Assembly: GCA_011944185.1 (NCBI GenBank) | Contig: GCA_011944185.1_3921.1 | Source of the DNA: a phage | Length of the DNA stretch: 40,116 bases | Reading direction: 5' to 3' (one strand) | Part shown: positions 1 through 40,116 of the stretch, one piece after another | Layout: the number at the start of each line of letters is the position of its first letter | How positions within the stretch are numbered: position 1 is the first letter of the stretch | Position numbers and translations under genes: made by a program | Notes under the pieces: model-generated | Told to the model about the DNA's origin: nothing | The model's database searches: none | Seen by the model: only the letters and a program-made list of their open reading frames with translations

Positions 1-5768: not shown

Positions 5769-5834
5769 TACAGAGTTATACTTTATAAGAAGACTTATAC
5801 AGTATGTCTCTGACGTACATTGTGGTTTCTCCTT

Positions 5835-5858
5835 GACGGTCTCTGTACCGTCTTTTTT
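5835..5858 (+). terminator. rho-independent terminator
   Basis: gacggt-ctctgt-accgtc hairpin followed by TTTTTT. Confidence 0.55.
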
Positions 5859-5894
5859 AAGGGGAAACATGGTTAACTATTTGGAGAAAACATA

Positions 5895-6095
5895 ATGAGC
5901 GAGACCGTTTATAAAGAACTTTATGAAGCTAATAAGAAGCTAGAATTTATGCAGAACACTATCATGGCAATTGCAGACAGATTATCTGTAGCAACAGGTA
6001 TTGATATTAAAGAAGCATCTATGGATGCACTTCTTGATGCTGTTGATGCAAAGTTCGAAGTTAAGAAAGAAGAGACTGCTACAGACTCTGAATAA
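5895..6095 (+). CDS. hypothetical small acidic protein (66 aa), immediately upstream of the large terminase
   Basis: ORF with GGAG RBS 7 nt upstream; no recognisable motif. Confidence 0.45.
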   Translation: MSETVYKELYEANKKLEFMQNTIMAIADRLSVATGIDIKEASMDALLDAVDAKFEVKKEETATDSE

Positions 6096-6116
6096 TTCTA
6101 TTTGCGGAGGTGCTTA

Positions 6117-7718
6117 ATGGACTTAAATGCTGTTAAGCAGAAGCGAGTGGAAGATGTTAGGAAAGTCCTAGCTGGAGAGTTGGGGCTTTCTGATGAAGTA
6201 AAAGAAATTATTAAATCATTCGGTAAAGACCCCTCTAAATTCCTTCCAACTCAAATTCTGACTTTATTAAGATACACACCAGACCAAGTTCGCCTTATCT
6301 TTAAATTGATGACTGATAAGAATTATGTAGCCCCTCAGCCGGGTTCTCAAGAGGTCTTTTTAAATACTAATGCTGACTTGGTTCTCTATGGTGGTGCTGC
6401 GGGTGCTGGTAAGACTGCTGCATTGTTAATGGACTCTTTAAGGTTTATTGATGACCCTAATTATAATGCTGTATATTTCCGTCGAAATACAACACAGCTA
6501 CAAGGTGGTTTGTGGCCTGCTGCAAAGAAACTATTTGGTAAGTTTGGTGGGGTTCCTCACGAGCAGAAGATGACTATCACATTCCCTTCTGGGGCAACTA
6601 TCAAGTTTACCTATCTAGAGCTTGAAAAGCACGCTGAAGGTCATCAGGGTATTGAGTATTCAGCTATTTACTTTGACGAAGGTACTCACTTCTCTGCTTC
6701 ACAGATTTCATACCTACAGACTCGTCTACGTTCTGGGGCTGAAGGTGATTCATACATGAAGATTTCTATGAACCCAGACAGAGACCACTTTATTTACGAT
6801 TGGGTAGAACCATTCTTAGATGAAGAAGGTTACCCAGACCCTGAAAAGTGTGGTCGTATTCGTTGGTATGTAATGAATGATGGTGTTATGGTTTCTGATT
6901 GGGAGAGAGACAAGATTCTTGAAATGTTTCCTCTTGAGATTCCTCAAACATATACATTCATCTCTGGTACGATTGATGATAACCCAATTCTTGACTTCTT
7001 AGAACCTAAATATCGTGGTAAGTTGGAAAACAACACCCCTGTAAACGTTGCAAGACTTCGTTTCGGTAACTGGAAGGCTCGTGCAGAAGGTTCAAACTAT
7101 TGGCAAAGACAATGGTGTGAAATTGTTGATTCACTCCCAGAAGATGTATTCGATGTCAGAGCATGGGACTTAGCAGCAACTTTACCATCTGAGATTAACC
7201 CTAACCCAGACTGGACAGCAGGTGTTAAGATGGGTAAATCTAAAAAAGACGGTTGCTATTATATCATTGATGTAGTAAGATTTAGAGATAGACCCTCTGG
7301 AGTCGAAACACAAATTAATTTGACTGCTGAAAGTGACGGTAAGCGAACTGGTATTTTTATCCCTCAAGACCCAGGCGCTGCTGGTAAATCCTACGCAACA
7401 TCCCTCATCAGGAAACTTGCCGAGAAAGGTTATCGAGCAAGAGCTAAACCAACAAATAAAGACAAAGTTACCCGATTTGCGGGGTTTTCTGCTGCTTCTG
7501 AAGCTGGACTTGTAAAAGTCTTGAGAGGTAGTTGGAACGAAGCTTACTTTCAAGAACTTGAAGGTTTTTGTGGTGATGGTAAAACTAAAGATGACCAAGT
7601 GGATGCTACCAGTGATGCTTTCAACAGTCTTAACGAAGTTAAATTATTCAAGCCACCATCAATGGGTGCTCACACAGACTTAGTGAGAGGAAACCCATAT
7701 GAGGGGCTTAGACGTTGA
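6117..7718 (+). CDS. terminase large subunit
   Basis: Walker A P-loop LYGGAAGAGKT, DEGTH Walker B-like; ATG at 6117 with GGAGG 6 nt upstream (the track starts at an in-frame TTG at 6102); followed by portal. Confidence 0.88.
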   Translation: MDLNAVKQKRVEDVRKVLAGELGLSDEVKEIIKSFGKDPSKFLPTQILTLLRYTPDQVRLIFKLMTDKNYVAPQPGSQEVFLNTNADLVLYGGAAGAGKTAALLMDSLRFIDDPNYNAVYFRRNTTQLQGGLWPAAKKLFGKFGGVPHEQKMTITFPSGATIKFTYLELEKHAEGHQGIEYSAIYFDEGTHFSASQISYLQTRLRSGAEGDSYMKISMNPDRDHFIYDWVEPFLDEEGYPDPEKCGRIRWYVMNDGVMVSDWERDKILEMFPLEIPQTYTFISGTIDDNPILDFLEPKYRGKLENNTPVNVARLRFGNWKARAEGSNYWQRQWCEIVDSLPEDVFDVRAWDLAATLPSEINPNPDWTAGVKMGKSKKDGCYYIIDVVRFRDRPSGVETQINLTAESDGKRTGIFIPQDPGAAGKSYATSLIRKLAEKGYRARAKPTNKDKVTRFAGFSAASEAGLVKVLRGSWNEAYFQELEGFCGDGKTKDDQVDATSDAFNSLNEVKLFKPPSMGAHTDLVRGNPYEGLRR

Positions 7719-7734
7719 TAGCTAGGTGAGAAGA

Positions 7735-9201
7735 ATGGCAGATATTACAGAAACACAAGAAAGCTTACCACCATTTAGAATGGGTGAAGTAGGTTCTTTG
7801 GGTCTGAAGGTTAAGAATGGAAGAATCTATGAAGAACCTCGTCAGGCACTAAGGTTCCCTGAAAGTATTAAAACTTTCCAATTAATGATGCGTGACCCTG
7901 CTGTAGCAGCATCTGTAAATATTATTAAGATGTTTGTCAGAAAAGTCAACTGGAGATTCGTACCTCCAAAGGGAAAAGAGCAAGACCCTAAAATGCTTGA
8001 AAGAGCAGACTTCTTTAATTCTTTAATGGATGACATGGAGCATGATTGGGCAGATTTTATTAATTCTGTAATGTCATTCTGCACTTATGGGTTCTGTGTT
8101 AACGAGAAAGTTTATAAGAAGCGTCAGGGTAAAAAAGGAAAGTACCAGTCTAAATTTGATGATGGTCTAATTGGATGGGCTAAATTACCAATCAGAAACC
8201 AATCAACACTTGATAAGTGGTATTTTGACGAAGACTTTAGAAAAGTTACAGGTGTTAGGCAGAATCTGAGAAATGTTTCACATATTGCTGGAGCAATTAA
8301 TCTCGGAGAAAGACCACTAACAAGAAAACTTCCACGAGCTAAATTCATGCTGTTCAAGTATGACGATGAATATGGAAATCCAGAAGGTCGTTCACCATTA
8401 CTTAATGCTTATGTACCGTGGAAGTATAAAGTACAGATTGAAGAGTATGAAGCTGTTGGTGTTTCAAGAGACTTGGTAGGTATGCCAAAGATTGGTTTAC
8501 CACCAGATTATCTGGATGAAAATGCAGAACCTGAAAAGAAAGCTTTCGTACAATACTGCAAAACTGTTGTCAACGATATGATTGCTAATGACAGAGCAGG
8601 TTTAATCTGGCCTAGATATATCGACCCAGATACTAAAGAGGATATTTTCGAGTTCTCATTAGTTTCTAGACAGGGTGCTAAAGCATACGATACAGGTTCT
8701 ATTATTGACAGATACTCCAAGCAGATTATGATGGCATTTATGTCAGATGTTCTTGCTATGGGTCAGTCAAAATACGGTTCATTCTCTCTTGCAGATTCTA
8801 AGACAAGCTTATTAGCGATGTCAGTAGATATTCTGCTGAAGCAAATTAAGAACGTAATTAACCGTGACTTAGTTGCACAGACTTATGCTCTTAATATGTG
8901 GGATGATGAAGAACATGTACAAATCACATATGATGATATCGAAACTCCAGACCTTGAAGCAATTGGTTCTTATATTCAGAAGACTGTTGCAGTAGGTGCT
9001 TTGGAAGTTGACAAAGAACTATCTAACAAGCTTAGAGAGCATATTGGTCTTCCTCCTGCTGATGAGTCTCAGCCAGTATCTGAAAAGCTTTCTCCAAATA
9101 GCCAAAGCCGTTCAGGAGATGGTTATAAGACCGCTGGAGAAGGTACTGCAAAGACACCTTCAGCGAAAGACCCAAGCACAGCAAATAAGGCAAATAAATA
9201 A
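7735..9201 (+). CDS. portal protein (by position and size)
   Basis: about 489-aa ORF directly after the terminase; ATG at 7735 with GGTGAG upstream (the track starts at GTG 7726). Confidence 0.7.
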   Translation: MADITETQESLPPFRMGEVGSLGLKVKNGRIYEEPRQALRFPESIKTFQLMMRDPAVAASVNIIKMFVRKVNWRFVPPKGKEQDPKMLERADFFNSLMDDMEHDWADFINSVMSFCTYGFCVNEKVYKKRQGKKGKYQSKFDDGLIGWAKLPIRNQSTLDKWYFDEDFRKVTGVRQNLRNVSHIAGAINLGERPLTRKLPRAKFMLFKYDDEYGNPEGRSPLLNAYVPWKYKVQIEEYEAVGVSRDLVGMPKIGLPPDYLDENAEPEKKAFVQYCKTVVNDMIANDRAGLIWPRYIDPDTKEDIFEFSLVSRQGAKAYDTGSIIDRYSKQIMMAFMSDVLAMGQSKYGSFSLADSKTSLLAMSVDILLKQIKNVINRDLVAQTYALNMWDDEEHVQITYDDIETPDLEAIGSYIQKTVAVGALEVDKELSNKLREHIGLPPADESQPVSEKLSPNSQSRSGDGYKTAGEGTAKTPSAKDPSTANKANK

Positions 9202-9701
9202 TGGCTGAAGTTATCTCTATTTCAAATGCTACACGAGTGCATTCGTATAGAGGTGTTCTTATTATCACTGACAAATTATCTGTAGAGGTTGGCTCAAGGG
9301 TCAGCCTTTCAGGTTATGTAAGTGATGGTGAAACCTCTGACGTTTTCACTATTTGCAGGTTACTTGATGCTCCAATGAGTGGGAAACCGTTTATTTCAGG
9401 AAATTGTAGTGAAATTGTTAAAATTCCATTTGACAGTTCATGCCTTTTGGGTGTAAAGTTATATAACTGCGAGAATAAACGTATCAATGTTAATAGCATT
9501 GAAGCCGCTTTCATTACCCTCGACACTGCATTTCAATCTCCAATGACAGTTAATAAAGAAACAAACAGACTTGAATACATTTTTTCACAAAATGATTACA
9601 AAGTACTTGTCAAAGGTAAAGTATATGATATGATTGTAAATGTGGTAGATGAATCTGGTAACCATTCAACAGTCCTTAAACAAAAAGTAAGGTTTAATTA
9701 A
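9201..9701 (+). CDS. hypothetical protein (166 aa)
   Basis: ORF coupled to the portal stop. Confidence 0.45.
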   Translation: MAEVISISNATRVHSYRGVLIITDKLSVEVGSRVSLSGYVSDGETSDVFTICRLLDAPMSGKPFISGNCSEIVKIPFDSSCLLGVKLYNCENKRINVNSIEAAFITLDTAFQSPMTVNKETNRLEYIFSQNDYKVLVKGKVYDMIVNVVDESGNHSTVLKQKVRFN

Positions 9702-10033
9702 TGGGAACATTAACTATTGATGGTAAGAATAAAATCCTCGCCACGCTAACCCCAACGACTATTATTTTACACAATGTAGACCCAACGGCAGACCCTACAG
9801 CAAATAAGGTTACTCAGCCAGTGGCTATTTATTTTTCTGAACCGGATAACGGCTTAATTGCCTCAGAAGACACAGTTAATATTACTGTTCCAGCTTCTGC
9901 AACGGTCTCACACTATAGCTTGTGGGATGCTAACGATAAATGCGTGGCAACTGGTGCTCTTAGCAAACCTCAATTCTTTGCTGAAGAAGGTATTTATGTT
10001 ATCTCTTCAGTCTCTGTAGATTTAAACAAATAG
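9701..10033 (+). CDS. hypothetical protein (110 aa)
   Basis: ORF coupled to the upstream stop. Confidence 0.45.
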   Translation: MGTLTIDGKNKILATLTPTTIILHNVDPTADPTANKVTQPVAIYFSEPDNGLIASEDTVNITVPASATVSHYSLWDANDKCVATGALSKPQFFAEEGIYVISSVSVDLNK

Positions 10034-10044
10034 GGTGAGTAAAA

Positions 10045-11391
10045 ATGAGTTCGAATATCTTCAGACTTGCTGATAGATTATTCAACCAACCTTTACTAGC
10101 CACTGAATCATTAGCTCACTCAGCAGCAACTTATGTGAATAACAGATTGCTGGGTGATGTCCAAGCAGCAGTAAACTTTGATAAACCCAAAGGTGACGCA
10201 AGAAGTCTTTTAAAAGTAAAAGATGACATTGCTATTATCCCTATTATGGGTGGTTTAACTCATCGTATGACGTTCATTGATGCAATGTGTACAGGTGGAT
10301 TAAGCTCTTATGAGGGTTTACGTAGAGGCTTTGACGAAGCTTTAGCAGATGAGTCAATCAAGACTATTGTTCTGCATATTGATTCTGGTGGTGGTGAAGC
10401 TTCAGGTTGCTTTGAATTAGCACGTCACATCATGGCTTCAAGAGGCCAAAAGAAAATTATTGCTTATGTAGATGAGTTCGCTTGTTCCGCTGCATATGCT
10501 CTTGCATCTTCTGCTGAAGAAATTATTGCATCACCAGATGCAGATGTTGGTTCTATTGGTGTAATCATGGTTCATCAGGAATTAACTAAGGCATTTGAAA
10601 AGAATGGCGTAACAATTAACGTCATCAAAGCTGGTGAGTTTAAAGGTATGGGTTCACCATTCCAAGCACTTTCAGAAGAAAGCAAAGAAAGACTTCAAAA
10701 GAGAATTAATGATACCTACGCAACCTTTACAGGTTTTGTAGCTGAAGCTCGTAATATCTCTGAAGAAGCTGTAAAGAATACTGAGGCGAATGTTTATTCT
10801 GCTCAGGAAGCTCTTGAACTTGGTTTAATTAACTCAATCATGTCTCAAGATGATTTCTTAAATTACTTACAAGGTTCTGAAGAGGCTCCTGTAAGTTTAA
10901 ACGTTAACAATTCAGGTGAAGAAATGACTGAACAAGAAAAGCAAGAACTAGAAGCTTTGCGTCTTCAGGTTGCTCAAATGAAAGCTAAAGAACAGGAAGC
11001 TGCTTTGTCAGATTTGACTAATAAGATTTCTGCTTCTGCTGAAGCTTTTGGATTTGATGCAAAAGAAGCTGCAACGACTATTTTAGGTGCTGGTCTTGAT
11101 AACCCTCTGAGTGTTCTGTTTATGAATGCTATGGAAGGTGCTAACCAGAAACTTAATGAAACTATCGCGTCCCATGCTTCTGCAATGGAAGAAAAAGAAT
11201 CAGAAATTACCAAGCTGAAAGAAACTGCTGGTGCTGTTCTTGAACATTCCAACGCTATGGAAGAAGTGGGTAATGACGGCGAAGCTGATTTAGTTGAAGA
11301 AGAAAAAGAACCAGCTAAGAATGCTTCCGAAGACACCGCTGAACAACGCAAACTGGCTCTCCAGAATGCTCTAAAATCTCTTATCAAATAA
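10045..11391 (+). CDS. prohead protease, S49/ClpP-like, with C-terminal scaffold-like coiled-coil region
   Basis: S49/SppA-like core (IDSGGGEASG ... FACSAAYALAS ... IGVIMVHQE); acidic, Ala/Glu-rich coiled-coil C-terminus; placed between portal and capsid genes like lambda gpC/Nu3. Confidence 0.78.
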   Translation: MSSNIFRLADRLFNQPLLATESLAHSAATYVNNRLLGDVQAAVNFDKPKGDARSLLKVKDDIAIIPIMGGLTHRMTFIDAMCTGGLSSYEGLRRGFDEALADESIKTIVLHIDSGGGEASGCFELARHIMASRGQKKIIAYVDEFACSAAYALASSAEEIIASPDADVGSIGVIMVHQELTKAFEKNGVTINVIKAGEFKGMGSPFQALSEESKERLQKRINDTYATFTGFVAEARNISEEAVKNTEANVYSAQEALELGLINSIMSQDDFLNYLQGSEEAPVSLNVNNSGEEMTEQEKQELEALRLQVAQMKAKEQEAALSDLTNKISASAEAFGFDAKEAATTILGAGLDNPLSVLFMNAMEGANQKLNETIASHASAMEEKESEITKLKETAGAVLEHSNAMEEVGNDGEADLVEEEKEPAKNASEDTAEQRKLALQNALKSLIK

Positions 11392-11402
11392 GGAACACAA
11401 TA

Positions 11403-11780
11403 ATGGCATATCAAGGTTTTACTAAGTTAGGTAAAAGAGAACCTCTGAATGATATCATTCTTTGGGAACAGGTTACCCCAACAGGCCACTCTCGTAAAGA
11501 GTACACCCCACAGGCATCTACAGAATATCGTGTAGGTGAAGTTCTGAAAGCAGATGGTACTAAAGTTGCAGCAGGGGAAGAAGCTCAGGCTGATTCTGTA
11601 TGTATCGTTAACTTTTATGCAGACCTGCAACTGTCTTACCACGGTCAGTTGAAAGTTGTTGGTATTTACCGTGACGCAGAACTGAAAGACATGCTGACTC
11701 TTGAGTCTGGTGTTAATGCCGAGAGCGTCAAGACAGCTCTGGCTGCTAAAGGTATTGATTTCGTACCAACTGGCCTGTAA
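11403..11780 (+). CDS. head decoration protein (gpD-like, by position and size)
   Basis: 125-aa ORF between protease and major capsid gene; codon usage matches the capsid gene. Confidence 0.5.
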   Translation: MAYQGFTKLGKREPLNDIILWEQVTPTGHSRKEYTPQASTEYRVGEVLKADGTKVAAGEEAQADSVCIVNFYADLQLSYHGQLKVVGIYRDAELKDMLTLESGVNAESVKTALAAKGIDFVPTGL

Positions 11781-11813
11781 TAACAATAATAAGACATTCT
11801 GGAGAATTTTACA

Positions 11814-12920
11814 ATGTTGACTAATTCTGAAAAAAGCAGATTTTTCCTTGCTGACCTGACTGGTGAAGTCCAGTCTATCCCAAATACTTATGGGTATATT
11901 TCCAACTTAGGTCTGTTCCGTTCAGCACCAATCACCCAAACTACTTTCCTTATGGACTTGACTGATTGGGATGTTAGCTTGCTTGATGCGGTAGACCGTG
12001 ATAGCCGTAAAGCAGAGACTAGCGCACCTGAGCGTGTTCGTCAAATCAGCTTCCCAATGATGTACTTCAAAGAAGTTGAAAGCATTACTCCTGATGAAAT
12101 TCAGGGTGTACGTCAGCCAGGCACTGCAAACGAACTGACTACTGAAGCTGTAGTACGTGCTAAGAAGCTGATGAAGATTCGTACCAAGTTCGATATTACT
12201 CGTGAGTTCCTGTTTATGCAAGCTCTGAAGGGTAAAGTTGTTGATGCTCGTGGTACTCTGTATGCTGACCTGTACAAGCAGTTCGACGTTGAGAAGAAGA
12301 CTGTTTACTTCGACCTTGACAACCCTAATGCTGACATCGACGCTTCTATTGAAGAACTGCGTATGCACATGGAAGACGAAGCTAAGACTGGCACTGTAAT
12401 CAACGGTGAAGAAATTCACGTAGTTGTTGACCGTGTATTCTTCAGCAAGCTGACTAAACACCCTAAGATTCGTGATGCCTATCTTGCACAGCAGACCCCA
12501 CTGGCTTGGCAACAGATTACTGGTTCTCTGAGAACTGGTGGTACTGACGGCGTTCAGGCTCACATGAACACTTTCTACTACGGTGGTGTTAAGTTTGTCC
12601 AGTACAACGGTAAGTTCAAAGACAAGCGTGGTAAGGTTCATACTCTGGTGAGCATTGATGGTGCTGGTGCAGAGGTTGGTGTAGGACACGCTTTCCCTAA
12701 CGTTTCTATGCTGGGTGAAGCAAACAACATCTTCGAAGTGGCTTATGGCCCATGCCCTAAGATGGGTTACGCAAATACACTTGGTCAGGAACTGTATGTA
12801 TTCGAATACGAAAAAGACCGTGATGAAGGTATTGACTTCGAAGCTCACTCTTACATGCTGCCATACTGTACTCGTCCTCAGTTGCTGGTAGACGTTCGTT
12901 CTGACGCTAAAGACGAATAA
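11814..12920 (+). CDS. major capsid protein (lambda gpE-like)
   Basis: 368-aa ORF in the canonical position; strongly biased codon usage (CTG, CGT, GAC) typical of a highly expressed virion gene. Confidence 0.8.
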   Translation: MLTNSEKSRFFLADLTGEVQSIPNTYGYISNLGLFRSAPITQTTFLMDLTDWDVSLLDAVDRDSRKAETSAPERVRQISFPMMYFKEVESITPDEIQGVRQPGTANELTTEAVVRAKKLMKIRTKFDITREFLFMQALKGKVVDARGTLYADLYKQFDVEKKTVYFDLDNPNADIDASIEELRMHMEDEAKTGTVINGEEIHVVVDRVFFSKLTKHPKIRDAYLAQQTPLAWQQITGSLRTGGTDGVQAHMNTFYYGGVKFVQYNGKFKDKRGKVHTLVSIDGAGAEVGVGHAFPNVSMLGEANNIFEVAYGPCPKMGYANTLGQELYVFEYEKDRDEGIDFEAHSYMLPYCTRPQLLVDVRSDAKDE

Positions 12921-12941
12921 TATTCTTAAGGAGGGTTATGA

Positions 12942-13391
12942 ATGTGTTATACAGGCGACCCAGCCAATAACCCTCTTGATAGAGTAAGAATCCTCTGCAC
13001 AGACACCAATAATGATGAAATTCTTATTGAACAGTCTGTGCTAGAGTGGTTCTATCTAGAATCTGGAAAGGATGAAAAGAAAGCAGCCATCAAAGCTCTT
13101 AAATATTTACTCTTTCAAGTAGCCAAGATGGGAGATGAGAAGGTTGGTGGTGTTTATTTACGTAACTCTTCCAGATTCAAATCTCTGAAAGCTGTTTATG
13201 ATGACCTTGTTAAAAGCTCTGTTTCAGGACTACCCTATGCAGGTGGTATTAACCAGTGCGATATTGATATGCGTCGTCAGAATCCTTGCTCTGTCAAGAA
13301 ATACACAGAATATGGTGATGCTGCCAGATACGAAGGCAGAGATTACTGCAACCGTGTTAATGGCGTATTTATTATCGAGCGAGATGAATAA
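12942..13391 (+). CDS. hypothetical head-tail joining protein
   Basis: ORF with AAGGAGGG RBS; position between capsid and tail genes. Confidence 0.45.
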   Translation: MCYTGDPANNPLDRVRILCTDTNNDEILIEQSVLEWFYLESGKDEKKAAIKALKYLLFQVAKMGDEKVGGVYLRNSSRFKSLKAVYDDLVKSSVSGLPYAGGINQCDIDMRRQNPCSVKKYTEYGDAARYEGRDYCNRVNGVFIIERDE

Positions 13392-13873
13392 TGGTTAAAA
13401 GGGTTATTCACCCCGCTAGAGCAAAATTAGTCGGGGCTATGAAGAACTTGCAAACGGCTAATGCTCAAGTTGGGTATTTTCAAGAACAAGGTCAACATAG
13501 CTCTGGTTTTTCTTATCCTGCTTTAATGTATTTGCAAGAAGTTATTGGGGTTCCCTCAGTTTCTGGTAAAGTATATCGTAGGTTGTTTGAAATCACTATG
13601 ATGCTAAACAGACAGACCTTGTTAGAGCAGACTAAGAAGAATCTATATAAGCAACTTAGCAGTCTCAACACAGACCCTTCAAATACCCTAGAAGCATTTG
13701 CAAAGAATGCTCAAAAGGCAATTAAAAGAGGTTTTGGTAATTCTGCTATCCTCCCTCCTAACGCACCTTCCACAGTCAAGAAAAAAGGCTTTAATGCACC
13801 TCTTGTTGAGACAGGTGACTTAAGGGATAACCTTGCTTATAAAATTTCTACTAAGAAGGGTATTAAGAAATGA
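13391..13873 (+). CDS. hypothetical head-tail joining protein
   Basis: translationally coupled ORF (160 aa). Confidence 0.45.
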   Translation: MVKRVIHPARAKLVGAMKNLQTANAQVGYFQEQGQHSSGFSYPALMYLQEVIGVPSVSGKVYRRLFEITMMLNRQTLLEQTKKNLYKQLSSLNTDPSNTLEAFAKNAQKAIKRGFGNSAILPPNAPSTVKKKGFNAPLVETGDLRDNLAYKISTKKGIKK

Positions 13874-14271
13874 GACTCTTAAACAGACACAGCTTTGTAG
13901 TAAAGCGTAAAGTCTCTGAAGACGGTTATTACAATGATGATGGTGATTGGGTAGCTTCACAAGATATTGTAGAGGTTAACTGCAAAGGTAATATCCAGCC
14001 ATATATCAAAGGTTCTGTAAAGAACGGTACACAGATTGCTTTACCGGAAGGTATCAGGCTTACCGATACAAGAATCCTGTATACTACATATAAACTTAGA
14101 ACTTCAGATGATGTAGAGTGGAATGAGTCTGATATTGTTATGATTGATGGTCATGAGTATGAAGTATTTATGACTATGGATTGGTCACAGCAATTAGCCC
14201 ATACGTCCCATTATGAATATATCATTATTAGAAGGGATAAAATGAATGCAGTTAGAAACAGCAGAACTTGA
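13870..14271 (+). CDS. hypothetical neck/tail completion protein
   Basis: overlapping start/stop coupling (133 aa). Confidence 0.45.
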   Translation: MRLLNRHSFVVKRKVSEDGYYNDDGDWVASQDIVEVNCKGNIQPYIKGSVKNGTQIALPEGIRLTDTRILYTTYKLRTSDDVEWNESDIVMIDGHEYEVFMTMDWSQQLAHTSHYEYIIIRRDKMNAVRNSRT

Positions 14272-14845
14272 AAAAGGTCTAGTTAGAACCTTAGTGGATG
14301 TTATTGGTCACAGACTAGCTCGTGATAAAAATAATAGACCAAACGTAATTAGAGCTTACCCTTCTGATAACTCAAATGACAAAGGTTTAAAACCTGACCA
14401 GCCATTTATTACCGTATATTGTCAAGATGCTGCAACACCTTATGGTTGGGTTCTTGATAAGTTTGTTGAGGATGATGTAGTTTGCTACAGAATTGCTTTT
14501 CAGATTCCAGTATTAATTACGGTAAATGGTAAAGGTGCTCACAGTATTATGCTTGAGCTTAAACAACGATTAGAGATGAGTTCAGTCAGAGATTTAATTC
14601 TTGAAGAGACAGGAGCTACAGTTTTAGACACTGGAGCTATCCCGAATGACTATACCTATCTCAATACAGATTTCGAAAATTCTGCGCCTCTTGTTGTAAC
14701 TCTTGTAAAAAATTCAGTCCTGAAAGATGAACGTGGGGGAATTATTGAACGTGTCATTGTTGATGGTGAATTAGTTTACGAAGAAGGACAAGAGCCACCA
14801 GAATATACTATCCATCTAGATGTAGACTCCAAAGGGGTAAAATAA
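14246..14845 (+). CDS. hypothetical tail completion protein
   Basis: 199-aa ORF overlapping the upstream gene by 26 nt. Confidence 0.45.
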   Translation: MQLETAELEKGLVRTLVDVIGHRLARDKNNRPNVIRAYPSDNSNDKGLKPDQPFITVYCQDAATPYGWVLDKFVEDDVVCYRIAFQIPVLITVNGKGAHSIMLELKQRLEMSSVRDLILEETGATVLDTGAIPNDYTYLNTDFENSAPLVVTLVKNSVLKDERGGIIERVIVDGELVYEEGQEPPEYTIHLDVDSKGVK

Positions 14846-16198
14846 ATGTGGAATCCAATTGTTAATGTAGATATTACATTGAACACCGCAGGAACTACAA
14901 GAGAAGGTTTTGGGCTACCACTATTTTTAGCTTCAACAGATAACTTTGAAGAAAGAGTCCGTGGTTACACTTCCTTAACTGAAGTTGCTGAAGATTTCGA
15001 TGAAAACTCTGCTGCATATAAGGCTGCTAAACAACTTTGGAGTCAGACTCCTAAAGTAACTCAGCTTTATATTGGTAGACGTGCTATGCAGTACACTGTA
15101 TCAATTCCTGATGAGGTTACTGAGAGCACCGACTATTCTTTAACTGTAGCTGTGAGCGGTGGAGTTTCTCAGCCATTCCAGTACACTTCACAGTCAGAAG
15201 ATACTGCTGAGAAGGTGCTACAGCAGCTTAAAACTCAGATTGAAGCAGAGCCTTCTGTAAAAGACCTTGTTACCGTCAATGTAACTGGTGCTGGTGGTTC
15301 AGCAACAATGGTAATCACCAAAGCGGGTGACAATGACTTCGTGAAGGTTACCACTACAGCACAAACAGTGTCAATTGCAAGTACAACTGCTGACACAGCA
15401 TCGACTGCTCTGGCAGCTATTGAGGCTTATTCAACTGACTGGTATTTCATTGCAGCAGAAGATAGAACTCAACAGTTTGTCTTAGCAATGGCTTCTGAGA
15501 TTCAAGCTCGTAAGAAGATTTTCTTTACAGCTAACTCTGATGTAACAGCCCTACAAGGCACAGAATTAGCCAGTGCAAATGATGTTCCAGCACAGCTTGT
15601 TAAGAGTCAGTACACTCGTACCGTTTGCTTGTGGCATCACACAGCAGCAGAAGACTATCCAGAAATGGCATACATTGCTTATGGCGCTCCGTATGATGCA
15701 GGTTCAATTGCTTGGGGTAACGCACAGTTAACTGGCGTAGCTGCTTCTCTACAGCCATCTAATCAGAGACCTCTGACAAGTATTCAGAAGTCAGCTTTAG
15801 ATGCACGTCACTGTAACTTTATTGACCTTGATGGTGGTGTTCCAGTGGTTCGTAGAGGGATTACTTCTGGTGGGGAATGGATTGATATCATCCGTGGTGT
15901 TGACTGGTTAGAATCAGACCTGAAAACTTCTCTGAGAGACTTGCTAATTAACCAGAAGGGTGGTAAGATTACTTATGATGATACTGGTATTACCCGTATT
16001 CGTCAAGTCATTGAAACCTCTCTGCAAAGAGCAGTCAACAGAAACTTCCTGTCATCTTACACAGTTAATGTTCCTAAAGCCTCTCAAGTTGCTTTGGCAG
16101 ACAAGAAAGCTCGTATCCTGAAAGACGTTACCTTCGCAGGTATCTTAGCAGGGGCTATCTTGGATGTTGACTTGAAAGGTACAGTGGCTTACGAATAA
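14846..16198 (+). CDS. tail sheath protein (contractile tail)
   Basis: 450 aa; sheath-like N-terminus (GFGLPLFLASTDNFEE); followed by a small tube-sized ORF, chaperones and tape measure in P2/Mu order. Confidence 0.6.
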   Translation: MWNPIVNVDITLNTAGTTREGFGLPLFLASTDNFEERVRGYTSLTEVAEDFDENSAAYKAAKQLWSQTPKVTQLYIGRRAMQYTVSIPDEVTESTDYSLTVAVSGGVSQPFQYTSQSEDTAEKVLQQLKTQIEAEPSVKDLVTVNVTGAGGSATMVITKAGDNDFVKVTTTAQTVSIASTTADTASTALAAIEAYSTDWYFIAAEDRTQQFVLAMASEIQARKKIFFTANSDVTALQGTELASANDVPAQLVKSQYTRTVCLWHHTAAEDYPEMAYIAYGAPYDAGSIAWGNAQLTGVAASLQPSNQRPLTSIQKSALDARHCNFIDLDGGVPVVRRGITSGGEWIDIIRGVDWLESDLKTSLRDLLINQKGGKITYDDTGITRIRQVIETSLQRAVNRNFLSSYTVNVPKASQVALADKKARILKDVTFAGILAGAILDVDLKGTVAYE

Positions 16199-16213
16199 TA
16201 GAGGTAAATTGGA

Positions 16214-16660
16214 ATGGCTATGTATCAGCAATATTCCCCTAAAGACGTTGTGTGTAGCTGGAATGGTATTGCTATTGAAGGCTTTGCCCCAGACTCATTC
16301 TTACGTCTACAGAGAACATCACCACTTGTGACACCAGTTGTAGGTGCAGGTGGTCAAGTTGCTCTGACAAGAAATGCAGACAAGACAGGTACTATTGAGA
16401 TTGAGCTAATGCAGACTTCTCTCTCTAACCAGATGCTTTCTGCAATTCAAGCTAAACAAGACAATATGGAACTTGAAGAAGATATCTCTTCTAACTTCGT
16501 AATCTACGACCCATCAGGCTCTGTTCTGGCAACTGGTATTAATGCTTGGTTGCAGGAATTACCACAGATTGAACTTGGTCGTGACCAGAACTCTAAGACT
16601 TGGATTTTTGGTTGTGAGAAGCTAGACTACACTTCTACAATTCCAGCGTCAAGTGTTTAA
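16214..16660 (+). CDS. tail tube protein
   Basis: 148 aa; position after the sheath gene; followed by a terminator. Confidence 0.55.
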   Translation: MAMYQQYSPKDVVCSWNGIAIEGFAPDSFLRLQRTSPLVTPVVGAGGQVALTRNADKTGTIEIELMQTSLSNQMLSAIQAKQDNMELEEDISSNFVIYDPSGSVLATGINAWLQELPQIELGRDQNSKTWIFGCEKLDYTSTIPASSV

Positions 16661-16672
16661 TAAATCCTATAA

Positions 16673-16706
16673 GGGGGAGACTTTAAAAGGTCTTCCCCTT
16701 TTTTGT
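16673..16706 (+). terminator. rho-independent terminator (probable attenuator after sheath/tube)
   Basis: 9-bp stem 16673-16681/16690-16698 with an 8-nt loop, then TTTTTTGT. Confidence 0.55.
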
Positions 16707-16733
16707 TTCTTTTAAAAATATTAAGGAATCACA

Positions 16734-17132
16734 ATGAAAACAGAATCTAGAGTAATTAATGGTAAGAAAGTAAATATCGTTCTGCTTGGGGCAAGAGATG
16801 GTATTAAGATGTCTATGAAGTTGGGTAAAATTGTTGTTCCAACCTTTGCACAGATGCTGTCAAGTCTGACTGATAAAGACAAGAAAGAAGCTCCAATGGT
16901 TCCATTTAAAGAACTTGTTGAAGCTTGTTTTGACAGAATTGAAGAAATTAACCTTGAAGAAATGGCTACCTTACTATTTCAAGGGGCGACTGTTGATGAC
17001 TTCCCACTAAATATTGATACCTACTTCCAAGCAAACTACGGTGAATTTATTGATTACTTAGCATTTGCGCTGGAGGCAAACTTCGGAAGTTTTTTCGAAG
17101 CAAGCATTTTCAAAAGCCTAACTTCTCAGTAA
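16734..17132 (+). CDS. tail assembly chaperone (gpG/gpE-like)
   Basis: 132-aa ORF immediately upstream of the tape measure gene; contains slippery heptamer T_TTT_TTC at 17090-17096. Confidence 0.6.
   Translation: MKTESRVINGKKVNIVLLGARDGIKMSMKLGKIVVPTFAQMLSSLTDKDKKEAPMVPFKELVEACFDRIEEINLEEMATLLFQGATVDDFPLNIDTYFQANYGEFIDYLAFALEANFGSFFEASIFKSLTSQ
17090..17096 (+). promoter_or_regulatory. programmed -1 ribosomal frameshift slippery site (TTTTTTC)
   Basis: X_XXY_YYZ heptamer in the 0 frame of the chaperone gene, about 35 nt before its stop. Confidence 0.5.
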
Positions 17133-17134
17133 AC

Positions 17135-17373
17135 ATGGGTAACACTCTACAGACACCACTGACTGATGCTGCTGTAGAGGCAACCTATGAAGAAGCAGAC
17201 GAGATGAAATTTGTGCTTGCTATTTATGGTATGGAAGGGTGTAAAGAAACACTTGACCAACTCTTTGCTATGACATTCTCTGATTTATTATCATTGAGAC
17301 AATTTCTTGAGATTCAGAGGTCGTATAAAGAGGAAATTGCTTACAACGAACTTAGAAGAGCAGGAAAAATGTA

Positions 17374-17374
<1 letters not shown>
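17135..17374 (+). CDS. tail assembly chaperone frameshift extension (gpGT/gpE+E'-like), reached by -1 frameshift from 16734
   Basis: ORF is in the -1 frame relative to 16734..17132; the -1 frame is open from the slippery site at 17090 through 17374. Confidence 0.55.
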
Positions 17375-22758
<5,384 letters not shown>

Positions 22759-22759
<1 letters not shown>

Positions 22760-24228
22760 TGGCAGGACTAACTACAACAGGATTACAAACTCTAAGATAT
22801 CAGGAGATTTTTGATAATATCAAATCAAGACTTCTTAGAGATATTTCACCAAACCTTGACGTCTCTGAAGACAGTCAATTAGGTCTCTTCCTAGCTTCAA
22901 TTGCAAGGTCTTTAGCAGATACTCATGAGATTCTATCAGAAATCTACGATGGGGGTACAATTGATAAGGCTGAAGGCTTTAACCTTGATGATATTACAGC
23001 TTTAAATGCGGTATACAGATACGTTGCTCAGGCAACAAGAGGTCAAGTTGAGTTTACTGGAACTACTGGTGCTACCATTCCTTCAACAACAAGATTAAGA
23101 AGTACTGCCGGAAACATCTTTTATCCAGTTAATAACATTACTCTTACTCCATCATATTGTGTTGAAGCTACCCTTGAAGTTAACTCTTTACGAACTGATG
23201 CAGATTATGTTATTATTATTGATAACGTCATTTTCTCATATAAACCAACCTCATTAGATACAATCACCACGCTGCTAACAAAATTAGCAGAAGCTATTAA
23301 TGGTGGTATTGTAGCAAAAGCAGAAGTCATTAATGATGGAGCCGCATTAAGAGTCTATAAAGATGAAGGTGATATCATTGCAAGAACAAACCCTATGGTT
23401 GTCACTGCAACAACGTTTCTGACCTTTACAAAGATTACAACTATCTCAGATGTAGTAGCTGAAGAGGTTGGTGCTATTCCTGCTTTAGCTGGAACTCTTA
23501 TTGAGATTGAGACAACTGTTGATGGTCTTGACAGCATCTATAACAGGTATGACTTAACGACTGGTAGAAACGAAGAAACTGACACAGAACTTAGACAGAG
23601 ATATTTAGAATCCTTAGCAGTTACTGGTGTAGGGACTTTGGATGCAATTGTAGCTGCTGTTAAAAGAGTTCAAGGTGTCTCAGATGCTTCAGGTGTTGAG
23701 AATGATACTGAAGAGACAAACTCAGAAGGTCTTCCACCAAAATCTTTTAAGATTGTTGTAGTTGGTGGTCAAAATGATAATGTTGCTCAAGCAATCTGGG
23801 ATACAAAACCTGCTGGTATCAGGGCTTATGGCTCAATTTTTGGTACAGCCTATGATTTAGGTGGTCTGGCACATAATATCTATTTTAGCAGACCAACACC
23901 AAAATACGCATTTGTTAAGGTGTCTTACTCATTATATGACGAAGAAAGTTTGACAATCCCTGAAGAAGATATCAGAGATAGTATTGTGCAAGGTATTAAC
24001 GCCTACGGAAGAACTCTTAAGGTTGGTAATGATGTTATCCCTAACAGAATTTATGGGTACATCTATGACGTAATCAAAGGTATTGAGATTAATGAGGTGA
24101 AAGTAGCATTATCAAACAGCCAATCAGTTCCACCTAGTGACGGACAATATACTACAGCAAGAATTACTGTTGACGGTGACCAATATACTGTTTGGGAAAG
24201 TAGCCAGTATACCATCACTAAGGAGTAA
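22759..24228 (+). CDS. baseplate J-like protein
   Basis: 489 aa; position and size in a Mu/P2-like baseplate order. Confidence 0.5.
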
Positions 24229-24230
24229 TA

Positions 24231-25085
24231 ATGTTTGAAAAGATTGATAGTGTTTATTATAAAACACTTGATGAAAGGACTGTAACACAGTTTAAAGATA
24301 AATTTATCTATACAAGTATCTTGAAAGCAATCACTGATGAGCTACAAACACTAGAGGATGTTTGCTGGCAGATGCACACAGAGAGAAATATCAGGACGTC
24401 AGTAGGTCAACAACTTGATAATATTGGCTCACTGATTAAAGTTCCTAGACCTTTAGGTGCTGATGATGAAACATACAGAGCTATGCTTTATATCCAAATC
24501 TTCCTAAGACGTTCTGATACTACTCCAACATTCTTGCAAAAAGCAATTATGACATTGTATGGTGCAACTTTCTCTCAGATTTTTGAGCATATTACTCCTA
24601 AGACTGGTGGTATCGTTATCCGTATTAATACTAGAAAAAGCGTTCTTGATGCTGCATATACACTGTCAAAGATTTCTGCAACAACCACTGGTTCCGCTGT
24701 TATCTTAAGAGATGTTACTTTAAATGGGACTGCTTGGACACCTGTAGAGGTTGCTGATTCATCACTTGCTATTGTTGATGATAAAGAGAACTGGTTTGTA
24801 ACTGATGCTAACAGAGGTCTGGTCACAAATAACACTGGTGGCTCTCTGGAGTCCAACCTAGTAGGGAGTCTTACAGATGCTGGTGTTATTGATGGTTACT
24901 TTAAGGTTGACAGAACAGCAAACTCACAGAGCGATGATTATATGACTGTAGATAGGTCTAATAAGAGTGGTTATTTCATCGTTGGTAAAGAAGCTATTGC
25001 AGGTGGTGCATACGGAATCATGGCTGAGGTTGCACAAATTGTCAAAGGCAGAAAAGATAAATCACAACAAGAAGGAAATTCTTAA
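24231..25085 (+). CDS. baseplate/tail-fibre attachment protein (gpI-like, tentative)
   Basis: 284-aa ORF between the J-like gene and the fibre genes. Confidence 0.4.
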
Positions 25086-25387
25086 TGGCAGTTCTAAATT
25101 GGTCTACAAACGAAGTAGATACTGATGGTAATCAGTTAAAAGTTTTACCACCACCGGAAGTTCAAGAGACAGGTCTTTTAAAGGGTGAGCCTATGGGTAG
25201 GCAGTGGTTCAACTATATTATCAACTACCTGCTGAATAAAGTAAATGGCACTGTTGGTGAAGTTCGTTCATATGCAACTGAGCAACCAGATTTAGTGGCT
25301 AATGGCTGGAACCTCATTAAGTCTGAGACAGGGACTGCATCAACAAGTACAAGAAACCTTTACACATATGAATATGTAGGAGCTTAA
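25085..25387 (+). CDS. hypothetical tail protein (100 aa)
   Basis: coupled ORF upstream of the tail fibre gene. Confidence 0.4.
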
Positions 25388-25389
25388 TA

Positions 25390-26565
25390 ATGGCAGTAGG
25401 TGAAATTCAAATTAGTGCCTTGCCACAAGCGGCCTTACCAATTGATTTGAGTGATATCTTCCACCTTAAGCAAGGTGTTGAGGATAAAAGATGTACGCTT
25501 GAGCAGTTGTTAGCACCTCACGCATCTCTGAGGAATAATCCTCATGGTGTAACTAAATCACAAGTGGGTCTTGATAATGTTATTAACTCTCTTCAATTAG
25601 TTGCAGCTAATAACTTGTCAGACATTGTGAATGTTGCTGAGGCAAGAGCAAATCTACAAATTATGTCGTCAGAGGAAGTGAATAACTTAATTCAGCAACA
25701 TATTGACGACAAAAGTAACCCACACAATACAACGAAAGCACAGGTTGGTTTAAGTAATGTTCAGAACTGGACAACATCTAATCTGTACAATGAAGATGCT
25801 GATAAGTATGCTACAGCGAGAGCAGTGAATAACTTATACAAAGCTATCCAAGCATCATATCCAGTGGGGACTATTCATCTGTCTGTTAACTCTGCTAACC
25901 CATCCACTTACTTGCTTTGTGGTGGCACTTGGGAGTTAGTTTCTAAAGGTAGGGCACTAGTTGGTTATGATACAGATTCTAGACCTGTTGGTTCAATGTT
26001 TGGTTCTCAGACTGTAGCATTAACAAATAATAATTTACCAGCACATACTCACTCTATCTACCTAACAGGTGGTGGTCATACACACTCTGCAAGTGTATCT
26101 ATCTCTAGTTTTGATTATGGTTCAAAAAGCACATCAACTTTTGATTACGGTACAAAAACGACTAATAGTGCTGGTGCTCACACTCACACGTTTAGTGGCA
26201 CAACAAGTAATGCTGGTAACCACAACCATAGAGTTCCTATGAGGGGTAATGATAGGGGTGGCACAAATGCTATTACTGCATCTGCTGATGCTGGTGTTGG
26301 TAATGCTATGTATACTGATTTAGCTGGTGCTCACACCCATAGCTTCTCAGGTACAACTGCATCATCTGGTGCTCATAGTCATACTGTCGCAATTGGTGCT
26401 CACAGCCACACTGTTAATATTGGTTCGCACAGTCATACAGGCACTGTTACTGTTTCTAGCTCTGAGCATACACACTCAGGGACAACTGGTTCTGTTGGTG
26501 GTGGTCAAGCATTCAGTGTTGAGCAGCCATCTTTTGTAGTGTATGTGTGGCAGAGAACAGCTTAA
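25390..26565 (+). CDS. tail fibre protein with HxH repeats
   Basis: repeats NPHGVTKSQVGLDNV / NPHNTTKAQVGLSNV; C-terminal domain rich in HTHS, NHNH, AHSHTV, SHSHTG motifs; C-terminus ...VWQRTA. Confidence 0.8.
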   Translation: MAVGEIQISALPQAALPIDLSDIFHLKQGVEDKRCTLEQLLAPHASLRNNPHGVTKSQVGLDNVINSLQLVAANNLSDIVNVAEARANLQIMSSEEVNNLIQQHIDDKSNPHNTTKAQVGLSNVQNWTTSNLYNEDADKYATARAVNNLYKAIQASYPVGTIHLSVNSANPSTYLLCGGTWELVSKGRALVGYDTDSRPVGSMFGSQTVALTNNNLPAHTHSIYLTGGGHTHSASVSISSFDYGSKSTSTFDYGTKTTNSAGAHTHTFSGTTSNAGNHNHRVPMRGNDRGGTNAITASADAGVGNAMYTDLAGAHTHSFSGTTASSGAHSHTVAIGAHSHTVNIGSHSHTGTVTVSSSEHTHSGTTGSVGGGQAFSVEQPSFVVYVWQRTA

Positions 26566-26575
26566 TTTCTTTACA

Positions 26576-26595
26576 GGGGCTTTATAGCCCCTTTT
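26576..26595 (+). terminator. stem-loop after the first tail fibre gene (weak terminator)
   Basis: ggggct-ttat-agcccc followed by TTTT. Confidence 0.4.
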
Positions 26596-26611
26596 AAGAG
26601 GAAAACTTATA

Positions 26612-29161
26612 ATGGCAGATTACAAATTGAGTCAATTAAACTCAATCGACACAATTCGTTCAGAAGACCTATTGCACATCAGAGTTAAGAAAAGACCTGA
26701 AATGTTGGGTGACGAAGACCGTAGAATGACCTATCAAGACTTCTTAGCTTCCTTCAAACTAGAAAGGTTTGTTCAGATTGCTGGGAGTAATATGACTGGG
26801 GATTTAGGTATTGTCAAGTTACTTTACGGTGGTAAGGCAGTGTTTGACCCAACAGGTTCTTCTGAGATTACTATTGGGGATGTTTTAAAGACTTTTAAAC
26901 TTAATGCAAGTGGTCTTAAACTCACTATTGCAGACTCTTCAAGGTCAGCAACTGTTTATCATACTCTGAATAAGCCAAGCCCTAATGAGCTTGGTATGAG
27001 AACTAATGAAGAGAATGATGCAAGATACGCAAGACTTGCTATCACAAACACATTCTCTGGAACTCAAAATATTCAAGGTGATGCTAACTTACTTCGCCTT
27101 AGAAACCAAAATGCAAATAATGCACAATATATTGAAGGTGTAAACCTAGATGGTTCGGCTAGATGGTGGGTTGGTATTGGTAGTAATGGCTCTGACGAAG
27201 TAAAGCTGTACAATAACAAATACAACTCAGCCTTGACTGTTGCAAGTAATGTCTCTGTTAATAAGTCTTTAGCAATTACTGGTCAAGTTCAACCTTCGGA
27301 TTTCTCTAACTTAGATGCTAGATACTTTACTCAGACAGTTGCTAATCAGAGATTTGCACAGTTAACTGCCAATAATAATTTTACTGGCACTAACACGTTT
27401 AGCAGAAATCTAACCATCATCAGTGACAGTGCTGCTTTAAGGTTGAAAAATGCAACAGCTAGCTCACTATTCATTCAGGGTGTTGACTCTCAGAACACTA
27501 ACAGGTGGTATGTAGGGAACGGGGATAACACAGCCTCTGTGCTGCTACACAACTATGTACACGGTTCAAATATCAGGCTTGATAATGGCTATATCTCAGT
27601 CAACCAGAACTTCAGAATCACTGGTCAAGTTCAACCTTCGGATTGGACTAATATTGACTCTAGATATATTCCGGCAGCAACATTAAGTACGATTGCAAGA
27701 ACTAATGCAAGGAATACTTTTAATGGTGTACAGACAGTTGTTACGGATAATGAAGGTCTGATTGTTAAAAACTCTACTCAGAATAGACCATTATATATTC
27801 GTGGTGTGGACACTACTAATGTATCAAGATGGTGGATTGGTGTTGGTGGTGCTGACACGAATGATGTTACCCTAAATAACAGTTATTCTGGAACCCAATT
27901 GGTTCTCGGGAATACAACATCATACATTAACAAAACATTGACTATTGCTGGACAAGTTCAACCTTCAGATTTCTCTAACTTAGATGCTAGATACTTTACG
28001 CAAAGTGCTAGTGATAGTAGATACCTAAGAATCAGAAGCACTAGCTTCAATGTGGGAAACACTGATAAGTGGGCTAAAATTGCCACTGTTGTGATGCCAC
28101 AATCAGCATCCACTGCTGTTATTGAGGTATTTGGTGGGTCAGGTTTTAATATTAATACACCAAACCAAGCAGGTAAATGTGAAATTGTTCTGCGAACTTC
28201 AAATAACAATCCAAAGGGCTTAAATGTTGTTGCTTGGAGAACATCAGAGAACACCATTGTCAGGGATATTGGTTATGTGAATACTTCTGGAGACACCTAT
28301 GATATTTACTATCTTGCTGGTACGTATCAAAACAGCACAACGACAAGGGTTCAGTCTTCTAGTAATGCAAGTGTACAGTTGTTTGAAGTCCCACAGACAT
28401 TTGATGATGCTCCACAAGGTATTGTGAAGGGTACAATTGCAAAATACTACACGAGTTTGCAAAAACCAACCCCTTCAGATATTGGTGCATACACTAAAGC
28501 AGAAACTGACCAGAAGATTGCAGAAGCAATTAGTGACTCTACAGACCTGAATAAAATCTATCCAGTAGGTATTGTAACGTGGTTTAACAGTAATGTTAAC
28601 CCTAATACAGCACTTCCTGGGTTAACTTGGACGTACCTGAATAATGGTGTTGGTAGAACTATTAGAATTGCAGCAGCAAACGGTTCAGATGTTGCTACAA
28701 CTGGTGGTTCAGACTCTGTAACGCTGTCTGTTGGTAACTTACCTTCACACACGCACAGCTTCTCTGCTACTACTTCATCATTTGACTATGGTACTAAGAC
28801 TTCTAGCACAACTGGTAACCACAACCACAACAGAGGTACTATGGAGATTACTGGTTCATTTGGTTACTTCAGAAGTGACGCTAGTAGCTTCTACACAGCA
28901 AGTGGTGCATTCTACCTCGGTAGTCAGGCAGGTTCTAAAGGGTATACTGGTAACAACTTCACTAATGGTATCCCTGTCAACTTCAACGCATCAAGAAACT
29001 GGTCTGGTGTAACGAATACAACAGGTAACCACAGCCACACTGTTGGTATTGGTGCTCACAGCCACACAGTTAGCGGTAACACAGGTGGTACTGGTTCTGG
29101 TTCAGCATTTAGTGTTACTAACCAGTTCTATAAGTTAATGGCTTGGGTAAGAACTGCTTAA
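26612..29161 (+). CDS. long tail fibre protein with internal tandem repeats and HxH-repeat C-terminal domain
   Basis: 849 aa; three copies of ITGQVQPSD(F/W)(S/T)N(L/I)D(A/S)RY; C-terminus paralogous to 25390..26565 (NLPSHTHSF, SSFDYGTKTS, GNHNHN, GAHSHTV, ...WVRTA). Confidence 0.8.
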   Translation: MADYKLSQLNSIDTIRSEDLLHIRVKKRPEMLGDEDRRMTYQDFLASFKLERFVQIAGSNMTGDLGIVKLLYGGKAVFDPTGSSEITIGDVLKTFKLNASGLKLTIADSSRSATVYHTLNKPSPNELGMRTNEENDARYARLAITNTFSGTQNIQGDANLLRLRNQNANNAQYIEGVNLDGSARWWVGIGSNGSDEVKLYNNKYNSALTVASNVSVNKSLAITGQVQPSDFSNLDARYFTQTVANQRFAQLTANNNFTGTNTFSRNLTIISDSAALRLKNATASSLFIQGVDSQNTNRWYVGNGDNTASVLLHNYVHGSNIRLDNGYISVNQNFRITGQVQPSDWTNIDSRYIPAATLSTIARTNARNTFNGVQTVVTDNEGLIVKNSTQNRPLYIRGVDTTNVSRWWIGVGGADTNDVTLNNSYSGTQLVLGNTTSYINKTLTIAGQVQPSDFSNLDARYFTQSASDSRYLRIRSTSFNVGNTDKWAKIATVVMPQSASTAVIEVFGGSGFNINTPNQAGKCEIVLRTSNNNPKGLNVVAWRTSENTIVRDIGYVNTSGDTYDIYYLAGTYQNSTTTRVQSSSNASVQLFEVPQTFDDAPQGIVKGTIAKYYTSLQKPTPSDIGAYTKAETDQKIAEAISDSTDLNKIYPVGIVTWFNSNVNPNTALPGLTWTYLNNGVGRTIRIAAANGSDVATTGGSDSVTLSVGNLPSHTHSFSATTSSFDYGTKTSSTTGNHNHNRGTMEITGSFGYFRSDASSFYTASGAFYLGSQAGSKGYTGNNFTNGIPVNFNASRNWSGVTNTTGNHSHTVGIGAHSHTVSGNTGGTGSGSAFSVTNQFYKLMAWVRTA
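27281..27333 (+). repeat. intragenic direct repeat copy 1 (tail fibre)
   Basis: 53-nt segment nearly identical (3 mismatches) to 27950-28002; diverged copy at about 27623-27672. Confidence 0.7.
27950..28002 (+). repeat. intragenic direct repeat copy 3 (tail fibre)
   Basis: near-identical to 27281-27333. Confidence 0.7.
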
Positions 29162-29240
29162 TCCCTTGTTGACTGATTGTTAAGATGGTGTTAATATTCT
29201 TTATAGGTATTCTCACCATCTTGGCTGATGAGGTGATTAA

Positions 29241-29438
29241 ATGCCTACAATCCTAGCAATTCTTCTAAAAAATCTAGGTAGCTTCTTCTGGAAACTCATT
29301 TTATCCCTTTTAAGTGAATACATGATTGAGAAAGTGTTCTTTAAGCTTGCAAGATACCTTGCGAGTAAAACAGACACACCTATTGATGATGAGTTCGTAG
29401 ATAACTTAGAAAAAGCTTTTAAGGGGGAGAACAAATGA
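29241..29438 (+). CDS. small hydrophobic protein (65 aa), possible holin-like membrane protein
   Basis: hydrophobic N-terminal half ILAILLKNLGSFFWKLILSLL; position after the tail fibre genes. Confidence 0.35.
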   Translation: MPTILAILLKNLGSFFWKLILSLLSEYMIEKVFFKLARYLASKTDTPIDDEFVDNLEKAFKGENK

Positions 29439-29806
29439 AGTGGCTAGAGGATGCTTTTAAAAACAATATTGGTGCAATTGTAGTTGGTATTTTTAGTGTT
29501 ATTGGAATGTATACCACTATGCAAGTTTCAAGTGGTAAGCAAGAAGTATCTGTCACAACAAAGTTACAGCAGCTAGATAATTATTCCAAAAGTAACTATT
29601 CAGCTATTCGTGATTTACAGTCTGACATGAGACTGATTCAGCTAGGGATGGAGAACCAGAAAGTCCAGTTAGAGAATGTTAAGGGTGAGAATGCGAAACT
29701 TACCAAAACTCTTGATAAATTCTCTGACAGTGTGAACAATCTGGCCCAATCAGTATCAGCCTTGCAAGCTATTACTGAAAAGAACACAAAGAATACTGAA
29801 AAATAA
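29435..29806 (+). CDS. membrane-anchored coiled-coil protein (123 aa), possible spanin-like or fibre-associated
   Basis: N-terminal TM segment IGAIVVGIFSVIGMY followed by a heptad-like coiled-coil region. Confidence 0.35.
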   Translation: MKWLEDAFKNNIGAIVVGIFSVIGMYTTMQVSSGKQEVSVTTKLQQLDNYSKSNYSAIRDLQSDMRLIQLGMENQKVQLENVKGENAKLTKTLDKFSDSVNNLAQSVSALQAITEKNTKNTEK

Positions 29807-29814
29807 AATTTTAA

Positions 29815-29840
29815 GGCTCCCGTAAAAAGGAGCCTTTTTT
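29815..29840. terminator. bidirectional stem-loop terminator between convergent modules
   Basis: ggctcc-cgtaaaaa-ggagcc followed by TTTTTT on + and preceded by an A/T-rich run; located between the + gene ending 29806 and the - gene ending 29845. Confidence 0.55.
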
Positions 29841-29844
29841 GTTT

Positions 29845-30744
29845 TTACTTACCTACTGACAGGGGCGCTTCAATCTTCCCTGCATGTTGGTAGTTGTAAA
29901 TACCACCAATAAAATCACTTGCAGTAAGATGCTTCAAGTCACTTAAAGTATTAAGTGGTATGCCAATCTCAAAAGTGGGTGCATGAAACTCTTCATTGTT
30001 CATAAGCTCATAAACCTGTTTCATATGGTTCTGATAAATCTGAGTATCTCCAAAGACACCTATCAAGTACCGTGGAGTGTATCCAGTCATCTTACAAAGA
30101 ACTTCTAAGATGAAACCATAAGACGCAATATTAAACGGAAGTCCTAAAAAGGTGTCTACTGAACGTTGATACCACTGTAAGTCAACTTCACCTTCGTTAG
30201 TGATATAAATCTGAAACAGAACATGACAAGGTGCTAAAGCCATTGAGTTTGCTGCGATATCTGCTGCATTCCAAGCATTAACAAGCATGTAGCGGTCTGT
30301 AATATCACCCTTCATCTTCGTTACTAAGGTCTCTAACTGGTCTACAACACAACCATTATGACCTTCAAAGTTTCTCCACTGAACCCCGTAGATTCTCCCA
30401 CCTGCGTCATCTAACCAGTCTTGTTCAGAAGAATAATTAGAGCTTAACCAGCGTTTAAAATCATCTGACCAGATAGTCCAGCGTTCTCCATCATTTTCAT
30501 CCCAAGTGCGGTAACGGAGTTCACCCAGTTTATTCTCACCATTCAGGAACCATAAAGCTTCCCCAATAACTTGCCGTGTAAACACCTGTTTAGATGTTAA
30601 GAGCGGGAAACCAGTTCGCATATCAAAACGAAACTGAGGTGGAGCAAAAGCAGAGATAACATCTCCAGTTCGTGTAGTACGTAGTTCACCAACGGATAAA
30701 ACATGATTCAGGATATTTTTGTAACTTGTATCTGCTTGTGACAT
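29845..30744 (-). CDS. thyA: thymidylate synthase (ThyA family)
   Basis: catalytic-Cys motif ALAPCHVLFQ and DTFLGLPFNIASYGF; adjacent to DHFR. Confidence 0.8.
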   Translation of the reverse strand: MSQADTSYKNILNHVLSVGELRTTRTGDVISAFAPPQFRFDMRTGFPLLTSKQVFTRQVIGEALWFLNGENKLGELRYRTWDENDGERWTIWSDDFKRWLSSNYSSEQDWLDDAGGRIYGVQWRNFEGHNGCVVDQLETLVTKMKGDITDRYMLVNAWNAADIAANSMALAPCHVLFQIYITNEGEVDLQWYQRSVDTFLGLPFNIASYGFILEVLCKMTGYTPRYLIGVFGDTQIYQNHMKQVYELMNNEEFHAPTFEIGIPLNTLSDLKHLTASDFIGGIYNYQHAGKIEAPLSVGK

Positions 30745-30745
30745 A

Positions 30746-31291
30746 TCAAAAGTGTCCTTTTACTTGTGGAACATAAATTTCAAAAGTTGCTTTACCATCA
30801 TCTGATGGTTTTGACTGTACCTTTGTAAACACACGGTTATCATACAGCTTCTCAAAGAAGTTTTCAAAAGGTAAATGCACAGTGGCCTCTTCAGTAACTT
30901 TATGGAAAACAGTATGGAACACCACACTAGCATACGGTAAAGCATTGACAAGGATACCTGCACCACCAATTACAAAGACATCTTCATCAATAGAGCTATC
31001 AAGATACTTCAAAAATGCTCCAAATGACTCTTTACTGGCTTTAGCATACATTACATCATCTTTGCCAAAGTCTATGCCTAAGTAGGGTACAGAATTTGTT
31101 AAGATGAGGTTTGCACGTTCTGGTAAAGGTTTACTACCCAGAGTCTTGAAAGTCTCGTTACCCATCACTACTAAGTTGTTTTTAGTGAGTCTCTTAAACT
31201 CTTGCATGTCTTGTTTATGTCGAGGCCACGGCATACCAGTTGGAGTACCAAACTCACCATTTTCACCACTTGCAAAGATTAATTTAATCAT
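30746..31291 (-). CDS. folA: dihydrofolate reductase
   Basis: N-terminal MIKLIFASGENGEFGTPTGMPWP and VVMGNETFKTLG pattern typical of DHFR; 181 aa. Confidence 0.8.
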   Translation of the reverse strand: MIKLIFASGENGEFGTPTGMPWPRHKQDMQEFKRLTKNNLVVMGNETFKTLGSKPLPERANLILTNSVPYLGIDFGKDDVMYAKASKESFGAFLKYLDSSIDEDVFVIGGAGILVNALPYASVVFHTVFHKVTEEATVHLPFENFFEKLYDNRVFTKVQSKPSDDGKATFEIYVPQVKGHF

Positions 31292-31548
31292 TTTGTAAAT
31301 CCTTTCTTAATGAACCAGTTGATAACATTCTTCACCGCTTTATTGCTGTGGTAGATTAAGTGTGGTGTAGGTTGGTATGAACCATAAGCCCAGAAAGCGA
31401 TAATTTCATTACACCCTGTGCATCGGGTACTTTCTTCAGCAATATGACCGTTGACTATTTCACTTACCTCACCTTGCAAGTCTGTACACCCACAATGTGG
31501 GCATCGGATAGGCGTTCCATCAGACTCATAGCAGTGTTCAATTTTCAT
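31288..31548 (-). CDS. Zn-ribbon small protein (86 aa)
   Basis: CPHCGC ... CTGC cysteine pairs. Confidence 0.45.
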   Translation of the reverse strand: MKIEHCYESDGTPIRCPHCGCTDLQGEVSEIVNGHIAEESTRCTGCNEIIAFWAYGSYQPTPHLIYHSNKAVKNVINWFIKKGFTK

Positions 31549-32064
31549 CTATTTAACCTCAAAAACTGGTTCAAGAACCAATATAAAGTCTACACAGTCG
31601 TCTTCTTCATCCAGAATACCATCAAAGTTCTTAGGAACGAAGTCGAAGAGGCTCATCACAAAGCAGTCAGAAGTAACCCTGATAGTTCCTCCGATGTTCT
31701 CTACAGTTAACACTGTACGACTTTCTTTTACCTCTCGCAGAAGATTACTCACAAAGTCATCTAAGAAGTACTTCATCAGTGACTTGAAACCTTTAGGGTA
31801 ATCTGTACCAGAGTATGTTTCAATCTGAGGCACAAGCTTAACATTTATAATAGTCTTTGTTAAGAACGAGCTAGAGAACATACTATCAGGTAACTTACAA
31901 ACAATCTTACCAGTACCTTCATGTTCAATCTCAACAAAACCAGCTTCATCGCCACATGTAACTATTTTAAAAGATGCTTCATTCTCATACTGTGAAGCCA
32001 TAAACTTTTTAAGCATTTCTTTAAGGAAGTCTGCATGAGTATCTTGTAAGTAGATATCAATCAT
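31549..32064 (-). CDS. hypothetical protein (171 aa)
   Basis: ORF in a co-directional coupled array. Confidence 0.45.
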   Translation of the reverse strand: MIDIYLQDTHADFLKEMLKKFMASQYENEASFKIVTCGDEAGFVEIEHEGTGKIVCKLPDSMFSSSFLTKTIINVKLVPQIETYSGTDYPKGFKSLMKYFLDDFVSNLLREVKESRTVLTVENIGGTIRVTSDCFVMSLFDFVPKNFDGILDEEDDCVDFILVLEPVFEVK

Positions 32065-32077
32065 AGTTAATCACCTA

Positions 32078-32437
32078 TTATGGGAACAGACACTTGATGT
32101 CATCATTTTTGAAAACGAAACTTGTGTAGTTGTGTCCATCAACATCTAGCCAAACAGCCTGAACATCTACACCATCAAGATTCTGGTAAAGCTCTTTGAT
32201 GAAGTGGTCTTTCACAATCTGGCTGCTAGTTGTCTCCAGCTTAATGTTCGAGATTGCTGAACCTACAGCCATATAGCCCATGACACGTTTCTTCTCAGTA
32301 TGCTTAATCTTACCATCTTTGTAAGCCATAATGAGATTGGAGAGAATCTTCACACCATAATACTTTTCAAGGTGAGTCGGTACACCATAAAAGCCTAATG
32401 CGAAGTTTTCAGAGTGGATAATGTTTTCACGTTTCAT
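32078..32437 (-). CDS. hypothetical protein (119 aa)
   Basis: ORF in a co-directional coupled array. Confidence 0.45.
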   Translation of the reverse strand: MKRENIIHSENFALGFYGVPTHLEKYYGVKILSNLIMAYKDGKIKHTEKKRVMGYMAVGSAISNIKLETTSSQIVKDHFIKELYQNLDGVDVQAVWLDVDGHNYTSFVFKNDDIKCLFP

Positions 32438-32438
32438 A

Positions 32439-32768
32439 TTAATCTGCCAGCCTTAAATTAAAATTAACACCAAATTTTTCGCATACTTCCAACATATACT
32501 CAAGGGAGACATTACCAGTGAGGTGGATTATGTTGGATACGCGAGCCTGAGAGATACCACAAATTTTAGCAACTTGCTCTTGAGAAAGACCTCTGGATTT
32601 AATCTCTCTCTTAAAACGATGTGCAACGAAGTCTCTCATTTCGTCTACATCCATTGGACAAATATAACTCTCCATTTCAGCCTCTCTGTCAGCCTCCCAA
32701 TCATCTTGTGGAGCATAAGGGTCAAAAGTCTCATTCATCTTTCTTCTTCCGTTTGCGTGAAGTGTCAA
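32439..32768 (-). CDS. HTH (XRE-like) DNA-binding protein
   Basis: C-terminal helix-turn-helix LSQEQVAKICGISQARVSNIIH; true start may be the internal Met at 32738. Confidence 0.55.
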   Translation of the reverse strand: MTLHANGRRKMNETFDPYAPQDDWEADREAEMESYICPMDVDEMRDFVAHRFKREIKSRGLSQEQVAKICGISQARVSNIIHLTGNVSLEYMLEVCEKFGVNFNLRLAD

Positions 32769-32943
32769 TCAATGAATCTATGTTTGTTGCCCTAACCTTT
32801 TCACGTTCATCGTTAAGATAATCGTCAAGAACCTTTTCAATCTGTGAATCATCTTGACAGATAACTGTAAAGACTGTAAAGCCATCTGTATCGTCAATTA
32901 TCTTACCATAACCGCTTCTGGGATGTAACTTTTTAAGAGCCAT
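32731..32943 (-). CDS. hypothetical small protein (70 aa)
   Basis: ORF overlapping the start of the HTH gene. Confidence 0.35.
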   Translation of the reverse strand: MALKKLHPRSGYGKIIDDTDGFTVFTVICQDDSQIEKVLDDYLNDEREKVRATNIDSLIDTSRKRKKKDE

Positions 32944-32944
32944 A

Positions 32945-33328
32945 TCAAATACCTATGCAGCTTCTGTTTTCTAAGAAATACTCAACACCATACATAGCTT
33001 TTTGCATCAAATCTTCTTTAAACTGGATGCGATGATTGAGCATAGCCTGTACATCAATATCATCATGGTGCTTCTCTTTAATATTTGCAGATTGCAGGAA
33101 ATACTCTGCAAGAACGCGATATTGATAGTCAGTCACCTTATCAGTCATCTCTGTTAAAGACTCTTCAGAGATTGGTTTAAGTAGCTCGCCATTAGCTAGA
33201 GCAACACCTTTAACAATCTGACAAGTGTCTTCTGGAACACCTGATAAGTCCACATTTGGGAGTTCTGTTGCATTGACTGGTAAATTCATTGCCATAACCA
33301 TTGCAGCAGCTAATAAAATCTTTTTCAT
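32945..33328 (-). CDS. secreted/periplasmic protein with signal peptide (127 aa)
   Basis: N-terminal MKKILLAAAMVMAMNLPVNA signal-peptide-like segment; first gene after the regulatory region. Confidence 0.5.
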   Translation of the reverse strand: MKKILLAAAMVMAMNLPVNATELPNVDLSGVPEDTCQIVKGVALANGELLKPISEESLTEMTDKVTDYQYRVLAEYFLQSANIKEKHHDDIDVQAMLNHRIQFKEDLMQKAMYGVEYFLENRSCIGI

Positions 33329-33371
33329 AATGACCTCAAAGTTATATTAAATTTTGTATTACATTGAGTAT

Positions 33372-33417
33372 AAAAATAAGCTATAACACCTGACTTGTCA
33401 ACAGATTTTATAGCTTA
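33372..33417 (-). promoter_or_regulatory. promoter (-35 TTGACA, -10 TATTTT) overlapped by a 10-bp inverted-repeat operator-like site
   Basis: - strand TTGACA (+ coords 33396-33401), 17-nt spacer, TATTTT (33373-33378); arms taagctataa 33377-33386 and ttatagctta 33408-33417 flank the -35. Confidence 0.45.
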
Positions 33418-33760
33418 TCTGGCAGATTTTTTATAAGGCTACTGCCATCCTTCCATACCAGACCACACCATGCAAAACCAGACTTCACATCGCCTTGCCG
33501 TGCAATACATTACTTAAAAACCCTCTTAAAAGACTCTTAAGTGATTCTGGTGAGTACCTGTTGGTTTATGCTGCTCAGTATACTCACCAAATTTTCTATG
33601 TCAACAACTTTTATATAAAAGTCCTGATAGCTATATGTGTTACAAAACAGAAGATTGTGAACAAGACACCCATTGCAAAGGATGTGTTCAAAAGTTTACT
33701 TGTTATGTAAGACAATACAAAGACAACTAATGCAAACAGAATGATTATGCTTAACATAGC

Positions 33761-34864
33761 TTACTCATAATCCCTAATAACTAGCCCAACAGGAAACTGT
33801 AAAGAACCCTTACGAGTCATCTTCTGGAACTGTACCGTCAAAGGTTTCCCGATAAACTCTTCAGGATGCTCAGCAAGATACTGTTTCTTCTCATGAGTAG
33901 TCTTCCATGAGACATCTACAAAGATGTTAGGAAGAGTCTCTACAACGAACTTGCCATGACCACGCTTATCAGTCTTTACACCAGTCACTTTAAACTCTTC
34001 AGTGTGCATCTTCTTGTGCTTAATCAAGAAGTATGAACGGTGACAACACTCATAGAAGGAGTCTTCAGAGATTGAACGGTACATTGCACCTTCAAACTTA
34101 GCTTCAACCCACTTATCATGAGCTTCATCAAACTCTTCCCAAGAATTTACACGACGAGACTTAACAGGGACAACTTTACAGCCATCTCTAAAGTCATTCA
34201 ATGGTGAAGTCTCAATAATATCTCTACGCTCAGGCCACGTCTTAGTACTGTCACAGATATCATACCAGTAAAACTTAAGTAGATGACGGTCAGGATTGTC
34301 TTCATTTTTAATCATAGAGACAATATCTTCTAAGTCCCACCCATGAGCATAAATCTCACCATCAAATTCATCAACATCTTTGTGGAGCCTTAACATTGCC
34401 ATAATGTCAGGTATTAGCTCAGTAGGTATTTTATAAACAGTATTCTCACGAGAGTATGCTGTAAATACACTACCAATGCTTAAGTGTCTTGAAATTCTAC
34501 AACGGACACCATCAAGTTTTGGTTGAGCATCAGCAGGAAATATCAAATACTTTGCATGACTAACCTTTGCAGCATCATGAGCAAGCTGTACACCTACCTT
34601 CTCAGTATTCTGTGCAGACTCTTTCGTGTAAGCATAACCTTTACGGTCAACTTGCTTTTTATACTTAGCAGCAACTTCAAAGAGGGCTTGCTGTTCAGCA
34701 TTACGCTCATTCTTTTTACCGATGTTTTTAGGTTCTGCTGTATACTCTTCAAACATCATCTTGCCATTTTCTTTACCGTAGGTTGTAATAACTTTGTCAC
34801 CTACAGCAACGCATGACCAAACGTTGAAAGAGCCGTCTTTATTTTGTTTGTATAGAATTGTCAT
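33761..34864 (-). CDS. ATP-dependent DNA ligase
   Basis: adenylation motif I KLDG (QPKLDGVRC); 367 aa. Confidence 0.8.
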   Translation of the reverse strand: MTILYKQNKDGSFNVWSCVAVGDKVITTYGKENGKMMFEEYTAEPKNIGKKNERNAEQQALFEVAAKYKKQVDRKGYAYTKESAQNTEKVGVQLAHDAAKVSHAKYLIFPADAQPKLDGVRCRISRHLSIGSVFTAYSRENTVYKIPTELIPDIMAMLRLHKDVDEFDGEIYAHGWDLEDIVSMIKNEDNPDRHLLKFYWYDICDSTKTWPERRDIIETSPLNDFRDGCKVVPVKSRRVNSWEEFDEAHDKWVEAKFEGAMYRSISEDSFYECCHRSYFLIKHKKMHTEEFKVTGVKTDKRGHGKFVVETLPNIFVDVSWKTTHEKKQYLAEHPEEFIGKPLTVQFQKMTRKGSLQFPVGLVIRDYE

Positions 34865-34869
34865 TCAAA

Positions 34870-35394
34870 TTACCTTAGCATGTGTGATTTTACTGGAATA
34901 AAGATACCAAATTGTGAGACTGCTAAACCAGATAGTGATATACACTGTTCAGGTAAGTACACAAAAGCCCCTGTGTAGAAGTCTATAAAAGAACCATCAT
35001 CTTGTTTGCAGGCTAGTTTTCCATAACCATAGTTGTACAACTTTAATGAACCATCATCATACTTTGAGTAGTTCTTGAACTGAACATTAAAAGCATATTC
35101 AGAGAATCTTGTGTACAGGTCATAAAGCAATCCAATACTGTCGTCGACTATTGCTACACCAAACTTTTTACAAATATCCACATAGTTTTTGTATAATTTA
35201 TTATGATTTTCAGGTGTTGCAAAGTTTGTATACCAATGTTCTAAGATAGATAACTTAATTGGCTGATTTTTAGAATATTCTAATACCTTCATGTCATACC
35301 AAGATTTCCTAAGTCTGACATCATCTAGCCTTAAATTTTGAGACACTTCACGGAAGTTTTTGATGATTATATTTCTGCGCCTATTGTCAATCAT
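34870..35394 (-). CDS. hypothetical protein
   Basis: ORF 34870..35418 in the track; start placed at the internal ATG at 35394, which follows the upstream stop. Confidence 0.4.
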   Translation of the reverse strand: MIDNRRRNIIIKNFREVSQNLRLDDVRLRKSWYDMKVLEYSKNQPIKLSILEHWYTNFATPENHNKLYKNYVDICKKFGVAIVDDSIGLLYDLYTRFSEYAFNVQFKNYSKYDDGSLKLYNYGYGKLACKQDDGSFIDFYTGAFVYLPEQCISLSGLAVSQFGIFIPVKSHMLR

Positions 35395-35396
35395 AA

Positions 35397-35588
35397 TCAG
35401 CCCTCTGAGTGATACCAAGTATTACAAGCATTACATGCGTAAAGCTCTAAGTCATTTTTATCTGGTTTATGAAAACAGTTTGCTCCGCAGTGGCAACGAA
35501 ACGGCTTTCCACCAACTGTCAGGATGAAGGATTGAACCTTTCCATCTGGAGTTCGTACAGCATTTTTATGCTTATCTTCTTTGTTCAT
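35397..35588 (-). CDS. Zn-ribbon small protein (63 aa)
   Basis: CHCGANC ... CNAC cysteine pairs. Confidence 0.45.
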   Translation of the reverse strand: MNKEDKHKNAVRTPDGKVQSFILTVGGKPFRCHCGANCFHKPDKNDLELYACNACNTWYHSEG

Positions 35589-35890
35589 TTTCTCTTACCA
35601 CCAATCTCTACGTCAATAACTTGAACATCACCAGCAACATCAAACTTATGAATGATGCTTTCCACAGTGTAAGTCCAACCCTCGATTCGAACCAACTCAC
35701 CTTCTCGTGGGACGATTGGATTACGTTGAGCTACGGTTGTAGTGGAGTGAACAACATCATAACGATAGGTATAGTTTACTAGGACTTCCATCGTGAAAAC
35801 CTCACTCAATAACCGTAGTATGTGATTGTCCATTTTTGCCATAGCTGTAAGATGTTGTTGTTTGAGAGTTTGGACATCTGACAACAACAA
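35585..35890 (-). CDS. hypothetical protein (start uncertain)
   Basis: ORF overlaps the upstream lipoprotein gene unless it starts at an internal Met. Confidence 0.35.
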   Translation of the reverse strand: MLLSDVQTLKQQHLTAMAKMDNHILRLLSEVFTMEVLVNYTYRYDVVHSTTTVAQRNPIVPREGELVRIEGWTYTVESIIHKFDVAGDVQVIDVEIGGKRK

Positions 35891-36062
35891 TATCTCTGCT
35901 TATAGCGTCACCATGTAACTTGTATACTCTGCAATCTTGCATCTCTGGTGGGAGACTGTAAGAAGCATTTTTATCTTCATAAGAAGGGTTGCAGCCAGAT
36001 AGAAAAATAACACCAAGCACAATTACTGCTTTCCACATAGCACTTCTCCTATTACTGTTCAC
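35802..36062 (-). CDS. putative lipoprotein (86 aa)
   Basis: signal peptide with lipobox: MNSNRRSAMWKAVIVLGVIFLSGC (L-S-G-C). Confidence 0.55.
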   Translation of the reverse strand: MNSNRRSAMWKAVIVLGVIFLSGCNPSYEDKNASYSLPPEMQDCRVYKLHGDAISRDIVVVRCPNSQTTTSYSYGKNGQSHTTVIE

Positions 36063-36294
36063 GATGTTCTACTTCTCTGTACGTTCGCCGGTAGTTTATA
36101 ATAAGCTGTGCTAACTCGTTGCTTTTAACATCTGAACGTAGCAGTTGCCAATCAAAACCTTTACCGACTCTTCCATACAAACTGAATAATTTTACTTTGC
36201 GTTTCATTTTGGTATACCAATACTCAGAGGTCAATATTAATACGTTCGCCCTTAAGGACTCCTGTACGGTCTCTTGCAATCTTGCCGTCAACAA
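36052..36294 (-). CDS. hypothetical basic small protein
   Basis: ORF; may start at internal MKRKVK (about 36207). Confidence 0.35.
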   Translation of the reverse strand: MLTARLQETVQESLRANVLILTSEYWYTKMKRKVKLFSLYGRVGKGFDWQLLRSDVKSNELAQLIINYRRTYREVEHREQ

Positions 36295-36451
36295 TAAGGA
36301 TGTGTGCAGACTCTAAACAGTCGCCATTAAAAGCTTTTACGAACTTACTAGGCATCACTACAATGGACATCTCCTGAATCAACTCTGGAGTATAGCAATT
36401 GTCGTGAAGTTGCTGAATAACGTCTGCAAGTGTCATTTTTGATGTCTCCAA
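36224..36451 (-). CDS. hypothetical small protein (75 aa)
   Basis: ORF in a co-directional array. Confidence 0.35.
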   Translation of the reverse strand: METSKMTLADVIQQLHDNCYTPELIQEMSIVVMPSKFVKAFNGDCLESAHILIVDGKIARDRTGVLKGERINIDL

Positions 36452-36642
36452 TACTCAATATCAATAAGTTCTTGTGCAATGCTTTTCAGATTGCCTTTCA
36501 AGAAAACCTTCTCAGAACCTGAAAGAGATGAATTGTCAATTAACCTGTTCATTCTCTCAAACAACTTCTGCTTACGATTCTTGATAGTTTCCTTTGAAGC
36601 ACCTTTCATCATCGCTGCATGGGTTCTTCCACGATGGCTCAT
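36433..36642 (-). CDS. hypothetical basic small protein (69 aa)
   Basis: ORF in a co-directional array. Confidence 0.35.
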   Translation of the reverse strand: MSHRGRTHAAMMKGASKETIKNRKQKLFERMNRLIDNSSLSGSEKVFLKGNLKSIAQELIDIEYWRHQK

Positions 36643-36693
36643 AAGCCCTCCTATATAAGATATTGTATAAGGTACTCTTCCATGAGCACCTTG

Positions 36694-37209
36694 TCAACTT
36701 AGTTTTGCAAATTCTCCGTGGAGTTTAATAGCAGCTTCACAGTAAGCTTTATGGGCTTCTTCTTCTGTTGTGTATGTCCCTATATGTATAGTCTTGCCAT
36801 TATGGTTAATCTGGGCTATCCACTTACCAGACTTGCTTCTACTTGTACCTTTTAAGTTTTTTGATGTTCTAGGTTGTCTCCTATTGGACATGTTCTGCTC
36901 TTTTGTGGCCTCTCTTAGATTGTCCCAAGCGTTATTCAAACCATCTCCATCTTTGTGGTCAATGTGTTTATCAGGCCACTTACCTGTCATCCAGAACCAA
37001 GCAATTCGGTGATTGCCTGTCCTGTATCCTAAAATCTGTGTGTGCATATACACACCAGACCTTGTGCGCTTGATTGCTCCGGCTTGGCTCCCAATAACCA
37101 CCCTACTACTATGTGGAGGTCTGCCAATCCACGTTAAGACCCCTGTTTCGGGGTCATAGTTTAACCAAGACTTTAACTGTTCATGTGTGAATCCACAATC
37201 TCGCATCAA
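36694..37209 (-). CDS. HNH homing endonuclease with AP2-like DNA-binding domain
   Basis: HNH_3-like IDHKDGDGLNNAWDNLREAT; C-terminal AP2-like KSGKWIAQINHNGKTIHIGTYTTEEEAHKAY; overlaps the stop of the polymerase gene. Confidence 0.75.
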   Translation of the reverse strand: MMRDCGFTHEQLKSWLNYDPETGVLTWIGRPPHSSRVVIGSQAGAIKRTRSGVYMHTQILGYRTGNHRIAWFWMTGKWPDKHIDHKDGDGLNNAWDNLREATKEQNMSNRRQPRTSKNLKGTSRSKSGKWIAQINHNGKTIHIGTYTTEEEAHKAYCEAAIKLHGEFAKLS

Positions 37210-39905
37210 TGTACCTCATACCAGCTTTTACCAACCTTACCAGTACCTGTAACAAGCGTTTCTTTCTTAAGACCTAAGTTCTTAGAAGCTTGTCCATAAT
37301 ACCAGTCAGTAACTGCTTTCACTTCTGCCGTCATACTTTCTGGACATTCCCAACTCGTCTCGTCGTGATATGCGCAGAGTAAACGAGCACCAATAGCTGG
37401 TTTACGCCCATTTAACTTCATCAAGCCTTCGTCAATCATACGACGGCAAGCAAGGTTAATTGCCTCATTTTGAATCTGAGCCTCTGAACCCATGAGCAAA
37501 TAATTCAACAACTTATGTGGAGATTTACACCACAACCAAGCTCCAGCAACCTTTACAAAACCCCCTTTAGAGATTGCAGCGGTCTTACCAAACACCTCTT
37601 CAAGAGCCTTTTTAGTTGCTTTGTAGTCAGCTTCCAAGTTATCTAATAGTTTCTTAATCTTTGGCAAACGCACAAAGTAAGTCTGTTTAGTTAATGCACC
37701 TTCCTGAGTAGTTGCAGCTTTAATCGTCTTAGCAAACTTTTCATCACCTGCACCGAACAGTAGTGCATAGATACCATTCTTAGCTTTCTTACGACCTTTG
37801 CTAATCTCATGAAGAAGATTCTCATCCTGAGTAGCTCGACAAGTCAAGATATCCTGCTCATCATTCAAGCTAAAGTAAATACTGTTCAGTGTATGTGCAT
37901 CAGTCCCTGAATAGACAACGTACAGGTCATTCTCAGAGTCATAGCGAAGGTACTTATCAATCTCTGGGTTTAGGTACTCATCAAAATGTTTGCAGTAATA
38001 GCGTCCATCTTCTTGACGAATAAACTCAATCTCTTCTTTACCTTGCGTTACCGCTTTGGTGAAGTCTTTGTCACCCATAAAGTTACAAAGGAGAACTAGC
38101 TGGGCTGAGTTCATGTCTACAGAGACAACATTAGTACCTTCTTCACAAATCCACACTGCCCTCATTGGTTCCCCATAGACAGCAGCACCAGACGGTACGT
38201 TTACAATACCATATTGTGTCATACGTCCAGTTGAAGTACCAAATACCATTGCACCAGCACTAAGGCGACCATCTGGACGAATCTGGTTCAGCCAACCTTT
38301 CTCGTCATCCTTTGAGTTCTCAATAGTTCTGCGTCTGTGCATCAAAGTGTAGTACTTAGCAATCTTCTGTCCAAGCTCACCTTCAATCGTATCATAAGAT
38401 GATTCAGTAAGTTTTGGTGAAGTACGGATTAAGCAAGGTTCAAGCAAATCTGTGTATTTCTTCACGGACCAGTTATGCTCAATGTACTGAACACCTTCAT
38501 GTTCAACATAACTCAAACCACACCGCTCAACCATTTCCTGCCACTTAGGATGTTTTGTAATCATCTTTTTATTGTCTTTGAAACGACAAACTTTGACAGG
38601 GCGACCATCTGAGTCTTTCTTGTAGTTCCAGTCATCTGGAATCCAACCAACTGATTTCAAGTAGTCTTTAACAACTGCTACCTGAGTCATGCGAGAAACT
38701 TCGAACTCAATTGGTGTATATGGTGCATCAATCAAACCTGTGTAGCGACTTGACTCAAGTTCAAAGTGGTTAACAACGTGACTGTTATAGTACTTCACAG
38801 TTTTGACTGTTTTCACTGGCTTCCAGTCTTTGCATTTCTTACCAATCTTTGCATTCAACTCATTGCAAATTGCACGAGCATCCTTCATTGCTACAAAGCC
38901 TTCCTTGTACTCTTCACCAGTTACAGAGTTGGTTGGGGTGTAGCAATTTCTCTTTTCAATGTTAAAAATCTTTGTAGTTGGCTTACCAAATGGCTTGATT
39001 TCGTATGTCTGCATCTCACCGTTACGTACCTGCTGACGGTACTTTGTCTTAGGGTACTTGGTAATTCTCTTCAGTCCATCTGCATGACCGAATGCTTCAA
39101 CATACTCATTCCAAGCTTTTGCAAACTCTTCTCCAGTGACTTTACCTTTGGTCTTAATAGTTGGAGGAAGATGTGGTTCAACTTCTGAAGCAAGCTCATT
39201 AGTCAACTTGTCAAGTTCCTTTACATGAAACTCCATAAGCTCCTTATCAGCTTTCCAACCATTGATAGCTTGTTGACTCATCCAGAAAGATGTTTCTTTA
39301 GCTCGCATATAGGTTTCATAAGTATCTATGCCACACTTCTTAAGCTTGAGATACTCATTATCAAGTGCCCGTTTAGTTTTGGCGTTAATACGGATATCTT
39401 CTACAACACGAGTGAAGATTTCTGCATTCCACACACCCCAATGTTCAATCTCTGGTTTACGAACACCAACACGAGCACCCCATGCAGCCAAGCCATGAGC
39501 ACCTTTATAGCCTTTTGGAGTTGGCCTATCCATCCACTGAACACGAGACTGAATAAGAGAATCCTGAAAGAAATTACTCCACGGCTTACATTTTGGATTA
39601 TCAAAGTTCCATAAATCCGGTGCAATGTGATTGAAAACCCACCAGTCATAACCGAGGCCATTATGGATACAAAGTCGTTTTGCCTTTAACGCAAACTCAA
39701 CACCTTCACGTAAACCACCCTTAATGTACTTAGTGTACTTGTGACCGAGGATAGGCTCATCTGTAAAGACCCATACAGGTGGCTCTTCATCGTCAGATTT
39801 ATAGTCTGCAAAAGCCATTACGTGAACTTTAGTGAACTCAAGGAGTAAACCATCAGTTTCTGTATCACCAACTAAATGTAAGTTTTTAAAATCTACGTTT
39901 TCCAT
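37206..39905 (-). CDS. DNA polymerase, family A, with 3'-5' exonuclease domain
   Basis: Exo I DTETDG; motif A-like VVSVDMNSAQL; motif B-like KNGIYALLFGAG; motif C YHDE; ATG at 39905 with GAGGGAG RBS (the track starts 30 nt further upstream at 39935). Confidence 0.88.
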   Translation of the reverse strand: MENVDFKNLHLVGDTETDGLLLEFTKVHVMAFADYKSDDEEPPVWVFTDEPILGHKYTKYIKGGLREGVEFALKAKRLCIHNGLGYDWWVFNHIAPDLWNFDNPKCKPWSNFFQDSLIQSRVQWMDRPTPKGYKGAHGLAAWGARVGVRKPEIEHWGVWNAEIFTRVVEDIRINAKTKRALDNEYLKLKKCGIDTYETYMRAKETSFWMSQQAINGWKADKELMEFHVKELDKLTNELASEVEPHLPPTIKTKGKVTGEEFAKAWNEYVEAFGHADGLKRITKYPKTKYRQQVRNGEMQTYEIKPFGKPTTKIFNIEKRNCYTPTNSVTGEEYKEGFVAMKDARAICNELNAKIGKKCKDWKPVKTVKTVKYYNSHVVNHFELESSRYTGLIDAPYTPIEFEVSRMTQVAVVKDYLKSVGWIPDDWNYKKDSDGRPVKVCRFKDNKKMITKHPKWQEMVERCGLSYVEHEGVQYIEHNWSVKKYTDLLEPCLIRTSPKLTESSYDTIEGELGQKIAKYYTLMHRRRTIENSKDDEKGWLNQIRPDGRLSAGAMVFGTSTGRMTQYGIVNVPSGAAVYGEPMRAVWICEEGTNVVSVDMNSAQLVLLCNFMGDKDFTKAVTQGKEEIEFIRQEDGRYYCKHFDEYLNPEIDKYLRYDSENDLYVVYSGTDAHTLNSIYFSLNDEQDILTCRATQDENLLHEISKGRKKAKNGIYALLFGAGDEKFAKTIKAATTQEGALTKQTYFVRLPKIKKLLDNLEADYKATKKALEEVFGKTAAISKGGFVKVAGAWLWCKSPHKLLNYLLMGSEAQIQNEAINLACRRMIDEGLMKLNGRKPAIGARLLCAYHDETSWECPESMTAEVKAVTDWYYGQASKNLGLKKETLVTGTGKVGKSWYEVH

Positions 39906-39950
39906 TTTTACTCCCTCTAAAATCATTAACCTCATACATTACTGCAAAAA

Positions 39951-39984
39951 ATTATAAAAAGCAAGTTGACAATGTACTTGACAA
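39951..39984 (-). promoter_or_regulatory. candidate promoter for the polymerase operon (perfect -10 TATAAT on - strand)
   Basis: + strand attata at 39951-39956 is TATAAT on -, about 45 nt upstream of the start; two TTGTCA/TTGACA hexamers nearby but none at ideal spacing. Confidence 0.3.
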
Positions 39985-40116
39985 GGTGTTAATCTTTGCG
40001 AAGTGGGTTTTTACTTAAAAGGTTACTTAACAGTTTAACTATACAGATACTTTAAAACTCTTAAAAGATTGTTTAATAGCTTTTAAAAAGCTTTAAAGTA
40101 TAACGTATAGAATACG

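Follow-up and report, generated by a model that had tools for sequence, protein, structure and literature searches.

Lambda-like and Mu/P2-like features in the virion gene cluster of a probable Felixounavirus

The virions of a Felix O1-like phage, Bas63 (PMC12609058), and of a relative, Shigella phage Sf14 (PMC11821841), have been described in two cryo-EM atlases, which describe structural roles, assign nearly every protein and remark on features that recall lambda, Mu, P2 and T4. The resemblance to lambda and Mu is already published. The capsid has T=9 symmetry (PMC12609058), and the wording "simple Mu-like baseplate" has been used for the tail tip (PMC11821841). Proteomics of Felix O1 found the capsid protein uncleaved, and no scaffold gene was identified. 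Here, we compare with these systems a 40,116-nucleotide stretch of phage DNA (the window), in particular its positions 10045–12920 and the virion genes on either side.

Identity and gene content of the stretch

The window very probably represents the late genes, encoding the virion, of a Felixounavirus, i.e. of a Felix O1/wV8-type virulent E. coli myovirus. Its structural module is 96–99% identical in DNA sequence to many genomes of this genus, including wV8, KEP1 and O157 typing phages; Escherichia phage KEP1 shows 98.9% nucleotide identity across 10045–16198, and the gene order of wV8 is identical to that of the window. Positions 1–25000 match genus members at 96.6–98.1% identity and 98–100% coverage, while positions 25001–40116, the fibre and early-gene part, do so at about 94–96% identity and about 90% (88–92%) coverage. 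High nucleotide identity and collinearity thus support the placement, which rests on 40 kb of a genome of about 88 kb; the ICTV genus criterion is about 70% identity across the genome.

The window has in common with Bas63, wV8 and Felix O1 a tRNA array and a family A polymerase, both of which a preliminary description of this DNA had named and both of which are present (Table 1). Differences from these Felixounavirus members are at the strain level only; the wV8 record, for example, splits the decoration gene into two CDSs, whereas it is intact here. The tRNA array is typical of the genus, and the late cluster is flanked by this array and by nucleotide-metabolism/replication genes. Structural proteins match those of Bas63 (PDB 9ncf, 9mt4, 9ndy; PMC12609058) over their full length with E 1e-74 to 0, namely capsid, decoration, sheath, tube, collar, hub and sheath initiator proteins as well as wedge proteins 1 and 2. 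Sf14 (Mooglevirus, Ounavirinae; PDB 9c2d, 9c39; PMC11821841), from a sister genus, shares the architecture, and close homologues of the window's proteins are found in its atlas. The gene cluster is ordinary and already known, the whole Felix O1-like particle having been solved by cryo-EM. The gene calls are right, and none of them is new.

Table 1. Features of the window and the basis of their assignment
Position	Strand	Feature	Basis
98..5672	+	25-tRNA array	ARAGORN; small ORFs interspersed
1785-2183		HNH ORF within tRNA array	Pfam
3754-4311		DUF7338 ORF within tRNA array	Pfam
4700-5497		DUF7217 ORF within tRNA array	Pfam
6102..7718	+	Large terminase, T4-type, not lambda gpA-type	Pfam Terminase_6N 5e-42, Terminase_6C 4e-33; PHROG 979
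7726..9201	+	Portal, Mu gp29-type family	Pfam Portal_Mu 1.6e-26; BLASTP Mu gp29 E 3e-4
9201..9701	+	Neck collar protein	PDB 9mt4_G 'Collar protein', E 4e-104, full length
9701..10033	+	Neck whisker protein (podophage GP4 fibre-1-like)	Bas63 gp5 by gene order, length, Bas63 text; Pfam Gp80 2e-4, below cut-off
10045..11391	+	S49 prohead protease, 448 aa	Pfam Peptidase_S49 (PF01343) 6.6e-39, aa 134-275
10924..11391	+	Candidate nested in-frame scaffold ORF, M294-K448, 155 aa	AGGTGA 4 nt upstream of ATG
11403..11780	+	Decoration (cement) protein, trimeric beta-tulip, lambda gpD functional analogue, 125 aa	
11814..12920	+	Major capsid protein, HK97 fold, gpE family, 368 aa	Pfam Phage_cap_E 3.4e-78; PDB 9ncf_A 1.2e-245
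12942..13391	+	Head-tail adaptor (Bas63 gp9 by gene order)	PHROG 1732
13391..13873	+	Conserved 160-aa neck-module ORF	PHROG 222 'tail completion or Neck1', 4.8e-40
13870..14271	+	Head completion protein (Bas63 gp11 by gene order)	PHROG 2874, 939; Bas63 description
14246..14845	+	Tail terminator	Pfam Phage_tail_terminator_9 5e-13
14846..16198	+	Contractile tail sheath, DUF3383 lineage	Pfam DUF3383 8e-24; PHROG 205 'tail sheath' 2e-125
16214..16660	+	Tail tube	PDB 9mt4_P 'Tube protein' 2.9e-96; Pfam KPP10_Orf10
16671..16700	+	Strong intrinsic terminator, tube/chaperone gap	13-bp stem then T run; annotated in wV8
16734..17132	+	Chaperone, short (G-like) product, 132 aa	Pfam Phage_TAC_15 1.2e-19
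17090..17096	+	-1 slippery heptamer T_TTT_TTC, zero frame	Sequence
17135..17374	+	Chaperone -1 frame extension (T-like part)	PHROG 4963 'tail assembly chaperone'; sequence
17374..19602	+	Tape measure	Pfam TMP_3; PHROG 4036
19602..20399	+	Tube initiator (Bas63 gp18 by gene order)	Pfam Dit_like 3.9e-20; Bas63 text
20399..20740	+	Baseplate spacer (Bas63 gp19 by gene order)	Pfam Pam3_gp18 1.8e-17; Bas63 text
20740..21717	+	Baseplate hub	PDB 9ndy_E 'Hub protein (gp020)' 1.5e-218
21717..22340	+	Central spike (puncture apparatus), HxH motif	Pfam PF18352 N-terminal domain 6e-20; Bas63 text
22340..22759	+	Sheath initiator (gp25/W role)	PDB 9ndy_C 'Sheath initiator (gp022)' 4e-89; Pam3 gp21 0.006
22759..24228	+	Wedge protein 2 (J-like)	Pfam Baseplate_J 4e-16; PDB 9ndy_H
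24231..25085	+	Wedge protein 1 (I-like role)	PDB 9ndy_J 2.4e-157
25085..25387	+	Long-tail-fibre platform (T4 gp9-like, per Bas63 gp25)	PHROG 4141; Bas63 text
25390..26565	+	Short tail fibre	Pfam Gp10_C; PHROG 2097; Bas63 gp26
26612..29161	+	Long tail fibre	Pfam gp37_trimer 2e-80; PHROG 4277
29813..29836	.	Bidirectional terminator ending late operon	Sequence; annotated in wV8
37206..39935	-	Family A DNA polymerase	Pfam DNA_pol_A (PF00476) 1.8e-15

Head genes and a candidate nested scaffold

Positions 10045–12920 hold exactly three ORFs, all on the + strand, and their earlier naming as an S49 protease with a scaffold-like C-terminus, a decoration protein and a gpE-like capsid protein stands. The protease, with its Pfam match, is 33% identical to lambda gpC (E 1e-37) and consists of an S49 part (aa 1–283) and a C-terminal region (aa 284–448) that is acidic, prone to helix formation and scaffold-like. 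Ser148 and Lys200 are invariant in an alignment of relatives, and Ser148 aligns with Ser166 of gpC. The C-terminal tail has a net charge of −17, with 60% A/E/K/L/Q/M and 2% aromatic residues; its helicity rests on this composition, because a single-sequence AlphaFold model of the protease was unusable (pLDDT 42). While the S49 domain is common to about 1000 phages, the tail aligns within the Ounavirinae only.

The 125-aa product of the second ORF had no match in a Pfam search and is identified by a full-length match to PDB 9ncf_J ('Head stabilization/decoration protein', E 3.4e-74); near-identity to solved virions shows that it acts as a cement, with beta-tulip trimers bound to the shell on three-fold and quasi-three-fold sites. 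[quoted passage not shown]

The Felix O1-like phage literature that we searched contains no identified Nu3/Z-type scaffold. We tentatively propose, at somewhat less than even odds and from sequence features, that the Ounavirinae S49 protease gene may carry a nested, separately initiated scaffold of this type, running from Met294 to the stop codon. Erwinia phage MM7 and Pectobacterium phage Arno18 also have Met294 together with an SD-like motif, so that the pair is kept in three lineages although the upstream residues differ. The start is not unique, since ATG codons in the same frame at aa 175, 202 and 312 likewise come with SD-like motifs. Such motifs could arise by chance, which would favour an alternative in which the protease tail is a fused domain only, no Nu3-like product is made and the chaperone ORFs discussed below are translated independently of any programmed frameshift. 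As a whole, we consider this alternative unlikely; with regard to the protease, the retention of Met294 and its motif amid differing upstream residues speaks against it. In the assembly route that we favour, the procapsid would form on the C-terminal portion, acidic and helical, of the S49 gene product, working as a fused domain or as a separate Nu3-like protein from Met294, and the protease would later remove the scaffold part, leaving the capsid protein untrimmed.

Contractile tail and a predicted chaperone frameshift

The tail genes follow the order previously given, i.e. sheath, tube, chaperones, tape measure, spike, gp25-like, J-like and I-like proteins and fibres. Tube initiator, spacer, hub and fibre platform were absent from that list. 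The sheath matches chain 9mt4_Q of the Bas63 tail entry (E 2.5e-281), deposited as 'Structural protein', and also phi92 gp130 and the phiTE and Pam3 tail sheaths in the PDB. These matches, as well as that to PHROG 205, run counter to a reading of 14846–16198 as a siphovirus major tail protein in a non-contractile tail, an outcome that the profile searches did not return. In addition, the tube is encoded by a separate gene (9mt4_P), a sheath initiator is present (9ndy_C), and the literature describes the genus as having myovirus morphology. With no point found in its favour, the probability of a non-contractile tail is negligible. Near-identity to solved virions shows a tube-and-sheath helix on a compact baseplate, the latter made up of tube initiator, spacer, hub, HxH spike and sheath initiator together with both wedge proteins and the fibre platform, with a short fibre and a long fibre carrying T4 gp37-like tips. 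The core order hub, spike, W/gp25, J and I is present in the baseplate at the level of architecture only, as read from PDB chain names and Baseplate_J. The strong terminator 3' of the tube gene might hold expression of chaperone, tape measure and baseplate genes below that of sheath and tube.

Between tube and tape measure genes lies a pair of overlapping ORFs, in which the −1 frame is free of stops across 17054–17374 and overlaps 16734–17132. The overlap contains a conserved heptamer of the X_XXY_YYZ type, embedded in a 37-nt block that is invariant in six of six aligned Ounavirinae sequences (from Felixounavirus, Mooglevirus, Suspvirus, Kolesnikvirus and one phage that is unclassified) and around which the flanks diverge; DNA of the Mooglevirus chaperone region is about 80% identical to the window. 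Conservation of the 37 nt may partly reflect dual-frame coding instead of a signal. The second ORF in the −1 frame and the conserved heptamer are consistent with frameshifted chaperones, as had been supposed. Tail assembly would then use a G/GT-type chaperone pair generated via −1 slippage on T_TTT_TTC, with a predicted fusion of 213 aa (16734–17096 joined to 17096–17374, computed). The record of Citrobacter phage Mijalis annotates the chaperone as a joined CDS, and the Sf14 table lists gp42 as 'Tail assembly chaperone?', detected by MS, without detail on a fusion (PMC11821841).

Independent translation of the two ORFs, the other half of the alternative introduced above, agrees with their annotation as two separate CDSs in most Felixounavirus records, with the ATG that the downstream ORF possesses and with the failure to find an RNA stimulatory structure 3' of the slip site (z +0.78). 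Yet ATG 17135 is not preceded by an SD of its own, Kolesnikvirus records leave the downstream ORF unannotated or split, and independent translation leaves aside an in-frame canonical heptamer that is invariant across genera amid diverging flanks. Programmed slippage is thus the reading that we prefer.

Origin of the lambda-like and Mu/P2-like features

The preliminary description interpreted the locus as a mosaic of a lambda-like head module and a Mu/P2-like tail module. A recent recombination of this kind would agree with a C-D-E order identical to that of lambda, with the protease being 33% identical to gpC, with a capsid protein in Pfam Phage_cap_E and with a hub-spike-W-J-I-fibre order that matches Mu gp44–49 and of which P2 keeps V-W-J-I-H, though its hub gene D sits in a separate operon; published papers, too, speak of 'structural mosaicism' and horizontal transfer. 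Several observations make it very improbable. Neither a lambda-type portal (gpB) nor a lambda-type terminase (Nu1/gpA) was found, Portal_Mu and T4-type Terminase_6N/6C being matched instead, and with this Mu-type portal and T4-type terminase, the head module cannot be called lambdoid in its entirety. BLASTP revealed no significant pairwise similarity of the capsid protein to gpE or of the decoration protein to gpD, which are related at the family or fold level only. For the baseplate, none of the BLASTP comparisons with Mu gp44–gp48 was significant (E for hub 0.15, gp46 6.8, gp47 0.52, gp48 16), with the spike marginal against gp45 (E 0.022, HTHH aligned to KHIH), and the sheath showed no significant BLASTP similarity to Mu L or P2 FI. 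The sheath and tube families of P2 (FI/FII) and Mu (L/M) were likewise not matched in Pfam, where DUF3383 and KPP10_Orf10 were the sole hits.

Moreover, head and tail proteins agree in the ranking of their relatives. PDB matches rank as Bas63 > Sf14 > Pakpunavirus P7-1, then phi92/phiTE in varying order, then Pam3, both for the capsid protein and for all tail proteins tested except the hub, for which phi92 stands above P7-1. In tblastn, the capsid protein matched 1069 records and the sheath 1284, with the same host groups among the matches listed and often within the same records, 2–3 kb apart; head and tail proteins co-occur in about 1000 myovirus genomes. GC content is flat across the head-tail boundary (0.37–0.42), i.e. 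there is no compositional break. The shared ranking and co-occurrence, measured as E-value ranks and taxon counts among the matches listed rather than as phylogenies, point to an old co-inherited unit instead of a lambdoid-Mu/P2 junction. The closest relatives outside the Ounavirinae, for capsid and tail alike, are the DUF3383-sheath myoviruses P7-1, phi92 and phiTE; Pakpunavirus-type Pseudomonas phages show about 30% amino-acid identity and phi92-like phages 21–24%, a gpD-like cement trimer is also present in P7-1, and genome sizes and accessory genes of these relatives differ from those of the present phage. This evidence argues for widely shared building-block families that have long travelled together, and not a recent recombinational join, as the source of the resemblance; "lambda-like head plus Mu-like tail" is not a local mosaic but a trait of a myovirus lineage that is both large and old.

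With the genus well known and nearly all proteins assigned, the locus has little value as a discovery. Its practical value lies in correcting the widespread 'tail protease' label, in placing the predicted chaperone frameshift site, annotated as two genes in most records, and in proposing a coding place for the missing scaffold function.

In comparison with lambda, what remains of a lambda-like head is the trio corresponding to C, D and E of the lambda genes C/Nu3-D-E, i.e. a gpC-type S49 protease, a gpD-like trimeric beta-tulip cement protein encoded between protease and capsid genes, and a gpE-family capsid protein that, as in Felix O1-type phages, is uncleaved in lambda. The candidate nested scaffold would be analogous to lambda Nu3 or Mu Z, with lambda Nu3 starting at aa 239 of gpC and the candidate internal start lying at aa 294. 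Apart from terminase and portal, the lambda capsid differs in being T=7 rather than T=9, collar and whisker genes are inserted here between portal and protease, and phages of the present type encode a second, Hoc-like decoration protein elsewhere. Likeness of the tail to Mu (gp39–gp49) and P2 (compared by the order FI, FII, E/E+E', T, U, D, V, W, J, I, H) holds for gene order and baseplate architecture and not for significant sequence matches or for the sheath and tube families; the shared core runs from sheath, tube, chaperone (frameshifted, as predicted here), tape measure, hub and HxH spike to sheath initiator, J-type wedge, I-type wedge and fibre. Beyond what Mu and P2 have, the window encodes a spacer, a fibre platform like T4 gp9 and an additional tube initiator, whose C-terminus bears a long extension, and the fibres of the window carry gp37/gp34/gp10-like domains, so that platform and fibres resemble those of T4.

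A segment of a Felixounavirus genome

Judged by its nucleotide identity to genus members and by its gene order, which is that of the annotated wV8 RefSeq region, the window comes from the genome of a Felixounavirus (Ounavirinae). In megablast searches, the region 10045–16198 retrieved 297 phage records, with Escherichia phage KEP1 on top (98.9% identical) and with wV8, EC6 and O157 typing phages at 97–98% identity. The first 25 kb of the window showed 96.6–98.1% identity to genus members at 98–100% coverage, and the last 15 kb about 94–96% identity to relatives at about 90% coverage. The virion system is already known in detail; cryo-EM studies have described virions of this type for two Ounavirinae, Bas63 (PMC12609058) and Shigella phage Sf14 (PMC11821841).

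Tightly packed ORFs on the + strand form one block (6102–29806), followed by a block on the − strand; where the two converge, the late operon ends in a bidirectional terminator (29813–29836). A promoter scan of the window returned 60 sites, compared to 50.7 ± 8 in shuffled sequence, i.e. no excess. The GC content is even across the window (0.37–0.42). Both the tRNA array and the family A polymerase, to which the preliminary description had seen a mosaic virion gene set joined, were recovered (see table).

Coordinates of the main features in the window
Feature	Coordinates	Strand	Match or remark
tRNA genes (n = 25)	98–5672		
S49 protease	10045–11391		Peptidase_S49, E 6.6e-39, aa 134–275
Decoration protein	11403–11780	+	PDB 9ncf_J, "Head stabilization/decoration protein", full length, E 3.4e-74
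Major capsid protein	11814–12920		Phage_cap_E, E 3.4e-78
Sheath	14846–16198		DUF3383; PHROG 205 "tail sheath", 2e-125
Chaperone ORF 1	16734–17132		ends with TAA
Chaperone ORF 2	17135–17374		−1 frame, open from 17054
Family A polymerase	37206–39935	−	

The tRNA count compares with 23 reported for wV8. ARAGORN assigned the anticodon TAT (Ile) to the tRNA at 3263–3337 (+); its collinear counterpart in the wV8 RefSeq record is given as tRNA-Val. At the positions collinear with the window's Tyr and His tRNAs, wV8 has genes labelled as "tRNA-OTHER" pseudogenes. The array also holds genes of two function-unknown families, DUF7338 (3754–4311, +; E 4e-61) and DUF7217 (4700–5497, +; E 9e-88), the listed GTG start of the latter overlapping tRNA-Phe, as well as an ORF with a weak Pfam HNH match at a place where wV8 is annotated with HNH (1785–2183, +). 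A second ORF, with HNH_3 and AP2 domains (36694–37209, −), adjoins the polymerase gene in the second half of the window, where coverage by relatives falls to about 90%. Both HNH ORFs are likely homing endonucleases.

Downstream of the long fibre gene are two small ORFs (29241–29438 and 29435–29806, +). The first encodes 65 residues with a hydrophobic N-terminus, the second 123 residues with one N-terminal transmembrane helix, a subsequent coiled-coil-like region and a weak DivIC match. Both resemble lysis proteins of the holin or spanin type. The place of the second in the gene order suggests that it is the counterpart of Sf14 gp55 ("Holin or lysozyme"), a protein found in virions by mass spectrometry (PMC11821841).

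Head genes and the protease C-terminus

The lambda-like order of head genes that had been read from the sequence, i.e. S49 protease, decoration protein and gpE-family capsid protein, was borne out by Pfam and by the Bas63 chain 9ncf_J. The collar protein likewise matched a named Bas63 chain. The decoration protein was without a Pfam match, and its best PHROG (4146) is labelled "tail protease", a label that the gene also carries in many GenBank and RefSeq records and that is a mis-annotation (PMC12609058). In the window, the decoration gene is a single, unbroken ORF encoding 125 aa, while the wV8 RefSeq region has a pair of overlapping CDSs in its place (gp063 and gp064; 18359–18735 of that region), suggesting a frameshift error in the wV8 record. 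The Bas63 capsid has T=9 geometry, with an HK97-fold capsid protein and 540 beta-tulip decoration subunits; a second, Hoc-like decoration protein is encoded more than 10 kb away (PMC12609058).

Residues 284–448 of the protease carry a net charge of −17, consist to 60% of A/E/K/L/Q/M and to 2% of aromatic residues, and could be aligned only within Ounavirinae. The Felix O1 genome paper described the capsid protein as essentially uncleaved and proposed removal of a scaffold by the protease, with the scaffold gene not identified; the later literature searched on such phages nowhere mentions one. The protease frame contains an ATG at 10924 (Met294), with AGGTGA upstream of it. Met294 and a Shine-Dalgarno (SD)-like motif also occur in Erwinia phage MM7 (GAGGA) and Pectobacterium phage Arno18 (AGGTA), in which the residues upstream of the Met differ but the Met and the motif are kept; other, chance ATG/SD pairs are present in the protease gene. 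We infer that the C-terminus is a candidate for a fused scaffold domain or for a nested scaffold of the Nu3/Z type. AlphaFold2, run on the protease sequence by itself, gave an unusable model (pLDDT 42, pTM 0.29), the all-helical C-terminus of which was not counted as evidence.

Between the genes for the adaptor and for head completion is a conserved 160-residue ORF (13391–13873, +). It matched PHROG 222, "tail completion or Neck1" (E 4.8e-40), and no chain of the two solved Ounavirinae virions; the text on Bas63 makes no mention of it, and the Sf14 protein table lacks it. Compared with the tail-completion proteins Mu G and P2 S, it was similar to neither.

Tail genes and the chaperone frameshift

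The gene read as a sheath was tested as a siphovirus tail protein and proved to encode a sheath, as in addition to its DUF3383 and PHROG 205 matches it matched 9mt4 chain Q, from the Bas63 tail, over its full length (E 2.5e-281), as well as phi92 gp130 and the phiTE and Pam3 sheaths. The myovirus tail gene order and identities also held: the tube, hub, sheath initiator and wedges 2 and 1 matched named Bas63 chains, and the tape measure, tail terminator, chaperone, spike and fibres were backed by Pfam and PHROG matches. The compact Bas63 baseplate comprises a tube initiator, a spacer, a hub, an HxH puncture apparatus, two wedge proteins and a T4 gp9-like fibre platform, with two fibres whose tips are T4 gp37-like (PMC12609058).

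A strong intrinsic terminator (16671–16700, +; 13-bp stem and T run) lies directly between the tube and chaperone genes; it would raise the sheath/tube transcript relative to that of the chaperone, tape measure and baseplate.

The proposed frameshift in the chaperone genes is well supported at the sequence level. A zero-frame T_TTT_TTC heptamer is present at 17090–17096, and no SD sequence precedes the ATG at 17135; slippage would yield a predicted fusion of 121 + 92 = 213 residues. In an alignment of six Ounavirinae sequences, the block AAGTTTTTTCGA(A/G)GCAAGCATTTTCAAAA is invariant save for the one A/G position, whereas the flanks diverge. A stretch of 41 nt containing the heptamer (17079–17119, +) was the sole match of the chaperone region to Kolesnikvirus in distant blastn (92.7% identity), and a joined chaperone CDS is annotated in Citrobacter phage Mijalis. 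No RNA structure was found 3' of the slip site (minimum free energy −8.2 kcal/mol, z +0.78). Kolesnikvirus records leave the downstream −1 ORF unannotated or cut it into small CDSs.

Head and tail compared with lambda, Mu and P2

The solved relatives rank in a nearly constant order, Bas63 > Sf14 (where deposited) > Pakpunavirus P7-1 (PDB 9zd*/9zbi entries) > phi92/phiTE (in varying order) > Pam3, in PDB matches of the capsid protein, sheath, tube, wedge 2, wedge 1 and sheath initiator; the hub is an exception, with phi92 ahead of P7-1. In tblastn searches, the capsid protein matched 1069 and the sheath 1284 records, sharing, among the matches listed, phages of Escherichia, Pseudomonas, Rheinheimera, Salmonella, Vibrio, Erwinia, Acinetobacter, Shigella and Campylobacter. 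The two genes often reside in the same record, 2–3 kb apart (e.g. LN610583, OZ035743). P7-1, too, has a gpD-like cement trimer, and the GC content does not shift between the head and tail genes. These ranks and counts, which are not trees, point to a head type and a tail type that have long been inherited together in a large myovirus lineage. A recent head-tail junction, as an alternative, is disfavoured by the shared relatives, the shared records and the flat composition. Of the mosaic reading, the gene identities and the architectural resemblance stand, while module origin and mosaicism were overstated.

With respect to lambda, pairwise BLASTP aligned the protease to gpC with 33% identity over 254 residues (E 1e-37), placing Ser148 opposite gpC Ser166, the catalytic serine; Lys200 is invariant. 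Pairwise similarity was seen neither between the decoration protein and gpD (E 0.09) nor between the capsid protein and gpE (E 0.4), the former pair being related at the fold level and the latter at the Pfam-family level. Unlike lambda, the window has a T4-type terminase (Terminase_6N/6C), a Portal_Mu portal (E 3e-4 to Mu gp29) and collar and whisker genes between portal and protease, and the S49 domain occurs in about 1000 phage records, across all tail types. "Lambda-like" is therefore a name for a widespread family trio rather than a sign of lambdoid origin.

With respect to Mu and P2, BLASTP gave no significant similarity of the sheath to the Mu sheath (E 3.1) or P2 FI (E 0.17), of the hub (E 0.15) or spike (E 0.022, the aligned stretch taking in the HxH region) to their Mu counterparts, or of the gp46 (E 6.8), gp47 (E 0.52) and gp48 (E 16) counterparts to these Mu proteins; the comparison covered the sheath for P2 and the sheath, hub, spike and gp46–gp48 counterparts for Mu. 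The sheath and tube families differ from those of Mu/P2, matching DUF3383 and KPP10_Orf10, and the tail additionally has a tube initiator, a spacer, a T4 gp9-like platform and T4-like fibre domains. Mu gp39–49 run in a parallel order (sheath, tube, chaperones, tape measure, hub, spike, W, J, I, fibre), and P2 has the same tail genes, but divided over two operons. What the tail resembles is the minimal core of contractile tails in general.

Follow-up and report, generated by a model that had tools for sequence, protein, structure and literature searches.

Host-preferred codons in the decoration and major capsid protein genes of a Felixounavirus

The window analyzed here, a 40,116-nucleotide stretch of phage DNA, belongs to a Felixounavirus, i.e., a Felix-O1-like phage of Escherichia coli, with ~99% identity to Escherichia phages KEP1 and Ro111lw. 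All features discussed below lie on the plus strand. Two adjacent genes encode the proteins of the capsid lattice: Dec, a head decoration protein of 125 aa with a beta-tulip fold (11403..11780), and MCP, the major capsid protein of 368 aa with an HK97 fold (11814..12920). Both products are near-identical to solved structures (PDB 9NCF chains A and J, and 9C2D). Specifically, Dec matches 9ncf_J, "Head stabilization/decoration protein", over its full length (E=3e-74), and MCP matches 9ncf_A over its full length (E=1e-245) and the Pfam family Phage_cap_E (PF03864; 3e-78, 263 bits). A Pfam search returned no match for Dec. The PHROG label for Dec, "tail protease", conflicts with the solved structure and is a misnomer.

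Upstream of the pair lies an S49 prohead protease/scaffold gene (10045-11391). The Peptidase_S49 Pfam match is limited to residues 134-275 of its product, and the E/A/K-rich C-terminal part presumably serves as scaffold. Downstream lie the genes for the tail sheath (14846..16198; phrog_205 tail sheath) and the tail tube (16214..16660), an order that matches gp13/gp14 of phage Bas63. A cluster of 25 tRNA genes called by ARAGORN spans 98..5672; it lacks tRNA-Trp and a canonical tRNA-Arg(UCU). Among its members is tRNA-Arg(ACG) (3422..3497), whose cognate codon, CGT, is the arginine codon favored by the capsid genes. An unannotated 79-nt element at 1740..1818 is a non-canonical tRNA-Arg(UCU) candidate.

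Codon choice in Dec and MCP

The original prediction held that codon usage shifts sharply in Dec and MCP. The shift is real, coincides with the two genes, and exceeds chance by far. To measure it, we computed the codon adaptation index (CAI) against 30 E. coli K-12 ribosomal-protein, EF, and rpoA genes (5185 codons), and we compared each gene with a null in which the protein is fixed and synonymous codons are resampled from the other genes. The CAI of MCP is 0.650, the maximum in the window, against a null of 0.374+/-0.019 (z=14.5); under the same null, Dec has a CAI of 0.599 (z=6.6). Thus, the per-gene comparison with neighbors by which the prediction was to be judged gives a significant difference for both genes. 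The CAI values of the remaining 46 genes run from 0.23 to 0.51. Codon usage of MCP differs from that of the pool by a G-test (p=1.7e-24), and, genome-wide in Ro111lw, MCP ranks first and Dec third among 130 CDS. For two other high-CAI genes of Ro111lw (55009-55866 and 76586-77050), no family annotation was found. A second tier of bias exists in the tail sheath gene (CAI 0.439, z=3.9), followed by the tail tube gene (CAI 0.418, z=2.05). Taken together, non-capsid structural genes show no advantage in adaptation over early genes (Fop 0.43 vs 0.41).

The shift is carried by particular codons. CTG specifies 8 of the 12 leucines in Dec and 17 of 28 in MCP, and TTA occurs once in each gene. CGT accounts for 3/4 arginine codons in Dec and 17/19 in MCP, i.e., 20/23 across the pair, with AGA making up the rest (1/4 and 2/19). 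In neighboring late genes, by comparison, CTG provides just 0-20% of leucine codons, and AGA is the main arginine codon. Fisher tests of the pair against the other late genes yield odds ratios of 14 for CTG (p=1e-13), 28 for CGT (p=4e-11), and 2.7 for GAC (p=0.006), all three of which had been named as heavily used in the pair. GGT, named alongside them, is not specific to it (28/37 vs 369/526, p=0.58). Of the three codons ascribed to the flanking genes, AGA (odds ratio 0.09, p=3e-6) and TTA (0.11, p=1e-4) are indeed enriched there relative to the pair. ATA is not: no late gene of the window contains it, and in Ro111lw it occurs once in 7503 late codons versus 115 times in 17923 codons elsewhere.

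Could the pattern be an artifact of amino acid composition, or of regional heterogeneity in base composition and mutation, with the codons themselves unselected? Both genes do have high GC1 (0.57-0.62) and encode proteins rich in Ala, Gly, Val, Asp, and Glu, and other G+C bumps in the window, in the sheath and tape measure genes, come from codon positions 1 and 2. The protein-fixed null, however, leaves the excess in place, and so does a null that additionally fixes the GC3 class of each codon (MCP z=10.6, Dec z=5.0; 0/5000 simulations reach the observed CAI). Moreover, the change is codon-specific and not a rise in GC3: the pair contains no CGC, no CCG among 18 opportunities, and a single GCG, and the codons gained are host-preferred ones that include the T-ending CGT, ACT, and TCT. 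The end of the high-CAI block also coincides exactly with the MCP stop codon. An artifact of composition thus has next to no plausibility.

The limits of the block were drawn with sliding windows; a maximum-scoring-segment analysis of codon log-weights without an offset returned an uninformative 8.7-kb segment (10213-18963). High CAI begins ~280 nt upstream of the pair, within the ~90 codons at the 3' end of the protease/scaffold gene (11125..11391). Specifically, the CAI of that gene is 0.61 over codons 362-448, with sliding values of 0.60-0.69, versus 0.35 at codons 2-134. The CAI then dips at the start of both Dec and MCP, over 40-80 codons, and falls abruptly at the MCP stop codon. A scan for promoters and terminators revealed none bracketing Dec and MCP, and totals were near the shuffled expectation. 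Dec and MCP have no visibly stronger Shine-Dalgarno sequences than their neighbors, in a comparison that is uninformative. Adaptation of the pair is incomplete: CCG and GCG are essentially absent despite host preference, and ATC provides 8/22 isoleucine codons. The share of AAG (18/33) is, if anything, elevated, contrary to host preference but in keeping with the phage tRNA-Lys(CUU).

Age and cause of the bias

A recent horizontal origin of the capsid genes had been offered as an alternative. According to that idea, the Dec-MCP pair was acquired from a phage of higher G+C content, and its codons are the un-ameliorated signature of the donor. The local G+C content, 0.44-0.465 over 11.4-12.9 kb against ~0.38 around it, is what such a transfer could leave, and Felixounavirus modules are mosaic, with dS to phage Sf15 (Mooglevirus) of 0.3-0.9 in the head-tail region and 1-2.5 in the baseplate region. 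The pair itself, however, shares the history of its neighbors. Its dS to Sf15 (MCP 0.61, Dec 0.46) is in line with that of adjacent genes (0.42-0.55), and the 65% amino acid identity of MCP to its counterpart in an Erwinia phage (Kolesnikvirus) is about that of the terminase (69%), portal (67%), and sheath (60%). The closest MCP outside the Ounavirinae is at most 32% identical, leaving no donor candidate, and the flanks of the pair harbor no mobile-element genes. Nor is there the general rise in GC3 expected of a donor signature, as the missing CGC and CCG codons and the lone GCG attest.

Three genera carry the same bias, with protease-Dec-MCP synteny kept. MCP has a CAI of 0.650 in the window and of 0.645 in both Sf15 and the Erwinia phage; for Dec, the values in the window, Sf15, and the Erwinia phage are 0.599, 0.591, and 0.674. 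This equality of strength persists despite saturated synonymous divergence. At codons where the encoded amino acid has changed between the window and the Erwinia phage, the CAI is still 0.675 and 0.657, respectively, for MCP and 0.565 and 0.602 for Dec, and leucine and arginine codons at changed sites are CTG or CGT in 26/38 cases in the capsid pair versus 119/548 in other genes. Because the bias is equally strong at replaced and conserved codons, it is being renewed and does not decay as ameliorating donor codons would. Among 21 genes, MCP is also the least divergent at synonymous sites (pS 0.528 vs 0.64-0.84) and retains the highest fraction of identical codons (67% vs 39-55%). We therefore reject recent transfer as highly improbable. 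As judged from these sequence comparisons, the bias of the capsid pair is evidently ancient and maintained by selection, having been conserved and continually renewed across three genera.

The direction of the bias is toward the host. The proposal that the most abundant virion proteins are tuned to host-preferred codons is borne out by relative synonymous codon usage (RSCU): the shift from other late genes to the capsid pair follows the RSCU of E. coli ribosomal-protein genes (Spearman 0.68, p=3e-9), and usage itself correlates with that of the host at rho=0.66 in the pair and 0.21 in other late genes. In a tRNA adaptation index (tAI) calculated for the host pool from E. coli tRNA gene copy numbers, Dec ranks first and MCP second of 48 genes. 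The bias also tracks output. The virion of Bas63 is reported to contain 535 copies of MCP and 540 of Dec, along with a tail of 26 hexameric discs, which amounts to 156 copies of the sheath protein and likewise 156 of the tail tube protein (PMC12609058). Using copy numbers given in that report, CAI and virion copy number correlate at Spearman 0.91 (p=0.002, n=8 proteins). The bias is thus real, directed toward the codons of highly expressed host genes, independent of amino acid content and GC3, and scaled with copy number.

We consider translational selection on the phage's two highest-output genes the probable cause of the shift, at roughly 85%. The notion is as follows. With 535 MCP and 540 Dec subunits needed per virion, against 156 for sheath or tube and 6-12 for most other parts, the MCP and Dec mRNAs would occupy most of the ribosome time late in infection because demand for their products is highest. 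Selection would then retain codons read by abundant host tRNAs, namely CTG (Leu-CAG), CGT (Arg-ICG), TCT, AGC, ACT, C-ending two-fold codons, and CAG, and would purge slow or rare ones, namely TTA, CTA, AGA, AGG, TCA, ACA, and AGT. The expected effect is that elongation would proceed faster, ribosomes would be freed sooner, and more capsids would be made per unit time. In low-copy late genes, selection would be weaker, and codons would rest at the AT-biased equilibrium of the phage (TTA, AGA, and A- or T-ending codons), with the phage's own U34 tRNAs buffering their use. The bias would presumably bring a gain in translation rate, yield, or phage fitness.

Phage tRNAs and a rearranged arginine tRNA candidate

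The phage tRNAs had been predicted to cover the AT-rich codons used by the rest of the genome. They do read TTA, CTA, TCA, ACA, and CAA, but they serve the codons of the capsid genes equally. Nearly all codon boxes are covered by the 25 tRNAs, each box by a single one, with U34 in four-fold and A/G boxes and G34 in pyrimidine boxes. The set also reads the CGT of the capsid genes (via tRNA-Arg(ACG)), C-ending two-fold codons, CAG, and AAG, and it lacks a reader for the dominant glycine codon, GGT. In MCP, 0.54 of the codons have a phage tRNA as their Watson-Crick cognate, a fraction within the 0.40-0.57 of other genes, and we found no enrichment of phage-tRNA-cognate codons (Mann-Whitney p=0.44 and 0.85). 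We abandoned the hypothesis that Dec and MCP shun codons read by phage tRNAs, as neither phage-only or combined tAI nor the cognate fraction separated them from other genes.

These data bear on whether selection acts on something other than elongation speed, such as translational accuracy for a protein whose 535 copies have to assemble together, codon-linked mRNA stability, or the avoidance of queues on phage-supplied tRNAs, with capsid genes drawing on the host tRNA pool and minor late genes on phage tRNAs. Late genes do look linked to the phage tRNA set: AGA has an RSCU of 3.75 in late versus 1.46 in early genes, and the phage family encodes a UCU tRNA, while ATA, for which the family has no evident dedicated tRNA, does not occur in late genes. 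Dec and MCP break with this pattern. In the sister-genus phage Sf14, too, late genes have been argued to depend on phage tRNAs (Ross and Doore 2025, PMC12482277). Avoidance of queues, however, sits poorly with the equal phage-pool tAI and phage-cognate fractions of capsid and other genes, and with phage tRNAs that directly read CGT, AAG, and CCA in the capsid genes. Speed, accuracy, and stability predict one codon set, so sequence cannot separate them. We regard selection for a purpose other than speed as unlikely, and favor translational selection acting through elongation.

AGA, the main arginine codon of the other late genes, leads to a separate result. An ARAGORN scan of the window calls no AGA reader; the slot is filled by the non-canonical element at 1740..1818, the sole candidate in the window. 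Its acceptor stem, anticodon arm, and T arm are normal, and its CCA is encoded. The D-arm hairpin between positions 9 and 26 is absent, with only 5 nt between position 9 and the anticodon stem. The 5' strand of the D-stem instead enters the anticodon arm directly and the other strand lies 3' of that arm, such that the two strands flank it, followed by a D-loop-like AANUGGA. The element scores 31.7 bits against the Rfam tRNA model, with the D-arm deleted. A covariance model built for it scores 101 bits, versus at most 36 bits for ordinary tRNAs. In relatives, the same slot holds a canonical AGA-reading tRNA-Arg(TCT), and the element is phage-specific.

Members of this class retain a 7-bp acceptor stem, a 5-bp anticodon stem with a 7-nt loop (U33, purine 37), and a 5-bp T stem with a GTTCRA loop. 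Among 30 distinct sequences, 98.6% of stem cells are paired and 14/17 pairs display compensatory changes. D-stem pairs 12-23 and 11-24 form in all 67 of 67 distinct members, each with four pair types, and CCA is encoded in 45 of the 67. The search pattern did not constrain the anticodon, which is TCT, ACG, TCG, or CCT in all 67; the GG-A motif is also present in members, but was fixed by the pattern. E. coli ArgRS recognizes C35 in the anticodon and A20 after G18-G19. ARAGORN does not call the element in the window or in loci L007-L010, and in 30 further loci it calls one such element, a tRNA-Arg(tct) in L023. The gene at 1740..1818 is overlooked by standard tRNA finders.

Three other readings of the element were set aside. 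A private pseudogene or an HNH-immunity allele of tRNA-Arg does not fit its heavy covariation in unrelated phage families that lack an HNH gene, and a serine-accepting, class II-like tRNA that reads AGA does not fit a family whose anticodons are all arginine ones. A D-arm-less fold with a small variable-arm hairpin, the RNAalifold consensus, is disfavored because that hairpin is lost in divergent members and the 11-13/22-24 helix covaries. We tentatively suggest, with doubt somewhat outweighing confidence, that late-gene AGA may be decoded by an undescribed, phage-specific arginine tRNA with a rearranged cloverleaf, here and in Felix O1, wV8, and ~120 other Felixounavirus records.

In the Felix O1 genome paper, a tRNA for Arg[AGA] was reportedly anticipated but not detected; if our suggestion is correct, the element fills that gap. 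Bacterial ribosomes and ArgRS would then accept a non-cloverleaf tRNA, and the switch of the capsid genes to CGT would also free them from an unusual adaptor. A functional element would represent a natural non-cloverleaf tRNA in bacterial translation, present in phages that are in wide use (Felix O1, wV8, rV5-like, and jumbo phages), and phage tRNA repertoires and AGA decoding would be counted differently. We judge this side result to be of greater importance than the codon shift. In the literature searched, no description of such a rearranged tRNA in phages was found. The D-arm-lacking mitochondrial tRNAs and the permuted or split archaeal and algal tRNAs are likewise non-cloverleaf molecules with an acceptor stem, an anticodon arm, and a T arm. 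Unlike them, the phage element keeps a D-stem (covarying at 11-24 and 12-23) and AANUGGA, has one strand of that stem, along with the loop, downstream of its anticodon arm, carries arginine anticodons only, and occurs in phages only.

Relation to known phage systems

The capsids of Bas63 and Sf14 are T=9 structures whose modeled MCP and beta-tulip Dec are near-identical to the window proteins (9NCF; 9C2D/9C3A; PMC12609058, PMC11821841). Codon usage is not discussed in the accessible text of these structural papers. In our analysis, codon adaptation correctly picked out MCP and the lattice decoration protein, the latter mislabeled by PHROGs, and we anticipate that per-gene codon adaptation can flag the highest-output genes of uncharacterized phages.

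An experimental case of the mechanism proposed here comes from T7, in which recoding the capsid gene 10 with poor codons is reported to lower capsid protein expression, with codon quality limiting phage fitness as well (PMC5592923). T7 is a different phage and, unlike the window phage, lacks tRNA genes. No comparable codon-deoptimization experiment in a Felixounavirus was found in the literature searched.

That phage head genes lean toward host-preferred codons was established earlier (Lucks, Nelson, Kudla and Plotkin 2008, PMC2266997). Both randomization controls of that study, when applied to the window phage, gave the same outcome, and MCP and Dec present a CAI excess, a GC3-fixed excess, host direction, and copy-number scaling. 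The window phage differs in that the signal is concentrated in two of ~26 late genes, with a graded second tier, and in that the phage carries a near-complete tRNA set. Bias of this kind is widely recognized as a mark of selection for efficient translation rather than of recent gene transfer, and a G+C or codon anomaly in phage capsid genes should not be taken as horizontal transfer.

Shigella phage Sf14, of the sister genus Mooglevirus, has the same tRNA cluster, and its late genes are reported to differ in codon usage from early and middle genes, a difference linked to phage tRNAs (Ross and Doore 2025, PMC12482277). In its accessible text, that study pools late genes and does not single out MCP and the beta-tulip Dec as host-tuned outliers. 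Resolved gene by gene in the window phage, Dec and MCP are opposite to the other late genes for arginine and leucine. Pooling "late genes", as studies of tRNA function in this phage group do, thus masks two opposite codon regimes.

Codon usage of the two capsid genes

The gene at 11814-12920 (+) encodes the major capsid protein (MCP), and the gene at 11403-11780 (+) encodes the head decoration protein (Dec). Solved structures and Pfam agree with these labels, which were part of the original prediction. Specifically, MCP has the HK97 fold and matches Phage_cap_E (3e-78) and PDB 9ncf_A (E=1e-245), while Dec has full-length matches to PDB 9ncf_J and 9c2d_J. PHROGs calls the Dec family (phrog_4146) a "tail protease"; this name is wrong, as the solved structures show a capsid beta-tulip decoration protein, and the error has been carried into several GenBank records. 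The 4 kb surrounding the pair match 258 phage records, and identity to Felixounavirus genomes of Escherichia and Salmonella phages (such as KEP1, DE17, and Ro111lw) is 97.7-99.3%. On the + strand of the window, the tRNA cluster (98-5672; 25 tRNAs by ARAGORN) is followed by terminase and then by head, neck, tail, and baseplate genes. Early and middle genes lie on the - strand, beyond this late block.

CTG supplies 8 of 12 leucine codons in Dec and 17 of 28 in MCP, and CGT supplies 3 of 4 and 17 of 19 arginine codons, respectively. AGA is left with 1 of 4 and 2 of 19 arginine codons, and TTA with 1 of 12 and 1 of 28 leucine codons. In the adjacent late genes, CTG makes up 0-20% of leucine codons and AGA the majority of arginine codons. 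We calculated a codon adaptation index (CAI) against 30 E. coli K-12 genes (ribosomal-protein, EF-Tu/G, and rpoA; 5185 codons). MCP scores 0.650 and Dec 0.599, and the remaining 46 genes score 0.23-0.51. With synonymous codons resampled from the other genes and the protein sequence held fixed, z is 14.5 for MCP and 6.6 for Dec. With the GC3 class of every codon fixed as well, z is 10.6 and 5.0, and 0 of 5000 simulations reach the observed value. The capsid pair stands out gene by gene, as had been predicted. A G-test of MCP codon usage gives p=1.7e-24. A second tier (z=2-4) consists of protease/scaffold (0.453), sheath (0.439), DNA polymerase (0.437), and tube (0.418). Directly 3' of the tail tube gene lies a strong intrinsic-terminator-like hairpin (16671-16700, +; 13-bp stem followed by a T-run); no comparable hairpin was found downstream of the MCP gene.

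The change is codon-specific and is not an increase in G+C. CTG, CGT, AGC, TCT, ACT, TTC, TAC, CAC, GAC, and CAG rise in the capsid pair; TTA, CTA, AGA, AGG, TCA, ACA, and AGT fall; and some host-liked codons remain unused (CGC 0, CCG 0/18, GCG 1). The predicted rise of CTG, CGT, and GAC and fall of TTA and AGA are thus present, but two other parts of that description are not borne out. GGT, which has no phage tRNA reader, is the chief glycine codon of every gene (p=0.58), and ATA, said to be used by the flanking genes, is absent from the window's late genes (+ strand, 6102-29161). NCG codons (CCG, GCG, TCG, ACG) are rare throughout, host-tuned capsid genes included, and the capsid pair has only CCA and CCT for proline. 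The phage has its own tRNA-Pro(UGG) and tRNA-Lys(CUU), and AAG shows a slight increase in the capsid genes (18/33). This suggests that host and phage tRNAs together form the pool to which these genes are tuned.

Extent and age of the bias

The high-CAI block reaches back into the protease/scaffold gene, where it covers the final ~90 codons (about 11125-11391; CAI 0.61), and ends at the MCP stop codon. Within each capsid gene, CAI drops over the first 40-80 codons. Such a 5' ramp occurs in 18 of 22 late genes; for the late genes, mean CAI is 0.32 in the first 40 codons versus 0.41 in the remainder, and the sole TTA and TCA codons of MCP and Dec sit in this poorer-codon stretch. TTA, CTA, and TCA, whose reverse complements are stops, number two in MCP and one in Dec, all within the first 37 codons. 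Long antisense ORFs (11922-12848, -, 308 aa; 11427-11786, -, 119 aa) share the exact codon register of MCP and Dec; they are shadow ORFs, not genes. The upstream S49 prohead protease gene (10045-11391, +) has its peptidase domain at aa 134-275 and, beyond it, an E/A/K-rich C-terminal part. An in-frame ATG at codon 294 (10924) is preceded by an AGGTGA-like Shine-Dalgarno sequence, and by analogy with lambda C/Nu3 the gene may contain a nested scaffold protein.

A codon shift of this kind could also mark recent horizontal transfer of the capsid genes, the alternative raised with the original prediction. We reject it on the basis of 21 syntenic genes, each compared with its counterparts in Shigella phage Sf15 (Mooglevirus) and Erwinia phage vEam_W_28 (Kolesnikvirus). 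In the window, Sf15, and the Erwinia phage, CAI is 0.650, 0.645, and 0.645 for MCP and 0.599, 0.591, and 0.674 for Dec, with neighboring genes at 0.3-0.5 in all three. Amino-acid identity of MCP to the Erwinia phage (65%) is like that of terminase (69%), portal (67%), and sheath (60%); dS to Sf15 is similar for MCP, Dec, and their neighbors; and the nearest MCP outside Ounavirinae is at most 32% identical. Between the window and the Erwinia phage, synonymous sites are saturated (pS 0.64-0.84) with the exception of MCP, which is lowest at 0.528 and has the most identical codons at conserved residues (67% versus 39-55%). Codons whose amino acid changed still have CAI of 0.675/0.657 in MCP and 0.565/0.602 in Dec, and of the leucine and arginine codons there, 26 of 38 are CTG or CGT, versus 119 of 548 in other genes. 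High CAI in three genera, bias at replaced codons, and neighbor-like divergence thus indicate a bias ancestral to the subfamily and continuously maintained.

Phage tRNAs and a probable rearranged tRNA-Arg

The phage tRNA set is built on one tRNA for each codon box: A/G-ending codons are served by U34, and two-fold pyrimidine-ending boxes by G34. Arg(ACG), Lys(CUU), Gln(CUG), and Leu(CAA) are also present. The proposal that these tRNAs cover the AT-rich codons is right in that TTA, CTA, TCA, ACA, and CAA are read, but the CGT, C-ending two-fold codons, CAG, and AAG of the capsid genes are read equally directly. [quoted passage not shown] AGA has an RSCU of 3.75 in late versus 1.46 in early genes, and a UCU tRNA is encoded in the phage family. 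ATA occurs in 1 of 7503 late codons of the ~99% identical Ro111lw versus 115 of 17923 elsewhere, and the family shows no evident tRNA dedicated to this codon. AGA, as host-rare as ATA, is the preferred arginine codon of late genes, and ATA is essentially banned. It looks as though the phage's own choice of rare-codon tRNAs has shaped the codon usage of its late genes. A study of Mooglevirus Sf14 (PMC12482277) agrees; there, late genes are pooled, and its accessible text does not remark on the opposite trend of MCP and Dec. ARAGORN calls tRNA-Ile(TAT) at 3263-3337 (+); this gene is really tRNA-Val(TAC) of the family, altered at two critical positions by private substitutions, C36 to T (anticodon) and T54 to C (T-loop). 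An identical copy appears in 0 of 216 phage records, with 0 exact matches in an IMG/VR scan. Decay of the tRNA-Val, a switch of anticodon, and a sequencing error are possible explanations.

ARAGORN calls no AGA reader in the window, and the Felix O1 paper comments that a tRNA for Arg[AGA] "might have been expected" (PMC3185647). Ro111lw and Sf15 carry a canonical tRNA-Arg(TCT) between tRNA-Ile(GAT) and tRNA-Ser/Leu. In this slot, after a homologous upstream flank, the window has an unannotated 79-nt element (1740-1818, +) that scores 31.7 bits with the Rfam tRNA model, in an alignment that lacks the D-arm and contains an insertion of 20 nt. By megablast, the element is present in 121 records, Felix O1 (AF320576.1) and wV8 included, and none of the matches listed annotates it as a tRNA. 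The canonical allele is in 145 records. These two counts together approximate the number of Ounavirinae-like records, which suggests that the two forms are alternatives. Among loci with at least 15 tRNAs and the rearranged element, 1 of 12 also has canonical Arg(TCT). Sensitive blastn adds 83-90% identity matches in unrelated phages (Justusliebigvirus, Mydovirus, jumbo phages of Klebsiella and E. coli, and others), where the copies sit unannotated within tRNA clusters. Further copies lie in phage loci L007 (1506-1584), L008 (1502-1580), L009 (1499-1577), L010 (1498-1576), and L056 (2689-2763 and 4029-4107), and in about 60 IMG/VR loci; ARAGORN called the element in none of four loci scanned. 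The family is phage-specific; only 2 of 185,579 cellular genomes have it, both on 36-41-kb MAG contigs. Directly downstream in the window is an HNH homing-endonuclease ORF (1785/1839-2183, +). The whole arrangement recurs in about 26 Felixounavirus records, and other phage families have the tRNA-like gene without the HNH gene.

Each of 30 distinct copies is 79 nt long (74-84 nt in the wider family). Their stem cells are paired at 98.6%, with compensatory changes in 14 of 17 pairs (reached by 0 of 500 shuffles), and a covariance model gives members 90-103 bits versus at most 36 for ordinary tRNAs. Wide spread, constant length, covariation, and these scores rule out a private pseudogene. When the search pattern placed no constraint on the anticodon, the 67 distinct members had TCT (49), ACG (13), TCG (4), or CCT (1), all arginine anticodons. 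Acceptor, anticodon, and T arms are normal; the D region is rearranged. Positions 11-13 (CUC) pair with three bases (GAG) 5' of UAANUGGA, located 3' of the anticodon arm. With both triplets also freed, pairs 12-23 and 11-24 form in 67 of 67 members, with four pair types each (best shuffles 52 and 61 of 67); position 13-22 is Watson-Crick, C.A, or G.A, and 10-25 is U.U. This pairing across the anticodon arm points to a retained D-stem with one strand and the D-loop relocated to the 3' side of that arm. The predicted fold keeps U8, the D-stem, a D-loop-like A-A-N-U-G-G-A, the anticodon arm, and the T arm, and would effectively be a three-way junction with a long D-plus-anticodon arm. Our literature search found no description of such a tRNA. 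We lean toward a functional, non-cloverleaf tRNA-Arg as the more probable reading, with a decoy or regulatory RNA as the main alternative. This by-product merits follow-up of its own.

Probable translational selection and known systems

The capsid pair departs in RSCU from other late genes in a way that correlates with E. coli ribosomal-protein RSCU (rho=0.68, p=3e-9), and correlation with the host set is 0.66 for capsid, 0.21 for other late, and 0.25 for early genes. Host tAI, calculated from E. coli tRNA gene copy numbers, places Dec first (0.349) and MCP second (0.341) of 48 genes.

Virion architecture is documented for Felixounavirus Bas63 (PMC12609058), with the Sf14 capsid structure (PMC11821841) as a companion source. 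In Bas63, the T=9 capsid contains 535 copies of MCP and 540 of beta-tulip Dec, sheath and tube form 26 hexameric discs, portal and adaptor each have 12 subunits, and the head-completion and terminator proteins have six. Across eight proteins, CAI tracks virion copy number (Spearman 0.91, p=0.002). The idea that the most abundant virion proteins are tuned to host codons is supported.

Among 130 CDS of the complete Ro111lw genome, MCP ranks first and Dec third in CAI. Rank 2 (0.611) is a 285-aa protein of unknown function (MH571750.1, 55009-55866; phrog_3877) between primase/helicase and exonuclease, adjoining the replication genes, and rank 4 (0.597) is rIIB (74143-75252). Both lie outside the window and are probably very highly expressed early/middle proteins.

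The codon shift is best explained by ordinary translational selection acting on the two genes of highest output (probability roughly 85%), and the codon choice would presumably benefit rate or fitness. We found no paper that states codon tuning gene by gene for Ounavirinae; the Felix O1 genome paper handles codon usage genome-wide only (PMC3185647). The tuning is nonetheless a known kind of feature, ordinary and well understood. In T7, capsid-gene deoptimization lowers capsid protein expression (PMC5592923). Finally, over 74 phages, Lucks et al. 2008 (PMC2266997) found CAI to be higher in head than in tail genes and higher in tail than in non-structural genes, using the same two randomization controls that we applied to the capsid pair.

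Follow-up and report, generated by a model that had tools for sequence, protein, structure and literature searches.

Does the tail assembly chaperone gene of this phage give only the protein of its own reading frame, which closes at 17132, or do some ribosomes slip near its end and read on into the next open reading frame, 17135–17374, to make a second and longer protein? We addressed this question in the window, i.e. the whole stretch of 40,116 nucleotides of phage DNA that was analysed. Its part 16200–17700 shares 98.8% identity with Escherichia coli O157 typing phage 1 and 98.6% with wV8, and it matched 295 phage records, almost exclusively from Felix O1-like myoviruses (subfamily Ounavirinae); judged by this similarity, the source phage is a Felix O1-like Felixounavirus. 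Felix O1-like phages are widely used for typing of Salmonella and E. coli, in biocontrol and in therapy. The original prediction held that a programmed −1 frameshift at a heptamer T_TTT_TTC joins two tail assembly chaperone ORFs into a longer fusion product, as in lambda G/GT and P2 E/E+E′. The genes and signals that surround the locus are the following:

14846–16198: tail sheath gene (Pfam DUF3383, PHROG 205)
16214–16660: tail tube gene (PHROG 280, Pfam KPP10_Orf10)
16671–16710, + strand: intrinsic-terminator-like hairpin and T-run (13-pair stem with 6 G-C pairs, then TTTTGTTTCT)
16723–16727, + strand: Shine-Dalgarno (SD) sequence AAGGA of the chaperone gene, 6 nt upstream of ATG 16734 (anti-SD duplex of −6.1 kcal/mol)
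16734–17132, + strand: ORF1 in frame 0, tail assembly chaperone, the G-like short product of 132 aa (stop TAA 17130–17132)
17096–17374, + strand: −1 frame extension, putative T-like domain of 92 codons, from CGA 17096–17098 to the stop TAA 17372–17374
17374–19602, + strand: tape measure protein gene (Pfam TMP_3, PHROG 4036)

ORF1 was assigned to the Pfam family Phage_TAC_15 (PF21822) with 71.5 bits (E = 1.2e-19, profile positions 1–124 of 127), well over the curated gathering threshold of 22 bits, and to PHROG 1613 'tail assembly chaperone' (E = 7.9e-49). The −1 extension includes the ORF 17135–17374 (ORF2), which is usually annotated separately and which matched PHROG 4963 'tail assembly chaperone' (E = 2.8e-55), while the Pfam scan (E up to 0.1) placed ORF2 in no family. 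The pair is located between the tube gene and the tape measure gene, as required for the chaperone-frameshift type of Xu, Hendrix and Duda (2004), and these assignments together with the location bear out the identification of both ORFs as tail assembly chaperone ORFs. The tape measure protein is the presumed client of the chaperones; no solved structure related to the chaperone was found. The terminator-like hairpin sits between the tube gene and the chaperone gene, where a terminator is annotated in wV8 and Tribble, and with it the chaperone and tape measure genes would be transcribed less than those for sheath and tube. The SD sequence at 16723–16727 would be the sole initiation signal for the short and the long product alike. 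At the other end of the locus the −1 frame stop and the tape measure ATG share one base (TAATG, 17372–17376), and in nearly all related lineages this stop lies −4 to +11 nt from the tape measure start. The 240 nt before the tape measure start would be translated by frameshifted ribosomes only, and it is for this reason that we speculate that initiation at the tape measure gene may be linked in part to the rare long product.

The slip site itself and the region in which a shift would have to take place are:

17090–17096, + strand: slippery heptamer T_TTT_TTC, in the canonical X_XXY_YYZ phase of the ORF 16734–17132
17054–17132, + strand: two-frame overlap of 79 nt with frame 0 and frame −1 both open, inside which the shift must fall

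ORF1 reads positions 17088–17099 as AGT TTT TTC GAA (...G-S-F-F-E...), thus T_TTT_TTC stands in the X_XXY_YYZ phase, and direct reading of the sequence confirmed the position and the 0 frame claimed for the heptamer. ORF2 is in the −1 frame relative to ORF1 (16734 mod 3 = 0, 17135 mod 3 = 2). The last upstream stop of this frame is at 17051–17053, and the frame is open from 17054 through ATG 17135 to 17372–17374, so that the claim of an open −1 frame from the heptamer through ORF2, with a longer fusion possible, holds as well; the predicted slip product has 213 aa, 121 aa of them from frame 0 and 92 aa from frame −1. A +1 frameshift was ruled out, the +1 frame being closed in the window and in relatives. 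Within the 12,063 codons of the window's long ORFs we counted 29 in-phase XXXYYYZ heptamers (Y = A or T), and the chance expectation is about 0.06 heptamers per 26-codon overlap. Taken alone, the heptamer in the overlap is suggestive, i.e. mildly unlikely by chance and not strong evidence. The number of open −1 codons after each of the 29 heptamers is 92 here, 41 for the next and at most 26 for all others, and hence a long open −1 frame follows only the heptamer 17090–17096. The second candidate, an in-phase TTTTTTA at 5764 with the 41 open −1 codons, was rejected because the mechanical ORF 5561–5788 in which it lies is not a gene; this ORF overlies tRNA-Ser (5500–5592) and tRNA-Cys (5597–5672), and the T-run at 5764 comes after a GCCCTG...CAGGGC hairpin that is probably a terminator. 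As for the motif as such, a systematic study in E. coli ranked the H_HH.U_UU.Y class, including U_UU.U_UU.C, among the most efficient −1 motifs; U_UU.U_UU.C and U_UU.U_UU.U gave more than 0.1% shifting without a stimulator, they are under-represented in E. coli genes, and some IS elements use them (PMC4066793).

Comparison with relatives provided the decisive sequence evidence for the putative frameshift. We compared the homologous region in other Ounavirinae, i.e. Suspvirus, Mooglevirus, Kolesnikvirus (Erwinia phage phiEa21-4) and Pectobacterium phage Arno162, and in a further 49 IMG/VR loci, whose ORF1 proteins are as little as 25% identical. All 57 related loci that carry the NFxxFF motif (57/57) have NNT TTT TTY in phase. 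These loci form 14 single-linkage clusters with less than 60% protein identity between clusters, and in 14 of 14 clusters the −1 frame is open for 79–106 codons from the heptamer. Conditioned on the amino acids and on the codon usage of the locus concerned, the probability of a T-ending preceding codon together with TTT for the first Phe amounts to 0.13–0.45 per cluster, and the product of these codon-choice probabilities over the 14 clusters is 7.5e-9, a value that assumes independence of the clusters, which is reasonable given their divergence, yet an assumption. The IMG/VR loci were retrieved with patterns that were degenerate back-translations, which leaves codon choice unbiased, but one of the two patterns required the FF dipeptide. 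Since FF is conserved in the protein and was required by one pattern, the codon-level argument rests on codon choice and not on the motif alone.

The protein and nucleotide alignments converge on the same place. Of all protein motifs in the family NFxSFF is conserved best, five columns of the protein alignment show no variation at all (F98, N116, F117, F120 and F121), and the putative slip site is, in the aligned sequences, the most conserved part of the chaperone protein. Across both ORFs of seven lineages (five Ounavirinae and two metagenomic relatives) nucleotide identity is highest, at 0.93, in the 21-nt windows with centres at 17087 and 17096, where the heptamer lies. Sensitive blastn reaches the Erwinia phages only through an island of 41 nt (17079–17119, 92.7% identity) with the heptamer inside, and part of the conservation of this island is expected from coding in two frames alone. 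The −1 peptides are homologous and could be aligned across all clusters aligned (...Y....[CN]K[ED][ST]L..L..M[TS][FL]...), and because they align with ordinary protein-like conservation the −1 ORF is a real coding domain. The most distant relative, IMGVR_UViG_3300035050_000006 (1197–1810; 61% G+C), is without the NFxxFF motif and the canonical heptamer; its homologous site reads GAC CTT TTT ACC, the T5 run is kept, and the −1 frame is open with a two-frame overlap of 247 nt, so the shift in this relative may rely on the U_UUU tetramer alone.

We next consider whether the downstream ORF has a start of its own, for which a single codon comes into question:

17135–17137, + strand: ATG used as the 'ORF2' start in most GenBank records, with no SD sequence

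The rival explanation that survives best, though an improbable one, is that two separate proteins are made, ORF2 being translated from this ATG by termination-reinitiation and the heptamer being irrelevant. The ATG lies 2 nt past the TAA 17130–17132, and each of the Felixounavirus records examined (typing phage 1, radambza, BPS15S6, Pr103Blw and JLBYU28) has two separate CDSs. Moreover, when 5.8 billion proteins were searched with the fusion, every protein found had the size of ORF1 (124–136 aa), and a collection of about 15 billion proteins does not contain the exact 213-aa fusion; natural single-frame fusions were not found among the 5.8 billion proteins, which gives support neither way. Against separate translation, however, the anti-SD duplex before ATG 17135 has only −0.1 kcal/mol, compared with −4.8 to −11.8 kcal/mol for 14 neighbouring genes, and this ATG is probably no real initiation site. 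A start codon equivalent to it is absent in Erwinia phage phiEa21-4 and in several other lineages, and at least five clusters, the Erwinia phages among them, have their first −1-frame ATG, GTG or TTG more than 100 nt past the ORF1 stop and inside the conserved domain; these lineages nevertheless keep the whole −1 ORF and the conserved domain. Separate translation also leaves unexplained the invariant synonymous choice NNT TTT TTY and a −1 frame that is always open back to the heptamer. What we found for the downstream ORF is an overlap in another frame with the 3′ end of ORF1 and no initiation signals of its own, the arrangement by which chaperone frameshifts are recognised. A hairpin was observed at 17134–17189, its outer stem CAUGGGU/ACCUAUG containing AUG 17135 (104-nt fold of −24.5 kcal/mol, z = −1.76). 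In this folding model it would hide the AUG from initiating ribosomes; it was not recovered in the consensus fold across seven lineages.

Still less probable is transcriptional slippage, in which RNA polymerase would add an extra U on the T6 run, so that some mRNAs join both ORFs in frame. The site is indeed homopolymeric, with a T6 run here and T7 in four lineages. For bacterial RNA polymerase to slip efficiently, however, longer runs are needed, of about 8–9 or more, and the run here is short by comparison. Furthermore, the run is always NNT TTT TTY (14 of 14 lineages), and NNV TTT TTT was never seen. Because the polymerase is indifferent to phase and NNV TTT TTT would be equally usable, a run kept in one phase argues against polymerase slippage. 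A terminator scan flagged a hairpin and T-run at 17070–17096, which would fit an event at the polymerase, but this hairpin, with 6 pairs and G-T allowed, is weak, and chance alone predicts one match of this kind in the region. Runs of UUUUUUU are slippage-prone (PMC4066793); the SD-like element that is enriched upstream of the heptamer (see below), on the other hand, points to the ribosome. Finally, the weakest explanation traces the heptamer to a Phe-Phe motif that the protein structure requires, and sees no relation between ORF1 and the downstream ORF. It would accord with NFxSFF being so highly conserved and with a single in-phase heptamer in the 79-nt overlap (chance about 0.06), yet it is very improbable: codon choice is invariant despite synonymous alternatives (the 7.5e-9 computed above for independent clusters), and in nearly all lineages the −1 ORF, which in many of them has no start codon of its own, exactly fills the gap from ORF1 to the tape measure gene.

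With the −1 ribosomal frameshift as the preferred reading, we looked for elements that might stimulate it. A search for a downstream stimulatory structure had been suggested along with the original prediction, and neither single-sequence nor consensus folding revealed one. The 64 nt after the heptamer fold at −3.4 kcal/mol, which is weaker than shuffled sequences (z = +1.19); the consensus fold of seven lineages after the heptamer has −0.87 kcal/mol with no covariation or compensatory change; and single-sequence folds of the 64–104 nt after the heptamer in six lineages gave nothing conserved. Two hairpins were rejected as stimulators: the one at 17134–17189 starts 38 nt past the heptamer, which is too far, and the one at 17081–17100 (CUUCGGAA/UUUCGAAG) encloses the heptamer and would therefore be melted when the ribosome is on the site. 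The missing downstream structure is not evidence against the frameshift, since P2 and its relatives also lack one (PMC3091744). Upstream of the heptamer and elsewhere in the window, the elements that could bear on shifting are:

17072–17076, + strand: internal SD-like GGAGG, candidate dnaX-type stimulator, 13 nt upstream of the heptamer (anti-SD duplex of −9.3 kcal/mol)
4671–4746, 5500–5592, 3422–3497 and 182–259: phage tRNAs for the slip-site and adjacent codons, tRNA-Phe(GAA), tRNA-Ser(GCU), tRNA-Arg(ACG) and tRNA-Glu(UUC), respectively

We defined an SD-like element as GGAGG, AAGGAG or GGGAG with an anti-SD duplex of −7 kcal/mol or stronger. Such an element is present 11–13 nt upstream of the heptamer in 8 of the 14 clusters, compared with 1.4 expected from synonymous recoding with local codon usage (Poisson-binomial P of about 2e-6), and it is absent upstream of the heptamer in the remaining 6 of 14; three other lineages have AAGGAG with an 11-nt spacer. 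The slip site of E. coli dnaX is A_AAA_AAG, and there a downstream hairpin is also needed. A possible likeness to dnaX lies in the internal SD-like sequence upstream of the heptamer, here GGAGG with its 13-nt spacer, and the difference in the hairpin or pseudoknot 5–9 nt downstream, which was not found here. An internal SD sequence 8–11 nt upstream stimulates −1 shifting in dnaX (PMC6321510), and GGAGG 17072–17076 may plausibly act as a stimulator as well, although its spacing of 13 nt is at or just beyond the range of 8–11 nt. Concerning the tRNAs, 25 tRNA genes are clustered at 98–5672 of the window, and those for Phe, Ser, Arg and Glu read AGT, TTT and TTC and then GAA (frame 0) or CGA (frame −1).

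Among known systems the closest are the Citrobacter phages Moogle, Michonne, Mordin and Mijalis (Mooglevirus, Ounavirinae), in which the genes are orthologous, with about 80% nucleotide identity over 16734–17374, T_TTT_TTC at the homologous position and a homologous −1 extension. In Moogle a joined CDS is annotated, and a slip at TTTTTTC predicts exactly YP_009145710.1 (212 aa); a 212-aa fusion is likewise annotated in Michonne. Moogle differs in that the frame-0 tail past the heptamer is 1 codon longer and the in-frame ATG of the −1 ORF is placed elsewhere. The frameshift is stated in the genome papers of Moogle and Mijalis (PMC4319497, PMC5543628), thus the tail-chaperone frameshift is already known, a sister genus having it both in the annotation and in print for the orthologous gene; Felixounavirus differs from Mooglevirus in that its two ORFs are annotated separately, and in both genera the frameshift is predicted from sequence. 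In our search of the literature on Felix O1, Felixounavirus, Ounavirinae and Bas63 neither peptide nor reporter data came up, nor a western blot.

The P2 and lambda systems are more remote. Like the phage studied here, P2 has a contractile tail, and PMC3091744 describes for it a gene pair E/E+E′ between the tail tube and tape measure genes, with a −1 shift at six T residues (TTTTTTG) late in the short ORF and no downstream RNA structure; the P2 frameshift was shown experimentally (Christie et al. 2002, as cited in PMC3091744). The differences are that the P2 heptamer ends in G, whereas C or T is found here, and that the products have 91 and 142 aa in P2 versus 132 and 213 aa. Lambda (Levin, Hendrix and Casjens 1993; Xu, Hendrix and Duda 2004, 2013, 2014) shares the same logic of one start and two products, and differs in being a siphovirus and in that its short to long ratio of about 30:1 is measured. 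The lambda slippery sequence is G_GGA_AAG. From one start, a low-level −1 shift near the 3′ end yields gpG and gpGT at a fixed ratio, and these products serve as chaperones of the tape measure protein and bring in the tube protein (PMC5009743). In the Pfam scan of ORF1 and ORF2 (E up to 0.1) only Phage_TAC_15 was recovered and no homology to the lambda gpG/gpT or P2 gpE families was seen, which suggests that the resemblance to the lambda and P2 chaperones is one of mechanism and gene position only.

Taken together, the features predicted at the sequence level were found, except for a downstream structure, and they support the interpretation as a lambda G/GT- or P2 E/E+E′-type event: we estimate the probability of a programmed −1 ribosomal frameshift at 17090–17096 that produces a 213-aa fusion at roughly 0.85. 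Ribosomes would start at ATG 16734, and most would stop at TAA 17130–17132 to give the 132-aa chaperone. A minority would slip back by 1 nt with UUU in the P site and UUC in the A site of U_UUU_UUC, both tRNA-Phe re-pairing with UUU and UUU, and decoding would resume at CGA 17096 in the −1 frame and continue to the stop at 17372–17374. The long product of 213 aa would thus consist of the chaperone body and a C-terminal domain of 92 aa, and the slip rate would set the ratio of short to long product. If the parallel with lambda gpG/gpGT and P2 E/E+E′ holds, the tape measure protein (17374–19602) would be coated by the N-terminal part common to both products, and the 92-aa extension would recruit the tail tube protein.

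The arrangement is the expected textbook organisation of a tailed phage; mildly new are the strict T_TTT_TTY across a very diverged family, the enriched upstream SD-like element and the lack of a downstream structure. For the whole Phage_TAC_15 family, i.e. the Ounavirinae and many uncultured relatives, we tentatively propose, as a joint statement that may well fail in one of its parts, that T_TTT_TTY is fixed, that the only stimulator is a dnaX-like SD sequence 11–13 nt upstream with no downstream structure, that presence or absence of this SD sequence tunes the short to long ratio, and that phage tRNA-Phe, -Ser, -Arg and -Glu could influence the slip rate. In the phage collection, most of the about 300 records of Felixounavirus and related phages either list the 'tail assembly chaperone' as two separate genes or leave out the second ORF altogether. 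We observed that no gene is called over the −1 ORF in Erwinia phage phiEa21-4 (locus 1569–1806) or phage Tribble (locus 1199–1441), and that in Erwinia phage Harbringer (locus 997–1202) the region is split into two short ORFs. The consequence for annotation is that the second ORF would be given as the C-terminal extension of a 213-aa frameshift product. For the engineering of these phages, correct gene models matter, since tail assembly would probably be lost if recoding or codon optimisation disrupted TTTTTTC.

Follow-up and report, generated by a model that had tools for sequence, protein, structure and literature searches.

The two adjacent fiber genes described here, in a window comprising the whole 40,116-nt stretch of phage DNA that was analysed, very probably encode the baseplate fiber pair of a Felixounavirus close to phage wV8, in which both fibers end in tips of the T4 gp37 type and the shaft of the longer one is built from modules that are exchanged as cassettes while their count stays fixed at three. 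The core of this interpretation, two fibers with gp37-type HxH tips, is correct but was already known, because gp37-like features have been described in the 2025 cryo-EM study of Bas63 (PMC12609058) and in the 2015 VpaE1 paper, which had noted the gp37 homology common to both fibers. More unusual is the behavior of the three modules of the long tail fiber (LTF) as swappable cassettes in a fixed number; unexpected variability of the shaft has been reported among Bas63 relatives (PMC12609058).

Identity and setting of the two fiber genes

The window comes from a Felixounavirus (Felix O1-like, wV8-like coliphage), with 97.8% nucleotide identity to wV8 over 94% of the region by megablast. As the first-pass annotation had proposed, two tail fiber genes were present as adjacent plus-strand open reading frames of 391 and 849 amino acids, the short tail fiber (STF) gene matching tail fiber family PHROG 2097 (E=2e-139) and the LTF gene matching tail fiber family PHROG 4277 along its full length. 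STF was 76% identical to Bas63 gp26 over its full length (391 amino acids), and LTF was 61% (residues 1-472) and 70% (residues 610-849) identical to Bas63 gp27; STF and LTF are the counterparts of gp26 and gp27, respectively. The closest proteins in a large collection were 96% (STF) and 93% (LTF) identical.

The genes are ordered wedge 2 (489 amino acids), wedge 1 (284 amino acids), a 100-amino-acid LTF platform, STF, and LTF, followed downstream by two small open reading frames and then by convergent td/frd genes, and this order and the sizes are identical in the window, wV8, and Bas63. The flanking open reading frames at 25085-25387, 29241-29438, and 29435-29806 matched only PHROGs of unknown function, and no adjacent chaperone gene of the gp38 or gp57A type was found. 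The stem-loop between STF and LTF (fold ΔG, −16.8 kcal/mol; z=−3.1) carries a rho-independent terminator annotation in wV8 and fell below the pass mark in a generic terminator scan of the window.

Table 1. Features of the STF and LTF genes and the region between them (positions in the window; aa, residues of the respective protein)
Feature	Position	Strand	Basis
STF, short tail fiber gene, 391 aa	25390-26565	+	ORF
STF N-terminal baseplate-binding region and helical shaft, aa 1-140	25390-25809	+	Sequence; AF2 model
STF collar, about aa 141-218	25810-26043	+	Pfam; T4 alignment
STF descending needle strand, HxH at aa 219, 230, 264, 278	26044-26229	+	Motif scan; T4 alignment
STF head segment at the distal tip, aa 281-314	26230-26331	+	T4 alignment; variability
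STF ascending needle strand, HxH at aa 315, 329, 338, 347, 360; C-terminus YVWQRTA	26332-26562	+	Motif scan; T4 alignment
Intergenic stem-loop GGGGCU/AGCCCC + UUUU, then LTF ribosome-binding site	26575-26592	+	Sequence
LTF, long tail fiber gene, 849 aa	26612-29161	+	ORF
LTF N-terminal region, aa 1-127: baseplate binding and first shaft region	26612-26992	+	Conservation
LTF module 1, aa 128-241 (114 aa), ending in linker a1 GQVQPSDFSNLDARYFTQ (27281-27334)	26993-27334	+	PF20744; own module HMM
LTF module 2, aa 242-355 (114 aa), ending in linker a2 GQVQPSDWTNIDSRYIPA (27623-27676)	27335-27676	+	Own module HMM
LTF module 3, aa 356-464 (109 aa), ending in linker a3 GQVQPSDFSNLDARYFTQ (27950-28003)	27677-28003	+	Own module HMM
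LTF knob, aa 465-614, beta-sandwich	28004-28453	+	AF2; Foldseek; exchanged as unit among relatives
LTF collar, about aa 615-712	28454-28747	+	Pfam; conservation
LTF needle and head, HxH at aa 713, 737, 807, 816; aa 713-849; C-terminus MAWVRTA	28748-29158	+	Motif scan; 2XGF match
LTF head segment, 66 aa, aa 740-806	28829-29029	+	Between HxH motifs

Fiber tips and their HxH arrays

Nine HxH motifs were found in STF and four in LTF, compared to means of 1.4 and 0.16 expected from composition-preserving shuffling, and none of 20,000 shuffles reached the observed counts. Every histidine in residues 216-391 of STF (18 of 18) and in residues 701-849 of LTF (8 of 8) belongs to an HxH motif, and the proteins end in VWQRTA and AWVRTA, which bears out the earlier claim that both carry HxH arrays and WxRTA termini. 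Residues 145-362 of STF aligned with T4 gp37 (PDB 2XGF; HMMER E=8e-27), each of the seven T4 HxH motifs falling in register, and the LTF tip matched the same structure (E=6e-7) with its HxH set reduced to four. On these alignments, both C-terminal domains are of the same type as the T4 gp37 receptor-binding tip. The two domains also matched each other (BLASTP E=6e-16; 31% identity over 270 columns). Thus, the homology that the first-pass annotation had claimed between them stands, and its term "paralogous" applies only in a broad sense; the STF tip is far closer to T4 gp37 than the LTF tip is and is 31% identical to its neighbor, so that a recent duplication within this genome is unlikely.

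In the N-terminal region of STF the motif NPHxxTKxQVGLxNVxN occurs twice (25537-25587 and 25717-25767), and the AF2 model has helices at residues 37-46, 67-78, 82-88, 94-106, and 140-156. The collar was recognized as Pfam PF21939 Gp10_C (residues 154-276; E=3e-18; 67 bits) and aligned in PDB matches to the T4 gp37 collar (2XGF) and to T4 gp10, with pLDDT values of 87-90 over residues 150-180. The HxH motifs at residues 230, 264, and 278 align with T4 gp37 motifs 1 to 3; the one at residue 219 (LPAHTHS) has no T4 counterpart. The head, similar in length to the T4 segment between motifs 3 and 4, is hypervariable (48-58% nucleotide identity to JLBYU28 and JH2, compared to 66-92% in most flanking 100-nt windows). 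A 27-nt tandem repeat (26367-26432) lies within the ascending strand. Among 47 homologues, His230/232, His347/349, Y385, W387, and R389 were invariant, and His219, His278/280, and His315/317 were at least 90% conserved; nine HxH motifs were kept in 53 of 70 homologues, even where their positions differed. Long strands were modeled at residues 222-237 and 350-365 of the monomer (block-mean pLDDT, about 68-89).

The N-terminal region of LTF (residues 1-127) was 88-100% identical at the nucleotide level to all isolates compared, with nearly invariant alignment columns. The collar, for which the Gp10_C match was borderline (E=8e-6; 27.3 bits versus a cutoff of 27), was almost invariant as well, with a run of invariant columns among 54 sequences and 94-99% nucleotide identity to all isolates. 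The head was variable (34-77% nucleotide identity to JN01, JLBYU28, JH2, and Pr103Blw).

Analogy with T4 gp37 and the Bas63 virion structure suggests that both fibers are homotrimers. In each tip a needle would extend from the collar, the chain passing along it to a small head and then returning, and the variable head segment would contact the receptor, the lipopolysaccharide (LPS) core in this genus. Two histidines per chain would come from each HxH motif, so that a trimer would place six around an octahedral metal site on the fiber axis; up to nine such sites in STF and four in LTF may serve as structural rivets that stiffen the needle. The metal at the HxH sites of T4 gp37 is Fe2+, and by homology the HxH arrays in the window would bind metal too. 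A Foldseek search with the single-chain AF2 models of the tips did not recover the gp37 fold. In these models pLDDT stayed under 50 for the STF head and for most of the LTF tip, and monomers cannot show trimeric HxH geometry.

The number of HxH motifs varies between close relatives of similar length (nine in the 391-amino-acid STF versus seven in the 382-amino-acid Bas63 protein, and four in the 849-amino-acid LTF versus six in the 784-amino-acid Bas63 protein). This means that not every layer is essential, and it would fit a role of the arrays other than as structural metal sites, for instance in catalysis, in the sensing of pH, or in offering iron to the siderophore receptors of the host, the last of which has reportedly been put forward as a hypothesis. 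Such alternatives are very improbable, because the seven T4 iron-site motifs are all in register with STF and because the histidine side chains in T4 face the trimer axis, with the metal buried (2XGF). Furthermore, the known receptor for the genus Felixounavirus is LPS, not a siderophore transporter.

Probable exchange and fixed number of the shaft modules

The three modules of roughly 110 amino acids claimed earlier for the long fiber were recovered (114, 114, and 109 amino acids) and coincided with three stretches of Pfam PF20744 gp37_trimer (E=2.3e-80; 265.2 bits versus a cutoff of 21.7). They are about 40% identical pairwise, and module 2 matched the pyramid domain of T7 gp17 (4A0T, 7BOZ residues 368-442; E about 1e-6). 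The near-identical repeat that had been pointed out in the DNA was also confirmed, positions 27281-27333 and 27950-28002 differing at 3 of 53 nucleotides; extended to 76 nt, the repeat is 86% identical, and the third copy at 27600-27675 reaches 68%. Exact repeats extend over 25 nt between linkers a1 and a2 and over 32 nt between a1 and a3. Linkers a1 and a3 agree in all 18 residues; across relatives a1 is almost invariant, and a3 is polymorphic. The repeats are not an artifact of assembly, since the same architecture recurs in 120 independent clusters at 90% identity and in many GenBank isolates.

The relatives of LTF were sampled as 121 clusters at 90% identity, many of them from metagenome or read-archive assemblies. 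Chimeric joins at the conserved linkers are conceivable in sequences of this kind; GenBank isolates nonetheless show the same diversity.

Among the 121 relatives, the module cores fell into 17 discrete types in 33 arrangements, and some types occupied different slots in different relatives; the type to which module 1 of the window belongs (type A) filled slot 1 in 93 relatives and turned up in slots 2 and 3 as well. When the proteins were divided into five segments, 53 haplotypes were distinguished among 117 proteins. Comparison of the window with wV8 over 27200-27800 gave 139 mismatches, of which all but 6 fell within 27337-27675 and none beyond 27675. This divergent patch is module 2, at about 50% nucleotide identity with both sides at about 100%; compared with wV8, the module is exchanged as a cassette. 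Alignment to Pr103Blw by megablast stopped at 28003, which is the end of linker a3. The conserved 18-amino-acid linkers thus coincide with mosaic breakpoints, a coincidence expected under any mosaic model because breakpoints necessarily fall in conserved segments.

The knob next to linker a3 is also exchanged. Nucleotide identity to Pr103Blw fell to 29-46% exactly across it, and three knob types (153, 94, and 93 amino acids) were found among relatives. In the AF2 model (block-mean pLDDT, 72-91; model residues 11-150) the knob resembled domains of the tailspike-like protein WceF (6TGF; Foldseek E=7e-7; probability, 1.00; 162-164 aligned columns; root mean square deviation, 4.1-4.5 Å), 6E1R, and 6C72, at the level of the fold only (10-16% identity), so that neither common ancestry nor function is established by the likeness. 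In addition, the knob matched five other PHROG families, three of which are annotated as tail fiber or tail protein.

It is possible to account for the near-identity of the linker DNA and the variability of the modules without recombination, through purifying selection, codon bias, and drift of the cores, which is the first among three explanations that the Bas63 paper puts forward (PMC12609058). The complete identity of the 18 residues of a1 and a3 and the near invariance of a1 across relatives are consistent with that explanation, as is the agreement of codons at identical residues elsewhere in modules 1 and 3 (already 14 of 24). No co-varying substitutions between a1 and a3 were detected across six phages, which gives no sign of ongoing gene conversion. 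However, 14 of the 18 linker codons are identical, compared to 7.9 expected from the codon usage of the window (P=0.003), and drift would not be expected to yield the bimodal core identities of slots 1 and 2 (35-50% or 75-100%, slot 1 having almost no values in between) in place of a continuum. Most pairs of segments show all four allele combinations, and module types change slot; in isolate DaR-2019a, modules 1 and 2 of the window were found at 90.9% nucleotide identity, shifted by 324 nt, exactly one slot, with the flanks in register. The abrupt passage from about 100% identity to wV8 into a patch of about 340 nt at about 50% also argues against drift, and selection with drift alone is an unlikely explanation. 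Exchange between relatives is the preferred reading: the linkers may act as patches of homology at which whole modules, knob, and tip pass as cassettes between co-infecting relatives, at times out of register.

Internal repeats might instead be expected to yield mainly variants in repeat number, that is, in fiber length, with consequences for host range, and the 25-nt and 32-nt exact repeats could serve as substrates. One length variant was detected, on a metagenome contig (L001, ENA ERZ1505402 NODE_674; protein P0038, 740 amino acids) with 6.7× coverage. It is missing precisely module 3 (an in-frame loss of 327 nt, window positions 27645-27947 being absent), and the deletion junction falls where linkers a2 and a3 overlap by 24 nt. 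However, searches of IMG/VR, JGI metagenomes, and GTDB genomes gave no instance of this junction, and the sole full-length GenBank match to the junction sequence, DaR-2019a, has three modules. Exactly three modules were present in 120 of the 121 clusters, and the Bas63 authors reported no variable repeat number among ICTV Felixounaviruses (PMC12609058). Length variation as the main outcome of the repeats is therefore quite unlikely. Recombination appears to reshuffle the modules rather than to alter fiber length; the earlier suggestion that the repeats recombine and change the length of the fiber was upheld for reshuffling and not for length. Selection, probably arising from virion geometry, may hold the module number at three.

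Tentatively, the LTF shaft could be regarded as a combinatorial system of three slots in which at least 17 old, discrete module types are reassorted between and within slots by recombination at the linkers, with virion geometry setting the slot number, and in which variability reflects selection on the shaft rather than drift. If so, selection might act through lateral contacts with glycans or through escape from a fiber-sensing defense system, and the shaft modules, not the tip alone, would be a determinant of host range or immunity.

Comparison with known phage fibers

The same two genes occur in the same order in wV8 (EU877232) as gp82 ("putative tail fiber protein GP37") and gp83 ("putative tail fiber protein"), and homologues are also present in Felix O1. 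The LTF of wV8 differs in module 2, which is 43% identical in amino acid sequence to the cassette in the window. In Bas63 (JohannRWettstein, MZ501086), cryo-EM identified gp26 as the short and gp27 as the long fiber, both with a collar, HxH needle, and head like those of T4 gp37 (PMC12609058). The likeness to the window includes the N-terminal baseplate-binding domain, these tip elements, the repeats of the LTF shaft, and identical C-terminal motifs in both proteins. In the Bas63 long fiber, however, two further HxH motifs flank a head that is shorter than in the window, and the knob is of a different type. The module cores of the two phages are 26-59% identical, with slot 1 of Bas63 closest to module 3 of the window.

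The T4 gp37 tip (2XGF) shares the collar, a needle with seven HxH motifs, and a head of similar length, and its C-terminus also follows the pattern hydrophobic-x-R-x-A. Beyond the T4 set, STF has two further HxH motifs (residues 219 and 360), whereas LTF has only four in all. The long fiber of T4 is built from four proteins, whereas here the tips are borne on short single-polypeptide fibers that stand directly on a simple baseplate. The LTF modules resemble the pyramid domain of T7 gp17 in being of the PF20744 type, but that domain is present in T7 in a single copy preceding the tip domain, whereas LTF has three tandem copies with conserved helical linkers between them. The beta-sandwich of the LTF knob is similar to those of the tailspike-like WceF from Pantoea (6TGF) and of the Acinetobacter phage tailspikes 6E1R and 6C72 (Foldseek E=7e-7 to 4e-3), with a weak sequence match to residues 536-579 of 6TGF. 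In the tailspikes this domain is C-terminal to a beta-helix enzyme, whereas the LTF knob is internal, between the shaft and the collar.

The tail fibre gene pair and its neighbourhood

The region matched 236 GenBank phage records by megablast, nearly all of them from Felixounavirus, with Escherichia phage wV8 as the top match (97.8% identity, 94% of the region covered). In wV8, genes for a 489-aa baseplate protein, a 284-aa protein, and a 100-aa protein are followed by the two fibre genes, annotated as 'putative tail fiber protein GP37' and 'putative tail fiber protein', and then by two small ORFs and a convergent thymidylate synthase gene. The same order was found in the window and in phage Bas63, for which cryo-EM has named this set wedge 2, wedge 1, long-fibre platform, short tail fibre (STF; gp26), and long tail fibre (LTF; gp27) (PMC12609058). 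The window STF is 76% identical to Bas63 gp26 over its full length, and the window LTF is 61% (aa 1 to 472) and 70% (aa 610 to 849) identical to gp27. Names of the two genes differ among records. The Bas63 GenBank entry (MZ501086, 19499-23048) lists gp26 as 'long tail fiber protein' and gp27 as 'tail fiber protein', at odds with the assignment made later by cryo-EM, and the label 'hypothetical protein' is carried by one fibre gene in vB_EcoM_H12, E9, and D4 and by both in O157 typing phages, ZX4221, and ECOH1.

The two fibre genes are separated by a stem-loop (fold dG, -16.8 kcal/mol; z = -3.1) that the wV8 record describes as a rho-independent terminator and that could set the ratio of STF to LTF expression. 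The two small ORFs on the 3' side of the LTF gene match PHROG families without assigned function; the longer one has a faint Rz-like spanin match and goes by 'putative holin' or 'holin' in the annotation of some relatives. No tail-fibre chaperone homologue adjoins the LTF gene. A bidirectional terminator-like hairpin lies where the plus-strand structural operon meets the minus-strand td/frd genes, and the sign of the GC skew switches at the same place (~30000).

Features of the fibre region (window coordinates)
Feature	Position	Strand	Size or remark
STF ORF	25390-26565	+	391 aa
NPHxxTKxQVGLxNVxN, first copy	25537-25587		STF aa 50-66
NPHxxTKxQVGLxNVxN, second copy	25717-25767		STF aa 110-126
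27-nt tandem repeat	26367-26432		2.4 copies, 76% match
20-nt exact repeat, STF copy	26392-26411		encodes IGAHSH
Stem-loop GGGGCU-UUAU-AGCCCC then UUUU	26575-26592		between STF stop codon and LTF ribosome-binding site
LTF ORF	26612-29161	+	849 aa
53-nt repeat, copy a1	27281-27333		linker ending module 1
53-nt repeat, copy a3	27950-28002		linker ending module 3
LTF knob	28004-28453		LTF aa 465-614, 150 aa, 3' of module 3
20-nt exact repeat, LTF copy	29048-29067		encodes IGAHSH
Small ORF	29241-29438		65 aa, directly 3' of LTF
Small ORF	29435-29806		123 aa
Bidirectional terminator-like hairpin	29813-29836

HxH tips of the two fibres

The first-pass annotation had proposed that both fibres end in a common C-terminal domain with HxH arrays and a WxRTA terminus, and all of these features were recovered. 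The C-terminal domains of STF and LTF align by BLASTP with an E value of 6e-16 (31% identity). STF contains nine HxH motifs and LTF contains four, counts that were reached in none of 20,000 shuffles (shuffled means, 1.4 for STF and 0.16 for LTF), and all histidines in the C-terminal parts of the two proteins belong to such motifs. The termini read VWQRTA in STF and AWVRTA in LTF; Y385, W387, and R389 are invariant across 47 STF homologues, as are the final nine residues across 54 LTF sequences.

STF aa 145 to 362 matched the crystal structure of the T4 gp37 tip (2XGF) with an E value of 8e-27. HMMER aligned each of the seven HxH motifs of T4 with an STF motif (aa 230, 264, 278, 315, 329, 338, and 347), and a double xDxGxK repeat behind the first HxH is conserved between the two proteins. 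The STF segment between motifs 3 and 4, which corresponds to the T4 head domain, is about equal in length to that of T4. Compared with T4, STF has two extra HxH motifs, LPAHTHS at aa 219, adjoining the collar, and EHTHS at aa 360. The match of LTF to 2XGF was weaker (E = 6e-7), with only four HxH motifs, and in contrast to Bas63 gp27, the window LTF lacks the two head-flanking HxH motifs and has a longer head segment. A gp10-type collar (Pfam PF21939) is present in both fibres.

Bartual et al. in 2010 reportedly found iron coordinated by the HxH motifs of T4 gp37 along the axis of the needle, a finding restated in the Bas63 study (PMC12609058). By homology, the fibres encoded in the window would also be expected to bind metal. 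Single-chain AF2 modelling of full-length STF gave a confident collar, long paired strands, and a poor head, and in the model of LTF aa 465 to 849 the entire tip was poor; a Foldseek search with the single-chain STF model returned no significant match (best, gp10; E = 0.2).

The HxH arrays are conserved among relatives, in variable number. Nine motifs are present in 53 of 70 STF homologues (range, 6 to 11, with none in one 281-aa entry), and LTF homologues have four (78 sequences), six (40 sequences), or two (two sequences). Bas63 has seven in STF and six in LTF at protein lengths similar to those in the window, so motif number does not simply scale with the length of the needle. The IGAHSHTV(A/N) units in the ascending strand of the STF needle are encoded by a 27-nt tandem repeat, and slippage within it would result in the gain or loss of one HxH layer.

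The two fibres had also been described as paralogous. This term is appropriate in that the tips are members of a single domain family. The two are, however, unlikely to stem from a recent duplication in this genome, because the STF tip matches T4 gp37 far better than the LTF tip does and the tips share so little identity; ancient divergence or independent acquisition of the two tips fits better. The sole exact repeat of at least 20 nt between the two genes encodes IGAHSH in both and is a potential site of tip exchange or deletion. The 70 STF homologues included no chimera of the STF and LTF tips at this repeat. The motif NPHxxTKxQVGLxNVxN occurs twice in the STF shaft, 60 aa apart. It is a widespread fibre linker motif, because the 30-aa stretch around its second copy matches many unrelated PHROG tail families.

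Modules, linkers, and knob of the long fibre

The three modules of ~110 aa previously noted in the LTF shaft are located at aa 128 to 241, 242 to 355, and 356 to 464 and have pairwise identities of about 40%. Pfam PF20744 (gp37_trimer) matched three LTF stretches (265 bits summed), and a maximally sensitive HMM search of the entire LTF protein detected no degenerate module copies beyond these three. Module 2 matched the pyramid domain of T7 gp17 (7BOZ residues 368 to 442; E about 1e-6). Modules 1, 2, and 3 end in conserved 18-aa linkers, a1, a2, and a3, respectively. The near-identical DNA repeats were also confirmed, as 53-nt stretches in a1 and a3 that differ at 3 positions. They form the core of a three-copy, 76-nt repeat family (two copies at 86% and 68% identity to the third, used as reference; spacing of 342 and 327 nt), with exact repeats in the window of 25 nt between a1 and a2, 32 nt between a1 and a3, and 14 nt between a2 and a3. 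An assembly artefact was rejected as the source of the repeats, since over 100 independent sequences have this architecture.

Between module 3 and the collar is a knob, which alone had no significant sequence match in Pfam or the PDB. AF2 predicted a confident beta-sandwich (block-mean pLDDT, 72 to 91), for which Foldseek matches were the tailspike-like WceF 6TGF (E = 7e-7), 6E1R, and 6C72. The knob matches five other PHROG families, three of which are annotated as tail fibre or tail protein, and thus is a mobile fibre domain. Three allelic types (153, 94, and 93 aa) were found among relatives. The knob could be a second glycan-binding site.

Recombination and shaft variability

The proposal that the linker repeats are substrates for recombination is well supported by mosaic junctions at the 53-nt copies, by discrete module types that re-assort, and by a shifted module order in one isolate. 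Identity between the window and wV8 is 92 to 100% per 100 nt on both sides of a patch at about 50%. Within 27200-27800, all but 6 of the 139 mismatches fall within 27337-27675 and none lies past 27675, so that the divergent patch coincides with module 2 and is bounded by the ends of linkers a1 and a2. The match to phage Pr103Blw stops at 28003, the last base of a3, and restarts at ~28485, the start of the collar; the Pr103Blw knob is of a different, shorter type. Thus, both copies of the 53-nt repeat are located at observed junctions.

After removal of the linkers, the 362 module cores of 121 long fibres were clustered at a threshold of at least 65% identity, which yielded 17 types in 33 arrangements, with seven different arrangements among named isolates alone. 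Pairwise identities of the cores are bimodal in slots 1 and 2, i.e., the first two module positions in the shaft (in slot 1, 35 to 50% or 75 to 100%, with almost nothing between), and more continuous in slot 3. When modules 1 to 3, knob, and tip were treated as five loci in 117 proteins, there were 53 haplotypes, and all four allele combinations were present for most pairs of loci. Module 1 of the window is of type A, which occupies slot 1 in 93 proteins and was also found once in slot 2 and twice in slot 3; each of types C, F, J, and N is likewise found in two slots. Permuted arrangements include A-H-A in P0078 and F-C-F in P0042.

The shifted order was found in Salmonella phage DaR-2019a, a GenBank isolate (MK965969; L008 918-3440), in which modules 1 and 2 of the window occupy slots 2 and 3, exactly 324 nt downstream (90.9% identity between gene positions 757-1379 and window LTF positions 433-1055). 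The slot 1 module is unrelated, the total LTF length is equal, and both flanks are in register, which indicates out-of-register module exchange. Linkers a1 and a3 are identical in 14 of 18 codons (7.9 expected; P = 0.003). Despite this excess, concerted evolution by ongoing gene conversion is unsupported because no co-varying substitutions between a1 and a3 were found in the six phages compared; a past out-of-register exchange that carried the linker along would explain both observations.

The further suggestion in the first-pass annotation, that recombination can change fibre length, was not borne out by the relatives. Three modules are present in 120 of 121 sequences, and module identity and order vary at constant length. 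Consistent with this, the Bas63 authors described repeat number as invariant among ICTV Felixounaviruses (PMC12609058). The exception, P0038 (740 aa), is encoded on a 23-kb contig at 6.7x coverage (ENA ERZ1505402 NODE_674, here L001) and is without exactly module 3, as a result of an in-frame 327-nt deletion with a hybrid a2/a3 linker and its junction in a 24-nt a2/a3 overlap (L001 6990-7070). This two-module fibre is either a natural length variant or an assembly error. A degenerate 74-nt pattern for the junction gave no second instance in IMG/VR, JGI metagenomes, or GTDB genomes. DaR-2019a, a full-length GenBank match to the junction sequence, was ruled out as a second deletion, as it has three modules in shifted order. 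In the retracted state of Bas63, both fibres are docked along the sheath, with the STF head at a defined sheath ring (PMC12609058), so that virion geometry probably limits fibre length and would thereby keep the modules at three.

The reading with the best support is that of two gp37-type fibres with variable heads, of which the long fibre is built from cassettes. Both fibres would presumably be trimeric, with metal-riveted needles of the gp37 type and variable heads that bind the LPS core; the receptor class known for the genus is LPS (PMC4690856). On this reading, the long fibre is a series of swappable cassettes with conserved linkers between them. Recombination at these linkers, well supported by the sequence comparisons, would generate new module identity and order while length remains constant.

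The variability of the shaft was unexpected to the Bas63 authors, who considered mutation tolerance, host recognition, and escape from defence as explanations and did not mention recombination (PMC12609058). The module types are discrete, re-assort, and are permuted in some cases, which argues against simple tolerance of mutations. The variability may reflect host recognition or escape from defence, and recombination is a candidate explanation of it. The units of exchange in LTF are the three shaft modules, the knob, the collar, and the needle and head, and the breakpoints can be located at conserved linkers. As natural variants show, modules tolerate moves between slots if three are kept, which offers rational splice points for chimeric fibres and is of modest value for engineering and for the prediction of host range.

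The two fibres with T4 gp37-like HxH tips are real and were rightly identified in their main lines, and they have already been published for close relatives. Homology to gp37 common to both fibres was reported for the Felix O1-like phage VpaE1 (PMC4690856, 2015), gp37-like tips on both fibres were described structurally for Bas63 (PMC12609058, 2025), and a T4 gp37-like distal tip was noted on the longer fibre of the pair in the related phage Sf14 (PMC11821841, 2025). The module cassette and its permutation represent an incremental addition to known tail-fibre mosaicism, with no description found in the literature searched. In T-even phages, conserved His-box motifs were reportedly proposed as recombination sites in gp37/gp38 by Tétart, Desplats and Krisch in 1998.

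Follow-up and report, generated by a model that had tools for sequence, protein, structure and literature searches.

Gene layout, conservation and expression of the block

Six minus-strand open reading frames, designated A to F, lie at positions 31288 to 33328 of the DNA analysed here, a 40,116-nt stretch (the window) from a Felixounavirus. The coordinates match those of a preliminary description, which had seen five to six tightly packed minus-strand frames between a gap at 33329-33760 and folA; the packing is borne out and the frames are annotated coding sequences in relatives, with the count corrected to six. They share one packed unit with two distal genes and a terminator, as listed below with the Felix O1 (ORF) and Bas63 (g) counterparts.

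29813-29836, bidirectional intrinsic terminator at the end of the unit, t79/t80 of Felix O1 (Felix O1 Table 2)
29845-30744, minus strand, thyA/td, distal gene of the same packed unit as A to F
30746-31291, minus strand, folA/frd, distal gene of the same packed unit as A to F
31288-31548, minus strand, gene A, 86 aa, ORF82, g32, zinc ribbon
31549-32064, minus strand, gene B, 171 aa, ORF83, g33, orphan, phrog_4422
32078-32437, minus strand, gene C, 119 aa, ORF84, g34, orphan
32439-32738, minus strand, gene D, 99 aa, ORF85, g35, XRE/Cro-C1-type HTH, phrog_1373
32731-32943, minus strand, gene E, 70 aa, ORF86, g36, orphan, phrog_4473 (listed as unknown function)
32945-33328, minus strand, gene F, 127 aa, ORF87, g37, Sec-type signal peptide, phrog_4332 (listed as unknown function)

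From F through td, the spacing between neighbouring genes runs from -8 to +13 nt. The stop codon of A overlaps the start of folA (ATGA), and the 3' codons of E run 8 nt past the start of D, with D counted from its conserved ATG and the TTG at 32768 regarded as a mechanical extension. A read-through fusion of B and A was ruled out, as every locus has a stop codon at their junction, either TAA or TAG (14 loci each). The ligase gene lies immediately upstream of the block.

Felix O1, Bas63 (JohannRWettstein), wV8 and more than 250 other Ounavirinae records carry the same genes in the same order, and all six are annotated coding sequences in Ro111lw, JLBYU28, Bas63 and Felix O1, as hypothetical proteins and one "transcriptional regulator." Orthologues within Felixounavirus have 90 to 100% protein identity. 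Synteny extends to essentially all records of Felixounavirus, Suspvirus and Mooglevirus (259 to 365 records per gene) and is kept across the three genera at 32 to 76% protein identity. Fixed in this way and strongly constrained, the block does not deserve the term "accessory" that the preliminary description had given it. Variation is seen at its borders, where a VIPR module, the upstream gene g38 and an extra gene between C and B are each present in some phages and missing from others. The source phage differs from some relatives in having neither the vipr/vap insertion upstream nor the extra gene; the latter, B1, is not a paralogue of B (hhalign probability 0.3%). The g38 gene occurs in some felixounaviruses and is missing from Felix O1 and IME338.

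The six frames are real genes under strong purifying selection. Across about 25 to 30 Felixounavirus loci, pN/pS is 0.125 for A, 0.162 for B, 0.036 for C, 0.067 for D, 0.047 for E and 0.074 for F, compared with 0.039 for thyA and 0.100 for folA at the same loci, and these low values mark them as more than chance frames. Only the small size of E and A would suggest that some or all of them are chance frames or decaying pseudogenes, a reading that is almost certainly wrong: it is refuted by pN/pS values of 0.04 to 0.16 at a pS of 0.12 to 0.26, and is further opposed by the synteny across three genera and by RT-PCR products for ORF83, ORF84 and ORF87 of Felix O1. In that study (2010, Table 3), a single end-point study that does not list ORF82, ORF85 and ORF86, the three transcripts were maximal at 25 min and were classed as "middle," as were those of td, ligase and polymerase. 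The block had been likened to early genes, but this timing is not that of immediate early genes.

Pfam, NCBIfam, PHROGs, PADLOC and the PDB gave none of the six a routine enzymatic assignment, and every cluster retrieved in word-indexed homology searches (with F, with A and with a profile of F+E+C+B+A concatenated) belonged to Ounavirinae. The preliminary description had taken routine replication functions for all the frames as the outcome that speaks against it; since no profile search gave any gene such a function, that refutation does not arise. The text of the Bas63 cryo-electron microscopy report makes no mention of A to F as virion parts.

The six products

Three of the products had been characterized beforehand as a zinc-ribbon protein, an XRE-type HTH protein and a protein with a signal peptide, and all three were recovered, as A, D and F, respectively.

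Gene A encodes a zinc ribbon (CPHCG...CTGC) whose two CxxC pairs, C16, C19, C43 and C46, are invariant in two alignments. Beyond the ribbon come the family motif FWAYGSYxP and a C-terminal helix, which is conserved. Homologues (phrog_2993) occur in Straboviridae, Queuovirinae and other groups. The window protein has Lar (anti_R_Lar) among its top NCBIfam matches, as do 6 of 9 diverse family members, and weak, sub-threshold ECs_2282 matches are seen in 8 of the 9. The score of A against the Lar profile, 18.7 bits, lies below the NCBIfam cutoff of 39.6 bits; eight further A-family members gave 15 to 23 bits or no match, and authentic Lar/RalR, the positive control, gave 55.3 bits. The members of the A cluster that were examined are all named "hypothetical" or "phage protein" and none is named Lar, so that a statement of "90% homology to Lar" finds no support in the database names. 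A PDB profile search with A gave only generic zinc fingers.

In PhageMaP, Bas63 gene 32, which is A according to numbering checked against locus tags, is conditionally essential, being less essential in DH10B, a strain that has none of the K-12 restriction systems. The PhageMaP authors read this host-genotype-dependent fitness effect as anti-restriction and called the gene Lar-like. The A protein would act on a host nucleic-acid enzyme, like small phage zinc-ribbon inhibitors such as Lar, and such an action would account for the restriction-genotype-dependent fitness of gene 32. On the other hand, a broad anti-restriction activity of A is at odds with the remarkable sensitivity to several RM systems that is reported for Bas63, and the phenotype could arise from polarity on frd-td, which overlap with A.

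Gene D is, by its profile matches, an XRE/Cro-C1-type HTH protein, and this is the only recognizable domain of the block. Pfam HTH_3 (PF01381) scores 39.7 bits against a cutoff of 23, over residues 43-93 and profile positions 2-52 of 55, HTH_37 scores 28.2 bits against a cutoff of 27, and phrog_1373, a transcriptional regulator family, matches with an E value of 1.7e-25. The best natural PDB match is the HTH of PezA (E value of 0.007); a match to a designed "CAP repeat" protein was discarded as an artefact of a score summed over repeats. About 35 residues at the N terminus of D form an acidic extension that is conserved. It would bind DNA as a dimer and modulate phage or host promoters.

The signal peptide of F, MKKILLAAAMVMAMNLPVNA with TE after the cleavage site, is Sec-type and precedes a mature part that is predicted to be helical. 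As judged from the n-, h- and c-region features and from small residues at -3 and -1, it comprises MKK, a hydrophobic core of 13 to 15 residues (mean Kyte-Doolittle value of 1.9 to 2.3) and a small-x-small cleavage motif (VNA, ASA, AVA or AYA); this layout persists in all six orthologues even though the sequence itself turns over. F is 95 to 99% identical in 176 records, and the signal peptide, the cleavage motif and two invariant cysteines, C36 and C124, are kept at only 30 to 34% identity to Suspvirus and Mooglevirus. A lipobox of the T5 Llp/Cor type, L-[AS]-[GA]-C, was not found in F, and the predicted cleavage site has no cysteine. A PDB profile search with F gave no match, and an AlphaFold2 model of the mature part (pLDDT 42) was unusable. 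These features suggest that F would be secreted to the periplasm and disulfide bonded, where it would act on the envelope, either blocking later infection or protecting the wall.

In sequence comparisons, B, C and E appear as subfamily-restricted orphans. B is acidic (pI 4.5) and fast-diverging, without a match in a PDB profile search, and its allele in the Felixounavirus IME338 is only 32% identical; B and F diverge fastest between genera, at 32 to 40% identity compared with 60 to 82% for their neighbours. E ends in an invariant C-terminal motif, VRATNIDSLIDTSRKR(K/R)KKDE. The most constrained orphan is C, which has an identity of 99% or more in 138 records and, alone in the block, also occurs in Kolesnikvirus (36% identity). 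A HMMER profile search with C among 1.84 billion representatives gave only 5 credible clusters, with four long repetitive proteins regarded as spurious; PDB, Pfam and NCBIfam gave no match, and the AlphaFold2 model (pLDDT 44) was unusable. Since its constraint is at the level of that of td, C would bind a conserved phage or host machine, and B would be an interaction protein that evolves rapidly.

In an alternative reading, A to F would serve the replication and nucleotide-precursor machinery as auxiliary subunits or as regulators, for example, as scaffolds of a dNTP-synthesizing complex or regulators of frd/td and ligase expression. The block shares its operon with frd-td directly downstream of the ligase gene, its expression class in Felix O1 matches that of td, ligase and polymerase, and C, constrained like td, stays beside the ligase or tRNA nucleotidyltransferase gene in Kolesnikvirus. 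However, the five libraries gave no replication or metabolism homology, nor did the search with C, an exported F has no obvious role in DNA metabolism, and A-family genes elsewhere sit among unrelated small early ORFs. We regard this reading as unlikely.

The preliminary description had likened the layout to anti-defence or superinfection-exclusion cassettes. In its full form this would be a dedicated cassette in which A inhibits restriction, F excludes superinfecting phage in the periplasm, B is a rapidly evolving inhibitor of a host immune protein and D regulates the whole. The rapid divergence of B and F and the replaced B allele of IME338 are in keeping with such a cassette, as are the presence of Lar among the matches of A and a block that adjoins the VIPR conflict locus (see below). 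The T4 genes sp and imm likewise lie among replication genes. The likeness is supported in part, by the lineage-specific, non-enzymatic character of these small genes behind sigma70-like promoters and by the effect of Bas63 gene 32, as read by the PhageMaP authors. Against it, PADLOC and anti-defence profiles gave nothing significant on A to F apart from generic HTH matches, F is unrelated to Spackle, Bas63 is sensitive to several RM systems, the PhageMaP text mentions no g33-g37 hit, and the block, being fixed in Felixounavirus and under strong constraint there, does not resemble typical anti-defence islands, which are shuffled. An anti-defence or exclusion role is plausible for A and F individually; the dedicated cassette as a whole is credible but doubtful.

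The upstream gap and its guide-like array

The region upstream of F contains the following features.

33373-33401, minus strand, proximal sigma70-like promoter P2, TTGACA-17-TATTTT, 45 nt upstream of the F start
33375-33418, minus strand, 11-bp inverted repeat ATAAGCTATAA/TTATAGCTTAT and then a T-run, terminator-like hairpin
33413-33502, minus strand, orphan vrRNA-like guide, ten phased YNNGG units and a conserved 3' tail
33577-33604, minus strand, distal sigma70-like promoter P1, TTGACA-16-TATACT (11/12 matches), upstream of the vrRNA-like element
33611-33757, minus strand, 48-aa very hydrophobic ORF (Bas63 g38), between the ligase gene and P1

A TTGACA box precedes F in every Ounavirinae locus examined, across ligase-F gaps of 84 to 2135 nt, and the -35 box of P2 sits in the loop of the terminator-like hairpin. 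P1 and P2 are consensus matches only, and the promoter scan was no richer than shuffles (15 versus 18.8 ± 4.4). Rfam gave no match in the gap or in array-rich loci.

VIPR is a recently described RNA-guided, phage-versus-phage system consisting of vipr (a RAMP homologue), vap and GGY/NN guide RNAs, the vrRNAs having 9 to 16 phased YNNGG units with conserved GGY and variable NN (bioRxiv 10.64898/2026.04.26.720920). In the window, the units lie at 33502-33453, 7 of the 10 with an intact GG and 3 having lost a G, and the 3' tail, GGATGGCAGTAGCC...CTGCC, lies at about 33452-33413. The periodicity of 23/30 exceeds that of all 20 shuffles (maximum of 20). The element aligns with the copies of SUSP1, Moogle and LMP25, and its tail is 1 nt off the F-proximal tail of these VIPR-positive loci. 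Between tail types, the versions GGCAG/CTGCC and GGTAG/CTACC are compensatory, and the NN of the units varies between orthologous copies in loci L002, L023 and L013. The VIPR system supersedes our other candidates for the GGTNN array, namely, a TRAP-like attenuator site, an R-loop origin, a primase landing pad and a T4 PeSL-type shuffling cassette.

Like the type II VIPR of SUSP1, the element occupies the site between the ligase gene and F and has phased GGY/NN repeats with a conserved tail hairpin; it differs in having one array instead of four and neither vipr nor vap. Lying between P1 and P2, it forms a leader to the block and is not one of A to F. The 40-kb window gave no vipr in tblastn searches with SUSP1 Vipr (best E value of 2.1) and no vap in searches with Vap1 (best E value of 3.5), nor was vipr found in positions 20-84 kb of Bas63. 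A VIPR locus fills the gap in about 45% of relatives and lies outside the six genes. The gap upstream of F is the insertion site of VIPR, of which the window retains a single guide-like array, an orphan whose tail is intact. It is VIPR, and not A to F, that forms the true phage-conflict element here.

No exact target obeying the 1-nt-skip rule was evident for the orphan guide. The exact 20-base gapped pattern of a 1-nt-skip target had 0 matches in IMG/VR and 1 in 185,579 genomes, an Ignavibacteriaceae MAG, which is the number expected by chance; the window itself had 0 matches with up to 3 mismatches. The vrRNAs of relatives showed no targeting of the window above shuffled-order controls.

Given this proximity, A to F might be accessory components of VIPR in the manner of vap genes. 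In VIPR-positive phages, the vrRNA array ends directly at the F promoter, and type II vap genes are predicted DNA binders, as D putatively is. Nevertheless, mistaenkt, ESh22 and EP1 carry all six genes although vipr, vap and vrRNA are absent from them (gaps of 84 to 157 nt), and this pattern of presence and absence effectively refutes a reading that we consider very improbable. In addition, vipr and vap are 98 to 99% identical across genera, whereas A to F diverge with the backbone, and the SUSP1 locus was defined as vipr, vap1 and vrRNAs only (bioRxiv 10.64898/2026.04.26.720920).

A joint reading, which we find quite unlikely, would make the array and the block a conflict module that is VIPR-independent or acts in trans. 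The orphan vrRNA, kept by the Ounavirinae without vipr (roughly half of the subfamily), would be transcribed from P1 and loaded by the Vipr of a co-infecting VIPR-positive relative or satellite (a hijack) or, alternatively, would titrate that Vipr as a guide-RNA decoy; in the block, A would stand for a Lar-like family of anti-restriction proteins that is new, and F would be a periplasmic exclusion factor of a new kind.

The proposed operon and comparison with known systems

The reading that we favour, with somewhat better than even confidence, is that A to F form the promoter-proximal half of a conserved Ounavirinae operon and supply host-takeover and auxiliary factors. The operon order, F-E-D-C-B-A-frd-td, would be that of Felix O1 ORF87 to ORF80. 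Judging from the gene layout, host RNA polymerase would start at the sigma70-like promoters between the ligase gene and F, the unit would end at the bidirectional terminator behind td, and translation of its genes would be tightly coupled. The six products appear to be small, non-enzymatic and lineage specific and would be auxiliary factors co-expressed with the nucleotide-metabolism enzymes.

As a set, A to F are already known genes and are ordinary; the notable element is the neighbouring leftover VIPR guide RNA. Nevertheless, Felix O1-like phages are widely used in Salmonella and E. coli typing, biocontrol and therapy, and these genes are universally conserved in them while being annotated as hypothetical, bar the one regulator. 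They offer a shortlist for host takeover, anti-restriction and exclusion: a predicted DNA-binding regulator, a restriction-linked zinc ribbon, a predicted exported protein and a very constrained orphan. Orphan guides in phages without VIPR bear on the gain, loss and possible in-trans exploitation of such systems.

Three of the products can be compared with characterized proteins. D shares the complete HTH_3 domain of XRE/Cro-C1 regulators such as the PezA antitoxin HTH and the controller C proteins of R-M systems, and weakly matches both PezA and the controller proteins of PADLOC, but it differs from these in its acidic extension, its phage-specific family and the absence of a toxin or R-M partner nearby. 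A and Lar/RalR of the Rac prophage (TIGR03655, NF007260) are both small phage-encoded zinc ribbons with CPxCG(C/G) and CxGC knuckles some 20 to 25 residues apart. Their alignment is limited to positions 2-39 of the 55 in the Lar profile, ending at position 34-39; the Lar-specific C-terminal segment (profile positions ~40-55) is missing from A, and the FWAYGSYxP motif and a 30-residue C-terminal extension of A are missing from Lar.

F may be likened, by analogy only, to T4 Spackle and Imm, which are periplasmic or membrane superinfection-exclusion proteins. Homology to Spackle was rejected, as hhalign gave a probability of 13% over signal-peptide columns only (PDB ID 6x6o, with the Spackle query sequence verified against the PDB). 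Even so, Spackle (gp61.3) and F are both small, with a Sec signal peptide, a cysteine pair and a predicted all-helical mature part, and both are encoded among the replication and nucleotide genes of a virulent myovirus.

Conservation of the six small genes

The preliminary description placed five to six tightly packed minus-strand ORFs at this site. The packing is real and the count is exactly six, here called A to F.

31288-31548, minus strand, gene A, ORF
31549-32064, minus strand, gene B, ORF
32078-32437, minus strand, gene C, ORF
32439-32738, minus strand, gene D, ORF
32731-32943, minus strand, gene E, ORF
32945-33328, minus strand, gene F, ORF
33761-34864, ATP-dependent DNA ligase gene, flanking the block on the side opposite frd/folA and td/thyA

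By megablast, the interval 31000-34000 matches 257 phage records, 213 of them with at least 80% query coverage, and the 216 closest records are 90-97% identical. Nearly all are Felixounavirus, i.e., Felix O1-like myoviruses of Escherichia, Salmonella, Shigella, and Citrobacter. Genes A to F correspond one to one with annotated genes of Ro111lw (00078-00083), JLBYU28 (76-81), Bas63 (bas63_0032-0037), and Felix O1 (ORF82-87).

Values of pN/pS, calculated from 13-27 distinct nucleotide alleles per gene in Felixounavirus loci with a synonymous divergence of 0.12-0.26, are 0.125 for A, 0.162 for B, 0.036 for C, 0.067 for D, 0.047 for E, and 0.074 for F, in the same range as those of td (0.039), frd (0.100), and ligase (0.033). 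This constraint indicates that the ORFs are real independently of annotation. Together with the synteny in three genera and the RT-PCR products of Felix O1 ORF83, 84, and 87, it led us to reject the notion that they are chance ORFs, whose probability we regard as negligible. The term “accessory,” applied to the block previously, does not suit it: the individual genes occur in ~259-365 phage records each, and all three genera share one fixed gene order, with protein identities of 32-76% in Suspvirus and Mooglevirus.

Between genera, divergence is fastest in B and F, which retain 32-40% identity where td, frd, A, C, and D retain 60-82%; this would fit variable interaction partners, though both are conserved within Felixounavirus. 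The plasticity of the block lies at its edges, and the length of the gap between ligase and F differs >20-fold among loci. A gene of 166-167 amino acids separates C from B in Suspvirus, Mooglevirus, and Felixounavirus IME338 (3475-3975 in relative locus L004, 3466-3969 in L005, and 1987-2490 in L008) and is missing from the window; it has no kinship with B and no Pfam match, and its site is a second point of insertion or deletion within the block. The B gene of IME338 is a replacement allele, 32% identical. A 90%-identity cluster of B (171 amino acids) also contains 86-residue A sequences, and A starts in frame right after the B stop codon. The junction codon is TAA or TAG in 28 of 28 relatives, so a B-A fusion is not conserved and was rejected.

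Transcription and the surroundings of the block

From F to td, the distance between neighbouring genes ranges from -8 nt, the overlap of E and D, to +13 nt; the start of A abuts the stop of B, and A and frd share an ATGA. The only strong sigma70-like sites on the minus strand are two consensus matches in the ligase-F gap, a distal one (P1) and a proximal one (P2), and a terminator follows td.

33604-33577, minus strand, P1, TTGACA-16-TATACT
33401-33373, minus strand, P2, TTGACA-17-TATTTT
29813-29836, bidirectional terminator after td, the counterpart of Felix O1 t79/t80

The promoter scan as a whole showed no enrichment above shuffles, and we therefore infer P1 and P2 from position and conservation; a TTGACA box precedes F in all Ounavirinae loci examined, despite a gap of 84-2135 nt. 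We read the eight genes from F to td as one putative transcription unit of the delayed-early or middle class. In RT-PCR of Felix O1, the products of ORF83, 84, and 87 were highest at 25 min, as were those of ORF80, 88, and 96, while ORF81 peaked at 10 min; ORF82, 85, and 86 are omitted from the table (PMC3185647, Table 3).

Adjoining the ligase gene at 33611-33757 on the minus strand is an extremely hydrophobic 48-residue ORF (GRAVY 1.9, two likely membrane spans) equivalent to bas63_0038, present in some Felixounaviruses and absent from Felix O1 and IME338. Located beside the exported F, it is a further candidate for exclusion or lysis timing. Downstream of the ligase gene, a 182-residue ORF with a TTG start (34870-35418, minus strand) has no Pfam match; Bas63 and JLBYU28 have different, shorter genes there, making it another variable spot, and the Bas63 gene at this position, g40, is a reported trigger of the hhe defence system. 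Twenty-four tRNA genes (Rfam RF00005) are clustered at 98-5669 on the plus strand, typical of Felix O1-like phages.

An orphan VIPR guide in the leader

The most noteworthy by-product of the analysis lies outside the coordinates of A to F but in their leader. VIPR systems, described in June 2026 with phage SUSP1 as the model, combine a RAMP-like Vipr with an accessory Vap and with vrRNAs, in which 9-16 YNNGG repeats are joined to a structured tail; the vrRNAs recognize DNA through the NN positions under a 1-nt skip rule and act as repressors of competing elements (bioRxiv 10.64898/2026.04.26.720920); the word “orphan” does not occur in that preprint. Between P1 and P2, the window carries a vrRNA-like element.

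33413-33502, minus strand, orphan vrRNA-like element: ten phased YNNGG pentamers (33502-33453), then a conserved hairpin tail
33511-33543, nearby hairpin

The ten-pentamer tract is unique in the window (23/30, against a shuffle maximum of 20), 7 of its 10 units are intact, and its tail is 1 nt off the F-proximal tail of VIPR-positive phages. Neither vipr nor vap1 was found (best E above 2), an absence that holds only for the window, ~40 kb out of a genome of approximately 86 kb. Felix O1, Ro111lw, JLBYU28, IME338, and Bas63, which lack VIPR, also have one to three arrays, some with different NN sets, and in the loci scanned the arrays are confined to the ligase-F gap, with zero to five copies per locus. 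The exact 1-nt-skip target of the window guide has no match in IMG/VR or in the window and one chance-level match in 185,579 genomes; targeting of the window by the guides of relatives was not above controls. The orphan guide may be a deletion scar or may act in trans.

LMP25, phiSUSP1, and Moogle have two copies of the array module, one on either side of two additional genes (195 and 146 amino acids), which are vipr and vap1 (690-1720 in L004, 668-1698 in L005, and 3200-4227 in L006). Their identity of 98-99% across Suspvirus, Mooglevirus, and Felixounavirus, compared to 30-80% for the flanks, points to a recent horizontal transfer of the cassette within Ounavirinae, apparently by recombination between the flanking vrRNA/promoter repeats. 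A vipr gene at an identity of at least 90% was counted in 118 phage records, compared to 259 with F (about 45%). Membership of A to F in the VIPR system was considered and rejected: mistaenkt, ESh22, and EP1 have the complete block and no vipr, vap, or arrays, which leaves this reading very improbable.

Scanned for exact matches to (GGTNN)6GGT, IMG/VR gave at least 120. Among the 80 listed loci examined (L050-L129), dozens of unrelated viral contigs have complex (GGTNN)10-20 arrays, and in 33 loci the match spans 33 nt and contains four or more different NN; the arrays lie between ORFs, mostly in the orientation of the flanking genes. Many of those listed form tandem super-arrays with a spacing of ~65-85 nt, each ending in GGTAA GGC or GGAAT GGT (e.g., L059 3395-3841, L069 2301-3404, and L066 2326-3224). 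Presumably these are vrRNA arrays of other VIPR types.

Predicted functions and the relation of A to Lar

The three protein types named in the preliminary description are all present. D is, by its profile matches, an XRE/Cro-C1 helix-turn-helix protein (Pfam HTH_3, 39.7 bits against a cutoff of 23; HTH_37, 28.2 against 27; phrog_1373, “transcriptional regulator”) with a conserved acidic N-terminal extension. The signal peptide of F is of the Sec type and conserved; it carries a signal-peptidase I motif, lacks a lipobox, and is followed by a mature chain with two invariant cysteines, close to its two ends. These features point to a soluble, disulfide-bonded periplasmic protein. The zinc-ribbon protein is A, in which the four cysteines (CPHCG...CxGC) are invariant; the motif FWAYGSYxP is specific to its family, and the C-terminal helix is conserved. 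B, C, and E match solely their own PHROGs of unknown function, with zero matches across Pfam, NCBIfam, PADLOC, and PDB. C is the most constrained of these three, with 138 records sharing at least 99% identity; it is the only one of the six genes carried by Kolesnikvirus, and its profile found just five credible clusters among 1.84 billion representatives. The AlphaFold2 models of C (pLDDT 44) and F (pLDDT 42) are not usable.

On balance, A to F are probably a conserved stretch of an operon that encodes small host-interaction and auxiliary proteins, expressed with the nucleotide-metabolism enzymes. Domain features, targeting features, and expression are the observed part; as for activities, D would be a DNA-binding regulator, A a zinc-ribbon inhibitor-type protein, F an exported protein acting on the envelope, C a highly constrained factor, and B and E two further orphans. 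Inferred co-transcription and the constraint on C are also what would be expected of replication or nucleotide auxiliaries, an improbable alternative in our estimation.

The earlier comparison with anti-defence or exclusion cassettes is borne out in part. In PhageMaP, Bas63 gene 32 is conditionally essential, less so in DH10B, which lacks the K-12 restriction systems, and the authors of that screen call the gene Lar-like and read the pattern as anti-restriction; the gene numbers equal Bas63 locus tags (checked for g65, 79, 80, 84, 85, 124, and 130), which makes gene 32 the A orthologue. The phenotype could also be a polar effect on frd-td. This phenotype, the Lar-like scaffold of A, and the rapid divergence of B and F from genus to genus argue for a dedicated cassette; against it, Bas63 is remarkably sensitive to several RM systems (BASEL), and no relationship was found between F and T4 Spackle. 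A dedicated cassette in the strong form seems unlikely, and a block of host-interaction or auxiliary genes remains our preferred reading.

Homologues of A beyond Ounavirinae occur in Krischvirus, Tegunavirus, Nonagvirus, and other phages and in every case lie amid small early-type ORFs, and none of the cluster members read bears the name Lar. Authentic Lar/RalR scores 55 bits against TIGR03655 (cutoff 39.6), whereas for A and eight of its diverse relatives the score is 15-23 bits or there is no hit, with alignments limited to the zinc-ribbon core; assignment of A to the Lar family was therefore rejected. A resembles Lar in its zinc-ribbon scaffold and lies outside the family, and the six genes as a whole represent no new type of system, having already been recorded as conserved hypothetical genes in a phage genus that is well studied.

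Follow-up and report, generated by a model that had tools for sequence, protein, structure and literature searches.

The locus lies in a 40,116-nt window, the whole stretch of DNA that was analysed, which comes from a Felix O1-like phage (Felixounavirus). Positions 32900–34000, used as a 1.1-kb query, matched 246 phage records, with Salmonella phage vB_SenM-pSJ21 as the top match (99.7%). The window shows 40 kb of a genome of ~87 kb, so that ~47 kb lie outside it. On the minus strand, the gene order is DNA ligase (34864–33761), a 48-aa ORF, a gap, a 127-aa gene, a 70-aa gene and an HTH_3 regulator. The interval 33329–33760 had been put down as 430 bp of non-coding DNA in a preliminary description, which has to be corrected: the 48-aa ORF (33611–33757) is located inside it, and the truly non-coding part is 33329–33610, i.e., 282 bp. 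Along the minus strand, the following features were assigned:

33611–33757, minus strand: 48-aa ORF for a hydrophobic membrane protein (from the ORF list; PHROG 22006, E = 1e-30)
33577–33604, minus strand: promoter P1 (11/12 consensus match; conserved)
33548–33589, no strand: 9-bp inverted repeat TGGTGAGTA / TACTCACCA, candidate operator (repeat finder, I20, 100% complementary)
33512–33542, minus strand: leader hairpin (fold −8.5 kcal/mol; the same element lies 5′ of the arrays in multi-array loci)
33455–33509, minus strand: guide region of 11 pentamers (period-5 conservation of xGY, with free NN, among relatives)
33421–33454, minus strand: predicted 3′ tail of the guide RNA, an H-type pseudoknot (identity to phage SUSP1; covariation)
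33372–33420, minus strand: hairpin and U-run, candidate intrinsic terminator (stem 33418–33402/33392–33376, TTTTT 33376–33372)
33373–33401, minus strand: promoter P2 (10/12 consensus match; annotated as a promoter in phage ASO1A; conserved)
33329–33368, minus strand: 5′ UTR of the 127-aa gene (repeat finder, I1, 80% over 20 nt; sequence)
32945–33328, minus strand: 127-aa gene with a signal-peptide-like N-terminus (first gene 3′ of P2; PHROG 4332)
32439–32738, minus strand: Cro/C1-type HTH protein (Pfam HTH_3, E = 6e-10)

The 48-aa ORF directly follows the ligase gene, is found in only some of the relatives and is outside the RNA element. At the corresponding place of the pSJ21 record (79976–80125) an ORF is annotated on the opposite strand, which is probably a mis-call. 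The synteny of the 127-aa gene is shared with SUSP1, and its 5′ UTR contains an imperfect 34-bp palindrome (33335–33368). As the 3′ arm of the palindrome overlaps the ribosome-binding site (GAGG), a translation-masking hairpin could form. For the HTH protein, the annotation of relatives gives a 99-aa form with its ATG at 32738, labelled as a transcriptional regulator. No tRNA was found in the gap, and Rfam covariance models gave no relevant match at E ≤ 10 in 32800–34000, nor a match at gathering score in 10 array-rich loci. Literature searches for a Felix O1 origin or repeats, and the PhageMaP Bas63 paper, yielded no information about this locus.

The gap was aligned with relatives fetched through the 127-aa protein, as an alignment of 10 relatives and as a collection of ~60 distinct arrays from 25 loci. 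Its flanks are nearly invariant and enclose a stretch of ~55 nt that is wholly different between phages, yet carries a G-pyrimidine every 5 nt; in both comparisons NN is hypervariable between related loci and GGY is conserved. In the window, the stretch reads TGT-AT TGC-AC GGC-AA GGC-GA TGT-GA AGT-CT GGT-TT TGC-AT GGT-GT GGT-CT GGT-AT and is the only array of its kind there. The second G and the pyrimidine are present in 11/11 units and the first G in 6/11, with T or A in the other 5/11, and the code spelled by the guide is AT AC AA GA GA CT TT AT GT CT followed by a conserved final AT. Among relatives, the distance from the ligase gene to the 127-aa gene varies from 270 to 2129 bp and accommodates one to five arrays, with the leader hairpin before and a conserved tail after each of them; the long forms also carry genes for proteins of 195 aa and 146 aa. 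In the Felixounavirus GenBank records examined, these arrays are unannotated, the sole exception being a bare repeat_region on one array of Escherichia phage humlepung (MN850564, 42917–42966), and a TransTermHP terminator is annotated at about the position of the leader hairpin in phage ASO1A. A 23-codon ORF (ATG at 33510) running across the array was rejected, since the conservation has a period of 5, not 3, and array lengths shift by 5-nt units.

An architecture of this type is known from VIPR, an RNA-guided DNA-binding system that phages use against phages. It is described, with SUSP1 as the model phage, in two 2026 preprints without peer review so far, on the available parts of which the following account is based (10.64898/2026.04.26.720920; structures in 10.64898/2026.04.26.720927). 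Vipr is a small RAMP-like protein of ~20 kDa that polymerises on its guide, the vrRNA, with one protomer per repeat (10.64898/2026.04.26.720920; 10.64898/2026.04.26.720927). The vipr gene usually occurs together with vap beside the vrRNAs, and each vrRNA consists of 9–16 GGY/NN (YNNGG) pentamers and an invariant 3′ pseudoknot tail; the NN pairs read double-stranded DNA with every third base, usually the codon wobble, being skipped, and binding represses transcription (10.64898/2026.04.26.720920). The pocket of Vipr for the Y excludes purines (10.64898/2026.04.26.720927). In the functional part of the work, the SUSP1 vrRNA was a ~100-nt RNA that co-purified with Vipr, a change of GGY to AGY abolished silencing, internal degeneracy of vrRNA repeats was frequent, natural targets were called at an NN match of at least 80% under the 1-nt skip rule, and no self-targeting was found for VIPR guides (10.64898/2026.04.26.720920). 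In the P. fulva (Pseudomonas) clade, guides are directed against other VIPR systems, and satellites carry vrRNAs of their own (10.64898/2026.04.26.720920).

Downstream of the array in our window, the sequence agrees at 32/32 positions with the tail of the last vrRNA of SUSP1. It can form a pseudoknot in which AAGG (33452–33449) pairs with CCTT (33438–33435) as S1 and GGCAG (33446–33442) with CTGCC (33425–33421) as S2. Among 14 distinct tails, which were gathered with a filter requiring at least 8/9 pairs, 9/9 pairs are kept, 8/9 of them with compensatory changes, compared to 30–41% pairing for slid partners. Taken with the pentamers, this makes it very probable that the gap holds a vrRNA gene, i.e., a guide RNA of the VIPR type, and the earlier suggestion that small RNAs could be located here was well founded. 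The locus is a vrRNA gene without a complete VIPR system.

Arrays of the form (GGTNN)n with free NN and 8–27 pentamers were also seen in many unrelated IMG/VR contigs (L027–L146, e.g., L036, L046, L124, L043, L117, and L146). They often occur several in tandem with a short conserved linker between them and, where a ribosome-binding site or start codon is visible downstream, share its strand. These arrays are probably vrRNAs of other VIPR types; some of the GGTNN matches in unrelated contigs are plain microsatellites.

SUSP1 is an Ounavirinae relative with the locus order ligase, vrRNA1, vipr, vap, three vrRNAs, 126-aa gene, so that its type II VIPR occupies the same locus between DNA ligase and the 126/127-aa gene. 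The two proteins encoded at the SUSP1 VIPR locus share 96.9% and 99.3% identity with, respectively, the 195-aa and 146-aa proteins of the relatives. In SUSP1, P1 and the leader precede vrRNA1, and the last vrRNA is followed by the tail, hairpin and P2 of the window; all five elements are identical or nearly so in the two phages, which also share the GGY-NN guide architecture. Unlike SUSP1, the window has neither vipr nor vap, and it has one guide versus the four of SUSP1. Its layout corresponds to the upstream leader of SUSP1 fused to a vrRNA of the terminal type, which fits a deletion between repeated leader hairpins, and judging from this arrangement vipr, vap and the other guides were probably removed by such an event.

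P1 (TTGACA 33604–33599, N16, TATACT 33582–33577) had been overlooked in the preliminary description, as had the period-5 array that lies between P1 and P2. P1 is stronger than P2 (11/12 vs 10/12), lies 200 bp upstream of it and has a predicted start near 33570. Its sequence hardly differs among 23 IMG/VR relatives and is the same in SUSP1, in which P1 is located 5′ of vrRNA1 and vipr, and we infer that it drives the vrRNA. P2 was present on the minus strand as previously described (TTGACA 33401–33396, a 17-nt spacer, TATTTT 33378–33373). In ~40 relatives that were aligned or scanned, SUSP1 among them, P1 and P2 show almost no variation, and the −35 and −10 hexamers of P2 are unchanged in every one. 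Promoter-like matches are not enriched around the locus (5 vs 8.8 expected in 3 kb). P1, P2 and two other sites in the window have the motif AAANNTGTTGACA in common, and AAAGTTGTTGACA of P1 is also found at 35–47 and 1500–1512. In its general form AAA(G/T)(T/C)TGTTGACA, the shared motif occurs at 35–47 and 1500–1512 (plus strand) and at 33396–33408 and 33599–33611 (minus strand), with one copy reading CTTGACA. This motif probably represents the consensus upstream part of the strong host-type promoters of this phage, including those of the tRNA cluster, which comprises 25 tRNA genes on the plus strand (98–5672).

Neither the window nor the complete genome of pSJ21 gave a match for vipr or vap in a tblastn search with the 195-aa and 146-aa proteins, which have the above identities to SUSP1; for the ~47 kb outside the window, the absence of vipr rests on pSJ21 as the closest complete relative. 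Besides IMG/VR locus L017, 15 GenBank records contain the same array. Both vipr and vap are missing from all 15 GenBank records carrying the guide, in which the gap from the ligase gene to the 127-aa gene is only 280–460 bp, and L017 likewise falls within this range. The vipr gene is present in 130 phage records, in 118/130 at 90% identity or more and in a single place in 129/130, and since 246 records match the region, roughly half of them carry vipr. Phage VpaE1 (NC_027337) has vipr, and the record VpaE1_ev78 (LR597663) is without vipr and has the orphan anti-vipr guide; the locus as a whole would have been swapped if ev78 is a derivative of VpaE1. A vipr gene sharing 98.5% identity with that of Felixounavirus is also present in the record GU169904 (Staphylococcus phage SA1), which points to Felix O1-like sequence within this Staphylococcus entry.

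When read with a 1-nt skip against 1.28 Mb of sequence, the guide matches vipr codons 157–166 of SUSP1 and relatives at 20/20 bases (20/22 with the conserved last unit). The site encodes ITKEELLMVL and is read in frame, the wobble base of each codon being skipped, as for SUSP1-type vrRNAs, and the match exceeds the published threshold of at least 80% of NN. Other vipr alleles reach 17–19/20 with the same skip. Skips of 0 and 2 gave chance-level matches only (17/22), and a skip of 3 gave only the array genes themselves and chance matches of 17/22, while the top score of 300 shuffles of the unit order was 18/20. A search of all IMG/VR for the exact gapped pattern returned eight matches (SUSP1 and seven other contigs), all of them at vipr codon 157, and the same pattern had no match in 596 Gb of bacterial and archaeal genomes. 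The guide has no self-target within the window. Unlike the guides of the SUSP1 clade, 18/20 of which match a satellite (10.64898/2026.04.26.720920), the guide in the window has the vipr gene itself as its target.

Alignment of the 15 carriers showed a single unit without the second G, in phage Meda (GAT), and a pyrimidine as the third base throughout, which fits the Vipr contacts described in the available parts of the preprints. The first G is replaced by T or A in the same four units of every carrier; the fifth such unit of the window, unit 8 (TGC), is GGC in three carriers. Guide variants differ in units 3 (AA/AG/CG/AT), 6 (CT/AT), 7 (TT/CT), and 10. Across 12 vipr alleles the wobble positions are free, and codon positions 1–2 of the target vary only at codons 159 (AA/AG/CG), 162 (CT/AT), and 163 (TT/CT), which correspond to guide units 3, 6, and 7. 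In these alignments, guides and vipr alleles vary at the same codons with the same dinucleotides, and each of the two commonest guide variants matches one vipr allele class at 20/20.

The guides of two other vipr-less loci, the IMG/VR Felixounavirus contigs L002 and L008, were compared with vipr of L006, L009, L010, L016, L023, and SUSP1. For the L002 guide, 16/16 bases match the antisense strand of vipr codons 14–21, the wobble base being the one skipped. The L008 guide matches codons 33–42 at 17/20 (15/18 without the handle unit), a marginal match to vipr that is only suggestive. No matches were obtained in the skip-2 control for the other orphan guides, and the orphan guides of L001, L004, L011, L014, L019, L024, and L025 had no match in a small sequence set. 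Matches of L005_v1 were discarded as spurious, as they fall in the G-rich tail of another vrRNA. In the opposite direction, none of the guides of relatives matched a window gene at 85% or more over its full length, and controls gave one or two chance matches. The third vrRNA of the vipr-carrying locus L012 matches 17/18 bases at 33177–33202 of the window (minus strand, in the 127-aa gene) over nine consecutive units, in frame and with the skip at the wobble position. The whole guide reaches only 22/30, which is under the published 80% threshold, and this match could be a decayed or partial protospacer or due to chance.

We propose that the locus is a stripped-down VIPR locus with an effector-less anti-vipr guide. 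Host RNA polymerase would start at P1, near 33570, and transcribe the leader hairpin, the 11 GGY-NN pentamers and the 3′ pseudoknot tail in this order, until transcription stops at the hairpin and its U-run; a new round of transcription, of the 127-aa gene and the HTH operon, would begin at P2 inside this hairpin. Processing of the transcript would generate a vrRNA of ~90 nt (roughly 33509–33421). Since the phage is without a Vipr of its own, the RNA could act only with the Vipr of a co-infecting rival. In a mixed infection, this Vipr would load the orphan RNA and be directed onto the rival's own vipr gene, so that the VIPR system of the rival would be damped, which may affect fitness. A guide that depends on the rival's Vipr can damp, but not abolish, Vipr production. 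The proposal builds on what is directly visible in the sequences, namely the anatomy, the homology to SUSP1, the absence of vipr and vap, the in-frame wobble-skipping match and the polymorphism at the same codons. As an explanation of the whole locus we consider it fairly probable; for its central step, that the guide works as an anti-vipr in trans, we see the chances as evenly balanced. Somewhat more tentative still is the generalization that Felix O1-like phages without an effector retain solitary vrRNAs as RNA ‘anti-VIPRs’, with guide and target chasing each other at codons 159, 162, and 163. A point against an anti-vipr guide is that 5/11 units have T or A in place of the first G, while the GGY to AGY change abolished silencing in the available part of the preprint. 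The last SUSP1 vrRNA is without the first G in 4/10 units, and similar levels are found in arrays of vipr-carrying phages.

The main alternative to an anti-vipr guide is that the array is a non-functional leftover of a vipr-vap deletion via the leader hairpins and that only P2, the hairpin and the downstream genes still matter. The absence of vipr and vap would be expected from such a relic, as would a layout in which the upstream leader of SUSP1 is fused to its last vrRNA, and the first-G degeneracy in 5/11 units could be read as decay. However, the four units with a relaxed first G are the same in every carrier and look ancestral rather than the product of ongoing decay. Moreover, 15 GenBank records and L017 have retained the guide, whose second G and pyrimidine are conserved save for the one Meda unit (GAT), P1 and the tail are intact, the guide variants track the vipr alleles at the same codons, and different guides of other vipr-less phages also match vipr. 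We therefore regard a relic as unlikely, though it is the strongest of the competitors.

A second alternative concerns the inverted repeat at P2, which had been interpreted as the operator of a dimeric regulator, e.g., the HTH protein (32439–32738), that would bind the repeat and repress P2. The perfect inverted repeat is indeed there, as TAAGCTATAA (33377–33386) and TTATAGCTTA (33408–33417), and a promoter of the sigma-70 type is overlapped by it, as had been stated. The 10 perfect base pairs stand; the length given for the repeat does not, as its arms extend to 17 nt (33376–33392 and 33402–33418) with 15 Watson-Crick pairs and one G-T pair around a loop of 9 nt (33401–33393). The −35 box of P2 lies inside this loop, and its −10 box overlaps the downstream (3′) arm and the U-run. 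As RNA, the hairpin folds with −17.9 kcal/mol (z = −4.7; 0/200 shuffles fold as well) into an AU-rich stem of ~17–18 bp followed by UUUUU. Its arms are nearly invariant among relatives, with only three single-base differences, and identical in SUSP1. A scan for terminator consensus did not call the hairpin, as its 9-nt loop is outside the range of the scanner. From form and position, the hairpin and U-run are probably the intrinsic terminator of the vrRNA transcript with P2 built into it, which is a better reading than an operator.

An operator would account for a perfect 10-bp repeat that brackets the −35 box and overlaps the −10 box. The same operon encodes an HTH_3 protein three genes downstream, P1 is likewise bracketed by an inverted repeat, and an operator could coexist with a terminator. 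Against this, the 10-bp half-sites are 31 bp apart from centre to centre, and 17-nt arms with a U-run are typical of an RNA terminator, here sited exactly at the expected end of the vrRNA transcript. The repeat also travels with the vrRNA-terminal module in SUSP1, and nothing ties it to the candidate HTH protein. With up to one mismatch, the 10-mer half-site has seven matches in the 40-kb window versus 4.8 expected by chance, and the two arms are its only perfect matches. Without any reuse of the half-site in the window, a regulon-wide operator was rejected, and the sequence of the P1 repeat is unrelated. An operator at P2 is thus improbable in our view. The arms of the P1 repeat (33548–33556 and 33581–33589) bracket the −10 box and start site of P1 and are conserved in relatives and SUSP1. 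As only its downstream arm would be transcribed, this repeat is a better operator candidate than the one at P2, and it could mark regulation of vrRNA/vipr transcription.

The guide could also serve a Vipr encoded by the same phage in the ~47 kb outside the window, as part of an ordinary complete VIPR system, given that only 40 kb of ~87 kb are visible. We consider this very improbable: vipr sits at this very locus in SUSP1 and the IMG/VR loci examined and has a single place in 129/130 records, the closest complete genome has none, and a resident vipr with the matching allele would be a self-target, of which none was found in the available part of the preprint. Least credible of all is a replication origin or R-loop element, for which the preliminary description had allowed and in which the G-rich non-template strand, with its GG runs every 5 nt downstream of P1, could prime replication; we found no evidence for an origin, and the xGY-NN pattern, the pseudoknot tail, the vrRNA homology and the exact vipr match are explained by a vrRNA and not by an origin. 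A TRAP-like attenuator, a CsrA or Hfq sponge and G-quadruplexes were rejected together with the R-loop origin, because the VIPR preprints and the coded vipr match explain both the pattern and its variability.

The proposed anti-vipr guide has parallels in other systems. Virus-borne mini-CRISPR arrays without cas genes, reportedly described by Medvedeva et al. in 2019, are said to target related viruses. Like these, the window would present a guide-only locus that takes its effector from elsewhere and is aimed at close relatives. Unlike mini-CRISPR arrays, which use host Cas proteins and contiguous spacers, it would employ the effector of a rival, with the effector gene as target and a gapped code. 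RNA anti-CRISPRs (Racr) are repeat mimics, as Camara-Wilpert et al. reportedly found in 2023. Here the likeness is a small phage RNA that would subvert the RNA-guided effector of a rival or host by taking the place of its guides or being loaded next to them; in contrast to Racr, which are decoys without a target, the RNA of the window carries a code for the effector gene. The array also resembles the (G/U)AG repeats for TRAP in the Bacillus trp leader, where ~11 triplets with 2-nt spacers are followed by a terminator hairpin and each triplet binds one subunit. The spacers of TRAP sites carry no information, whereas those of the window do, as indicated by the coded vipr match.

As VIPR vrRNA, the kind of element is known; the available parts of the VIPR preprints contain no description of a solitary guide that lacks an effector gene and has the effector gene of relatives as its target. 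Vipr-less vrRNA loci of this kind would escape protein-anchored searches such as that of the preprint. Our analysis explains a hypervariable “repeat region” for which the Felixounavirus records examined have no annotation, or in humlepung just a repeat_region. The matched pairs of guide and target alleles provide material for measuring the mismatch tolerance of the gapped code. If the anti-vipr guide is real, it would constitute a natural and testable case of guide hijacking and the next layer of VIPR conflict, in which a phage has lost the effector and kept a guide against the effector gene of its relatives.

Follow-up and report, generated by a model that had tools for sequence, protein, structure and literature searches.

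The small lipoproteins Llp of phage T5 and Rtp45 of phage Rtp confer superinfection exclusion by acting on the receptor (PMC12685063), and exclusion genes of siphophages are thought to neighbour the gene for the receptor-binding protein (PMC8594841). The T4 genes sp (gene 61.3, Spackle) and imm are early exclusion genes, with envelope-located products, and are situated among replication genes. The o-spanins of the lambda Rz1 type are also small phage lipoproteins, carrying an outer-membrane sorting signal; they have an i-spanin partner and are proline-rich. The window analysed here, a stretch of 40,116 nucleotides (contig GCA_011944185.1_3921.1), is from a Felixounavirus, a Felix O1-like myophage, and encodes a predicted lipoprotein that shares features with each of these systems. 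Like Llp (PDB 8a60) and Rtp45, both from coliphages, it is small (6-8 kDa mature), would face the periplasm and belongs to a virulent phage; like T4 Sp and Imm, it would be located in the envelope of cells infected by a virulent myophage and its gene lies among DNA-replication genes; like the o-spanins, it has a predicted outer-membrane sorting signal. The initial annotation had likened it to T5 Llp. Our analysis leaves that analogy unsupported as family membership and weak as mechanism, and a broader role in superinfection exclusion or envelope protection is plausible. The features discussed below are as follows, all on the minus strand.

33761-34864, minus: ATP-dependent DNA ligase, flanking gene (Pfam DNA_ligase_A_M and OB_2)
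34870-35394, minus: 174-aa accessory gene between the ligase and the small-gene cluster (ORF without family match)
35397-35588, minus: 63-aa Cys4 zinc-knuckle ("Zn-ribbon") protein, phrog_5768, pI 8.3, 5 Cys (conserved Cys)
35585-35791, minus: 68-aa acidic protein, phrog_4427, pI 5.6 (ORF, PHROG match)
35802-36038, minus: predicted prolipoprotein, 78 aa, phrog_902, with a precomputed Pfam DUF4884 tag (ORF, PHROG match, conserved Cys)
35991-36002, minus: lipobox L13-S14-G15-C16 (sequence and PROSITE-type rule)
35994-36038, minus: predicted signal peptide, residues 1-15 (sequence)
36046-36050, minus: AGGAG Shine-Dalgarno sequence, 7 nt upstream of ATG 36038 (upstream sequence)
36052-36207, minus: 51-aa basic protein (p51), phrog_2381, pI 10.2 (PHROG match)
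36224-36436, minus: 70-aa acidic protein (p70), phrog_4230, pI 5.1 (PHROG match)
36433-36642, minus: 69-aa basic protein (p69), phrog_5180, pI 10.3 (PHROG match)
36694-37209, minus: HNH_3 + AP2 homing endonuclease, flanking gene (Pfam)
37206-39935, minus: family-A DNA polymerase, flanking gene (PF00476)

The predicted prolipoprotein and its gene

The initial annotation had recognized a lipoprotein in the minus-strand ORF 35802-36062, with an N-terminus ending in L-S-G-C. The ORF and its lipobox were confirmed from the sequence, but the start had to be corrected: GTG 36062 is very probably not the start, because the AGGAG lies 7 nt upstream of ATG 36038, which we take as the true one. In addition, the product of ATG 36038 has Met1 and Cys16 in register with the whole family alignment, and the equivalent 78-aa start is annotated in phages JohannRWettstein and Moogle, with an RBS included in the annotation of the Moogle homologue. 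The resulting 78-aa product of 35802-36038 is MWKAVIVLGVIFLSGC, in which K3 and C16 satisfy PROSITE PS51257 (K/R within the first 7 residues, an uncharged hydrophobic stretch, [LIVMFYSTAGCQ][AGS]C, and the Cys at position 15-35; for the membership test, the lipobox was worded as [LVI][ASTVI][GAS]C with the Cys at residue 15-35). This was the only one among 741 combinations of start and ORF (six frames of the window, at least 40 aa) to pass the PROSITE lipoprotein rule.

Judging from its sequence, the gene is predicted to encode a genuine bacterial-type prolipoprotein, which would follow the established pathway of Sec export, Lgt lipidation on Cys16 and cleavage by signal peptidase II. The mature lipoprotein would comprise 63 aa, beginning at Cys16 with Asn as the +2 residue, which under the Lol rule of E. 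coli would direct the protein to the outer membrane, on the side of its inner leaflet. The lipoprotein signature proposed initially is strongly supported by conservation, with C16, C36 and C55 invariant in 150 aligned family members (29-91% identity) and the lipobox kept in 150 of 160 members as judged by a PROSITE-type pattern. The +2 sorting residue is variable across the family, with Asp in 22 of the 150, suggesting that the anchoring membrane may not be critical. The gene was detected in all 22 Felix O1-like loci examined as well as in Moogle, has a dN/dS of 0.14 across the 22 loci and looks like a core gene of Felix O1-like phages.

AF2 models (pLDDT 71-75) show beta strands flanking both C36 and C55, with the C-terminal strands below pLDDT 65 and confidence only moderate; they predict that the mature part, ~63 aa long, folds as a small beta-sheet domain. 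The invariance of C36 and C55 suggests that they probably form a disulfide, which would fit a periplasmic location. Sequence and fold searches of the PDB gave no solved structure similar to the lipoprotein, and PDB sequence searches with each small protein of the locus and with the family profile yielded signal-peptide matches or noise only.

Distribution of the lipoprotein family

The lipoprotein matched phrog_902 (E 3.5e-17, 63.9 bits, residues 6-84 of the 86-aa form), and its family comprises 488 relatives after clustering at 50% identity, with matches in 586 of about 50,700 phage records. These are spread over several virulent lineages (Ounavirinae, Straboviridae, Demerecviridae, Stephanstirmvirinae, Asteriusvirus and other jumbo phages), whose hosts include Enterobacteria, Vibrio, Acinetobacter, Aeromonas and others, and the motif DC.vY.L...VVRCPNS.TTT..GK is shared by phages that come from at least 6 lineages and infect many host genera. 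Phrog_902/DUF4884 looks like a large single-gene family that is horizontally scattered among virulent phages.

A precomputed PF16225 (DUF4884) tag is found on all relatives, with no weak or faint mark; direct hmmscan against a local Pfam copy gave no PF16225 match for the protein, its mature part or the 150 relatives, even at E up to 10. "DUF4884 domain-containing protein" is the GenBank name of an 86-aa phage protein (PMC12210894); literature searches on the family found no paper. Five relatives match Pfam LPAM_1, and family members carry the name "Lipoprotein" in a viral structure library. On the bacterial side, a strict scan with the back-translated motif found a single locus, in Hylemonella, and one bacterial copy has an HTH regulator gene nearby, followed about 2 kb later by an ABC-3C-type gene. 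Two long "multi-stretch" matches, P0023 and P0095, were considered as tandem-domain proteins and rejected, being low-complexity repeats without lipoprotein features.

Neighbouring genes and genomic context

The lipoprotein gene is inside a tightly packed same-strand run that extends from the DNA polymerase to the ligase. As initially described, the cluster of small genes is flanked by ligase, HNH endonuclease and polymerase genes, and these identities stood in Pfam; the 174-aa gene at 34870-35394, however, separates the ligase from the cluster. This gene has no match in Pfam, PHROG, NCBIfam, PADLOC or PDB, and its homologues were found in 16 phage records only (35-99% identity). The HNH_3 + AP2 endonuclease is mobile and missing from some relatives, being absent at the corresponding position in L029, L030 and Moogle. 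In Moogle, the same-strand run proceeds from polymerase to ligase to thymidylate synthase, with the family-A polymerase as the first gene of the block. A scan of promoters and terminators gave a number of sites not above that of shuffled sequence, and the transcription unit could not be defined.

The six small ORFs are real genes, with dN/dS of 0.07-0.23 in up to 22 related loci. The five neighbours of the lipoprotein gene had been characterized as small, basic or Cys-rich; all are small, two are basic (p51 and p69) and one is Cys-rich, but the products of phrog_4427 and phrog_4230 are acidic. The Cys-rich 63-aa protein has C32-x-C34 and C52-x2-C55 plus H40 and H60 invariant in 7 homologues, and these two conserved Cys knuckles (CxC/CxxC) with a linker of hairpin length mark it as a putative Zn ribbon, with no Pfam or PDB sequence match. 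Its gene, whose start overlaps the phrog_4427 stop by 4 nt, was detected in 15 of 22 related loci, with close homologue clusters numbering 6 only and no counterpart in the Moogle annotation; it is an accessory gene restricted to Felixounavirus-like phages. The phrog_4427 and phrog_4230 genes were found in 22/22 loci (dN/dS 0.15 and 0.23, respectively), that of p69 in 18/22 (dN/dS 0.07; preceded by a strong SD, AGGAGG, and overlapping the next gene by 4 nt) and that of p51 in 16/22, so that the Zn-ribbon, p51 and p69 genes went undetected in some relatives. None of the five neighbours, which the initial annotation regarded as typical of host-takeover or anti-defence genes, has a match in Pfam, NCBIfam, PADLOC or PDB sequences, and no meaningful match emerged when all seven small proteins were scanned against Pfam, NCBIfam and PADLOC. 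Felix O1 recognizes GlcNAc of the LPS core, and p70 was considered as a WaaK-like LPS GlcNAc-transferase (E 4.4e-4); the match was retained by near-identical homologues only and lost in homologues at 33-53% identity, and we rejected it as chance.

In other phage families, none of the cluster neighbours accompanies the lipoprotein, and the five neighbours are independent genes rather than components of one system with it. The surroundings of the lipoprotein gene itself consisted of replication or early-type genes in all phages examined. In a Vibrio T5-like phage, the copy is about 3 kb from a NAD-ligase gene, and in jumbo phage fHe-Yen9-03 its neighbours are small genes, in a block for which sigma-70-type promoters are annotated. 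In the Acinetobacter phage Acj61, the copy is two genes upstream of 61.1 and beside the primase gene, i.e. in the slot that sp occupies in T4, a single positional coincidence; T4 61.2 was considered as a homologue of the Acj61 neighbour gene, and this homology was rejected. No receptor-binding, tail-fibre or lysis gene adjoins the lipoprotein gene in the contexts examined; in Moogle, a tail fibre gene is found about 8 kb from the homologue, on the opposite strand.

Candidate roles of the lipoprotein

Recognizing that any assignment of exclusion rests on genomic context, localization and analogy, we tentatively favour, at somewhat less than an even chance, an early periplasmic effector that acts on a conserved envelope component, with protection against secondary infection after adsorption as its likeliest function and receptor masking as an unlikely one. 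We surmise that the lipoprotein is probably made early or in mid-infection together with the replication genes, a timing that is read from gene order only, and that its target in the periplasm would be a conserved component of the host envelope or the apparatus with which incoming phages penetrate the cell. It would thereby guard the infected cell against secondary infection or lysis from without at a step after adsorption. A phage-specific receptor would be an unlikely target; a conserved one is favoured because the family motif spans at least 6 lineages, the neighbours are not co-transferred and the +2 residue varies. In function, the lipoprotein would then correspond to T4 Spackle/Imm rather than to T5 Llp. 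The correspondence does not extend to descent, as neither homology nor a similar fold links the lipoprotein with Sp, Imm, Llp or any characterized protein. In a BLASTP comparison, T4 Sp aligned with the family member of Acj61 over the 20-residue signal peptide only (E 0.028), from which homology was rejected, and T4 is not among the family matches listed. In addition, T4 Sp has a signal peptide without a lipobox and should be soluble in the periplasm, in contrast to the predicted lipid-anchored beta sheet of the present protein. In a further-reaching form, to which we give perhaps one chance in several, phrog_902/DUF4884 would be a horizontally mobile, receptor-independent periplasmic module with which many unrelated virulent phages, of the lineages listed above, make the envelope of the infected cell refractory to penetration or lysis from without via a conserved host target, by a mechanism distinct from those of Llp, Cor, Rtp45 and Sp/Imm.

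The localization, early-type gene placement and wide distribution that suggest exclusion fit equally well with an envelope take-over or counter-defence function, in which the lipoprotein would block or divert some conserved machinery of the host envelope, or a defence associated with the envelope, to the benefit of its own phage cycle rather than to stop incoming phages. Candidate targets include lytic transglycosylases, Lpt/Bam/Lol/Tol-Pal, vesiculation, or another phage's exclusion protein. The independence of the family from phage structural genes fits a host target, and the bacterial copy near the HTH regulator and ABC-3C-type genes is also in keeping with this possibility; on the other hand, we found no similarity to known inhibitor families and no notable PADLOC match. 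Although nothing in our data discriminates between take-over and exclusion, we consider take-over rather unlikely.

The mechanism implied by the initial analogy is that through which Llp and Rtp45 act (PMC12685063), i.e. the lipoprotein, as also in the case of Cor, would attach from the periplasmic side to the outer-membrane receptor used by its own phage and change the receptor allosterically, preventing the binding of further virions and, on cell debris, of progeny. An outer-membrane-directed lipoprotein of a virulent phage, near Llp and Rtp45 in size (about 6-8 kDa), would be suited to such masking, but several findings speak against it. The family profile matched T5 Llp (8a60_B) over residues 1-18 only, i.e. 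the signal peptide (E = 4.2), and no Llp-like fold was found for the lipoprotein in PDB searches. The gene sits between polymerase and ligase and not beside a gene for a receptor-binding protein or tail fibre, as would be expected of the Llp family, the tail fibre gene of Moogle being distant and on the other strand. Moreover, the Felix O1-like phage Bas63 requires the LPS core rather than a protein receptor (PMC8594841), as opposed to FhuA or LptD in the Llp/Rtp45 systems, and, unlike Llp and Rtp45, the same conserved protein is common to many lineages and host genera with presumably unrelated receptors. Given these discrepancies, we regard receptor masking as improbable.

A function in lysis, as the outer-membrane spanin subunit or as a periplasmic regulator of lysis timing, appears more improbable still. 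It is true that o-spanins are small outer-membrane lipoproteins and that lysis genes in Felix O1-like phages are scattered rather than in a cassette (PMC4319497). However, an i-spanin partner gene is lacking beside the lipoprotein gene, as no neighbour has a transmembrane segment (15-residue hydropathy maximum ≤1.2 in each, p51 included), and, unlike lambda Rz1, the mature lipoprotein is not proline-rich (4 Pro in 63 residues, 6%) and has a predicted folded beta domain. An i-spanin and an o-spanin have been reported for Moogle (PMC4319497), but its counterpart of the lipoprotein, Moogle40, carries the label "hypothetical", and the annotation of the first 45 kb of the Moogle genome lists no spanin; the constant company of replication genes also argues against lysis. 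Finally, that the lipobox is a chance feature of a small cytoplasmic protein, or of no gene at all, since random sequence may yield a short hydrophobic N-terminus containing a Cys, is effectively refuted by the conservation of C16 in 150 divergent sequences, together with the dN/dS, the canonical SD and the uniqueness of this start among those tested in the window.

The present outcome is a correct gene-level annotation of the lipoprotein, the functional role that we propose being a guess. Since the family is large and uncharacterized, one experiment on one member would annotate hundreds of genomes. Felix O1-like phages have been studied as biocontrol and therapy agents. They are also used in Salmonella diagnostics (PMC8594841). 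If the proposed role is true, it would help explain how phages that recognize LPS, without a protein receptor, exclude competitors, and the rendering of infected cells refractory to other phages would have consequences for the composition of phage cocktails.

The lipoprotein gene and its start codon

The initial annotation had placed a signal peptide ending in the lipobox L-S-G-C at the N-terminus of an ORF at 35802-36062, and this signal peptide is indeed seen; however, the GTG start at 36062 is probably wrong. The ATG at 36038 is favored by three findings: AGGAG precedes it at 7-nt spacing, the resulting 78-aa protein has Met1 and Cys16 in register with the entire family in the alignment, and phages JohannRWettstein and Moogle are annotated with the equivalent start. 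Once the start codon is corrected, the observation is correct. Upon coding the PROSITE PS51257 rule and running it on all ATG, GTG and TTG starts of ORFs of at least 40 aa in six frames, we found that only the lipoprotein ORF passed among 741 start/ORF combinations in the window; in addition, the lipobox pattern is kept in 150 of 160 relatives, in line with the strong lipoprotein signature proposed. As a sequence-based prediction, the lipoprotein call can be regarded as robust. Asn follows the lipobox Cys at +2, so the E. coli Lol rule would have the protein sorted to the outer membrane; across the family this position is variable (N, E, D, T, S and G all occur), and 22 of the 150 members have Asp.

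Two AlphaFold2 models, of the full-length protein (pLDDT 71) and of the mature part (pLDDT 75), were each built from >140 aligned sequences. In both, the conserved Y.LP.E motif sits on a short linker that leads into a beta sheet of four to five strands, and C36 and C55 lie at the ends of neighboring strands. C16, C36 and C55 are the only invariant residues in a 150-sequence alignment (29-91% identity to the query), and the family consensus reads LxGC...Y.LP.EL.DCK.Y.L...VVRCPNS.TTT.Y..GK. The gene product is thus a conserved prolipoprotein, and its mature domain, probably disulfide-bonded, has the features expected in the periplasm.

Family size and distribution

When 1.84 billion cluster representatives were searched exhaustively with phmmer, 488 proteins matched at E <= 1e-3; two long matches proved to be repetitive junk sequence. 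By tblastn, the family occurs in 586 phage records; about 295 Vibrio phage records carry it, the one inspected being a T5-like Demerecviridae phage. Among the matches listed or inspected, carriers comprised Felixounavirus, Mooglevirus, the Acinetobacter T4-like phage Acj61, Stephanstirmvirinae, Asteriusvirus and other jumbo phages. The family is also found in Pectobacterium, Pantoea and Cronobacter phages of about 145-150 kb, one Aeromonas phage and one 44-kb Acinetobacter phage, and the members retrieved from a viral structure library, some of which bear the name 'Lipoprotein', come from phages of Yersinia, Vibrio and Aeromonas. As judged by similarity searches, the family is large and promiscuously distributed among phages. 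A strict back-translated motif, common to 13% of the family, had a single match in 185,579 species genomes, in Hylemonella gracilis, so the family seems to belong chiefly to phages. The match in strain ATCC 19624 (NZ_AEGR01000062.1; locus L006, 4568-4846) is a 92-aa lipoprotein homologue near XRE-type HTH, endonuclease/exonuclease/phosphatase-family and ABC-3C CTD10 genes, and may lie inside a mobile or defence island.

In the profile library, the lipoprotein falls in phrog_902, a catalogue family without assigned function. All members (proteins P0001-P0011 and P0169-P0208; homologous loci L029/L030, 3001-3237) carry a precomputed Pfam tag, PF16225 (DUF4884), but when these proteins were scanned directly with hmmscan against a local Pfam copy, no match to PF16225 emerged even at E up to 10.

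Gene layout and the neighboring small genes

Among 50,697 phage records, 258 matched 35300-36750 at 80-99% identity by megablast, mostly phages of Escherichia, Salmonella, Shigella and Citrobacter, with some classified as Felixounavirus (e.g. JohannRWettstein). The region's genes are all on the minus strand, and features of the window include:

98-5672, plus strand, array of 25 tRNA genes serving most amino acids
33761-34864, minus strand, ATP-dependent DNA ligase, a single 367-aa ORF
34870-35394, minus strand, 174-aa gene flanked by the Zn-ribbon and ligase genes
35397-35588, minus strand, 63-aa Zn-ribbon protein
35585-35791, minus strand, small gene p68
35802-36038, minus strand, lipoprotein
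36052-36207, minus strand, small gene p51
36224-36436, minus strand, small gene p70
36433-36642, minus strand, small gene p69
36694-37209, minus strand, HNH_3+AP2 homing endonuclease (domain match)
37206-39935, minus strand, family-A DNA polymerase (PF00476)

In several relatives (e.g. skuden, heid, warpig) the match covers two annotated 'DNA ligase' CDSs, suggesting that their ligase genes were split or re-annotated. The records of Staphylococcus phage SA1 (GU169904.1, 93801-95310, 94% nucleotide identity) and Campylobacter phage A132 (MG065664.1) also match this Felixounavirus region and are probably contaminated or mis-attributed database entries.

The six small genes are spaced from a 4-nt overlap up to a 16-nt gap, most with recognizable Shine-Dalgarno sequences, and their dN/dS of 0.07-0.23 (up to 22 related loci) indicates that all six are real coding genes. 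The description of the neighbors as small and basic or Cys-rich holds in part: some are basic, but the five pI values (8.3, 5.6, 10.2, 5.1 and 10.3) include two acidic ones, and Cys-richness is confined to the 63-aa protein. Its C32, C34, C52 and C55 (CxC...CxxC), invariant in seven homologues, form a pattern compatible with a zinc ribbon, and the protein is restricted to close relatives. WaaK, the LPS N-acetylglucosaminyltransferase, produces a sugar said to be recognized by Felix O1; p70 matched its NCBIfam model weakly (E 4.4e-4, model positions 122-171 of 380), but the match was kept by near-identical homologues only and lost at 33-53% identity, and is probably due to chance.

All Felix O1-like relatives examined (22/22 loci) have the lipoprotein gene, p68 and p70, with p69 detected in 18, p51 in 16, the Zn-ribbon gene in 15, the HNH gene in 13 and the 174-aa gene in 2. 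Given this uneven presence, the 'cluster' is no module but a row of small genes independent of one another, of which some are core and others were not found in all relatives. The HNH_3+AP2 gene is missing from the polymerase/small-gene junction in L029, L030 and Moogle, as would fit a mobile homing element. The 174-aa gene had no match in Pfam, PHROGs, NCBIfam, PADLOC or PDB and was found in no more than 16 phage records, its alleles being 35-99% identical in genomes otherwise roughly 90% identical; since other small genes occupy its position in relatives (e.g. a 55-aa ORF, L029/L030 3452-3619), this region, directly upstream of the ligase, resembles a variable hotspot for accessory genes.

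Genomic context and possible function

In every context inspected, the lipoprotein gene lies among replication or small early-type genes, as exemplified by: 1) the window, where it sits between polymerase and ligase; 2) Moogle, where it is within a same-strand run from polymerase (after a divergent intergenic region) to thymidylate synthase; 3) Acj61 (L002, 3001-3252), where it is two genes upstream of 61.1, adjoining the primase gene; 4) the Vibrio T5-like phage, with an NAD-ligase gene about 3 kb away; and 5) jumbo phage fHe-Yen9-03, in a small-gene block with annotated sigma-70-type promoters. The Acj61 slot is occupied in T4 by sp (L031, 3259-3552), an unrelated periplasmic exclusion gene, which may reflect non-orthologous replacement or coincidence. 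No Felixounavirus neighbors were found travelling with the lipoprotein elsewhere.

Known early periplasmic proteins of virulent phages, such as T4 Sp, Imm and RI and T5 Llp, are concerned with secondary infection or with the timing of lysis. Based on these precedents, we tentatively rank protection after adsorption first among the possible functions, by analogy; the lipoprotein would be expressed early or middle in infection, and its target would be a conserved envelope component. The main rival, a general role in envelope take-over or counter-defence, seems unlikely to us. The T5 Llp analogy of the initial annotation has fared less well, with membership unsupported and receptor capping a weak explanation: the family spans many phage lineages and host genera, whose receptors presumably differ considerably, and the Felix O1-like phage tested depends on the LPS core (PMC8594841). 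In addition, siphophage exclusion genes are thought to be located with the RBP gene (PMC8594841), but no tail-fibre, RBP or lysis gene was found beside the lipoprotein gene in the contexts inspected. An o-spanin assignment fails, as no neighbor has a transmembrane segment, the modelled domain appears folded and proline-poor, and the homologue in Moogle, a phage with reported spanins (PMC4319497), is labelled hypothetical.

As hundreds of sequenced genomes already carry the lipoprotein gene without annotation, and its family is catalogued without assigned function, the finding comes as no surprise, but as a sound annotation and a reasonable lead for experiment.

Follow-up and report, generated by a model that had tools for sequence, protein, structure and literature searches.

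Homing endonuclease genes beside phage DNA polymerase genes

Several phage systems provide precedents for a homing endonuclease gene that resides next to an essential gene. In phage T4, mobE lies between nrdA and nrdB and encodes a free-standing HNH endonuclease that is sporadically distributed and adjoins an essential gene of DNA metabolism (PMC2790892). The gene is promoterless, is co-transcribed with the gene upstream, nicks its neighboring gene, and is inherited at high frequency, and it has an internal terminator, a hairpin located 27 nt past its AUG (PMC2790892). The T4 endonucleases SegF and SegG, which are of the GIY-YIG type, are also free-standing between conserved genes, and spread by cleaving the naive allele and co-converting its flanks (PMC2988022).

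The Bacillus phages SPO1 and SP82 offer a second precedent. [quoted passage not shown] In these systems, one polymerase site is held by alternative endonucleases in related phages, which compete with each other.

A third group comprises the HNH-AP2 homing endonucleases of Magnani et al. (2004), which, as relayed in a later study (PMC10448857), combine an N-terminal HNH domain with a C-terminal AP2 domain. Among HNH-AP2 homing endonuclease genes, 29% are located near DNA polymerase genes, and different genes of this kind substitute for each other at a given site (PMC10448857). The “IPA-HNH” genes of ICP1-like phages (Barth et al. 2023) encode proteins too divergent for Pfam HNH_3. In the literature searched, no mapped cleavage site was found for polymerase-adjacent members of either the Magnani HNH-AP2 or the IPA-HNH group. 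Another close case is phage Felix O1, whose genome contains six HNH genes (PMC3185647), one of which, gp94, is compared with our gene below.

Here we describe an HNH-AP2 gene behind the DNA polymerase gene in a 40,116-nt stretch of phage DNA, hereafter called the window. As a finding this is already known in kind and adds little by itself: GenBank relatives already label the gene “HNH homing endonuclease,” and an earlier study already links HNH-AP2 nucleases to polymerase genes (PMC10448857). What the comparison of relatives yields is an unusually clean natural record of homing, with a 518-nt unit, boundaries defined at the level of single bases, and an allelic series of rival nucleases. The inferred target is the final, conserved codons of an essential polymerase gene, and transfer spans at least three phage groups whose hosts are Escherichia/Salmonella, probably Citrobacter, and Hafnia. 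Felixounaviruses, the group to which the window belongs, serve in phage therapy and biocontrol cocktails, and the stability of such cocktails could therefore be influenced by a nuclease that acts on co-infecting relatives, converting or damaging their polymerase locus. E. coli K-12 is a host for many isolates of either kind, with the gene or lacking it, which also makes the system amenable to experiment.

The junction of the polymerase and HNH genes

Three features define the locus:

37206..39905, minus strand: family A DNA polymerase gene (open reading frame; Pfam DNA_pol_A, E=1.8e-15)
36694..37206, minus strand: probable free-standing homing endonuclease gene with HNH_3 and AP2 domains, 170 aa from ATG (open reading frame; Pfam)
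37213..37217, minus strand: GAGGT Shine-Dalgarno sequence of the HNH gene, within the last polymerase codons and 6 nt 5' of the ATG (read from the sequence)

The window is from a Felixounavirus (a Felix O1-like phage), and its polymerase gene shares 92-97% nucleotide identity with annotated Felixounavirus DNA polymerases. Read from the first ATG, the polymerase open reading frame covers 37206..39935, and other in-frame ATGs occur at 39926 and 39935. The ATG at 39905 is the most plausible start because a Shine-Dalgarno sequence, GAGGGAG, precedes it. The polymerase gene is uninterrupted and lacks an intron.

A preliminary description of this DNA had placed an HNH-AP2 gene behind the polymerase gene, and both minus-strand open reading frames are present with Pfam matches to the respective domains. 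The same description had the HNH gene start inside the last polymerase codons with an overlap of 4 nt. At the junction (...GAGGTACATTGATGCGA), a TTG at 37209 extends the HNH open reading frame by one codon (36694..37209) and does produce the 4-nt overlap (TTGA). The next codon, however, is the ATG at 37206, which overlaps the polymerase TGA stop by 1 nt and is the likelier start; the GenBank annotation of phage ASO1A uses this ATG (polymerase 475-3195, HNH 3195-3707). The two genes had further been called “fused in operon,” which is apt for overlapping genes in one transcription unit and wrong for a protein fusion, since the reading frames differ.

Promoter and terminator scans of 36000-40116 and 33000-36000 gave no consensus site between the polymerase and HNH genes, and they flagged neither the hairpin nor the conserved TTGACA element that are described below. 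In ASO1A, the annotated promoter lies upstream of the polymerase gene and the annotated terminator follows the ligase gene. The HNH gene would thus have no promoter of its own, and would be expressed through co-transcription with the polymerase gene and translational coupling. Coupling is suggested by the overlap of the HNH ATG with the polymerase TGA and by the position of the Shine-Dalgarno sequence inside the polymerase gene.

The HNH open reading frame is intergenic and stands alone; it begins at the polymerase stop but in a different frame. The insertion lies precisely between this stop and a conserved element ahead of the next gene. An Rfam search of 36000..40116 returned no match at E<=1, and a location within an intron or intein is ruled out by this result together with the stand-alone reading frame. 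In this respect the locus differs from those of I-HmuI and I-HmuII, since the window gene follows the polymerase stop and involves no intron. No second copy was detected in the window by tblastn with the HNH protein or by blastn with the 3' tail of its gene. A neighboring gene of 69 aa is present in some relatives and absent in others.

The HNH-AP2 protein

The HNH_3 match (E=1.3e-14; 53.9 bits against a cut-off of 24.8) covers residues 67-107, and the strength of this match separates the window protein from the IPA-HNH group. The AP2 match (E=1.9e-9; 38.1 bits against a cut-off of 33.3) covers residues 123-165, with the domain placed at about 122-164, C-terminal to the HNH domain as in the HNH-AP2 homing endonucleases. 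T4 MobE, in contrast, has another C-terminal DNA-binding region and lacks AP2. When the protein was searched against the PDB with phmmer, it matched the plant AP2/ERF structures WRI1 (2.9e-8), ERF096, TEM1, and ATERF1. Its sequence similarity to I-HmuI is weak (E=0.05; 0.05-0.06 for the PDB entry 1U3E).

The active sites of the two proteins can be aligned over the D-H...N...N motif. With IDHKDGDGLNNAWDNLREATKEQN of the HNH protein set against VDHKDGNKDNNLSTNLRWVTQKIN of I-HmuI, residues D83/H84/N96/N105 correspond to D74/H75/N87/N96. In I-HmuI these residues have catalytic or metal-binding roles, namely those of a general-base His after an Asp, plus two Asn. D83, H84, N96, and N105 are therefore the putative catalytic residues of the HNH protein. 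The Pfam matches and the active-site alignment together settle the family assignment. A single-sequence AlphaFold2 model had a mean pLDDT of 50.4 and was confident in the AP2 part only (74-85), which is too poor to confirm the beta-beta-alpha-metal fold.

The gene is intact in 22 of 22 occupied loci, and dN/dS values of 0.02-0.06 within the lineage of the window (0.02-0.15 within lineages overall) indicate that it is under purifying selection. On the sequence comparisons taken together, the gene is probably a free-standing homing endonuclease gene of an established type, HNH_3/I-HmuI-like with a C-terminal AP2 domain, for which we infer homing itself. Nicking and homing have been demonstrated for MobE, in contrast, and the literature searched contained no cleavage or homing experiment on any Felixounavirus HNH protein.

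A multi-allelic slot behind the polymerase gene

The HNH protein was found by tblastn at >=80% identity in ~47 phage records, and the polymerase region is present in 261-264 related GenBank records. Comparison of polymerase loci among relatives had been proposed at the outset as a check on its spread by homing, with universal and syntenic presence as the refuting outcome; the HNH gene is not so distributed (~47 of ~260 Ounavirinae records).

We compared this slot in 42 loci, 39 of which are anchored by the conserved downstream element. The slot is empty in 17 loci, holds the HNH lineage of the window in six, and holds other HNH-AP2 lineages in 16. The remaining three are distant loci without the anchor: L033 has the HNH lineage of the window, and L031 and L032 have no HNH gene behind the polymerase gene. 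Four other lineages occupy the slot, 40-57% identical to that of the window. The slot is thus multi-allelic, with at least five HNH-AP2 lineages, rather than a site of plain presence or absence.

In empty sites, 12-13 nt separate the polymerase stop from the conserved downstream element. These empty sites are the same in different genera, an argument for the empty site as the ancestral condition. In L011, L014, and L026, whose polymerase genes are closest to that of the window, the site is empty, and isogenic pairs of occupied and empty loci are formed by the window with L011/L026, L036 with L037, L016 with L010, and L033 with Hafnia phage Zyzzx. Phages H12, fjerdesal, and wV8 are further examples with an empty allele, and phage heid is a carrier. 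The right flank has no association with the HNH lineage. On the upstream side, an intron site lies 557 nt from the slot.

One occupant from another lineage (lineage B) is gp94 of Felix O1/FO1a. It shares with the window gene the same slot, the same architecture, a 5' hairpin, and a 22-aa C-terminal tail. The two proteins are only 40% identical, however, and gp94 overlaps the polymerase gene by 19 nt and comes with a strongly diverged polymerase 3' end (56-59% nucleotide identity to the window).

This last difference bears on an alternative function. The nuclease could be mainly a weapon against co-infecting phages, acting through marker exclusion or interference by hitting the polymerase locus of rivals that have an empty site or another allele. 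The carrier genome as a whole would gain, and lineages in the slot would exclude one another. Such a role would accord with the presence of at least five HNH-AP2 lineages, all intact, at one site beside an essential gene. In carriers of other lineages, moreover, the 250-300 nt of the polymerase gene nearest to the endonuclease gene are its most diverged part, at 56-59% identity to the window, against 95-100% further upstream in FO1a-type loci. Precedents also exist: phage PhiPA3 uses an intron endonuclease in interference competition (PMC11620839), and marker exclusion by endonucleases is known from T4 (PMC2988022). Interference is nonetheless compatible with homing, and would be an added benefit rather than another mechanism. 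The polymerase 3' end of the window is of the empty-site type up to -16, so that the window lineage has no broad protective divergence. We therefore consider it unlikely that the gene is chiefly a weapon, and favor homing.

A sharply bounded mobile unit

One line of evidence for movement of the gene comes from L033, a genome resembling that of a Hafnia phage. This comparison delimits one further feature:

36706..37223, minus strand: 518-nt mobile unit, delimited by comparison with L033

The unit comprises the last five polymerase codons plus stop (TGGTATGAGGTACATTGA) and the HNH open reading frame minus its last three codons. Within it, the window and L033 share 92-98% nucleotide identity. Outside it, L033 is 48-78% identical to the window on the polymerase side and ~35% identical, and unalignable, on the other. 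Zyzzx, the nearest GenBank relative of L033 (89% nucleotide identity), has an empty site. Sequence comparison thus reveals transfer of a 518-nt unit with sharp ends between phages whose flanks are strongly diverged. L016 (IMG/VR UViG 2974556886, 90,000 bp) carries an HNH copy that is 89% identical at the protein level, and Citrobacter phage Michonne also has an HNH gene behind its polymerase gene.

Placement beside an essential replication gene had initially been read as the classic arrangement of a homing endonuclease that spreads into related phages. Sporadic presence lends support to that reading, as does the much higher conservation of the element than of its flanks when a divergent genome is compared. 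Measured from the polymerase end, the left junction lies between -14 and -24 in four of four background comparisons. The lineage of the window (lineage A) adjoins at least five polymerase 3' haplotypes, each of which is also found with an empty site or another HNH lineage. Ordinary recombination in these very mosaic genomes could yield part of this shuffling of haplotypes.

A second alternative treats the gene as passive cargo. It would be an ancestral or shuffled accessory gene that is repeatedly lost and is moved by homologous recombination, and its nuclease would be inactive or would have some other role, for instance in processing DNA or degrading that of the host. Felixounavirus genomes are indeed highly mosaic on both sides of the slot, and the variable presence of the 69-aa gene next to it offers a parallel. 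Repeated loss of an ancestral gene nevertheless fails as an explanation, because L033 carries a near-identical unit between diverged flanks while its nearest relative is empty. The identity of empty sites across genera, the recurrence of the sharp left junction in four backgrounds, and the intact catalytic residues also speak against passive carriage, which we regard as very improbable.

In the homing process that we favor, the enzyme would nick or cut the empty allele during mixed infection, at or near the conserved last polymerase codons. Repair of the break from the carrier genome would then copy the gene together with ~15-24 nt of polymerase sequence. Carrier and empty alleles differ at 5-6 of the last 15 polymerase bases. 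By dividing the site and altering these bases, the insertion would make the carrier allele immune. This candidate target is placed by the junction positions only, and free-standing T4 endonucleases often cut hundreds of base pairs from their own gene (PMC2988022). SegF and SegG, for example, cleave far off and generate long co-conversion tracts, whereas the flank transferred here would be only ~15-24 nt. The L033 transfer has no detectable homology on the right side, and needed illegitimate joining rather than textbook double-strand-break repair.

Conserved nucleotide elements in the slot

Three short elements are conserved among occupied or empty loci:

37138..37155, minus strand: GACCCC-gaaaca-GGGGTC hairpin (inverted repeat), 52 nt into the HNH open reading frame, codons D-P-E-T-G-V
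36694..36762, minus strand: 3' tail of the HNH open reading frame (EEAHKAYCEAAIKLHGEFAKLS), nucleotide-identical across 40-57% identical lineages in the slot
36665..36697, minus strand: conserved intergenic element TTGACAAGGTGCTCATGGAAGAGTACCTTATAC, the right-hand border of the insertion site

The stem sequences of the hairpin do not vary among the HNH-bearing loci (22 of 22, five lineages), and its loops come in five versions; GACCCC-N6-GGGGTC sits 40-52 nt into the open reading frame across lineages. The window has a single copy, where chance would give 0.01, and the predicted dG is -12.6 kcal/mol. An origin as a by-product of the protein motif is ruled out, as codon choice is even across 121 YDPETGV-coding sites of other phages, of which only five form the hairpin. 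An RNA fold of the 181-nt junction region was no more stable than shuffled sequence (z=0.15).

A stem-loop soon after the start codon recalls T4 mobE (27 nt there, 52 nt here). The mobE hairpin, however, is a proven terminator with a 9-bp stem and a U-tract, whereas the window hairpin has a 6-bp stem followed by UU/UUU and is a putative one. It would make a poor intrinsic terminator, since only 2-3 U follow and the terminator scan did not report it. By analogy with mobE, the hairpin may attenuate HNH expression, which is the weakest step in the process we propose. That the protein is instead an AP2-type regulator with a vestigial HNH domain, for instance a repressor at the G4/C4 inverted repeat of its own gene or elsewhere, is scarcely credible: phage AP2 domains can be sequence-specific transcriptional silencers (CasPRs; bioRxiv 10.64898/2026.02.23.707548) and prefer G/C-rich motifs (PMC10448857), and the genome around the invariant GACCCC/GGGGTC repeat has a G+C content of ~39%, but the HNH motif residues are all conserved under purifying selection, CasPRs have no nuclease domain (bioRxiv 10.64898/2026.02.23.707548), and sporadic distribution with lateral transfer suits a selfish nuclease better.

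One tentative possibility, which we would not yet favor, is that the slot is a modular docking site for at least five HNH-AP2 lineages that displace each other while all keep the hairpin and the 69-nt tail. The hairpin would limit nuclease dosage, and the tail would be a common right-hand arm of recombination for swapping alleles. The hairpin could then be a mobE-like attenuator or terminator, or an operator for a G/C-preferring AP2 domain. If true, competing selfish nucleases would have in common a conserved scaffold for regulation and recombination.

The tail and the border element have the following properties. Identity between lineages at third codon positions is 84-96% in the tail and 24-62% (mostly <50%) in the rest of the gene, the hairpin excepted. 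FO1a DNA matches the window only from the start of the 3' tail onward, and the tail differs in a paralog family located elsewhere in the genome. The conserved intergenic element is unique in the window. In 39 of 42 loci it follows immediately on the polymerase stop, where the site is empty, or on the HNH gene. The HNH stop codon TGA falls within its TTGACA.

A free-standing homing endonuclease gene behind the polymerase gene

The preliminary description placed a homing endonuclease gene with HNH and AP2 domains directly behind the DNA polymerase gene, and this arrangement was borne out by the open reading frames (ORFs) and by matches to three Pfam families. The HNH ORF matches HNH_3 (E=1.3e-14, 53.9 bits; cut-off 24.8) and AP2 (E=1.9e-9, 38.1 bits; cut-off 33.3), a combination that represents a described class of homing endonucleases.

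Features of the polymerase–HNH region
37206..39935, minus strand: family A DNA polymerase ORF (Pfam DNA_pol_A, E=1.8e-15)
36694..37209, minus strand: HNH ORF, directly after the polymerase gene
37138-37155: GACCCC-gaaaca-GGGGTC hairpin (inverted repeat) inside the HNH ORF
36694-36762: 3' tail of the HNH ORF, its last 69 nt
36665-36697: conserved 33-nt element TTGACAAGGTGCTCATGGAAGAGTACCTTATAC, directly after the polymerase or HNH gene

The two genes meet at GAGGTACATTGATGCGA. The 4-nt overlap claimed earlier holds if the HNH ORF starts at the TTG at 37209. The next codon, ATG 37206, shares one base with the polymerase TGA, has a GAGGT Shine–Dalgarno (SD) sequence 6 nt before it, and is the type of start chosen by GenBank annotators in relatives, which makes a 1-nt overlap a small correction. 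Of the three in-frame ATGs that could start the polymerase gene (39935, 39926, 39905), only the last, the one originally chosen, has an SD sequence (GAGGGAG) ahead.

When the HNH protein was compared with solved structures, its C-terminal part matched plant AP2/ERF domains (best E=2.9e-8) and its central part matched the HNH homing endonuclease I-HmuI (E about 0.05), a member of the same catalytic subfamily whose gene is located in an intron of the family A polymerase gene of SPO1. Residues D83, H84, N96, and N105 align with I-HmuI D74, H75, N87, and N96, which are reportedly the catalytic and metal-binding residues in the I-HmuI structure. A single-sequence AlphaFold model (mean pLDDT 50.4) is confident for the AP2 part only.

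An intein is ruled out because the HNH and polymerase genes lie in different frames, and an intron-borne gene because no Rfam family matches within 36000..40116. The HNH ORF is an ordinary, free-standing homing endonuclease gene of a known kind, already annotated so in GenBank: across the region, identity to many Felixounavirus genomes (Felix O1-like myoviruses; Escherichia, Salmonella, Shigella) is 92-97%, and their records label the ORF 'HNH (homing) endonuclease'. Six HNH genes are listed in the Felix O1 genome paper, which does not analyze them (PMC3185647), and a comparative Felixounavirus paper only gives their number (PMC8300805). What rises slightly above the ordinary is a clean natural record of transfer, a multi-allelic slot, and a conserved hairpin.

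Occupied, replaced, and empty slots

To describe the slot, we measured the DNA from the polymerase stop codon to the conserved downstream element GGTGCTCATGGAAGAGTACC in the window and in 41 related loci (handles beginning with L) from GenBank and IMG/VR. The window's HNH gene is termed lineage A; four other HNH-AP2 lineages, B-E, occupy the same slot, and their identity to A and to each other is only 40-57%.

State of the slot in the 42 loci compared
Empty (12-13 nt): 17 loci
Lineage A (515 nt): 6 loci, window counted
Other HNH-AP2 genes, lineages B-E (488-541 nt): 16 loci
Distant loci without the anchor element: 3 loci

Of the three loci without the anchor, one (L033) has a lineage-A gene; in the other two (L031 and L032), no HNH gene follows the polymerase gene. 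By tblastn, the window's HNH protein occurs at 80% identity or more in about 47 phage records, and the polymerase region is present in 261-264. A sample of 60 evenly spaced records from 261 in GenBank, with states read from match spans, gave approximate shares of 20% lineage A, 40% other HNH genes, and 35% empty. Lineage A is therefore in the minority and the gene is not universal, so that the homing interpretation proposed earlier survives this comparison of polymerase loci. In a set of ICP1-like HNH-AP2 genes, 29% lie beside polymerase genes, and same-site replacement of one homing endonuclease gene by another has been reported (PMC10448857).

Lateral transfer with sharp boundaries

Lineage A adjoins no fewer than five different polymerase 3' haplotypes, and each of these is also seen with an empty slot or another HNH lineage. 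The window's haplotype recurs with an empty slot in L011, L026, and L001, that of L036 in L037, and that of L016 in L010 (Citrobacter phage Mordin, Mooglevirus); L021 is paired with lineage-C carriers, and L034 with one lineage-E carrier. Over about 1 kb of the polymerase gene, the window is 99-100% identical to L014, its closest polymerase relative, yet the L014 slot is empty. All lineage-A alleles have the same last 18 nt of the polymerase gene, TGGTATGAGGTACATTGA, where empty alleles have TGGCTTGAGGTTCACTAA or close variants.

The metagenomic Ounavirinae genome L033 carries a lineage-A gene behind a polymerase whose C-terminus has only 72% protein identity to that of the window. The two share a 518-nt unit (window 36706..37223) at 92-98% nucleotide identity, bounded by position -18, counted back from the polymerase gene end, and a point 9 nt ahead of the HNH stop; flanking identity is 48-78% on the polymerase side and about 35% on the other. 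The unit swapped the local polymerase ending ESWLAVH for the Felixounavirus-type KSWYEVH, and the L033 HNH ORF ends in local sequence (ASFE in place of AKLS). In Hafnia phage Zyzzx, the nearest GenBank relative of L033 (89% nucleotide identity), the slot is empty and a terminator-like hairpin directly follows the polymerase gene. In each of the four background comparisons, the left junction lay between -14 and -24.

The observed haplotypes, the L033/Zyzzx relationship, and the junction pattern cannot have arisen from an ancestral gene that was lost again and again. Judged from these alignments, lineage A has been transferred laterally across genera, with sharp boundaries.

The empty-site allele L026 (L026:3886-3930; IMG/VR UViG 2706796270) has a hybrid polymerase end, TGGTATGAGGTACACTAA, that joins the lineage-A signature (TAT, GTA) to an empty-type ending (CAC TAA). 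Such a hybrid may have been left by loss of the endonuclease gene or by partial conversion, or it may be the ancestral home haplotype.

Selection on the protein and a proposed mechanism

All 22 HNH copies in the slot are intact, and dN/dS within lineages is 0.02-0.15 (Nei-Gojobori; 0.06 at a dS of about 1.0 for the window and L016 genes), which indicates selection on the protein. Such selection fits a population in which empty targets stay common, or a benefit to the carrier.

Lineages D and E (L008, L009, L019, L020, L023, L027, and L040) have Ser at the position of N105 (I-HmuI N96) and retain an Asn three residues further on; the rest of each protein is intact and subject to purifying selection. 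The replacement could mean that metal binding is altered or that the motif has shifted.

The comparisons establish the architecture, an active site that is intact, a sporadic distribution, and lateral transfer with sharp boundaries; beyond this, a mechanism can be proposed. Because no promoter or terminator consensus was found between the polymerase and HNH genes, and because the ASO1A annotation places a promoter upstream of the polymerase gene and a terminator after the ligase gene, the HNH gene is probably expressed from the polymerase transcript. The TGATG overlap makes translational coupling plausible. Homing endonucleases typically target conserved sequence; since the polymerase gene ends in codons (G-K-x-W-x-x-V-H-stop) that are conserved in 42 of 42 loci and the transferred polymerase flank is very short in every case, cleavage would be expected close to the insertion point, with the caveat that for free-standing T4 enzymes the cut is often at a distance from the gene (PMC2988022). 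Insertion would split the site, and the carrier allele differs from the empty one at 5-6 of the last 15 polymerase bases, which together would explain self-immunity of the carrier.

The closest functional analog is T4 MobE, encoded by a free-standing HNH gene beside nrdB. The mobE gene is promoterless and co-transcribed with the upstream gene, its product nicks the target, and it is inherited at high frequency (PMC2790892).

The 3' tail and downstream region

The 3' tail is nearly identical in nucleotide sequence in all five lineages (third-position identity 84-96%), whose proteins are otherwise 40-57% identical, and is absent from paralogs elsewhere in the genome. On this evidence it behaves as part of the right-hand flank of the slot, and it is probably a recombination arm for lineage-by-lineage replacement. 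The 33-nt element beyond it is conserved in 39 of the 42 loci and unique in the window, and the HNH stop codon falls within its TTGACA. The element opens with a perfect -35 hexamer but lacks a consensus -10 at a spacing of 16-18 nt, and may act as a phage promoter or regulatory site. A 69-aa ORF directly downstream (36433-36642, minus strand) occurs in some relatives but is missing in phage wV8, L014, L034, L035, L037, and other relatives, independent of HNH state.

A conserved hairpin inside the HNH gene

GACCCC-N6-GGGGTC lies in the D-P-x-x-G-V codons of all 22 slot copies across the five lineages, with invariant stems and five different loops. Elsewhere in the gene, third-position identity between lineages is 24-62%, mostly below 50%. 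The protein motif does not dictate the hairpin, which forms at only 5 of 121 YDPETGV-coding sites of unrelated phages. In IMG/VR the full pattern is limited to 51 occurrences, of which about 34 are in intact HNH genes, most of these on Ounavirinae-sized contigs of about 39-41% G+C. It is also found in a second HNH paralog family at another genome site.

As RNA, the hairpin has a predicted stability of -12.6 kcal/mol. It is like the internal terminator hairpin of T4 mobE, 27 nt after the AUG (PMC2790892), but its U-tract is weak; by this analogy it could be an attenuator. It could instead be a binding site for the G/C-preferring AP2 domain. Because the stems lack covariation, RNA and DNA roles are indistinguishable.

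Phage wV8 (L178:3491-3513; IMG/VR UViG 645044533), whose polymerase slot is empty, has at another genome site a 53-aa truncated remnant of the second paralog family that retains the hairpin and looks like a decaying endonuclease gene.

A polymerase intron site and database labels

The window's polymerase gene has no intron. In many relatives (L006:1149-1453, L040:3284-3567, and L035-L038) the gene is split at codon 724 (37763-37764, minus strand), within motif B (RKKAKNGIYA/LLFGAG, the slash marking the split), by inserts of about 270-313 nt or about 803 nt. The shorter ones score 62 bits against an Rfam group I intron (Mushroom and L040); for the longer one, an 'endonuclease VII' ORF is annotated in GenBank records that share the split. 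An earlier paper reported a 383-bp gap in phage Mushroom and did not explain it (PMC4392139). The 557 nt from codon 724 to the HNH slot form the most mosaic stretch of the polymerase gene.

Two GenBank records, OK283618.1 ('Listeria phage LPML1') and MG065664.1 ('Campylobacter phage A132'), are 88-92% identical to Ounavirinae polymerase/HNH DNA. Mislabeling or contamination is probable, because such host labels are unlikely for an enterobacterial phage group.
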